Source of the DNA: Psychrobacter sp. HD31
GTDB taxonomy: Bacteria > Pseudomonadota > Gammaproteobacteria > Pseudomonadales > Moraxellaceae
Length of the DNA: 32,000 bases
NCBI RefSeq assembly: GCF_051097895.1
Contig: NZ_CP142525.1
Span: 630,001-662,000, forward strand
Reading direction: 5' to 3'
Numbering within the stretch: position 1 is the stretch's first letter; the number at the start of each line of letters is the position of its first letter. Both the position numbers and the translations under genes were made by a program. Shown piece by piece: positions 1 through 32,000 of the stretch. Under the pieces are notes generated by a model. It was not told the origin of the DNA, did not search any database, and saw nothing but the letters and a program-made list of their open reading frames with translations.

Positions 1-362
1 AGCTTTATGAGCACATGCACCACGAGATGCAGCATGAAACTGAACATGCTCAGGCAATTATCCGCCGTATTATGTTGCTAGGTGGTATCCCAAATATGAC
101 CGTAAGTGCAATCAATGTGGGTACGGATGTTAAAAGTATGCTGCAATCTGACTTAGATTTAGAATATGCAGTGCGTGAACATTTAAAAGAAGGCATTGCC
201 ATTTGTGAGCAAGCGCAAGATTACGTTACTCGTGACATGCTGGTAACACAACTTGAAGATACCGAAGAAGATCACGCTCATTGGTTAGAAAAACAATTAC
301 GCCTCATTGAAATGATTGGTCTACAAAACTATTTACAAAGCCAAACAGGCGATGCGGCTTAA
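1..362 (+). CDS. bfr: Bacterioferritin subunit, 5' end outside the window (ferroxidase-type subunit lacking the Met52 haem ligand)
   Basis: The open frame runs from the window edge (phase of nt 3) to the stop at 360-362. The translation ...HETEHAQAIIRRIMLLGGIPN...DYVTRDML...TEEDHAHWLEKQL...GLQNYLQ is colinear with helices B-E of E. coli Bfr (sequence recalled from memory). An ungapped alignment back from the conserved PN turn keeps E51, H54, the E94 equivalent, E127 and H130, but places Thr at the Met52 position. Confidence 0.85.
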   Translation, partial: LYEHMHHEMQHETEHAQAIIRRIMLLGGIPNMTVSAINVGTDVKSMLQSDLDLEYAVREHLKEGIAICEQAQDYVTRDMLVTQLEDTEEDHAHWLEKQLRLIEMIGLQNYLQSQTGDAA

Positions 363-388
363 TTTCTTAAAAATATAAGGAGACAGCT

Positions 389-853
389 ATGAAAGGCCAT
401 CCAGAAGTTATCAAGGCTTTAAACCTTGTATTAGGTAAGTCACTTATTGCGATTAACCAATATTTTTTGCACGCACGCATTGTTAAAAATTGGGGTGTAG
501 AAGAGTTAAACGACGTTTTTTACAAACAATCAATCCGTGAGATGAAATGGTCTGATAAAATCATTGAACGTGTTTTGTTGCTTGAAGGTTTGCCAAACCT
601 ACAAGAGCTTGGTAAGTTACTAATTGGTGAAGATGTTGCAGAAATCCTAGAATGCGACTTACGTCTAGAAAGCCAAAAACATGCGCTACTTATTGAAGCA
701 ATTAAAATCTGCGAAGACAATAAAGATTACGTATCTCGTGAATTGTTGGTTGAGCTAAAAGACGGCAATGAAGAATATGAAGACTGGCTAGAAACGCAGC
801 AAGATTTAATTAATGATATGGGTATCCAAAACTATATCCAACAGCAAGCTTAA
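389..853 (+). CDS. bfr: Bacterioferritin-family subunit (Met52 haem ligand present, ferroxidase centre degenerate)
   Basis: The ATG at 389 is preceded by AAGGAG at 377-382. The 154-aa product MKGHPEVIKALNLVLGKSLIAINQYFLHARIVKNWG... aligns residue for residue with E. coli Bfr. E51, M52 and E94 are retained, but E18 is S, H54 is W, E127 is N and H130 is Y. Confidence 0.85.
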   Translation: MKGHPEVIKALNLVLGKSLIAINQYFLHARIVKNWGVEELNDVFYKQSIREMKWSDKIIERVLLLEGLPNLQELGKLLIGEDVAEILECDLRLESQKHALLIEAIKICEDNKDYVSRELLVELKDGNEEYEDWLETQQDLINDMGIQNYIQQQA

Positions 854-882
854 ACCTTAACAAAACTAGATTAACAGCAAAT

Positions 883-918
883 AAAAGGTGATAGTAAAAA
901 ATTACTATCACCTTTTTT
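883..918. terminator. Bidirectional Rho-independent terminator between bfr and prpF
   Basis: A perfect 10-bp stem, GGTGATAGTA (887-896) with TACTATCACC (903-912), closes a 6-nt loop. It is flanked by an A run (883-886) and a T run (913-918). Confidence 0.8.
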
Positions 919-961
919 ATTCTATTACATAGTATAGTTAGGTTTATAAACTAACAACCCC

Positions 962-2155
962 CTAAAAAACTTGTGGTACATAAACTTCACCTACCATAAT
1001 ACGGCGGGCTGAACGGCTCATTGACACTTTTTTGGCTTGCCACTTTTTACCCTTAATGCCATCATCTACTTGTTCAGACTTGCCACCAACCTTTAACGTA
1101 CCAGAAGGATGCCCAAAGGTCACTTCACTAATTTCACTCCCGCCAGCTGCCTGATTAACCAATGTGCCTTGTGTGGTTGCGGCTGCAGCAATTGCCACCG
1201 CCGCTGTACCCATCATGGCATGGTGCAGTTGCCCCATACTCATGGCTCTCACCACTAAATCAATATCACTGGCTTTAACTGCCTTACCACTGGATGCTGT
1301 ATAGTCTTTTGGAGTGCTTACCCATGCAATTTTAGGGGTATGCTGACGAGTCTTTGCCTCCTCAACATCGCTAATCAAACCCATTTTAATAGCACCATAA
1401 GCACGTATTTTTTCTAGCTTAGCTAATATGGTTTCATCACTATTAATATCAGGTTGTAGCTCAGTGCCTGTAAAGCCCAAATCTTCTGCTTTCATAAATA
1501 TAGTTGGGATACCAGCATTGATAAATGTGGCTTCAAAGCTGCCAATATCCGGTACTTTAAAAGTATCTACCAAATTACCAGTGGGGAACATCTCGCCATC
1601 TACCGGATCAATAAACTCAATTTTAACCTCAGCTGCGGGGAAGGTAACACCATCCAACTCAAAATTGCCTGTTTCTTGTACTTGCCCATTGGTAATGGGG
1701 ACATGGGCAATAATTGTTTTGCTAATGTTTTGTTGCCAAATACGCACCTCACAAATGCCATTTTCTGGGACTTTATCGGCATCCACATAACCAAAATTAA
1801 TAGCACAAGCACCCACCGCAGCAGTTAAGTTACCGCAATTACCAGACCAATCAATCATTGGTTTGCCAATGTTAACTTGTCCAAATAAGTAATTAACATC
1901 ATGCTCAGGCACATCTGATTTAGATAAAATAACCGACTTTGAAGTACTCGAACTCCCATTGCCCAACCCATCAATCTGTTTGCCGTACGGGTCTGGACTG
2001 CCAATAACACGCAATAGAAGGTTATCACGTGCTTCACCCGCAGTTTGGCAAGGTTCTGGCAAGTCCTCTAGCTTAAAAAATGTGCCTTTTGATGTACCAC
2101 CACGCATATAAGTGGCTTTCACTGCAACTTGTGGCAAGTTAGATGAGTTCGTCAT
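962..2155 (-). CDS. prpF: 2-methylaconitate cis-trans isomerase PrpF (AcnD accessory protein)
   Basis: 397 aa. The N-terminus ...VAVKATYMRGGTSKGTFFKLEDLP... is the characteristic PrpF-family start. AAGGAA lies 6 nt upstream of the ATG. The gene is in the same orientation as the prp/acnD genes further right. Confidence 0.85.
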   Translation of the reverse strand: MTNSSNLPQVAVKATYMRGGTSKGTFFKLEDLPEPCQTAGEARDNLLLRVIGSPDPYGKQIDGLGNGSSSTSKSVILSKSDVPEHDVNYLFGQVNIGKPMIDWSGNCGNLTAAVGACAINFGYVDADKVPENGICEVRIWQQNISKTIIAHVPITNGQVQETGNFELDGVTFPAAEVKIEFIDPVDGEMFPTGNLVDTFKVPDIGSFEATFINAGIPTIFMKAEDLGFTGTELQPDINSDETILAKLEKIRAYGAIKMGLISDVEEAKTRQHTPKIAWVSTPKDYTASSGKAVKASDIDLVVRAMSMGQLHHAMMGTAAVAIAAAATTQGTLVNQAAGGSEISEVTFGHPSGTLKVGGKSEQVDDGIKGKKWQAKKVSMSRSARRIMVGEVYVPQVF

Positions 2156-2219
2156 AATCGATTCCTTTCGTTTATTTAAATGTTGTATACAGCGTATACC
2201 TAACTAATACGCAAAGTTA

Positions 2220-3419
2220 TTATAGCGTATCAGCAATTGCTTTAAATAAAGCAACGTGTTTTCTTTCTCCACCACGTTTACGGGTTTTAAAATGATGATT
2301 GGCTGATAAGGTAACAATAACTAAATTTTTATGGGGTTGAACATAAATATACTGATCATAAATGCCAGAACCAAAAAAGTCACCATCATCATGCACGGGT
2401 ATCCACCATTGAAATCCATAACCTTGCTCACGTGTGGCGTTATCTCGTTTACCTGGCATTAGGTGTGGTGCATCCGGTGTTGTAGACATTTTAACCCATT
2501 CAGATGGTATCAGTTGTTGACCATTTAATTTGCCTTGATGCAGGTATAGCAAACCAATTTTGGCATAATCACGCATGGTCATATTCAGTCCACCCAGTGC
2601 CATTTCCATGCCTGTTTCATCAATAATCCATTCACCGTGGTCTTGCATGCCTAAAGGCTCCCACAGTTTTTGCTGATAATATTCTGTTAGCCCCATACCT
2701 GTTACTTTTGTTAGTAGCATGCCTAAAACTTGGGTATCAATACTCACGTATTGATTGTAGGTACCCTGTGGCTTTTCATTTTTTAGGGTTAATGCAAAAT
2801 CTTCAAACGATTTACCAAAAGCAAAGGTTCTACCAAAACGATTAATATCGGAGTGAAAGTCTCCATAGTCTTCATTAAAGCCCACGCCAGAACTCATTTG
2901 TAAAAGATTTTTAATTTTTACATTATCGTATCCTGTGCCTTTAAACTGGGGTAGGTATTGAGTGATTGGCGCATCAAGTTCAAATAACCCATCATGATAG
3001 GCAATCCCTAAAAGGGCAGAAACAACCGATTTAGATAGGCTCCATCCAATGTGGGTGTCATCTGGTGTAAAGCCGAGTTTATATTCTTCTAATACCACTT
3101 TATCGTCTTTAATTATCATTATGCCTTCTAGGCGATTTTGCTCTAAAAACGCTTGGGTATTTATCTGTTCATTTTTAAAATTAAAGTGCGCGGGTAGGGT
3201 AAAGCTGGTATCGGCTTGTTCAATAACATAAGGTTGCGATGCAGGGGTTAAACGATTAACCGGATAATTTGCATCGGCATTTCTAAAATTATCGATAATG
3301 ACATCTTCATCAAAAAAATGGATGGCTTTATAGACTCGTTTAATTGTATTTAGGTTAAATAACGCTACCACAACCAACAAAGCAATAATCGCAAATAACA
3401 ATTTAATCAACTTTTTCAT
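2220..3419 (-). CDS. Membrane-anchored serine hydrolase (beta-lactamase/PBP-like fold)
   Basis: 399 aa. It has an N-terminal hydrophobic anchor (LLFAIIALLVVVALF) and an SxxK motif (GWSLSKSV), and its length is typical of class-C-like serine hydrolases. Its start lies 4 nt after the stop of the upstream LysE gene. Confidence 0.7.
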   Translation of the reverse strand: MKKLIKLLFAIIALLVVVALFNLNTIKRVYKAIHFFDEDVIIDNFRNADANYPVNRLTPASQPYVIEQADTSFTLPAHFNFKNEQINTQAFLEQNRLEGIMIIKDDKVVLEEYKLGFTPDDTHIGWSLSKSVVSALLGIAYHDGLFELDAPITQYLPQFKGTGYDNVKIKNLLQMSSGVGFNEDYGDFHSDINRFGRTFAFGKSFEDFALTLKNEKPQGTYNQYVSIDTQVLGMLLTKVTGMGLTEYYQQKLWEPLGMQDHGEWIIDETGMEMALGGLNMTMRDYAKIGLLYLHQGKLNGQQLIPSEWVKMSTTPDAPHLMPGKRDNATREQGYGFQWWIPVHDDGDFFGSGIYDQYIYVQPHKNLVIVTLSANHHFKTRKRGGERKHVALFKAIADTL

Positions 3420-3423
3420 ATCG

Positions 3424-4095
3424 CTACTTTTTATTACCTAAGTCTGCTAACGCCAATGAGCCAGACATGGCAACAAACACAATGCCAGAAAAAAAGTTAA
3501 GCACCTTGATACCTGTGTCGTTTAAAAATCTTGCTAACACTTTTTGACCCAGCACGTTGTAGGTATTCATGCAAAAAAATGACATAACTGCAAAAGTTGC
3601 CCCTAAAAACAACATGGTTAAAAGGTTGCTTTGCACGCTTTGCCCAGCGGTCATAAATTGTGGGAAGATAGCGGTAAAAAAGATAATGGCTTTTGGATTG
3701 GTGAGCGCTAGCATTAAGCCCTTTTTATAAAATGATAAATAGCTGTCATCCATTAATTCATCTTGCTCTTTAACTGCCTTTGGCTTGTTAGCTTGATGTT
3801 TATTGCCGTTAAACACAGATAACAGCATTTTACAACCAAGATAAAACAGTACCATTGCACCCAAAACCTTAACAATATTTAGCAAAATAAATGACTTAAC
3901 AATTAATGAGCCCAAACCAAATGCAGAGATAGTTGCTAATATTGCCAAACCAGATGAGTTACCTAATAGTAGGGTAGCCGTTTTTTTAAGACCATGCACC
4001 GCACCATAATTAATTGCCAAAAATACGGCAGGACCAGGGCTGATAATATAAAAAAAGGCGATTGATACAAATATTAGATATTGGTGTAAATCCAT
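3424..4095 (-). CDS. LysE/RhtB-family amino-acid exporter
   Basis: 223 aa with about six hydrophobic segments. The N-terminus (IFVSIAFFYIISPGPAVFLAINYG) has the family-typical PGP motif. Confidence 0.75.
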   Translation of the reverse strand: MDLHQYLIFVSIAFFYIISPGPAVFLAINYGAVHGLKKTATLLLGNSSGLAILATISAFGLGSLIVKSFILLNIVKVLGAMVLFYLGCKMLLSVFNGNKHQANKPKAVKEQDELMDDSYLSFYKKGLMLALTNPKAIIFFTAIFPQFMTAGQSVQSNLLTMLFLGATFAVMSFFCMNTYNVLGQKVLARFLNDTGIKVLNFFSGIVFVAMSGSLALADLGNKK

Positions 4096-4220
4096 AACAG
4101 CATCCTTGTTAAGCTTTAATTTTTAATGTATTTTTTACTATTTTTAAGCAACATATAACTGCCAAGATACACCAATTGAGACAATTACCCAAGCAAATTT
4201 TTGCATAAAGCTTAAGAGGC

Positions 4221-4496
4221 TTAGATACTTCTAACGATGTCTTTAACTAAACCAATTTTTTCTCTATATTGGTCATCCAATACATTCCAGATACTGTCTT
4301 GGTCTAGCACTCTAAAGTGTTGATTTGTATCTTGTAGATTATCATAGTCAGCAGCGTATTCTTGCGTATAGTAAACCTCTAGTGCTTTTCGATTCGCCTC
4401 TATGACTCGTAGCTCGTCACGAATGGCTTGTATTCTTAATAAATCTGCTTCACATTGATTTAATAAGTGTTCTTTTTCTGCTAGTTTGGTCATCAT
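4221..4496 (-). CDS. Small hypothetical protein (predicted helical/coiled-coil)
   Basis: A 91-aa ORF with protein-like, charged, heptad-like composition. I recognise no motif. It has the same orientation as the LysE/hydrolase/prpF run. Confidence 0.45.
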   Translation of the reverse strand: MMTKLAEKEHLLNQCEADLLRIQAIRDELRVIEANRKALEVYYTQEYAADYDNLQDTNQHFRVLDQDSIWNVLDDQYREKIGLVKDIVRSI

Positions 4497-4915
4497 TTTT
4501 TCCTATCATTTGCTATGTGTTTCTTGATACTCATAATAGCTTACCAACTTTTAGCTCTATTTTTTACAAGTATTTTTATTCTATTGCATAAAACTAACCG
4601 CTTGTGAATTCAGTAACGGTAAGAGACTAATGCAGTAATGAATTTTAGCGATTCATTTGTCTACACGACCTTGTTATCTATAAGATCTGTCTGATAGTCG
4701 CTTTTTATGAGTTTGGTTGTTTTTACGATGTTTTGATATTTTTTGGTCTATCAAAAAATATATGGCAATGATAAAATCTTTTAAAGATAGCCCAATATCA
4801 ACTCTCTTTTTTTAGTTGAGTTTAGGGTATTTTGTTTCAAAAGCACTTCATAGTTAGATAGTTAGCTTAGCCGCATAATAATTTGTTAAATCTCCTAAAC
4901 TAGCCCATGCTAACA

Positions 4916-4960
4916 ATTGAATTGAATAGATGTCGAAAATATTCAATACCTATATTGAAT
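4916..4960. promoter_or_regulatory. Cluster of ATTGAAT/ATTCAAT repeats upstream of the AhpD-like gene (candidate operator)
   Basis: ATTGAATA (4921-4928) and its exact inverse TATTCAAT (4940-4947) are 11 nt apart. Further direct copies lie at 4916-4922 and 4953-4960. The cluster is 43-87 nt upstream of the ATG at 5003. Confidence 0.25.
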
Positions 4961-5002
4961 CAAAGGCTATCATAACTCTAACAATTTTTAAGGAGATATG
5001 AT

Positions 5003-5464
5003 ATGGCTTTACGAGCAAACTATTTCGAACTAGCATCCAAGGCAATGCAAATTTTGATAAATCAGGAAAACTATTTGCATGAGCAATTTAGTTTGTCAGA
5101 AACAATAACAATCCCAATTTGGGAATTGGTTAAATTGAGAGTTTCTCAGATGAATCAATGTGCTTTCTGCATTGATATGCACAGCAAAGATGCGTTGAGT
5201 CAGGGTGAAACTCAGGAGCGTATCATTGGCTTAAGTGCATGGCGTGACATGCCTCTATACTCAGAGACAGAACTGGTAGCACTGGACTGGGCAGAGCATT
5301 TGACCTTAGGTAAGCCAGTAGATGATGAAAGCTATCATAAAGTGGTAAAAGCACTAGGTGAACAAGCGGTAGTGGATTTGACCATTGCAATTAGTGCTAT
5401 CAACAGCTGGAATCGAATTGCCAAAACTTTTACACCAGAGGTAGGTGGCTATAAACCACAATAA
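5003..5464 (+). CDS. Carboxymuconolactone decarboxylase / AhpD-like family protein
   Basis: 153 aa. It has the CxxC-type motif NQCAFCIDMHSKDA typical of the CMD/AhpD fold. AAGGAG at 4990-4995 lies 7 nt before the ATG. Confidence 0.75.
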   Translation: MALRANYFELASKAMQILINQENYLHEQFSLSETITIPIWELVKLRVSQMNQCAFCIDMHSKDALSQGETQERIIGLSAWRDMPLYSETELVALDWAEHLTLGKPVDDESYHKVVKALGEQAVVDLTIAISAINSWNRIAKTFTPEVGGYKPQ

Positions 5465-6221
5465 ATCATTTAAACAGACATTCGACTTTCAACTGTCTCA
5501 GCCATTGGGGCAGTTGTCTGCGTTTGTACAGGGAATATGGTCAGCCTCTGTACCTCAACCAGAGCCGATAATGAAGCCACTGTATTCTGATGCTGGTAGT
5601 GGCATTATTTTTAATCTCGTTGGGGATGTTGTGATTGGCAATGAAACGCTGCCAGAAGGTGTCATCATGCTTCCGATAAGTCGGAAGGCAGAGAATATTG
5701 TTCTGGCATCCGGAGCACAAATGTCAGGTATTCGCTTCTATCCAGCCTTTGGCTATGGCATCTTGGGACAGCACTACGATAAACCAACATTATTATTGCC
5801 CGAGCAAGACCAACTATATAACCTCTACCAGATTTATAATGAACTCCGGATGCAAAAGGATAACGAAAAGAGAATTGAAACTTTGCACCTGTGGGCAGAT
5901 AAAAATCTGGATTTTACCAAAGTAATTCCAGATTCTCTGGAAAAAGCACTTGAATGTATTGAGCAAGGTGAAGCACCGGGGCAGCTCAGTACAAATGTTG
6001 AATTGAGCCAACGGCAAATAGAGCGTATTTTTAAGCTCTGGCTAGGGATGACACCCAAACATTATCAGCGGATTTTAAGGATTAAAAAAACTATTTATTT
6101 TTTACGACTGCATAGAAATGCAAATTTGGCAGATGTTGCTCAACAATTTGGATTCAGTGACCAAGCTCATATGACACGTGAATTCCGCACGATTGCCTGT
6201 ATTACACCAAGGCAAGTATAG
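5445..6221 (+). CDS. AraC/XylS-family transcriptional regulator
   Basis: 258 aa. The C-terminal dual HTH region (LSQRQIERIFKLWLGMTPKHYQRILRI...VAQQFGFSDQAHMTREFR) is a classic AraC signature. The gene overlaps the upstream CMD gene by 20 nt. Confidence 0.8.
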   Translation: MAINHNKSFKQTFDFQLSQPLGQLSAFVQGIWSASVPQPEPIMKPLYSDAGSGIIFNLVGDVVIGNETLPEGVIMLPISRKAENIVLASGAQMSGIRFYPAFGYGILGQHYDKPTLLLPEQDQLYNLYQIYNELRMQKDNEKRIETLHLWADKNLDFTKVIPDSLEKALECIEQGEAPGQLSTNVELSQRQIERIFKLWLGMTPKHYQRILRIKKTIYFLRLHRNANLADVAQQFGFSDQAHMTREFRTIACITPRQV

Positions 6222-6441
6222 CGATTTATTTGTCTTCCAACGATAAGCGATTTGAAGCCAGCTTCATAAAACTTAGCTCATTTCCCAACCCATTTAATCA
6301 ATTTAGCTAATACAATCAGTCGGACAGTCAAAAGTGCTAAGTCTGTTGTGCAAAAAGTCACGCCCATTTTTCTTGCTATTACGGTCAGCGTTATATTCCG
6401 AGTACATAGGCAATTAATTTTAGGTGTTTTAGGAGAATTTT

Positions 6442-6738
6442 ATGTTTCGAGTTATCTATGAATGGCGTGTGCCAGTTGATAAAATGGATGAGTTTCAAAA
6501 CGTCTGGCGCTCGGCAACAGAATCCATTCATCATTCGGTTGAAGGTGCGCTTGGTAGTTTTATGCTACGCTCCTATGATACGCCTGAAAAGGTTCTAACC
6601 GTTGCTAAGTGGCACACTCATGAAGATTGGCAATCATTTTGGGGAAATCGTAACCCAGAAAAAATGCAGAAAATGCGTGAAATTGCTGAGCGTGTTTCGG
6701 TTGAAGCATTTTATGAAATAGAAGACAGAACTAAATAG
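6442..6738 (+). CDS. ABM (antibiotic biosynthesis monooxygenase, Dabb-fold)-like small protein
   Basis: 98 aa. The pattern (VIYEWRV...F...W...GSFMLRS...VLTVAKWHTHEDWQSFW) resembles the ABM domain. A TAGGAG SD precedes the ATG. Confidence 0.5.
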   Translation: MFRVIYEWRVPVDKMDEFQNVWRSATESIHHSVEGALGSFMLRSYDTPEKVLTVAKWHTHEDWQSFWGNRNPEKMQKMREIAERVSVEAFYEIEDRTK

Positions 6739-7106
6739 CGATTATCTCGTATAACAAACTGTTCAAGAGAGCTTCGCAATACCTGACATTTGTAGTATGC
6801 ATTACGTTCAGCATTGAAGGTTTATGTACTCAATATTATTATCAAACATAAAATAAACTAGATTTAACATAGTTTTCTCTTATATATTTTAAATTTTAAA
6901 ATCAATTAGTTATGCAGTAATTAGCATAACCGACCATTAATAGAAAATGATATGTATATTCTTGTACAACGTATTCATTATCCTAGAAATCATGGTGTTT
7001 AATTCGTTCTAAACATTCTTTTCAGTATGTGTTTTCGATAGAAGTGTATTTGTGATAACCGCTCAAATCCATACACCTAACAAGATAAATTAACTAAGTG
7101 AGTTGC

Positions 7107-7310
7107 TTAAAGTAATCTTTTCACCACCATGGCATTGGCTATTTTAGCAAAGGACTTTCTGACTAATTTAAGCTCTTTTTTCTCTAACAAGTCAGTTTGC
7201 GTTTTGTGGTCTTTTAAAAAGTCTTCAACCACATCTTTGCTAAACAAGCCGAGCACTTTACCGATGTCTTTTTCTGTCACTTCACCGATTTTACTAATTG
7301 TGTGGAATGT
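7107..7310 (-). pseudogene. Start-less 67-codon ORF abutting the helicase stop codon (gene remnant or unconventional small gene)
   Basis: My own minus-strand translation reads TFHTISKIGEVTEKDIGKVLGLFSKDVVEDFLKDHKTQTDLLEKKELKLVRKSFAKIANAMVVKRLL*. The frame opens right after the TAA at 7311-7313 and ends at the TAA at 7107-7109. There is no ATG before residue 61. The only candidate starts are ATT (7298) or GTG (7280), and neither has a good SD. Confidence 0.3.
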
Positions 7311-7315
7311 TTATA

Positions 7316-9073
7316 TTAATTAACAACCTCGATATCACACAATGAGCTCAAACCGCTGACTTTATCCTGACTTAAGGTGGGTACAGAAATAAATAAGCGA
7401 TTTCTAGCCCTACTAACACCAACGTAATTTATTCTATGTTCTTCGTTACTTAAGTCAGGGTTATATAAAAACTCAATATCTTCCTCTTTAGTTAAAACTA
7501 ATAAAACGTTATCGAACTCATCTCCTTTTGATTTATGAATAGTTTTATGCAAACTCAAATCATCAGGTATTGACACACAAAGCAATAAACTTTGAAAAGA
7601 GTTGTCTGCATAGAAAGTTTTAATTTTTCCAGGTCTAAAATTTTTAAGGTCAGAATTAATATTATTTCTTATAAATTCTGCGAACTCTAGAAGTGATGAA
7701 TCTTTATATTCATTGAACTTTTCTAGTAGAATAGAAATGTACTTTAGAGCTTTTTTCTTACCTTCCAGTTTGTCATTTTTATAATTCAACTGTTCTTCAA
7801 ATACTTTTATCGCATCTTTAAATTTATTTTCTTGTGCAAAGGCGATAGCTTTTATACAGGATGAAATCAACTTTCCTCTATCACCAGAATCTTTTAAAGA
7901 AAGTTTATCTAATAATTTACTATCAAGTCCTGAGTTACTTATTTCTGCTTTCATAGCATTTGAAGTGATGTTATTTCTTGATAAAGAATGGATAACTTCA
8001 TCTGGAAAATGTGTTTTACACTTTCTTAAAGCTACAGACATATCGCCAATTAAAATTTTTGGTTTTTCAATTGAATCATTACGGTGAGGTGTTTGTGTAA
8101 TATCTGTTCGGATTGAATTTAGTAGCTCAATAATTTCATTGCTACTCCTTCTATTTTGAGTCAGGGTGTATTCTTTTATGTTGGGAAGTGTAAATGATTC
8201 AAACTGTGTGTAGCTGGCTCCTTGAAACTCGTAAATTGACTGACAAGGGTCACCTATTACACCTGTGTGAATACCTGCTGAAGCAAGTGTTCTAAATATT
8301 TCTACTTGAATAGGGTTACTATCTTGAAACTCATCAATTACTAAATATGGAAACTTTGCTAATAACACATCAGATAAAAAAGGGTACTGCTTTAATAAAT
8401 GAAAGCTAAAAAACAGCAAGTCATCATGAGAAACTTTTCCTTGTTTCCAGTATTCTTGTTTATATTCAAGTAAATTAGCCTCCAAATGTCTTAAACAAGT
8501 TTTATTCAAGTATTGTCTTTTAGAATCAACCGTTGCAAATGCTTTAGAGTTGTTGACTATAATATCAGTATCATTAGTTGAACTATTAAAACTATAGGAA
8601 GTCGAATCAAGCCAGTTTATTAAGGCGCTTTTATTTTGTGGTAATTTGATAAGTTGATTATATGTAAAGGGATGCTTTAATTTGTTCTTATTAGGGTGAT
8701 TTTCTAACCAATTAATTATGTTCCGAAAACTCGTTTTAATATCGTCATGCCCGTTTACTTTAGCAAAATTTACATTGTATTGTTCTGCGATAAATGGCAG
8801 GTAAGGTTTAACAATGTGTTTGTATAAAAAGCTATGAATGGTAGATACTTCAACTTGTGTAGAAGATGTGCCTAGTCTTTTAAGTATTGTTTCTACAGCA
8901 GTATTGGTGTATGTAATACATGCAACTTTTCTATTTACTGATAATAAGTCAGAGTTATGTAAAATATTTTTAATATGATTGACCAACCAATAGGTTTTCC
9001 CTGCACCAGGTCCAGCAGAAACCTTGAAGTGGCTGTTAACCTCTGGTAAGTAATAATCTGAGTTAATATCCAT
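7316..9073 (-). CDS. gajB: UvrD/PcrA-type SF1 helicase, Gabija GajB-like
   Basis: Helicase motifs are present in order: AGPGAGKT (Walker A), CITYTNTA (Ia), LVIDEFQDSNP (II), GDPCQSIYEFQGA (III), LTQNRRS (IV), TIHKSKGDEFDNV (V) and YVGVSRARNRLFI (VI). The ATG at 9073 lies 2 nt after the upstream stop (TAAacATG), with GAGGAG 11 nt upstream. The ORF-track start at 9082 is a TTG. Confidence 0.75.
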   Translation of the reverse strand: MDINSDYYLPEVNSHFKVSAGPGAGKTYWLVNHIKNILHNSDLLSVNRKVACITYTNTAVETILKRLGTSSTQVEVSTIHSFLYKHIVKPYLPFIAEQYNVNFAKVNGHDDIKTSFRNIINWLENHPNKNKLKHPFTYNQLIKLPQNKSALINWLDSTSYSFNSSTNDTDIIVNNSKAFATVDSKRQYLNKTCLRHLEANLLEYKQEYWKQGKVSHDDLLFFSFHLLKQYPFLSDVLLAKFPYLVIDEFQDSNPIQVEIFRTLASAGIHTGVIGDPCQSIYEFQGASYTQFESFTLPNIKEYTLTQNRRSSNEIIELLNSIRTDITQTPHRNDSIEKPKILIGDMSVALRKCKTHFPDEVIHSLSRNNITSNAMKAEISNSGLDSKLLDKLSLKDSGDRGKLISSCIKAIAFAQENKFKDAIKVFEEQLNYKNDKLEGKKKALKYISILLEKFNEYKDSSLLEFAEFIRNNINSDLKNFRPGKIKTFYADNSFQSLLLCVSIPDDLSLHKTIHKSKGDEFDNVLLVLTKEEDIEFLYNPDLSNEEHRINYVGVSRARNRLFISVPTLSQDKVSGLSSLCDIEVVN

Positions 9074-9075
9074 GT

Positions 9076-11151
9076 TTAACAAAGCTCCTCAATCGCATCT
9101 TTGATGTATTGAGGAATAGAAATGTTAATGAATTCATCTGTTCCTTTTTTAGAGAAATTCTCAGCTAATACATAAGATAGTTCTAATGCATTTTCACCTT
9201 TACCAATAGAATTTAAATATCGTGATGCTATTATAGATTTTTTCTTATCATCATCATTTAACGTTGAGTTCTGATTAATAGACTCTATGATTCTTGTGTT
9301 CTCCTCACTATCACCTAATTTATTTAATAAGTCTTCTACGGTTGAAGTATTATCTTCATAGAGTGTCATTAATTCTTCTAAGTTGTTTTTGTTACTCATT
9401 GATTCGGTTAGAAATAATTGGCAAGAAGGGTTACACATTAGTAGTTCATACTCTAAAGTTTTACCATTACTTCTGTCAGAACTGAAAACAGTGATATTCT
9501 GATGAGAATCTTTAGGGTATTTATCAGAAAAAGGATTATTCTGGTATTCATATTTATTTAAGTCTTGTTGAAACTCGTATGGGTAACACTTTTTGAACTT
9601 ACCATTAGGTTTTTCTTTTCTCGTAGGGTCTCTATCTGTTATGCATACTATCTTTTTATGAATAGTATGTTCTTTTGTACTATCAAATAAATATAAGAAA
9701 TGTTCAAAATAACGACCGCCAACATTGATAACTGCAACGTGATTATCTTCTAAAGATTTGTCTATATACTTTCCTAAAACAGACATGAGTAGTTGTTCAG
9801 CAATACCTTCAACGAATAATACTTTCTGTGCAAATAACATGTCTGACTTTGTAGCATCTAAAAAACGTTGAACATATTTTTTATTTTTAGTTTCTGGAAA
9901 TACTTTTTTAGGATAGCCAACTTGGGTTTGACCATTATCATTATGCAGACAAATTATTTGGTCTAGTGATAGAGCCGAAGTAATGTGAGTTGAATGAGTG
10001 GTTACAAAAACTTGTCGAACTTTTTTATCACTTTTATTTTCATTTAAAAACTTTAGAAATTTATACTGCATTGCAGGGTGAAGGTGGGCTTCGGGCTCTT
10101 CGATAGCAAGGGTGTTAAATACTTTGGCATTGTTATCTAAATATTTAATATTCGCATTCACTTGCATTTTGGCTAGTAAAAGAGACATAAAAATTAAGTT
10201 ATTGTATCCAAGCCCATTATGCGTTGCAGGAATTGTTATACCTGACTCATACTCAACTATAAGCTTTAATACTGAGTACATTTCACTTTCAGCAATGCTT
10301 CCGGTAAAGCTTGGTTTTGCTTTATTAAACGAAGCACCCGTTTTAGTTGCATAAGAAAGAATTTCTTTTTTACCTTCTTTAATTCTTTTTGTTAGGTCTT
10401 CAATTAAAACATCAGCTTTTTGGGTGAACTGTTCTTTTTTGTTTTTAATTTCTTCAGCTTTTTGTTCAAATGTTTTGCTACCATCTTTTTTTATTTCATA
10501 ATCCATAAAGAAGTCAAAAACTTCTCTTAAAAGAGTGTTTTGACCTGATAGCATATCTCTTTCAACATCTCTTATAGCATCTAAAAATTGAAAATCAAAT
10601 TTTTGTAATGATTCAGAGTCAGCAGTTGCTTGGTTTGAAACGTCTCCGCCCCATATTTTATAAACATAAAACCTCAGAAAGTCCTGTTTAATAACTTTCC
10701 AAGCTTTATCAATAGTTTTTAATTTATCTTCAGCAGGTTCATCATTGCTTTCTGTAAATACAGATAATGCCTCAATATATGAATTATGTTTTTTTTCAGG
10801 AAGAAAAAATTCATATGTCAGTAAAGCTTCATATGAGTTCTCAAGTTTAGTAAGCCAGTTAGCTATTGTAACTAAATCATCAGGGGTTTCTTCTTCACCT
10901 TTTGCAATCGTAACTGAAATAGTAATTTTCGGTGGGCTGCTTTTTAATTCGTCTAGTGAGATGTTCTTGTGAAAATCATCGATACTTAGTCGTTTTGATT
11001 TAGTCGTATCAATTACTAATGATAAAGCTTGAATCAGGTTAGTTTTACCAGCATTGTTATGACCGATAATTACATTCATGCCATCATTAAAAATGATTTC
11101 TTGGTCTTTGAAGTTTCGATAGTTACTGATTTTTATTTTTGATAAATACAT
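9076..11151 (-). CDS. gajA: OLD-family nuclease (N-terminal ABC-type ATPase plus C-terminal TOPRIM), Gabija GajA-like
   Basis: 691 aa. The N-terminus MYLSKIKISNYRNF... is typical of OLD/AAA_15-type ATPases. It has Walker A GHNNAGKT (aa 30-37), Walker B TLAIEEPEAHLHP (aa 347-359) and an H-loop VFVTTHSTH (aa 381-389). TOPRIM acidic residues are in VLFVEGIAEQ (E448), INVGGRYF and VCITDRDP (D506, D508). It is tightly coupled to the helicase gene downstream. Confidence 0.75.
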   Translation of the reverse strand: MYLSKIKISNYRNFKDQEIIFNDGMNVIIGHNNAGKTNLIQALSLVIDTTKSKRLSIDDFHKNISLDELKSSPPKITISVTIAKGEEETPDDLVTIANWLTKLENSYEALLTYEFFLPEKKHNSYIEALSVFTESNDEPAEDKLKTIDKAWKVIKQDFLRFYVYKIWGGDVSNQATADSESLQKFDFQFLDAIRDVERDMLSGQNTLLREVFDFFMDYEIKKDGSKTFEQKAEEIKNKKEQFTQKADVLIEDLTKRIKEGKKEILSYATKTGASFNKAKPSFTGSIAESEMYSVLKLIVEYESGITIPATHNGLGYNNLIFMSLLLAKMQVNANIKYLDNNAKVFNTLAIEEPEAHLHPAMQYKFLKFLNENKSDKKVRQVFVTTHSTHITSALSLDQIICLHNDNGQTQVGYPKKVFPETKNKKYVQRFLDATKSDMLFAQKVLFVEGIAEQLLMSVLGKYIDKSLEDNHVAVINVGGRYFEHFLYLFDSTKEHTIHKKIVCITDRDPTRKEKPNGKFKKCYPYEFQQDLNKYEYQNNPFSDKYPKDSHQNITVFSSDRSNGKTLEYELLMCNPSCQLFLTESMSNKNNLEELMTLYEDNTSTVEDLLNKLGDSEENTRIIESINQNSTLNDDDKKKSIIASRYLNSIGKGENALELSYVLAENFSKKGTDEFINISIPQYIKDAIEELC

Positions 11152-11486
11152 AGCAATCTTAATTTCACGTCAAAAAGTATTTACTTTAATAGCAATACAA
11201 AAGTTAATTAATCACTGAGTTCTATTTTATATAGTGTATTAAAACACCTTATCATATCTACTTTAGCATAGCATGATGTAATTTTGGCAAACTAAACACC
11301 GCGTGTTTCTTAGCCCTGATAGTAGTTGAAATGTATTTTATGTACAGAGGGCTTAGCGGGCTAAGACTGGACGACTTATCGCGCTAGCAGGAAGACGGCT
11401 AGGCTTGAAAGCCAACTTGTTATCGGTGAATGCGACATTGAAGCAGATATCAAGTTTCCACCTCATTTAATCCATCCAATATAACA

Positions 11487-11519
11487 TAAAAAAAGACAAA
11501 CACCATTAAGCATTTGCCT
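11487..11519 (-). terminator. Candidate Rho-independent terminator after acnD
   Basis: On the minus-strand RNA, AGGCAAA pairs with UUUGUCU (7 bp including one G-U; + strand arms 11494-11500 and 11513-11519). The loop is 12 nt and a U7 run follows (+ strand A run 11487-11493). It lies about 55 nt past the acnD stop. Confidence 0.4.
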
Positions 11520-11573
11520 TTCATACTATTACTATATAATCATAAATTTAAACACACTCAACAAAGTATTTTA

Positions 11574-14249
11574 TCAAGCCGACTTCTCAATAAACTCTTT
11601 TGCAAAGCGTTGCAACATACCACCAGCATTATACATCAGCACTTCATCAGCCGTATCAAGGCGACAAATAACCTTTGCTTTATCCACTGTACCGTCTTGA
11701 CGATGGATAACCAAAGTCATTTCACCTCTTGGTGATACCTCACCTTCCACGTCATAAACTTCGGTACCGTCTAAATTTAAGCTATTGCGGTTTGTGCCGG
11801 CTGCAAATTGTAATGGCAACGCACCCATGCCCACAAGGTTGGTACGGTGAATACGCTCAAAATCTTCTGCCACGATGGCTTCTACACCAGCCAGACGCAC
11901 ACCTTTTGCTGCCCAGTCACGGCTAGAGCCTTGACCATAGCCATCACCAGCGATGATGATAAGCGGTTGTTTACGCTCCATATAGGTTTCGATGGCTTCC
12001 CACATACGCATCACGTTGCCTTCTGGTTCAACACGAGCCAGCGAGCCTTGCACGACGTTGCCTTGCTCATCACGCACCATTTCATTAAGCAATTTAGGGT
12101 TGGCAAAGGTGGCACGTTGGGCGGTTAAGTGGTCACCACGGTGGGTGGCATACGAATTATAATCAACTTCTGGCAAGCCCATTTTATCAAGGTAGGCACC
12201 AGCAGCACTTTCTTTTAAAATCGCATTGGATGGCGACAAGTGGTCGGTAGTGATGTTATCACCCAGTACGGCTAGCGGTCGCATGCCTTTTAGCTGATTT
12301 TTGGCTGCCATTGCCCCTTCCCAATACGGCGGACGGCGGATATAAGTACTCATTTCACGCCAGTTATATAGAGGTTCTGCCTTGGCAAGGTCTTTTTTCG
12401 CTTCATCGAACATCGGGATGTAAACGGCATTGAATTGCTCTGGTTTAACCGCAGATTTAACAATGGCATCAATTTCAGCATCATCTGGCCAGATGTCTTT
12501 TAGGTACACATCATTGCCATCTTGGTCTTGCCCTAATGGGTCTTTTTCGATGTCAAATTTGATATTACCAGTAATTGCATAGGCAATCACCAATGGCGGT
12601 GAGGCAAGAAACGCCTGCTTGGCATACGGGTGAATACGACCGTCAAAGTTACGGTTGCCTGATAAAACAGCAGCTGTATATAAGTCACGGTCGATGATTT
12701 CTTGTTGAATCTCTGGTCGCAACGCACCCGACATACCGTTACAGGTTGTACAGGCAAATGCCACCACATCAAAGCCAAGTTTCTGTAGTTCTGGCAACAG
12801 TCCTGCTTCTTCAAGATACATTTTTACCGTTTTAGAACCTGGGGCAAGCGACGATTTCACCCAAGGTTGGCGTACCAGACCTTTGGCGTTGGCATTGCGA
12901 GCCATTAAGCCGGCAGAAATGATATTGCGTGGGTTTGAGGTATTAGTACAGCTGGTAATGGCAGCGATAATCACCGCACCATCTGGCATGGTACCGTCTT
13001 CTGGATTGGCAGGTGCTTGAGGTATGGCTTCTCCCTCAGCGTGTGCAATGCCTTTTTTGACCAAGTCTGCCGTACCAACACGAGCATGCGGACGGCTAGG
13101 ACCTGCAATATTACGAGTGACACTGGATAAGTCAAAGGTTAACACTCGCTCATACTCGACCGCTTTCATGCCATCTGCCCACAAACCGACTTCTTTGGCA
13201 TATTGCTCCACCAATTTAACTTGGTCGTCACTACGCCCAGTCAAACGTAAATAGTCGATGGTCTGTTCGTCAATATAGAACATCACCGCCGTTGCTCCAT
13301 ACTCTGGGGTCATATTAGAGATAGAAGCACGGTCACCAACGGATAGGGTTTTTACGCCTTCGCCAAAGCATTCCACATAAGCCGAAACCACGCCTTCTTC
13401 ACGCAAAAACTCGGTAATCGCTAATACCAAATCGGTGCCAGTAATGCCTGCCTGTAATTCGCCAGTAATCTCAAGACCAACGATGTCTGGCAGACGCATA
13501 TATGATGGATTGCCCAGCATGACGCTTTCGGCTTCCAAACCGCCGACACCCACCGAAATCACCCCCAAGGCATCAACCATCGGCGTATGACTGTCCGTGC
13601 CTACTAGCGTATCAGGAAAGGCGATTTTATGCCCAGCGGTATCGGCACACACCTGTACAACTGGTGACATCTTCTCAAGATTAATCTGGTGCATGATACC
13701 GTTACCCGGTGGCACGACATTCACATTATCAAAGGCTTCTTGACACCAATTAATAAAGTGAAAGCGGTCATCGTTTCGGCGGTCTTCTACGGCACGGTTA
13801 TTTTCAAAGGCATTTTCTTCATAGCCTGGATGTTCTACCGCTAGTGAATGGTCAACGATACACTGAGTCGGCACAATTGGGTTTACTTTTGAGGGGTCAC
13901 CACCTGCCAAAGCAATGGCATCACGCAAGCCTGCCAAATCAACAAAAGCTGTTTGCCCCAAGATATCATGACAGACCACACGGGCAGGAAACCACGGAAA
14001 ATCAACGTCTTGCTTACGGAAAATATGCTGTTCTAAGGCGGTTTTTAAATCTTCAGGTGGGCAACGACGCACTAAATTTTCTGCCAATACTTTTGATGAA
14101 AATGGCAGTTTGTCATAGCTACCCGCTTCAATTTCTTCAACCGCTTTTTTGGTATCAAAGTAATGCACATCGGTATTGGGCAATGCGGTAATATAGTCAG
14201 CATTCATTTCGACAGGTAGGGTTTGGGTGGTTTTAAATATCTGGGTCAT
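11574..14249 (-). CDS. acnD: Aconitase-family Fe/S-dependent 2-methylisocitrate dehydratase AcnD
   Basis: 891 aa with aconitase-family length and cluster-ligand context (ITSCTNTSNP, FACTTCNGMSG). The N-terminal ...DKLPFSSKVLAENLVRRC is typical of the AcnD branch. It lies in the prp locus, and prpF is present in the window. Confidence 0.85.
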   Translation of the reverse strand: MTQIFKTTQTLPVEMNADYITALPNTDVHYFDTKKAVEEIEAGSYDKLPFSSKVLAENLVRRCPPEDLKTALEQHIFRKQDVDFPWFPARVVCHDILGQTAFVDLAGLRDAIALAGGDPSKVNPIVPTQCIVDHSLAVEHPGYEENAFENNRAVEDRRNDDRFHFINWCQEAFDNVNVVPPGNGIMHQINLEKMSPVVQVCADTAGHKIAFPDTLVGTDSHTPMVDALGVISVGVGGLEAESVMLGNPSYMRLPDIVGLEITGELQAGITGTDLVLAITEFLREEGVVSAYVECFGEGVKTLSVGDRASISNMTPEYGATAVMFYIDEQTIDYLRLTGRSDDQVKLVEQYAKEVGLWADGMKAVEYERVLTFDLSSVTRNIAGPSRPHARVGTADLVKKGIAHAEGEAIPQAPANPEDGTMPDGAVIIAAITSCTNTSNPRNIISAGLMARNANAKGLVRQPWVKSSLAPGSKTVKMYLEEAGLLPELQKLGFDVVAFACTTCNGMSGALRPEIQQEIIDRDLYTAAVLSGNRNFDGRIHPYAKQAFLASPPLVIAYAITGNIKFDIEKDPLGQDQDGNDVYLKDIWPDDAEIDAIVKSAVKPEQFNAVYIPMFDEAKKDLAKAEPLYNWREMSTYIRRPPYWEGAMAAKNQLKGMRPLAVLGDNITTDHLSPSNAILKESAAGAYLDKMGLPEVDYNSYATHRGDHLTAQRATFANPKLLNEMVRDEQGNVVQGSLARVEPEGNVMRMWEAIETYMERKQPLIIIAGDGYGQGSSRDWAAKGVRLAGVEAIVAEDFERIHRTNLVGMGALPLQFAAGTNRNSLNLDGTEVYDVEGEVSPRGEMTLVIHRQDGTVDKAKVICRLDTADEVLMYNAGGMLQRFAKEFIEKSA

Positions 14250-14532
14250 AAAACTTCCTTGATATGGGTTACAAATTTAATAAATTGTGTGCTGGCACTG
14301 GTGATGTGCTGGCAATGATAGTTCAGTTAATCATCTTTAATCTAAGCTTAAACCTAGCCTCAATGAAACTAAAATCAATACGCCTCCAAAAGCATCAAAG
14401 TATTTAATGTTCTTTTCTAAGAAGATATTAAAAATACAAGGCACTGACGTGTATTTGTTTTTTAGTTTCTATTTAGTTCCTCAATTATGGTTTTTATCTG
14501 ATGACTTTTATTTAACGGGGGTGGATTTCTCC

Positions 14533-14568
14533 AAAACCATAAAAACCCCGTGTCTAAACACAGGGTTT
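14533..14568 (-). terminator. Rho-independent terminator after prpD
   Basis: The minus-strand RNA stem AAACCCUGUG / CACGGGGUUU is 10 bp with one G-U (+ strand 14543-14552 and 14559-14568). The loop is 6 nt and a U-rich tail (UUAUGGUUUU) follows. It starts 44 nt past the prpD stop. Confidence 0.55.
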
Positions 14569-14611
14569 CCAATTTTAAAGTGACAGAGTGGTTATTGCAG
14601 CGATTGGATTT

Positions 14612-16057
14612 TTATCGAACCCACAAGCTCATAAACTCATTCACAGGCGTTGCTGAGAATGTATCATGGTCGTTGCACAAATCGAGCAACTGCTGGGATA
14701 CTTTCTCCGACAACTTGCCACGGATACTGTATTCAAACTTATCTTTTAGTACTGGGATACCTTCCTCACGGCGACGACGATGACCAATTGGGTAATCCAC
14801 AGTTACTTTTTCGGTGCTTGTCCCATCTTTAAAGAACACCTGCACACTATTGCCAATCGCACGTTTATCAGGGTCAAAGTACTCTTTGGTAAAGGTCTTG
14901 TTCTCTGCCACGCTCATCATGTCACGCAACTGGTCAATACGAGGGTCACTCGCCACGCTATCTTCATAGTCGGCAGCAGTTAAGCGACCAAAAATAAGCG
15001 GTACTGCTACCATATATTGCAAGCAATGGTCACGGTCAGCAGGGTTGGCTAAAGGTCCAGACTTATCAATGATGCGGTAGCCAGCCTCTTGGGTTTCCAG
15101 CTCAATCCGCTCAATGTCGTCCAAACGGTCTTTCACCTCATTGTGCAATGCCATGGCACACTCAACGGCTGTCTGCGCATGAAACTCGGCAGGGAAGGAA
15201 ATCTTAAACAACACATTTTCCATCACATAACTGCCATAATCTCGGGTAAACTCAAATGGCTTACCGCCAAACAACACATCATAGTAGCCCCAGTTTTTTG
15301 CGGTTAATGCAGATGGATAGCCCATCTCACCGGTTTGAGCAATCAATGCCAAACGTACCGCACGACTGGTAGCATCACCTGCCGCCCAACTCTTACGAGA
15401 GCCAGTATTGGGTGCATGGCGATAGGTACGTAACGCACCACCATCAATCCACGCATTCGACACCGCATTGATGGTTTCTTCACGGCTTAGCCCCAGTAGC
15501 TTACTGACCACTGCGGTTGACGCAATTCGTACCAGTAGCACATGGTCAAGACCCACTTGGTTAAAGCTATTTTCTAACGCAATCACACCTTGAATCTCAT
15601 GAGCCATGATGGAGGCTGTCAATACTTCCTTCATGGTCAGTGGTGCTTTGCCTTTGGCGATATTTCTACGGCTAACATAGTCGGCAACTGCCAAAATACC
15701 GCCTAAATTATCTGAGGGGTGTCCCCATTCAGCTGCCAGCCAAGTATCATTAAAGTCTAACCAACGAATCAAGGCTCCAATATTAAATGCCGCCATCACA
15801 GGGTCAAGCTCATAAGACGTACCCGGTACACGTGCACCGCCAGCCATACTTGCTTCAGGCACTACAGGACCTAACATCTTCACACAAGCAGGGTAGTCCA
15901 ACGCCTGCATCGCACAGCCCAAACTATCCATCACACAATATCGAGCCGTGGTATACGCCTCTTCACTGCTGATTTGATAATCATGAACATAGTCCGTTAT
16001 CTTTTGTAAAACATCGTCAAACTCTGGTCTTTCCGTGGTTTTAATGCCAATAGACAT
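14612..16057 (-). CDS. prpD: 2-methylcitrate dehydratase PrpD
   Basis: MmgE/PrpD-family sequence throughout (e.g. [30 protein letters not shown]). I place the start at the ATG at 16057 (MSIGIKTT...) because AGGAG at 16066-16070 lies 8 nt upstream. This gives 481 aa, close to E. coli PrpD, rather than the 500-aa ORF-track start at 16114. Confidence 0.9.
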
Positions 16058-16368
16058 GGTTACAACTCCTAACAGGTCAAGCAAATAATGCAGTCCATTT
16101 TGGTAACAATACATCTCTGCTCAATGGTTTTATGAATGCAGTCAAACTGCGAGGAAAACAGTCTTTCGACCGTTGATTGACAAATGTTCGATTGGTTACT
16201 TGTCAGTAAATCTATCAAACGAAGTGTCATTGCCTGAGACTCTCATCATCATAAGAGTGCCAGTATCCCTCATGGCTACATCCAAATAAAACACAATTTG
16301 ACTTTTACAGTCGCCATCATGTTAGGCGTGGCTAATGGGCATCTTGTCTGTGGCTTTTGCCACTGTCT

Positions 16369-16396
16369 TTATATAAAGTTATATAACTTTATATAA
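16369..16396. repeat. Perfect 28-bp AT-rich palindrome in the prpC-prpD spacer (candidate operator)
   Basis: TTATATAAAGTTATATAACTTTATATAA equals its own reverse complement (checked base by base). It lies about 310 nt upstream of the prpD start and downstream of the prpC terminator hairpin. Confidence 0.6.
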
Positions 16397-16503
16397 TTAA
16401 AATCCCTTAATATATATAACTTAAGCACCTTAATTAATATTTATAATATCTAAATTGTGATAATTCTGTATAGATATTCTTATATCAGTAGCAGTGTTAT
16501 CAT

Positions 16504-16551
16504 CAAAAAAAGAGCCAAAACGAGCGGGGAAGGAGGAAACCGCCCGTCTCG
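16504..16551 (-). terminator. Candidate Rho-independent terminator after prpC
   Basis: The minus-strand RNA CGAGaCGGG...CCCGCUCG forms a 4+4 bp GC-rich stem with one bulged A, followed by UUUUGGCUCUUUUUUU (+ strand A-rich run 16504-16520). It lies about 125 nt past the prpC stop. Confidence 0.5.
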
Positions 16552-16675
16552 GCAAGAAGGTAAGGTCAATCAGTTGACCTTAAAAACTTTTTAACGTTTA
16601 AAAATTTATGTTGTGCCTGCGACTCAATAAATTTTCTCGATTCATCCCACAGTACAGTAAGGAAAAACATAAGTA

Positions 16676-17836
16676 TTATTTGCGGTCACTCATAGGTACA
16701 AAAGCTTGGTCGTCAGGACCCGTATAGTTAGCACTTGGGCGAATGATTTTACCATCAGCACGCTGTTCTAATACATGAGCTGCCCAACCTGTGGTACGAG
16801 AGATAACAAACAATGGGGTAAACATGGCTGTCGGCACACCAAGTTTTTGATAACTAACCGCTGAGAACCAATCAAGATTTGGGAACATCTTTTTGTTATC
16901 CCACATCACGCTTTCTAAACGTTCTGCAATGTCAAACAGCTTCATATCGCCAGACTCTTTTGATAAATCACGAGCCACTTCTTTAATCACTACATTTCGT
17001 GGGTCAGAGATGGTATAAACTGGATGACCAAAACCAATCACAATTTCCTTTTTAGCCAAACGCGCTAAAATGTCCGCTTCGGCCTCATCGGCATTGCGAT
17101 AGCGTGACTGGATGTCGTATGCCACTTCGTTAGCACCACCGTGTTTAGGTCCTTTTAACGCGCCAATAGAACCAGAAATCGCTGAATACATATCCGAGCC
17201 CGTACCTGTAATCACACGAGAAGTAAAGGTTGACGCATTGAACTCATGCTCTGCATAAAGAATAAGCGAGATGTGCATCGCTTTCACATGTGATTCGCTT
17301 GGACGTTCACCATGAAGTAGATGTAGGAAATGACCACCAACGCTATCCTCTTCACTGTCTAATTCAATAGCTTTACCATTGTGGCTAAAATGATACCAAT
17401 AAAGCAGCATACTACCTAGGCTGGCTATCAGTTTATCGGCAATATCACGAGCCTCAGAAGTTGGGTGACTTTCACGCTCAGGCAAGGTACATCCCATTGC
17501 CGATACACCTGTACGCATTACATCCATTGGATGAGCATTGGCAGGTAGGCTCTCTAATACTGCCAATACATTAACAGGCAAGTTACGCATGGTCTGTAAC
17601 TTAGCTTTATATGCTGTTAGTTCATGTTGATTTGGCAAGTGACCGTGAATAAGCAAATGAGCCACTTCTTCAAACTCACATTCCTTTGCTAGGTCTAAAA
17701 TGTCATAACCACGGTAGCTTAAATCATTACCAGATTTCCCAACGGTACAAAGTGCTGTATTACCTGCTGCCACACCTGATAAGGCAACTGATTTTTTTGG
17801 TTTAAATGCGGGTTTCTTTTCAGTTTCTGTAGACAT
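16676..17836 (-). CDS. prpC: 2-methylcitrate synthase
   Basis: 386 aa of the citrate-synthase family ([25 protein letters not shown]), with the short type-II length typical of PrpC. It sits between prpB and prpD, and AAGGA precedes the ATG. Confidence 0.9.
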
Positions 17837-17971
17837 ACTTAAATCCTTTTATTAAATTGTTACTGGTTAAACTGCTATCGCTTATTAGGTTACAGTTTTT
17901 AATTGCTATATAACAAAATTAAAACATTAACTTTAGATAATTAAAAACGATAATCAAAACTGCCGTTAAAA

Positions 17972-18862
17972 CTATTTTTTATCTGCAAATAGTTTGTCTA
18001 AGGTTTGTTCAAACTCATGATAGTTTAAGAAATCATATAGCTCCATACGAGTTTGCATGCTATCAACCGTCGCTGCTTGGGTACCATCTTTTAATAAGTG
18101 TTGATAAACATTTAAAGCCGCTTTGTTCATTGCCCTAAATGCCGATAATGGATATAACACCATTTCTACACCAACGCTATAAAGTTGCTCAGTGGTGTAA
18201 AGGTCGGTTTGACCAAACTCTGTCATGTTTGCCAATACAGGGATATCCAGCACATCTGTAAACTTGTGATACATCTCAATATCTGTCAACGCTTCAGCAA
18301 AAATCATGTCAGCACCTGCTTCTTGAAACGCAACAGCACGTTCAACGGCAGCATCTAAGCCTTCTACTGATAGCGCATCGGTACGTGCCATAACAACAAA
18401 ATTAGAATCTACTTTTGCATCGAGGGCTGCCTTTAGGCGGTCAACCATTTCTACAGTGCTGACAATTTCTTTATTTGGGCGATGTCCACAACGTTTTTGC
18501 GCTACCTGATCTTCAATATGCACGGCAGCAACACCGGCTTTTTCCATTTTTTTAATGGTTTGAGCAATGTTAAATGCACCACCCCAACCAGTGTCTATAT
18601 CAACGAGTAGGGGAGTGTCTACCGCATTGGTGATACGGCTGGCATCTTCTAATACATTATCAAGGCTGGTCATGCCAAGGTCAGGCAAACCATAAGACGC
18701 ATTTGCAACACCAGCACCAGAAAGATACAATGCTTTGTGACCAACTTGTGTTGCCATCATGGCAGTGTAGGCATTAATAGTTCCAACGATTTGAAGCGGC
18801 TGATTATTTGATTTTTGTTGTTCAATTGCTTGACGAAAGCGAAGACCTGCAGAATTTGACAT
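17972..18862 (-). CDS. prpB: Methylisocitrate lyase
   Basis: 296 aa of the isocitrate-lyase/PEP-mutase family with the catalytic KRCGH motif ([15 protein letters not shown]) and DIDTGWG. AAGGAG precedes the ATG. Confidence 0.9.
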
Positions 18863-18989
18863 TTTATCTCCTTATTATGTCTTACCATTAATGCAATAAA
18901 ATGATTAATGACTTTATATGTCCTGTTTTGATTATAGTCATAATCTATAAAAATTTCATTACTATACTAGTCAAAAGGCATACGCTATA

Positions 18990-19030
18990 GTTAATCTAAG
19001 GTTAATAATTAGTAAAATATAGATTAACCT
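18990..19030. promoter_or_regulatory. LTTR-type T-N11-A dyad(s) in the prpB promoter region
   Basis: TTAATCTAAGGTTAA (18991-19005) fits T-N11-A with TTAA ends. GTTAATCTA (18990-18998) is the inverse of TAGATTAAC (19020-19028). The site lies 130-170 nt upstream of prpB and directly downstream of the LysR-family gene. Short AT-rich dyads like this are close to chance expectation. Confidence 0.2.
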
Positions 19031-19146
19031 ATTTGAAAATAAAATTTAAAAATTCATAATTCTAATAAATTCTTTGAGATACTATTTAGTTTTGATAAAA
19101 ATAAAATATAACGATTATTATTTAAATTTACACAAAAACAACAAAA

Positions 19147-20094
19147 CTAATTTAGAGAACGCCCTGAATAATTGATTTTCCTAATATCATATATCTTATA
19201 AATAACACTCAAAAACTGCTCAACAGCAGGATGGTAAAGGTCTGCTAAGGTGTGCAGATAAATGGGAGTCGTTGCATTTTTTTGTTGTATCGGTTTGTAA
19301 ACAATTTTGTCTGTTCTTTCTGTTTTAAGGCTTTCTGGTACCAGCGTAACCCCTTCAAAGGCTGCAACGAGACCTAATGCTATTTGCAAATCACGCACTT
19401 GTGCTGTTTTATGGGGTTTGAGTCCCACCTCATTAAATATATGAAGTAGGGGCTCTGTTACACCATTTTTAGTTGTTTTAGGCAAATAAGTCTGATGGTA
19501 TAAAATTAATGTTTCTGAAATTAAATCATTGAGTTGGATAACTTCTTTATTTGCCAATCTGTGTTTAATGGGTAATGCCGCAACATAAGGCTCATTACGT
19601 AACAATACTTGTTGCGTCTGTTTATTATTGAATGCAAAACGTCCCAAACCAACATCAATATCGCCTGACTTTAAAGCATCAATTTGTTGATAAGAGCTAA
19701 TGTCTTTTAGTTGCACTTCTAAATCAGGATACTGTTGTTTTAATAGCTCAATCACATCAGGTAATAAACCATATAAAACAGATGGCACAAAACCAATCGT
19801 TAGAGTTGGGGAGGGCTTCCCCATTTTTTTGGTTAACGCGGTTAAAGTATCAAGCTCGTTAAGTAACGTTTTTAGGTTTTTATAAAAAAAATCGCCAACA
19901 TTGGTTAACTGCAAAGGACGATGGTATCTATCAATCAGCTCAACTTGCAGCTCATCCTCTAACTGTTTTATTAAACGGCTTAAAGTAGGCTGAGAGATAC
20001 CTGTTTGTTCGGCTGCTTCACTAAAGCTGCCATGATTAGCCACCGCAATAAAAGATTGATACTGTTTTAAAGTCATTTTGTCCCTTTTCGTCAT
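19147..20094 (-). CDS. LysR-family transcriptional regulator (probable regulator of the prp genes)
   Basis: It has the N-terminal LTTR HTH (MTLKQYQSFIAVANHGSFSEAAEQTGISQPTLSRLIKQLEDEL) and a C-terminal substrate-binding-like domain. An alternative and perhaps better start is the ATG at 20076 (MTLKQ...), preceded by AGGGA. Confidence 0.85.
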   Translation of the reverse strand: MTKRDKMTLKQYQSFIAVANHGSFSEAAEQTGISQPTLSRLIKQLEDELQVELIDRYHRPLQLTNVGDFFYKNLKTLLNELDTLTALTKKMGKPSPTLTIGFVPSVLYGLLPDVIELLKQQYPDLEVQLKDISSYQQIDALKSGDIDVGLGRFAFNNKQTQQVLLRNEPYVAALPIKHRLANKEVIQLNDLISETLILYHQTYLPKTTKNGVTEPLLHIFNEVGLKPHKTAQVRDLQIALGLVAAFEGVTLVPESLKTERTDKIVYKPIQQKNATTPIYLHTLADLYHPAVEQFLSVIYKIYDIRKINYSGRSLN

Positions 20095-20165
20095 TCTTTG
20101 TAGTTAGTATGTATTTTTTAGTTAGTATATCTTAAAGTAAGAAAAAAGTCGTATTTACAATCAGC

Positions 20166-20196
20166 AAAAAAAAGACCGCTATTGCAGTCTTTTTTA
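20166..20196 (-). terminator. Candidate terminator after the NRAMP-type gene
   Basis: A-run+GAC (20166-20176) pairs with GTC+T-run (20187-20195), giving an A/T-rich stem with a GAC/GTC core and trailing Ts. It lies about 30 nt past the stop. Confidence 0.35.
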
Positions 20197-20222
20197 TACA
20201 TAACTATCAACAACATTGAGTG

Positions 20223-21467
20223 TTAGCTAAGCATATTTGCTTTAAATAGAATAAACACAACACTAAACACACTTAAAAATGCTAAACCCAACCATGAAAG
20301 CAGCATCAAACCAGCAGAAACCTTACCCGTTTTACGTACCAATGAAAAGTTTAACCAGCCAAAAATAGGCGCAGATAAAAATGCAGCAATCATTGCAAAA
20401 TCTAACATGTCCTTTAATTGAGCAGAAAACTTAAAGATAATGGTTAAAGCAATTAGTACAACTAACGTAATCCAACCAGAAATATAACCTCTAGTCAACG
20501 TTGGTTTGTTTGCAAATAAGCGGTGTGACTCAGCCGCAACACGACCATAGCCGTCAATAACCGCAATGGTAGAACCATAAATACAAGTAAACGCAATAAA
20601 AGCAACCAATGGTTTTGCCCAATCACCCATAGTAGCTGCATACACAGATACCAATTGAGGTACAAATTTAAAGCCTGTTGCACCAATTTCTTGACCGGTA
20701 CCGTGTAATACCAATACACCCAGTGTTAAAAACACAATTGCTAACAGCGCGGTGCCGATATAGCCAACATTAAAATCAAGCATTGCCGTTTGTTTAGATA
20801 CGGGTTCCTGATGTTGTTTTGCCGAAATCCACATAGAGTTAATGGCAGATACATCAATTGGTGCTGGCATCCAACCCATTAAAATAATAATAAAAGGTAG
20901 GGCAGTTAATTGCCATGCTGAAGGTGCAACAAAATCTGGCTGAACTTGTGAGCCATTACCTGCGGCGATAGCAACCGCTACAACCGTACAAACTGTTAAA
21001 GAGATAACAATTACCTTTGTTATTCTGTCTAACGTTTTGTAATGACCAACAATCACAACTAACCAACTAACTGCTAACAATATACCTGTTAATACAGGCA
21101 ACGATAGACTAATAGAGGGTACTAATGTTTTCAAAATAACAGAGCTTAACATACCAAGTGCGCTAATATTAACACCGGCACTAAATACTATTAAAATAAA
21201 AAAGATGGTTAAATAAAACTTACTTTTTTTAGCATATCCTTCAACCAAACTATGACCCGTATCATGTGTATAATCAACACTGTATTTGAAAAAAGGATAT
21301 TTAAATAAGTTAACCAGCAAGATAATAACAACCAATTGCCAACCATAAATTGCACCAGCTTTAGTAGATGCAATTAAATGCGAGCCACCAATAGCTGTTG
21401 ATGCCATGAGCAAACCAGGACCAAAAGACTTTAAACTAAATCCTGACGTTTTTTGTACTTGAGACAT
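20223..21467 (-). CDS. NRAMP-superfamily membrane transporter (annotated-type 'divalent metal cation transporter'; substrate not inferable)
   Basis: 414 aa with about 11 hydrophobic segments. The N-terminal FGPGLLMASTAIGGSHLIASTKAGAIYG resembles the NRAMP-related subgroup that lacks the canonical DPGN motif. AAGGA SD. Confidence 0.6.
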   Translation of the reverse strand: MSQVQKTSGFSLKSFGPGLLMASTAIGGSHLIASTKAGAIYGWQLVVIILLVNLFKYPFFKYSVDYTHDTGHSLVEGYAKKSKFYLTIFFILIVFSAGVNISALGMLSSVILKTLVPSISLSLPVLTGILLAVSWLVVIVGHYKTLDRITKVIVISLTVCTVVAVAIAAGNGSQVQPDFVAPSAWQLTALPFIIILMGWMPAPIDVSAINSMWISAKQHQEPVSKQTAMLDFNVGYIGTALLAIVFLTLGVLVLHGTGQEIGATGFKFVPQLVSVYAATMGDWAKPLVAFIAFTCIYGSTIAVIDGYGRVAAESHRLFANKPTLTRGYISGWITLVVLIALTIIFKFSAQLKDMLDFAMIAAFLSAPIFGWLNFSLVRKTGKVSAGLMLLSWLGLAFLSVFSVVFILFKANMLS

Positions 21468-21643
21468 AACAAGTATTCCTTAAAATAACCACAAAAATAA
21501 TGAATTGTATAAAAATAATTTATATAAAACCTATAAAATAGAAAATTTAGAAAAAGTATTATAATGATTTAGCATAACTTAGCAATTGTATTTACGATAC
21601 TCTTAAGTAGCTATATTCAATCGCTTACTAAAGAACCAATTAA

Positions 21644-22335
21644 TTTGGTCGATGGTTGCTGATATTAAGAGATATTAGCGATAATGTCATTGTCCATGAG
21701 CTTACAAAACCTATTATAAAACTGGAATATACTTGCCAAAGTAGCCAGCGTAGGCTGAAAGTTTCACAAGGGCTGGAGGGGATAATTTAGCAACTCTTCC
21801 GATATATTATTTTTTAAATTTCCTTTGTATATAGTTTTCGTTTTATAATCTGCTGGACTATAAGCCCAGCCTACGCTCGCTATACGGTGGCTCAAAAAAT
21901 TATGCCATGAATGTACACAATGGTAATATTTATAAAGTTTATGAGTTGTCATTTGATTCTAAAGGGCTTCCTCTTCAGGAAAAACATGTCAATTAAAAAG
22001 CACTTTTGCCTAATGTTGGGGCTGCTGGCGGTATAGGTAGGATTACATATGCACAACACGCCTCTCCTAATAGAGCAGAATTGACGGATAGTGCTCTGAG
22101 GGGCAATAGTACAAACTACTCAGGAAATATTAAAATAGTACAAGGTACGGTTAGTATTGCTGACACCGATAAATATGGCAGAGTCGTATCCTCTGCCGTT
22201 GGAATTGAGATTAGCGGGTCTACTTTAGCAAAAGTTGGCGGCATTGCTACAGGTGGCTCTAAGGGCAAGCTTGCATCAACTAAAAACTGGGGTTTTGAAT
22301 ATAATCAAGCCAGTGGTTGGTTTGTAGCTAAATAG
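21644..22335 (+). pseudogene. Degraded YD/RHS-repeat-like toxin remnant ending in a 109-aa C-terminal ORF
   Basis: My own translation finds three pieces. Frame 2 (21644-21787) reads ...IIKLEYTCQSSQRRLKVSQG.... Frame 1 (21835-21993) reads ...NGNIYKVYELSFDSKGLPLQEKHVN, which loosely fits the YxYDxxGxL pattern. After an in-frame TAA (21994-21996) the same frame continues KALLPNVGAAGGIGRITYAQH... to the stop at 22333-22335. The ORF-track start at 22006 is a TTG. Confidence 0.3.
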
Positions 22336-22360
22336 GCACATTTAAATAGGTCTTAATAAA

Positions 22361-22894
22361 TTGAAAAAGTTTTTTGAATATCTAATAATATTTATAAATA
22401 TCGCTGGTGCAGCTTATATTTTTTACTCATTAACAATCCCTGAGCCAGATGAGCTGAAACAAGCAAGAGCTGGCGTAAAGGCAAACCTTGATTGGTTTGA
22501 GTCTCAAGGTTTGCTAATAAAAAATTTTTTAGCAGAGCCTGACAGCGTTTACACACCAGGCTATCCAAATTCATATAATTTTTATAGTGGCGAGTATTAT
22601 GATTATAATTTTAATAAAGAGAAGCTAAATAAATTAGTTAAATTGTTTAAAGAGGATGCTTGGGAAGAATTAAATATAAAAGAAGAGCCTATTGAAGGAA
22701 CCTATGGTATGGCTTCCCTACCCATAACTGAGAATTCAATTGTATTATGCAAAAATAATACAGGTATTGTGTTTTATTTGTTTGATGTTAAGGATAAAGT
22801 TGTTTTTATGGATGGCGTTAGCCCTAACACATTTATTGAAATTGCATATGATCGGTTTTTTCCATGTTATGGAAGAAGTGAGCAAGCCAAATAG
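22361..22894 (+). CDS. Membrane-anchored hypothetical protein (candidate cognate immunity protein)
   Basis: A 177-codon ORF is long for such AT-rich DNA. It has an N-terminal TM helix (YLIIFINIAGAAYIFYSL). It starts 25 nt after the upstream C-terminal ORF, but only a TTG start is available. Two hairpins follow the stop (22896-22940). Confidence 0.45.
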   Translation: MKKFFEYLIIFINIAGAAYIFYSLTIPEPDELKQARAGVKANLDWFESQGLLIKNFLAEPDSVYTPGYPNSYNFYSGEYYDYNFNKEKLNKLVKLFKEDAWEELNIKEEPIEGTYGMASLPITENSIVLCKNNTGIVFYLFDVKDKVVFMDGVSPNTFIEIAYDRFFPCYGRSEQAK

Positions 22895-22945
22895 CTTGCT
22901 TTTCAAGCTAGCAAAGCTGGGGCTTTTGCCCAGCACATTGTTATG

Positions 22946-23360
22946 TTAAAAAAAACGATACAATGAATGAAGCTGTTAAACATAAAATCTAACCATACAT
23001 AACACCATGCGAAATACATAAAGTCTGTGTTTTGGTTTAATTGATTTTCAAGTTCAGCAACTCTGGCTTTTAGTCTTTTGTTATCATTTACAAAAGCTTG
23101 TCTTGTTTTTTTGTTAACATAGAGTTGCTTTTCTTTACTATTAAAGCCAAGCGGTTGTATTTGTTAAAAATATATTTTTTAATCAATTTTTTTCTGTCAG
23201 GTGTACTCAGTGTACTTAATCCGCCATTGATATAAGCTTTATTTAACAATCGTTTATGCGAGCTACTGTTTGAAATAGGGGAGTGCTCATAACCTTCTAC
23301 AAGCATAATCTGTCATTCTTTTTCTATTACTTCATCTAGTTTTTTTCCTCTTACCATCAT
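22946..23360 (-). pseudogene. Decayed ORF: in-frame TGA plus a -1 frame change at an A7 tract
   Basis: The minus strand reads MMVRGKKLDEVIEKE, then TGA, then QIMLVEGYEHSP...SNSMLTKK. It continues in the -1 frame as TRQAFVNDNKRLKARVAELENQLNQNTDFMYFAWCYVWLDFMFNSFIHCIVFF*. The frames meet at ACA AAA AAA CAA (+ strand T7 at 23106-23112). Confidence 0.3.
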
Positions 23361-24050
23361 TTTTGACTCTGAATTAAAAACGACAGATAAAGAAGTAAAA
23401 CTGATTTTAAAAACCGATTACTAAGCAGATTCAAAAAACTCAACTACAAGAAAGCATTGTATGGTAAAAGAAGGTAAATTCTTGCATTATTGTTACCATA
23501 GCTGAGGTGAGTTTTGAGTAATAATTGACTTAGCACTTCAAATCGTATTTTTAAGGATTAATACATTTTTTGAACTTCCTAAAAATACATTAGTTATGTG
23601 GATTTTTAAATGGTATGGATTTCTGTTTTCCATCTAATACAAACATATTATTTAGTTGCTTTAAATCTTAGCTAGTCTAGTTTAAAGAAGTATTTTTTTA
23701 AATCATAATATTTGTGTTAATACATAAAGTAATATCATGCTTAAGAATATCATTTTTAAAACAATATCTAAGAAATTTTCAGTTCTAGTTCCAAATTCAC
23801 CAACAGCTTTTGGTAAGAAAAATTATATGAACATCCATGAGTAGTGGGTAAGATAAGCATAAAAGTGCATACACATATTATTTAACATAATATATATTAT
23901 ACGAAAACTAACCAACGGGTTTGGGCACGCAAAAAGTATATATACATTAAACAAACAATATCAACTTGCTAACATATAGCCACAAATCAATAATTAACTT
24001 ATACTGATAACAATCGTTATATTTGTAGATAACATACACAGGAGCTCGTC

Positions 24051-24815
24051 ATGAAATTTTCAACCACAATATTTGCATTAACAGCAACAGCTTGTTTAAT
24101 AAACATCGCAAATGCCCAAACCTTACAACAAGAAAAAAATGGCAAGTTGCAAGTTGGCGTTAATGCGCATTATAGCGATACTGGCTATAAAGATTATGAC
24201 AACAATATAACTGTGGTACCAACCTTTTTTTACGACAATAACACCATTTATGCACGTGGCAACCAACTTGGCTACAACTTTATTAAAAATAGTAATAATG
24301 AGTTGTCTGTTTTTGCACAATATGGTGGCGGCAGCTATGACCCAGATAATGCCGAAGGAAATTTTAAAAAGCTAGAAAAACGTGATGCCAGCGTTTTTGC
24401 TGGTGCCAGTTACATGAGCATTACCCCTTATGGTGCGTTTCGTGGTCAAGCTATGAGCGATGTTATGGATAAAAGTGGCGGCACAATTGGCAAATTAGAA
24501 TATTTAGCCAAATTAAATAAAGGCAACTTAACAATTTATCCATCTTTAGGCGTTCAATGGCAAAATGATGACTTTAACGACTATTATTATGGCGTAAGTA
24601 AAAAAGAAGCCGCCAAAACAGGCATTAATCAATACTCAGCTGATAGCAGCTTTCATCCCTATACTGGCTTGCGTGTAAACTATGACATCAATCAAGATTG
24701 GGGCTTGTTTTTTAACCAAAAAGTGGCATACAACCCAGATGAGGTTTATGACAGCCCAATGGTAGATAGCCGTGTAAGCGCATCAACCACCATAGGTATG
24801 TTGTATGCGTTTTAA
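24051..24815 (+). CDS. MipA/OmpV-family outer-membrane protein
   Basis: It has a signal peptide (MKFSTTIFALTATACLINIANA/Q), beta-barrel-like alternation and a C-terminal aromatic residue (...IGMLYAF). The 254-aa length and the GYKDYDNNITVVPTFFYD... segment are typical of the MipA family. AGGAG SD. Confidence 0.75.
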   Translation: MKFSTTIFALTATACLINIANAQTLQQEKNGKLQVGVNAHYSDTGYKDYDNNITVVPTFFYDNNTIYARGNQLGYNFIKNSNNELSVFAQYGGGSYDPDNAEGNFKKLEKRDASVFAGASYMSITPYGAFRGQAMSDVMDKSGGTIGKLEYLAKLNKGNLTIYPSLGVQWQNDDFNDYYYGVSKKEAAKTGINQYSADSSFHPYTGLRVNYDINQDWGLFFNQKVAYNPDEVYDSPMVDSRVSASTTIGMLYAF

Positions 24816-24852
24816 GCACCCTACTACATTAAAATAATTTAATTTAAAAAAT

Positions 24853-24885
24853 AAAACCTCAATCAAAACTGATTGAGGTTTTTTA
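24853..24885. terminator. Bidirectional terminator between mipA-like and grxD
   Basis: AACCTCAATC (24855-24864) pairs with GATTGAGGTT (24871-24880) around a 6-nt loop. An A run precedes it and a T run follows. Confidence 0.8.
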
Positions 24886-24908
24886 ATCGAATATAGCTAT
24901 TTTAAAGC

Positions 24909-25256
24909 TTAATCGACAGCTGGGCTGTGTTCTTCGATTAGTGGCTGTAACTCGCCTGATTCATACATTTCTAAAATAATATCAGAGCCACCCATCAACT
25001 CGCCATTAATCCACAATTGTGGGAAGGTTGGCCAATTGGCAATGCTTGGCAATGTTGCACGAATTTCTGGATTTTCTAAAATGTTAACAAAAGCAAAAGG
25101 ACGACCAACCTTGGTCAATACTTCCACGGCACGAGCAGAAAAACCGCATTGCGGAAACTGTGGTGTGCCTTTCATATAAAGCAGTACTTTATGCTCTTTA
25201 ATTTGGTCACGAATGGTTTGCTCAACATTTTGTGTTGTATTGTTTTGTTCGCTCAT
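24909..25256 (-). CDS. grxD: Monothiol glutaredoxin (Grx4 family)
   Basis: CGFS active site (PQFPQCGFSARAVEVL) and WPTFPQLWINGELMGGSDI. I use the ATG at 25256 (MSEQ..., 115 aa, GGAG 6 nt upstream) because the ORF-track start at 25268 is a TTG. Confidence 0.9.
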   Translation of the reverse strand: MSEQNNTTQNVEQTIRDQIKEHKVLLYMKGTPQFPQCGFSARAVEVLTKVGRPFAFVNILENPEIRATLPSIANWPTFPQLWINGELMGGSDIILEMYESGELQPLIEEHSPAVD

Positions 25257-25381
25257 TTTTTTCTCCAACGATTAAAATAAAAAATATCAAAGCTTGTGTA
25301 AATTTGCATGTAGATTAGATATAGGGATTAACTTTATGATTGCAAGCCAATCACTTAAATTATAAATACCAGTTAGGTTAA

Positions 25382-25870
25382 CTATGCTTTAGTTAGTAGC
25401 ACAACTGCAGAAACCATAATCCCCTCTTGCCTACCCGTGAATCCCAGTTTTTCTGTCGTTGTTGCTTTAACGCTGATATTTGCTATATCTGTTTGTAAGT
25501 CATTAGCAATGTTTTCTCGCATTGCTTGTCTAAGTGGTAAAATTTTAGGACGCTCACACATAATGGTAATATCTGCATTGCCTAGTATATAGCCATTACT
25601 TTTAATTAAGGCATAAACATCACGCAATAAATAGCGAGAATCTAAACCAGCATTCGCTTCATCTGTATCAGGAAAGTGCTGCCCAATGTCACCCATTGCC
25701 ATCGCACCCAGTAAAGCATCTGCCAAAGCGTGCAATACCACATCACCATCAGAATGTGCTTTTAAACTGTACTTATGGGGTACTTGCAAACCTGCCAAAG
25801 TAACAAATTGATTTTGTGTGCCATTATCATAAAAGGCATGAACATCAATACCCTGCCCTATTTTTATCAT
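25382..25870 (-). CDS. ispF: 2-C-methyl-D-erythritol 2,4-cyclodiphosphate synthase
   Basis: 162 aa. [13 protein letters not shown]...[18 protein letters not shown]...[11 protein letters not shown] is the canonical IspF metal and substrate motif set. Confidence 0.9.
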
Positions 25871-26005
25871 ACATTATCCAAAAAGTTAAAATTATTTAAA
25901 CCTATAAAACAGTTGTTATTTTTTAGTTAAGCCTTATCATATCATAGTATTAAGCACTATCTTACTCAAACCCGATTTAATAATTTTATTAGCGATTTTA
26001 CTTTT

Positions 26006-27217
26006 ATGAGCAACCACAATACTCAGCCAAACACACAAATCATATCCGCATACCAGGCACTTAAGCTGTCAGACATCCCAAATCCGAGTAAAGTCAGGGT
26101 CATTGTTGGCATGTCTGGTGGTGTGGACTCCTCTGTTTCTGCTGTTTTGTTAAAACAAGCCGGATTCAAGGTTGAAGGCTTGTTTATGAAAAACTGGGAA
26201 GAAGATGATGGCACAGAATATTGCACCGCCATGGATGACCTTGCTGATGCACAAGCCGTTGCAGATAAAATCGGGATGAAATTACATACTGCAAATTTTG
26301 CTATGGAATATTGGGACAATGTTTTTGAGCACTTTTTAGCAGAATATAAAGCAGGTCGCACCCCTAACCCTGATATTTTATGCAATAAAGAAATTAAGTT
26401 TAAAGCATTTTTAGATTATGCACTCACATTAGGCGCAGACTATATTGCAACGGGGCACTATACAAGAAGAAGCACCAACTATAAAAACCAAAATAACACC
26501 ATGGTTGCTCATTTAATGCGTGGTTTAGATGGTAATAAAGACCAAAGCTACTTTTTGCATGCCGTTGGTGGCGACAAAATTGCTAAAACATTATTCCCTG
26601 TTGGTGAGCTAGAAAAACCTGCTGTACGCAAAATTGCGGAAGAATATGATTTAATAACGGCTAAAAAGAAAGACTCTACAGGCATATGTTTTATTGGAGA
26701 AAGACGATTTAAAGACTTTTTGCAACAATATTTACCCGCCCAAAAAGGGGATATTTACACCGATGATGGCATTAAAATAGGCACACATGATGGTTTGATG
26801 TATTACACCCTAGGGCAACGTGGTGGTATCGGTATTGGCGGTGTAAAAAATCGACCAGAAGAACCTTGGTTTGTACTTGCAAAAGATTTAAACAAAAATA
26901 GACTGATTGTTGGACAAGGTCACGAACATAAAATGTTGATGAGCAATGAGCTAACAGCTTACAAGCTTGACTGGGTAGAATGCACCGCCCCACCCCAACT
27001 GTTTAGCAAACAAGGCTTAAAGTGCATGGCAAAAACACGCTACCGCCAGCCAGACCAAGAGTGCACAGTATTTGCAACTAATGACGATGGCACACAAATT
27101 AAAGTTGTTTTTGATACCGCACAACGCGCGGTCACCCCAGGTCAATCTGTTGTATTTTATATTGATGAGGTTTGCTTAGGTGGTGGCGTTATTCAAACTA
27201 TCAACGCACCGCGCTAA
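26006..27217 (+). CDS. mnmA: tRNA 2-thiouridine(34) synthase
   Basis: PP-loop [15 protein letters not shown], plus [12 protein letters not shown] and DQSYFL motifs. 403 aa, with an N-terminal extension of about 30 aa relative to E. coli MnmA. Confidence 0.9.
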
Positions 27218-27256
27218 TGGCTTATTAATTACTAAGCTTATATAAGTTATAAACTG

Positions 27257-27288
27257 CTGGCATATTTTATTATATGCCAGTTTTTTTT
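27257..27288 (+). terminator. Rho-independent terminator after mnmA
   Basis: CTGGCATAT (27257-27265) pairs with ATATGCCAG (27272-27280) around a 6-nt loop, followed by T8 (27281-27288). Confidence 0.8.
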
Positions 27289-27397
27289 ATGGTTAAACGC
27301 TCACAAATTGCTCAAAACAAACCGCCTATTTCTGTTACAATATTGATGAAATTTGTTTCCCGTTGTTTATCCCAATTTAAATAAATTAAGGTACTAA

Positions 27398-28798
<1,401 letters not shown>

Positions 28799-28833
28799 AT
28801 CAATATAATTAGTATCATTTTAAAAAAATACAG

Positions 28834-28866
28834 CGCCATGTTGCATGCCAACATGGCGTTTTTATT
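28834..28866 (+). terminator. Rho-independent terminator after purB
   Basis: CGCCATGTTG (28834-28843) pairs with CAACATGGCG (28849-28858) around the loop CATGC, followed by a T run (TTTTTATT). Confidence 0.85.
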
Positions 28867-28988
28867 GCAAATAACAAGTCATCGTTTTAATACGCTATAG
28901 TTAATCACCATTAAGGTTTATAATACCCTTTAATATTAATTGATAAGTATATAGTTCCATAAAAAATTGAAATAAAATTGAGATAAAT

Positions 28989-30170
28989 ATGCATATTCCC
29001 TATTGTTTACCTAACAACATAAGCCCAAAAGATTTTTTAGAAAACTATTGGCAAAAAAAACCATTACTCATTAAAAATGGACTACCGCAACTCATAGATA
29101 TATTCGAACCAGAAGATATTTTGGGGCTTGCACTAGAAGATGAGGTTTCATCTCGCCTAATTACACAAACACCAAAACAAAACATTAAAGAACCTGTGTT
29201 AGAAAGCCATTTTAACTGGACATTAAAAAATAGCCCCTTAACAGAAGCTGACTTTAGTCACCTGCCACCATTATGGACAACGCTTGTACAAAACCTTGAG
29301 CAATGGTCACCCGACCTTGCTAGCTTGTGGCAAGCATTTGATTTTATCCCACAATGGCAAAGAGACGATATTATGGTTTCTTATGCACCCGTGGGTGGCT
29401 CTGTCGGTAAACATTATGATGATTACGATGTGTTTTTAGCACAAGGTTATGGTCACAGACGTTGGCAATTGGGTAAGTATTGTGATGAAAATACCGAATT
29501 TGTTGCCAATCAACCGATTAGAATTTTTGATGACATGGGTGACATTATTTTTGATGAAGTGTTAGAACCTGGTGATGTGCTTTATGTGCCTCCCAAACTA
29601 TCACATTTTGGCGTTGCACAAGATGATTGCTTAACTTTTTCTTTTGGGTTTAGACGACCCAATATCATGCAAATTTTAGATAGCCTTGCAGATGTTGCCA
29701 CCAGTGAACCAAGTATTTTTACACCCATGTTACTTGAACAAAACTTACAGCCTTCTGGAGCGTTAAAAAAGGACAGTATCAATCATATTAAATCTCAACT
29801 AATTGAATTACTAAACTCCCCTATTGGAGATGATCTATTAACACAATCGGTGGCAGAATCCGTTAGTAAACGACAATATGATATTTTAATACCGGAAGAA
29901 ACCTTAAATGCAGATGATGTGATGGCACAACTGCAAGCTGGCGCAACATTAAAAATTGATTATAACAGCCGTTTAATCTATTCAACAACAAATGACATCA
30001 TCACCATATACGCCAATGGGCAAGAGTTAACTGATTTATCAGCAAATCAAATAAGCCTACTACAACAATTAGCAGATGGCTGTTGTTTAGGCTATCAACA
30101 ACTTAATGACATGGATAAACTAACCATTATGGAATGGCTAGAAAATGGCTGGGTATGGTTGGATTTTTAG
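28989..30170 (+). CDS. roxA: JmjC/cupin ribosomal-protein uL16 arginine hydroxylase (YcfD/RoxA-like)
   Basis: 393 aa. FLENYWQKKPLLIKN, GGSVGKHYDDYDVFLAQGYGHRRWQLG and GDVLYVPPKLSHFG are colinear with E. coli YcfD motifs (HxD...H iron triad). Confidence 0.8.
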   Translation: MHIPYCLPNNISPKDFLENYWQKKPLLIKNGLPQLIDIFEPEDILGLALEDEVSSRLITQTPKQNIKEPVLESHFNWTLKNSPLTEADFSHLPPLWTTLVQNLEQWSPDLASLWQAFDFIPQWQRDDIMVSYAPVGGSVGKHYDDYDVFLAQGYGHRRWQLGKYCDENTEFVANQPIRIFDDMGDIIFDEVLEPGDVLYVPPKLSHFGVAQDDCLTFSFGFRRPNIMQILDSLADVATSEPSIFTPMLLEQNLQPSGALKKDSINHIKSQLIELLNSPIGDDLLTQSVAESVSKRQYDILIPEETLNADDVMAQLQAGATLKIDYNSRLIYSTTNDIITIYANGQELTDLSANQISLLQQLADGCCLGYQQLNDMDKLTIMEWLENGWVWLDF

Positions 30171-30221
30171 AAAACTCACTAAAACTAAAGCATAAGCTAC
30201 ATTAATTAACCTTTAATAACC

Positions 30222-30258
30222 AAAAAAAACCGATGTATCATCATACATCGGTTTTTTG
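30222..30258. terminator. Bidirectional terminator between roxA and the DASS permease gene
   Basis: CCGATGTAT (30230-30238) pairs with ATACATCGG (30243-30251) around the loop CATC. It is flanked by A8 and T6. Confidence 0.8.
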
Positions 30259-30276
30259 CTCAAAACATGCTGGATA

Positions 30277-31698
30277 TTACACCAAGAAGAAATAAGCCCA
30301 TAAGCCAACAATAACCATAGAGATAATGTTTAAAACAATACCAATACGTAACATTTCTCGTTGCTTAATTAAGCCTGTACCAAAAACAATGGCATTTGGT
30401 GGTGTTGCAACTGGCAACATAAATGCACACGATGCACCAATACCAATAATCAGTACAAGAACTTCTTGCGGTAAGCCCATTTCAGTTGCAATTGCTGCAA
30501 ATACAGGTACTAGCAAAGCTGCAGACGCCGTGTTTGAAGCAAACTCGGTTAAGAAGATGATAAAGCCAGCAATTACTAGCATGACCAATAACACTGGTGA
30601 AGTTGACAACATGTTTGCAACAGATTCACCCAATACTTTGGAAGCACCAGAAACTTTTAGAATATTTGACAGTGCAATACCACCACCAAAAAGCATTAAT
30701 ACGCCCCAGTCAGTATTATCCGATACATGTCTCCATTTAGCCAGTCCTAAACCAACCACAGCAACAATAGCACTAAGTGCAATCACCGTATTAAATTTAG
30801 CGATACCACCTAAATACCCACTAATTTGCTTAGAGAAAATCCATAAAAAGGCAGTTGTAATAAATACAATCATAGTTAAAATACGGCTGCGTGTCCAAGG
30901 GATATTATCTGAAGGAGATGCTGTAATTTTTTGACCTAAATTTGGCTTAAGTATGACATACATAGCACCCAATAGTATTGGCATTAATACCAGCATAACT
31001 GGGATACCAAACTTCATCCATTCAGCAAAATCAATACCGAGTGCTTCGGCAGCAATACCGTTAGGAGGCGAACCAATAATAGTACCTAAGCCACCTAAAC
31101 TAGCAGAATAAGCAATACCTAATAATACAAATACAAAAGTACCTCTATCATTTTCTTTGTCAATTTGAGTCAATAAACCTAAACCTAAAGGTAACATCAT
31201 CGCCGCTGTTGCAGTATTAGAAATCCACATAGATAAAAAGGCTGTTACTGCAAAAACTAAAAAAACAGCATTCCCTAACTTACCACCAGACATGCTAATA
31301 AGCTTAAGTGCAATTTTTTTATCTAGCTTTTGCACGTGTAGAGCGGCCGCCAAAGCAAAACCACCCAAAAATAAAAAGATTAAATGGTTGGCAAAGTTTT
31401 TAAGTGACGTAGGTGCATCAATTTCTGGTATGCCCAAAAAAGCACTGATAACAACCACTAATATTGCTGTAATGGTAACGTGCATGGCTTCTGTTAGCCA
31501 TAACGCACCAATAAAAAATAACAATGCCAAACCTTTATTTGCATTAATATCAAAAGGCAGCACTTGATATAGTATCAAGCTAATAATAGCGAAAATTGAT
31601 GTTAAAACTAATCCCTTAACTGTACCTTGAGGAAAGGTAAACTCCTGTAGATCGTCACTTTCATGTACTAAACGATCTTGTGCTGGTTGTTGTGTCAT
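30277..31698 (-). CDS. DASS/SLC13-family anion (di/tricarboxylate or sulfate):Na+ symporter
   Basis: 473 aa, highly hydrophobic with many TM segments. It carries the duplicated SNTA/SNTAS hairpin motifs (MWISNTATAAMM and FASNTASAALL) diagnostic of DASS transporters. GGAGG SD. Confidence 0.8.
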   Translation of the reverse strand: MTQQPAQDRLVHESDDLQEFTFPQGTVKGLVLTSIFAIISLILYQVLPFDINANKGLALLFFIGALWLTEAMHVTITAILVVVISAFLGIPEIDAPTSLKNFANHLIFLFLGGFALAAALHVQKLDKKIALKLISMSGGKLGNAVFLVFAVTAFLSMWISNTATAAMMLPLGLGLLTQIDKENDRGTFVFVLLGIAYSASLGGLGTIIGSPPNGIAAEALGIDFAEWMKFGIPVMLVLMPILLGAMYVILKPNLGQKITASPSDNIPWTRSRILTMIVFITTAFLWIFSKQISGYLGGIAKFNTVIALSAIVAVVGLGLAKWRHVSDNTDWGVLMLFGGGIALSNILKVSGASKVLGESVANMLSTSPVLLVMLVIAGFIIFLTEFASNTASAALLVPVFAAIATEMGLPQEVLVLIIGIGASCAFMLPVATPPNAIVFGTGLIKQREMLRIGIVLNIISMVIVGLWAYFFLV

Positions 31699-31752
31699 TC
31701 AGACCTCCAAAAACTTGTATGACAAGAAATACTTTAGACTGCTTGATATCAG

Positions 31753-31792
31753 TCAGACATTGCCTATGTCTGATAGATGGTGCCATAGGCAA
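31753..31792. other. Two overlapping, mutually exclusive dyads in the leader/promoter of the DASS gene
   Basis: Dyad A is TCAGACAT (31753-31760) with ATGTCTGA (31766-31773). Dyad B is TTGCCTATG (31760-31768) with CATAGGCAA (31784-31792). B's left arm overlaps A's loop and right arm. The pair lies 55-95 nt upstream of the ATG at 31698. Confidence 0.2.
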
Positions 31793-32000
31793 CTATAAAA
31801 ATGTCAGCGGTCATTCCACATTTTGAGTGAAACTTCTTAAAGATAATGCTGAAATAAATAAAGCATAAAAGTTCTATCGTTATTGCTAAATAAAAATTAC
31901 AGAATAGTTACAAATTTTCATAAAAAAGCAACTTAGCAATTCTAGTGGCAAACACTTATTTTTTCAAGGGATTTTGTTAATTGTAAAACCTATTGGAATA

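Follow-up and report, generated by a model that had tools for sequence, protein, structure and literature searches.

An intact long-form Gabija gene pair of foreign origin in the acnD-prpF gap of Psychrobacter sp. HD31

Results

The DNA analysed here (the window, 32,000 nucleotides) is part of the chromosome of Psychrobacter sp. HD31. Two intact genes, gajA and gajB, were found on its minus strand within the 9.4-kb gap (2156-11573) that separates two genes of propionate metabolism, acnD and prpF, in the methylcitrate (prp) locus. The features of this region are listed in Table 1.

Table 1. Features in and around the gajAB cassette (window positions)
Feature	Position	Strand	Description and basis
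Low-GC (~31%) foreign segment	6739..11490	.	Gabija cassette and flanks; composition, and gap size compared with 80 genomes
57-aa ORF	7107..7280	-	C-terminal remnant of a T4 Rnl2-like RNA ligase; Pfam PF18043 (T4_Rnl2_C)
gajB	7316..9082 or 7316..9073	-	UvrD/PcrA/Rep-like SF1A helicase, 588 or 585 aa
gajA	9076..11151	-	Class 2 OLD-family nuclease, 691 aa
Leader, non-coding	11152..11490	-	Separates the gajA start from the terminator-like hairpin of acnD; presumed gajAB promoter site
Terminator-like hairpin and T-run	11491..11522	-	Directly downstream of acnD; terminator scan and sequence reading

The original prediction had described GajA as an ABC-type ATPase fused to a TOPRIM domain, and every motif that it named lies at the residues it gave. 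The ATPase has a Walker A motif (GHNNAGKT, 30-37, with K36), a Walker B/catalytic pair, E351-E352 (LAIEEPEAHLHP, 348-359), a signature-like NGLGYNN (312-318) and an H-loop (TTHS, 384-387, with H386). A helical dimerisation domain (~205-295) is inserted in it. What had been taken for an additional charged insert at about 215-300 is this domain, which is normal for OLD proteins and is present in the prototype too. The TOPRIM domain contains FVEG (446-449, with E448), E452, G478/G479 and ITDRD (504-508, with D506-x-D508), and is followed by a C-terminal domain (~566-690) that is all-helical in the AF2 model. In an alignment of 44 homologues of 30-76% identity, E448, E452, D506, D508, T565 and E567 are invariant; K36, E351/E352 and H386 are also invariant in the family.

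The reading of an OLD nuclease and a UvrD-like helicase as GajA and GajB of Gabija was borne out by PADLOC-DB 2.0, whose models cover the two proteins over their full length. GajA matched PDLC00069 (E 2.6e-296, 983 bits, residues 1-691 on profile positions 1-684 of 687), and Pfam assigned it AAA_15 (E 1e-40), AAA_21 and OLD-like_TOPRIM (E 6.6e-13). When the family profile was compared with GajA of Bacillus cereus by hhalign (99.5% probability), E448 was paired with E379, VGGRYF with VGGTYF (G409), and D506/D508 with D432/D434; E379, G409, D432 and D434 are the catalytic residues named in PMC10781630. Thus the ATPase falls inside the OLD family, and the acidic TOPRIM residues align with catalytic ones. 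Alignment with the C-terminal part of BpOLD placed FVEGIAE on FVEGDAE (E400, E404) and ITDRDP on LTDLDP (D455, D457), catalytic residues taken from PMC6755086. The extra metal ligands of class 2 are, in BpOLD numbering, E404, T506 and E508. E452 aligns with E404, and T565-x-E567 was matched to the BpOLD pair by pattern and spacing, outside any significant alignment. The best PDB matches of the AF2 model (pLDDT 87) are GajA chains (8u7i, 8x5i and 8sm3), and the OLD protein of retron Eco8 and class 1 OLD of Thermus rank below them.

There are two candidate starts for gajB: a TTG at 9082, which gives 588 aa and a 7-nt overlap with gajA, and an ATG at 9073, which gives 585 aa. The ATG is more likely to be the real start; it is the NCBI start (P0272) and has GAGGAG about 11 nt upstream. 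The junction of the two genes is GAGCTTTGTTAAACATGG, that is, TAA-ac-ATG, with the ATG 2 nt past the gajA stop. This junction, the size range of 585-588 aa and the helicase motifs were confirmed as predicted. All SF1 motifs (I-VI) are present, including AGPGAGKT (23-30), VIDEFQD (248-254), GDPCQSIY (277-284), QNRRS (309-313), KSKGDEFD (517-524) and VGVSRAR (554-560), and the insert noticed between motifs Ia and II corresponds to an enlarged domain 1B (~95-215). GajB matched PDLC00119 (E 1.3e-211, 702 bits, residues 4-582 on profile positions 4-558 of 565) and the Pfam models UvrD-helicase and UvrD_C. The AF2 model (pLDDT 89) has the UvrD/PcrA/Rep fold, and in searches of the PDB GajB is nearer to UvrD/PcrA (phmmer E 1e-19, Foldseek TM 0.55) than to B. 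cereus GajB (phmmer E 5e-13, Foldseek TM 0.39). A housekeeping ortholog was ruled out, as the NCBIfam equivalogs of UvrD, Rep and PcrA gave 91-109 bits against cut-offs of 911-1144, about ten-fold below. GajB is also about 130 aa shorter than these helicases, with which it shares the SF1A fold and motifs and which are the best PDB fold matches of its model; it is always beside an OLD nuclease gene, and on mobile DNA. Since the two reading frames, about 2.1 kb and 1.8 kb long, run uninterrupted at 31% GC and both proteins have full-length matches (E 1e-296 and 1e-211), gajA and gajB are real genes rather than chance ORFs.

The Gabija system of B. cereus VD045 (PDB 8SM3, 8U7I, 8J4T and 8JQB) likewise consists of two overlapping or adjacent genes. 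Its GajA shares with that of HD31 the ABC ATPase, the inserted dimerisation domain, TOPRIM and the helical C-terminal domain, and both GajB proteins are SF1A UvrD-like helicases with all motifs. However, identity over the aligned columns is low, about 24% between the GajA proteins and 22% between the GajB proteins, the prototype belongs to other PADLOC clusters (PDLC00081/00122), and HD31 GajB has a full-size 1B region. The prototype lengths given in the original prediction, about 578 and 494 aa, agree with those in the PDB and in a B. cereus plasmid copy, so that the HD31 proteins are longer by 113 aa (GajA) and 91 or 94 aa (GajB). In GajA, about 65-70 aa of the surplus are spread over several places in the N-terminal part, the largest being a helical hairpin at ~119-161. 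The supposed extra tail of about 120 aa after TOPRIM shrinks on comparison with B. cereus GajA to an excess of about 39 aa past the DxD motif.

Among other OLD proteins, class 2 BpOLD and XccOLD (PDB 6NK8 and 6NJV) have active-site motifs, EGxAE and TDxDP, that align with those of HD31 GajA, and the invariant TxE of the HD31 family is, by pattern and spacing, a putative counterpart of the one in their helical domain. Their genes, like gajA, are in tandem with a gene for a UvrD-like helicase, but beyond the TOPRIM core the sequences have little in common. Class 1 OLD (P2 Old and Thermus scotoductus OLD, 6P74), retron Eco8 (class 3) and PARIS AriA/AriB have the OLD ABC-ATPase and TOPRIM chemistry in common with GajA, and the likeness of class 1, class 3 and PARIS is detectable by sequence and fold. 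Class 1 was rejected because it is a solitary gene, whereas gajA directly adjoins a helicase gene in a pairing that is conserved. Class 3 depends on a reverse transcriptase and an msr/msd ncRNA encoded next to it. A domain scan covered all but one of the window ORFs of at least 100 aa that no longer annotated gene encloses; no reverse transcriptase domain was found among the ORFs scanned and the Rfam search gave no match, and GajA scored 49.9 bits on the Eco8 effector equivalog against a cut-off of 250. In PARIS the ATPase and TOPRIM are two proteins, whereas they are fused in GajA.

The form composed of a GajA of 680-715 aa and a GajB of 560-590 aa is a large Gabija lineage for which models exist: PADLOC 2.0 contains separate full-length HMMs for it, with lengths of 687 and 565. 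Well over 100 clusters at 90% identity have the same length. PADLOC GajA profiles span 464-752 positions, so 691 aa lies within the catalogued range, and homologue lengths are continuous from about 570 to 760 aa. As a claim of novelty, the suggestion that the pair may be a divergent subtype was therefore not supported. Bacteroidota commonly have the long form; it occurs also in Aliarcobacter, and plasmids of Bacillus and one of Psychrobacter carry it. The closest relatives (76% for GajA, 67% for GajB) are Flavobacteriales and other Bacteroidota, and the long-form kin of this type (GajA 66-76% identical, 685-713 aa; GajB 55-67%, 562-592 aa) share with HD31 the stop/start overlap, the two-gene unit and unrelated flanks. 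Aureibaculum algae (CP040749), an ICE of Elizabethkingia anophelis and Aliarcobacter lanthieri (PDLC00069/PDLC00119) carry the same lineage. HD31, one of the Pseudomonadota, differs from these hosts in phylum.

GajA and GajB homologues co-occur on contigs. Neighbourhoods were examined at six loci (Aureibaculum, four of Elizabethkingia, and Aliarcobacter) and on plasmid pSIT1 of Psychrobacter sp. SIT (NZ_CP121681). In all of them gajA is followed by an overlapping UvrD-like gene of 562-585 aa, and a further short contig, from a seventh relative, ends inside the UvrD-like gene. The settings are ICE, IS110, restriction-modification or defence-type neighbourhoods, and relatives were also met on plasmids and two viral contigs; no third gene is conserved across the relatives' loci examined. 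In HD31 GajB, domain 1B is of the 585-589 aa variant, but the partner of the nearest GajA relatives is a 562-aa GajB, which hints at shuffling within the lineage. The pSIT1 copy is from the same genus and the same PADLOC clusters, and its GajB (585 aa, 47% identical) has the same 1B variant; its GajA is of 707 aa and 53% identical. Unlike the chromosomal HD31 copy it lies on a plasmid, where its neighbours are a type I restriction-modification system and a serine recombinase. It was rejected as the direct source of the HD31 pair because the divergence is excessive.

gajA (30.6% GC) and gajB (31.0%) are more AT-rich than the flanking prp genes, as predicted: acnD has 47.4%, prpD 47.0% and prpF 43.2%, and the prp genes overall 42-47%. 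The pair is missing from the acnD loci of all 80 other genomes compared, 18 of which are Psychrobacter, and the acnD-prpF gap in those genomes is mostly 20-250 bp. From this composition, the kinship with Bacteroidota and the absence at the 80 loci, we conclude that gajAB is foreign and was picked up horizontally from a low-GC donor. In agreement with the original prediction, no integrase or transposase domain was detected among the window ORFs scanned, and the window contains no tRNA.

The hairpin next to acnD marks where the native prpBCD-acnD transcription unit stops, ahead of the foreign DNA. In the leader between it and gajA, no ORF of note, Rfam match or minus-strand sigma-70-like match was found, the fold z-score is -1.1, and no similarity was detected either to the DNA upstream of gajA in relatives or to loci of other Psychrobacter. 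On the other side, the 57-aa ORF aligns with positions 34-81 of the 82 of PF18043 (E 3.3e-8, 34.2 bits, cut-off 27), and it found no relative but itself in a set of 5.8 billion proteins. Its reading frame opens only past the gajB stop. The ligase remnant is cut off at the 3' edge of gajB and thereby shows where the cassette ends on its downstream side.

Discussion

Gabija is a very common defence family that is highly diverse in sequence. We consider it very probable that gajAB of HD31 is a functional-looking long-form Gabija, a bare two-gene cassette that was acquired horizontally and landed in the variable acnD-prpF gap. The pair is thus a routine member of a common defence family, from an already catalogued lineage. 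Leaving aside the tested systems of E. coli ECOR94, P. aeruginosa PA14 and Lactobacillus, we know of no characterised system in the HD31 sequence cluster.

The pair might instead represent a Gabija-related lineage that is structurally and functionally distinct, with a stoichiometry, trigger or target unlike that of B. cereus to an extent that merits subtype status. The separate PADLOC clusters, the low identity to the B. cereus proteins, the ranking of UvrD/PcrA/Rep above B. cereus GajB in the fold search, and the extra hairpin and post-DxD residues of GajA are in line with this. However, GajA lengths form a continuum that the PADLOC profiles already cover, the defining residues and the overlapping two-gene architecture are unchanged with no conserved gene added, and high sequence diversity is a known property of Gabija. 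We therefore regard this reading as rather unlikely. Because GajB is nearer to UvrD/PcrA than to B. cereus GajB, its mode of partnership with GajA may differ. That the whole long-form lineage is a mechanistically distinct branch, with a near-complete UvrD-type 1B/2B in GajB and enlarged helical parts in GajA, is likewise doubtful; if true, the complex geometry, the trigger or the sensitivity to Gad1-type inhibitors may differ from those of the only structurally solved system.

Less probable still is a passenger role, in which the cassette, though intact, would be silent or decaying, recently come from a low-GC donor, poorly expressed in Psychrobacter and giving no defence at present. Its composition is extreme for the host (GC3 0.22-0.24) with a codon usage very unlike the host's, no sigma-70-like promoter was found on the coding strand upstream of gajA, although the gajAB promoter is presumably within the leader, and the adjacent Rnl2_C remnant indicates local decay or rearrangement. 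On the other hand, 3.8 kb of ORFs run uninterrupted through AT-rich DNA prone to stop codons and all family-invariant catalytic and motif residues are kept, which points to ongoing purifying selection or a very recent arrival. A housekeeping or repair nuclease-helicase pair tied to the metabolic locus is hardly credible: although the pair lies in a metabolic operon region, neither integrase nor transposase nor tRNA was found nearby, and Schiltz et al. 2019 first speculated on a repair role for class 2 OLDs, it is foreign in composition and missing from the same locus in all the other genomes, its relatives are in ICEs, plasmids, restriction-modification clusters and viral contigs, its helicase falls far below the ortholog cut-offs, and an anti-phage role of Gabija is experimentally established for other members.

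If gajAB is expressed in Psychrobacter as a functional Gabija, its mechanism would follow that of characterised systems. The B. cereus assembly is a 4:4 GajA-GajB complex. By analogy, the ATPase and dimerisation domains of HD31 GajA would mediate its oligomerisation, and GajA would bind GajB. Its TOPRIM domain is predicted to nick or cleave DNA by two-metal catalysis with E448, E452, D506, D508 and probably T565 and E567, while the ABC ATPase site (K36, E351/E352, H386) may act as a nucleotide-binding regulator. On DNA ends, GajB would act as a UvrD-like 3'-5' translocase and as a (d)NTPase. The two published models of Gabija activation disagree with each other: targeting, and with it protection against phage, might be set off when phage replication depletes nucleotides, as in the in-vitro model from B. 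cereus, or be directed at injected linear DNA ends free of RecBCD, as in the in-vivo model from P. aeruginosa PA14.

A further, rather doubtful reading is that throughout the genus Psychrobacter the acnD-prpF gap serves as a landing pad where selfish and defence cargo arrives independently of an integrase.

As a separate observation on this locus, toxin-antitoxin pairs occupy the same gap in other Psychrobacter species.

Identification of the gene pair

The two minus-strand genes next to acnD are gajA and gajB of the Gabija anti-phage system, as the original prediction had proposed. End-to-end PADLOC matches, alignment of the catalytic residues and fold matches of GajA all support this call. 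The source genome labels gajA "AAA family ATPase / ATP-dependent nuclease" and gajB "ATP-dependent helicase"; renaming both genes accordingly is safe. Both ORFs had been placed exactly, and every motif named in the two proteins was found at its quoted residue. GajA has the Walker A motif GHNNAGKT (K36), LAIEEPEAHLHP at 348-359, TTHS at 384-387 and the TOPRIM motifs FVEG (E448) and ITDRD (D506, D508). GajB has AGPGAGKT, VIDEFQD, GDPCQSIY, QNRRS, KSKGDEFD and VGVSRAR. The genes join at TAA-ac-ATG, again as predicted. This ATG is the NCBI start of gajB, with GAGGAG about 11 nt upstream, and the TTG start gives a 7-nt overlap with gajA.

Features of the locus (positions in the window)
Feature	Position	Strand	Remark
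prpF	962-2155	minus	
Beta-lactamase-family gene	2220-3419	minus	
LysE exporter gene	3424-4095	minus	
DUF4298-like ORF	within 4096-5002		91 aa, in 31% GC spacer
CMD gene	5003-5464	plus	
AraC gene	5445-6221	plus	
ABM gene	6442-6738	plus	
T4 Rnl2-like RNA ligase remnant	7107-7280	minus	57-aa ORF directly after gajB stop; PF18043
gajB	7316-9082	minus	588 aa from TTG 9082, or 585 aa from ATG 9073
gajA	9076-11151	minus	691-aa ORF
Terminator-like hairpin	11522-11491		3' of acnD
acnD	11574-14249	minus	
prpD	14612-16114	minus	
prpC	16676-17836	minus	
prpB	17972-18862	minus	
Gly/Ser-rich ORF	22006-22335	plus	109 aa; no Pfam or PADLOC match
ORF with N-terminal hydrophobic segment	22361-22894	plus	177 aa; no Pfam or PADLOC match

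In PADLOC-DB, GajA matches PDLC00069 (E 2.6e-296, 983 bits; residues 1-691 on profile positions 1-684 of 687) and GajB matches PDLC00119 (E 1.3e-211, 702 bits; residues 4-582 on 4-558 of 565), the two models of what we call the long-form lineage. Pfam gives AAA_15, AAA_21 and OLD-like_TOPRIM in GajA, and UvrD-helicase and UvrD_C in GajB. The NCBIfam ortholog models of PcrA, Rep, UvrD and RecB have cut-offs of about 700-1140 bits, and GajB scores 85-109 on them. Thus GajB is not a housekeeping ortholog. GajA likewise is not a class 3 OLD protein, since the retron Eco8 effector model gives 50 bits against a cut-off of 250. Class 1 OLD is rejected because a helicase gene directly adjoins gajA. 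Assignment of the pair to PARIS was weighed and rejected.

Comparison with characterised OLD proteins

A single-sequence search of the PDB gave weak matches to Bacillus cereus GajA (E 2e-14) and GajB (E 5e-13). A family profile of 44 sequences lifted B. cereus GajA to E 3e-25, slightly above the class 1 OLD protein of Thermus (9e-22). A B. cereus plasmid copy annotated as gajA encodes 578 aa and is accompanied by a 494-aa helicase, in agreement with the prototype lengths given in the original prediction; hhalign of the family profile against this GajA gave 99.5% probability. In the alignment to B. cereus GajA, E448 corresponds to E379, VGGRYF to VGGTYF (G409), and D506/D508 to D432/D434; E379, G409 and D432/D434 are active-site residues of that protein (Antine et al., PMC10781630). 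The C-terminal region of the Burkholderia class 2 OLD protein (BpOLD) also aligns, its FVEGDAE falling on FVEGIAE and its LTDLDP on ITDRDP. The BpOLD ligands are E400, E404, D455, D457, T506 and E508 (Schiltz et al. 2019, PMC6755086), and the alignment includes the first four. The acidic TOPRIM residues are therefore in register with both active sites. T565-x-E567, invariant in 44 homologues of 30-76% identity, is likely the counterpart of BpOLD T506/E508, judged from sequence, although it lies outside any significant alignment.

The AlphaFold2 model of GajA (pLDDT 87.3, pTM 0.80) has its best structure matches in the GajA chains 8u7i, 8x5i and 8sm3 (E 1e-18 to 1e-20; TM on target 0.58-0.62), followed by the OLD proteins of retron Eco8 and Thermus. 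The GajB model (pLDDT 88.8) has the UvrD/PcrA/Rep fold. UvrD, PcrA and Rep rank at the top (E about 1e-23, TMq 0.55), whereas 37th place goes to B. cereus GajB (E 6e-15, TMq 0.39). By this ranking, the ancestral UvrD architecture is better preserved in the window GajB than in the compact protein of B. cereus, and such UvrD-like completeness in the long-form lineage, as modelled, is mildly notable.

The mechanism of the window pair is carried over from other Gabija systems and would follow them. B. cereus GajA and GajB assemble into a 4:4 complex; its GajA-GajA and GajA-GajB interfaces are both essential, and DNA cleavage takes place at the TOPRIM site (PMC10781630). Two models of activation have been described: nucleotide inhibition is relieved as the phage replicates, or linear DNA ends not occupied by RecBCD are attacked (PMC12407980). 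The residues needed for either model all appear to be retained in the aligned window proteins, and activity itself is predicted.

Extra length and the long-form lineage

Relative to B. cereus GajA, the window protein has a surplus of about 64 aa before Walker B and about 69 aa before the TOPRIM glutamate. This N-terminal surplus is scattered and does not form a single block. The largest part of it forms a helical hairpin, which the AlphaFold2 model places at about 119-161; GajA of pSIT1, a plasmid of Psychrobacter sp. SIT, is longer by another 20-aa insertion in this region. The dimerisation domain and the stretch before Walker B contain smaller additions. The "charged insert" that had been proposed at 215-300 is in fact the helical dimerisation domain (helices 207-270), common to all OLD proteins including the prototype. 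The supposed extra tail of about 120 aa shrinks to about 39 aa, since 183 aa follow DxD against 144 in B. cereus GajA. The proposed GajB insert between motifs Ia and II does exist, with about 80 extra aa in domain 1B.

The suggestion that the pair may be a divergent subtype does not hold, because the long form is abundant and already modelled in PADLOC. The locus is one more representative of a catalogued lineage; the B. cereus prototype belongs to other PADLOC clusters, PDLC00081 and PDLC00122. Relatives were listed as clusters at 90% identity, the best 120 for each protein. For GajA, the best 120 of 5,050 matches (E <= 1e-10) are 66-100% identical and 679-713 aa long. For GajB, the best 120 clusters are 51-100% identical and mostly 551-597 aa, a few shorter entries of 520-536 aa being probably truncated. 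Sources among the matches listed are mostly Flavobacteriales and other Bacteroidota (Aureibaculum, Dokdonia, Psychroserpens, Cellulophaga, Elizabethkingia, Labilibaculum), and also Aliarcobacter. An exhaustive search of 1.84 billion representatives gave 372 GajA clusters at E <= 1e-30 with lengths continuous from about 570 to 760 aa; PADLOC GajA profiles are 464-752 positions long. Full-length relatives of 43-46% identity also occur on two IMG/VR viral contigs.

The variant of domain 1B in the window GajB (aa about 120-200) is common to the pSIT1 and 589-aa Bacteroidota forms (comparison with loci L081 and L088, the latter being pSIT1). It is missing from the 562-aa GajB proteins that accompany the closest GajA relatives (76%). 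This distribution suggests domain-level shuffling inside the lineage. A literature search for descriptions of the GajA clade returned nothing relevant, and no literature joining Gabija and Psychrobacter was found. Because our searches turned up no member with a characterised structure, a long-form representative is a reasonable comparative target.

Acquisition of the cassette

The pair has a GC content of 30.6-31.0% (GC3 0.22-0.24) against 47% in acnD and prpD and 43% in prpF, so it is more AT-rich than the prp genes, as had been noted. Similarity to relatives extends no further than the two genes themselves, from the start of gajA to the stop of gajB. All relatives examined are units of two overlapping genes with no conserved third gene, in unrelated flanks that include ICE genes, IS110, RM systems and a HEPN-Toprim gene. 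The flanks of the window cassette show no DNA similarity to those of relatives or to other Psychrobacter acnD-prpF regions, and neither the phage collection nor E. coli genomes yielded a DNA match. Searching for identical copies of GajA and AcnD gave no record.

Around the cassette, neither a target-site duplication nor terminal inverted repeats were detected in a repeat search of 2000-12000; the short matches that it gave are such as chance predicts in AT-rich DNA. In agreement with the original prediction, no tRNA was found in the window, and no integrase or transposase domain in the scanned window ORFs (all but one of those of at least 100 aa outside longer annotated genes). The 340-bp leader of gajA contains no recognisable promoter; the predicted fold of its GC-richer patch (11320-11470) is no more stable than that of shuffled sequence (z = -1.1). 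Rfam gave nothing at the gathering threshold over the whole window or at E <= 1 over 6700-11600.

The ligase remnant matches only the last 48 positions of PF18043 (34-81 of 82, E 3.3e-8), and the N-terminal nucleotidyltransferase part is missing. The cassette edge thus truncates an earlier or co-transferred gene. The remnant has no phage match, and a set of 5.8 billion proteins held no relative but itself.

We conclude that the cassette crossed phyla: Psychrobacter received it as a bare two-gene unit from a Bacteroidota-like donor. Plasmids with related DNA occur in Persicobacter, the Bacillus cereus group and Psychrobacter sp. SIT. The mobilizable pSIT1 (NZ_CP121681, 5002-8873) encodes GajA of 707 aa (53% identical) and GajB of 585 aa (47%) beside a type I RM system, a serine recombinase, blaCARB-16 and IS982, and shows that a plasmid is a plausible route of the lineage into the genus. 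Arrival from another phylum without a mobility gene, into a toxin-antitoxin-bearing hotspot of the prp locus, is mildly notable. As a clean case of a defence cassette crossing phyla with no recognisable mobility gene it has modest value, and its significance outside annotation is slight.

Genomic setting

The gene order is prpB, prpC, prpD, acnD, gajA, gajB, ABM, AraC, CMD, LysE, beta-lactamase-family gene and prpF, so that acnD and prpF lie 9.4 kb apart. Both Gabija proteins have 100% identity to proteins of Psychrobacter sp. HD31, encoded on a contig of 2.17 Mb. We compared acnD loci of 80 genomes, including 18 other Psychrobacter species. Outside Psychrobacter, loci with a downstream prpF mostly have a gap of 20-250 bp, a few reaching about 0.8 kb; across the 18 Psychrobacter species it is 0.17-3 kb. 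Empty Psychrobacter gaps measure about 170-200 bp, and filled ones are occupied by a toxin-antitoxin pair, YefM-YoeB or ParD-like/ParE-like, or by different cargo of up to 3 kb (for example, L008 12613-13611 and L003 12613-13429). This varied cargo points to the acnD-prpF gap as a small, genus-level hotspot for accessory genes. Neither gajAB nor the remaining gap genes of the window occur near acnD in the 80 other genomes. PADLOC matched no further gap gene or unannotated ORF, so the locus is not a multi-system defence island.

Both routes of 2-methylcitrate dehydration, PrpD and AcnD/PrpF, are encoded at the locus (14612-17836; 962-2155). Elsewhere in Psychrobacter, prpD does not lie between prpC and acnD as it does here. 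The identity of PrpC to its counterparts in the genus is only about 52%, against 69-76% to PrpC of some other lineages, such as Marinospirillum, Stenotrophomonas, Achromobacter, Bordetella and Acinetobacter; the prp locus therefore appears mosaic in these comparisons. Positions 21500-24050 of the window are very AT-rich (28-31% GC), and the Gly/Ser-rich ORF and its 177-aa neighbour could be an orphan toxin fragment with its immunity gene, or other foreign DNA.
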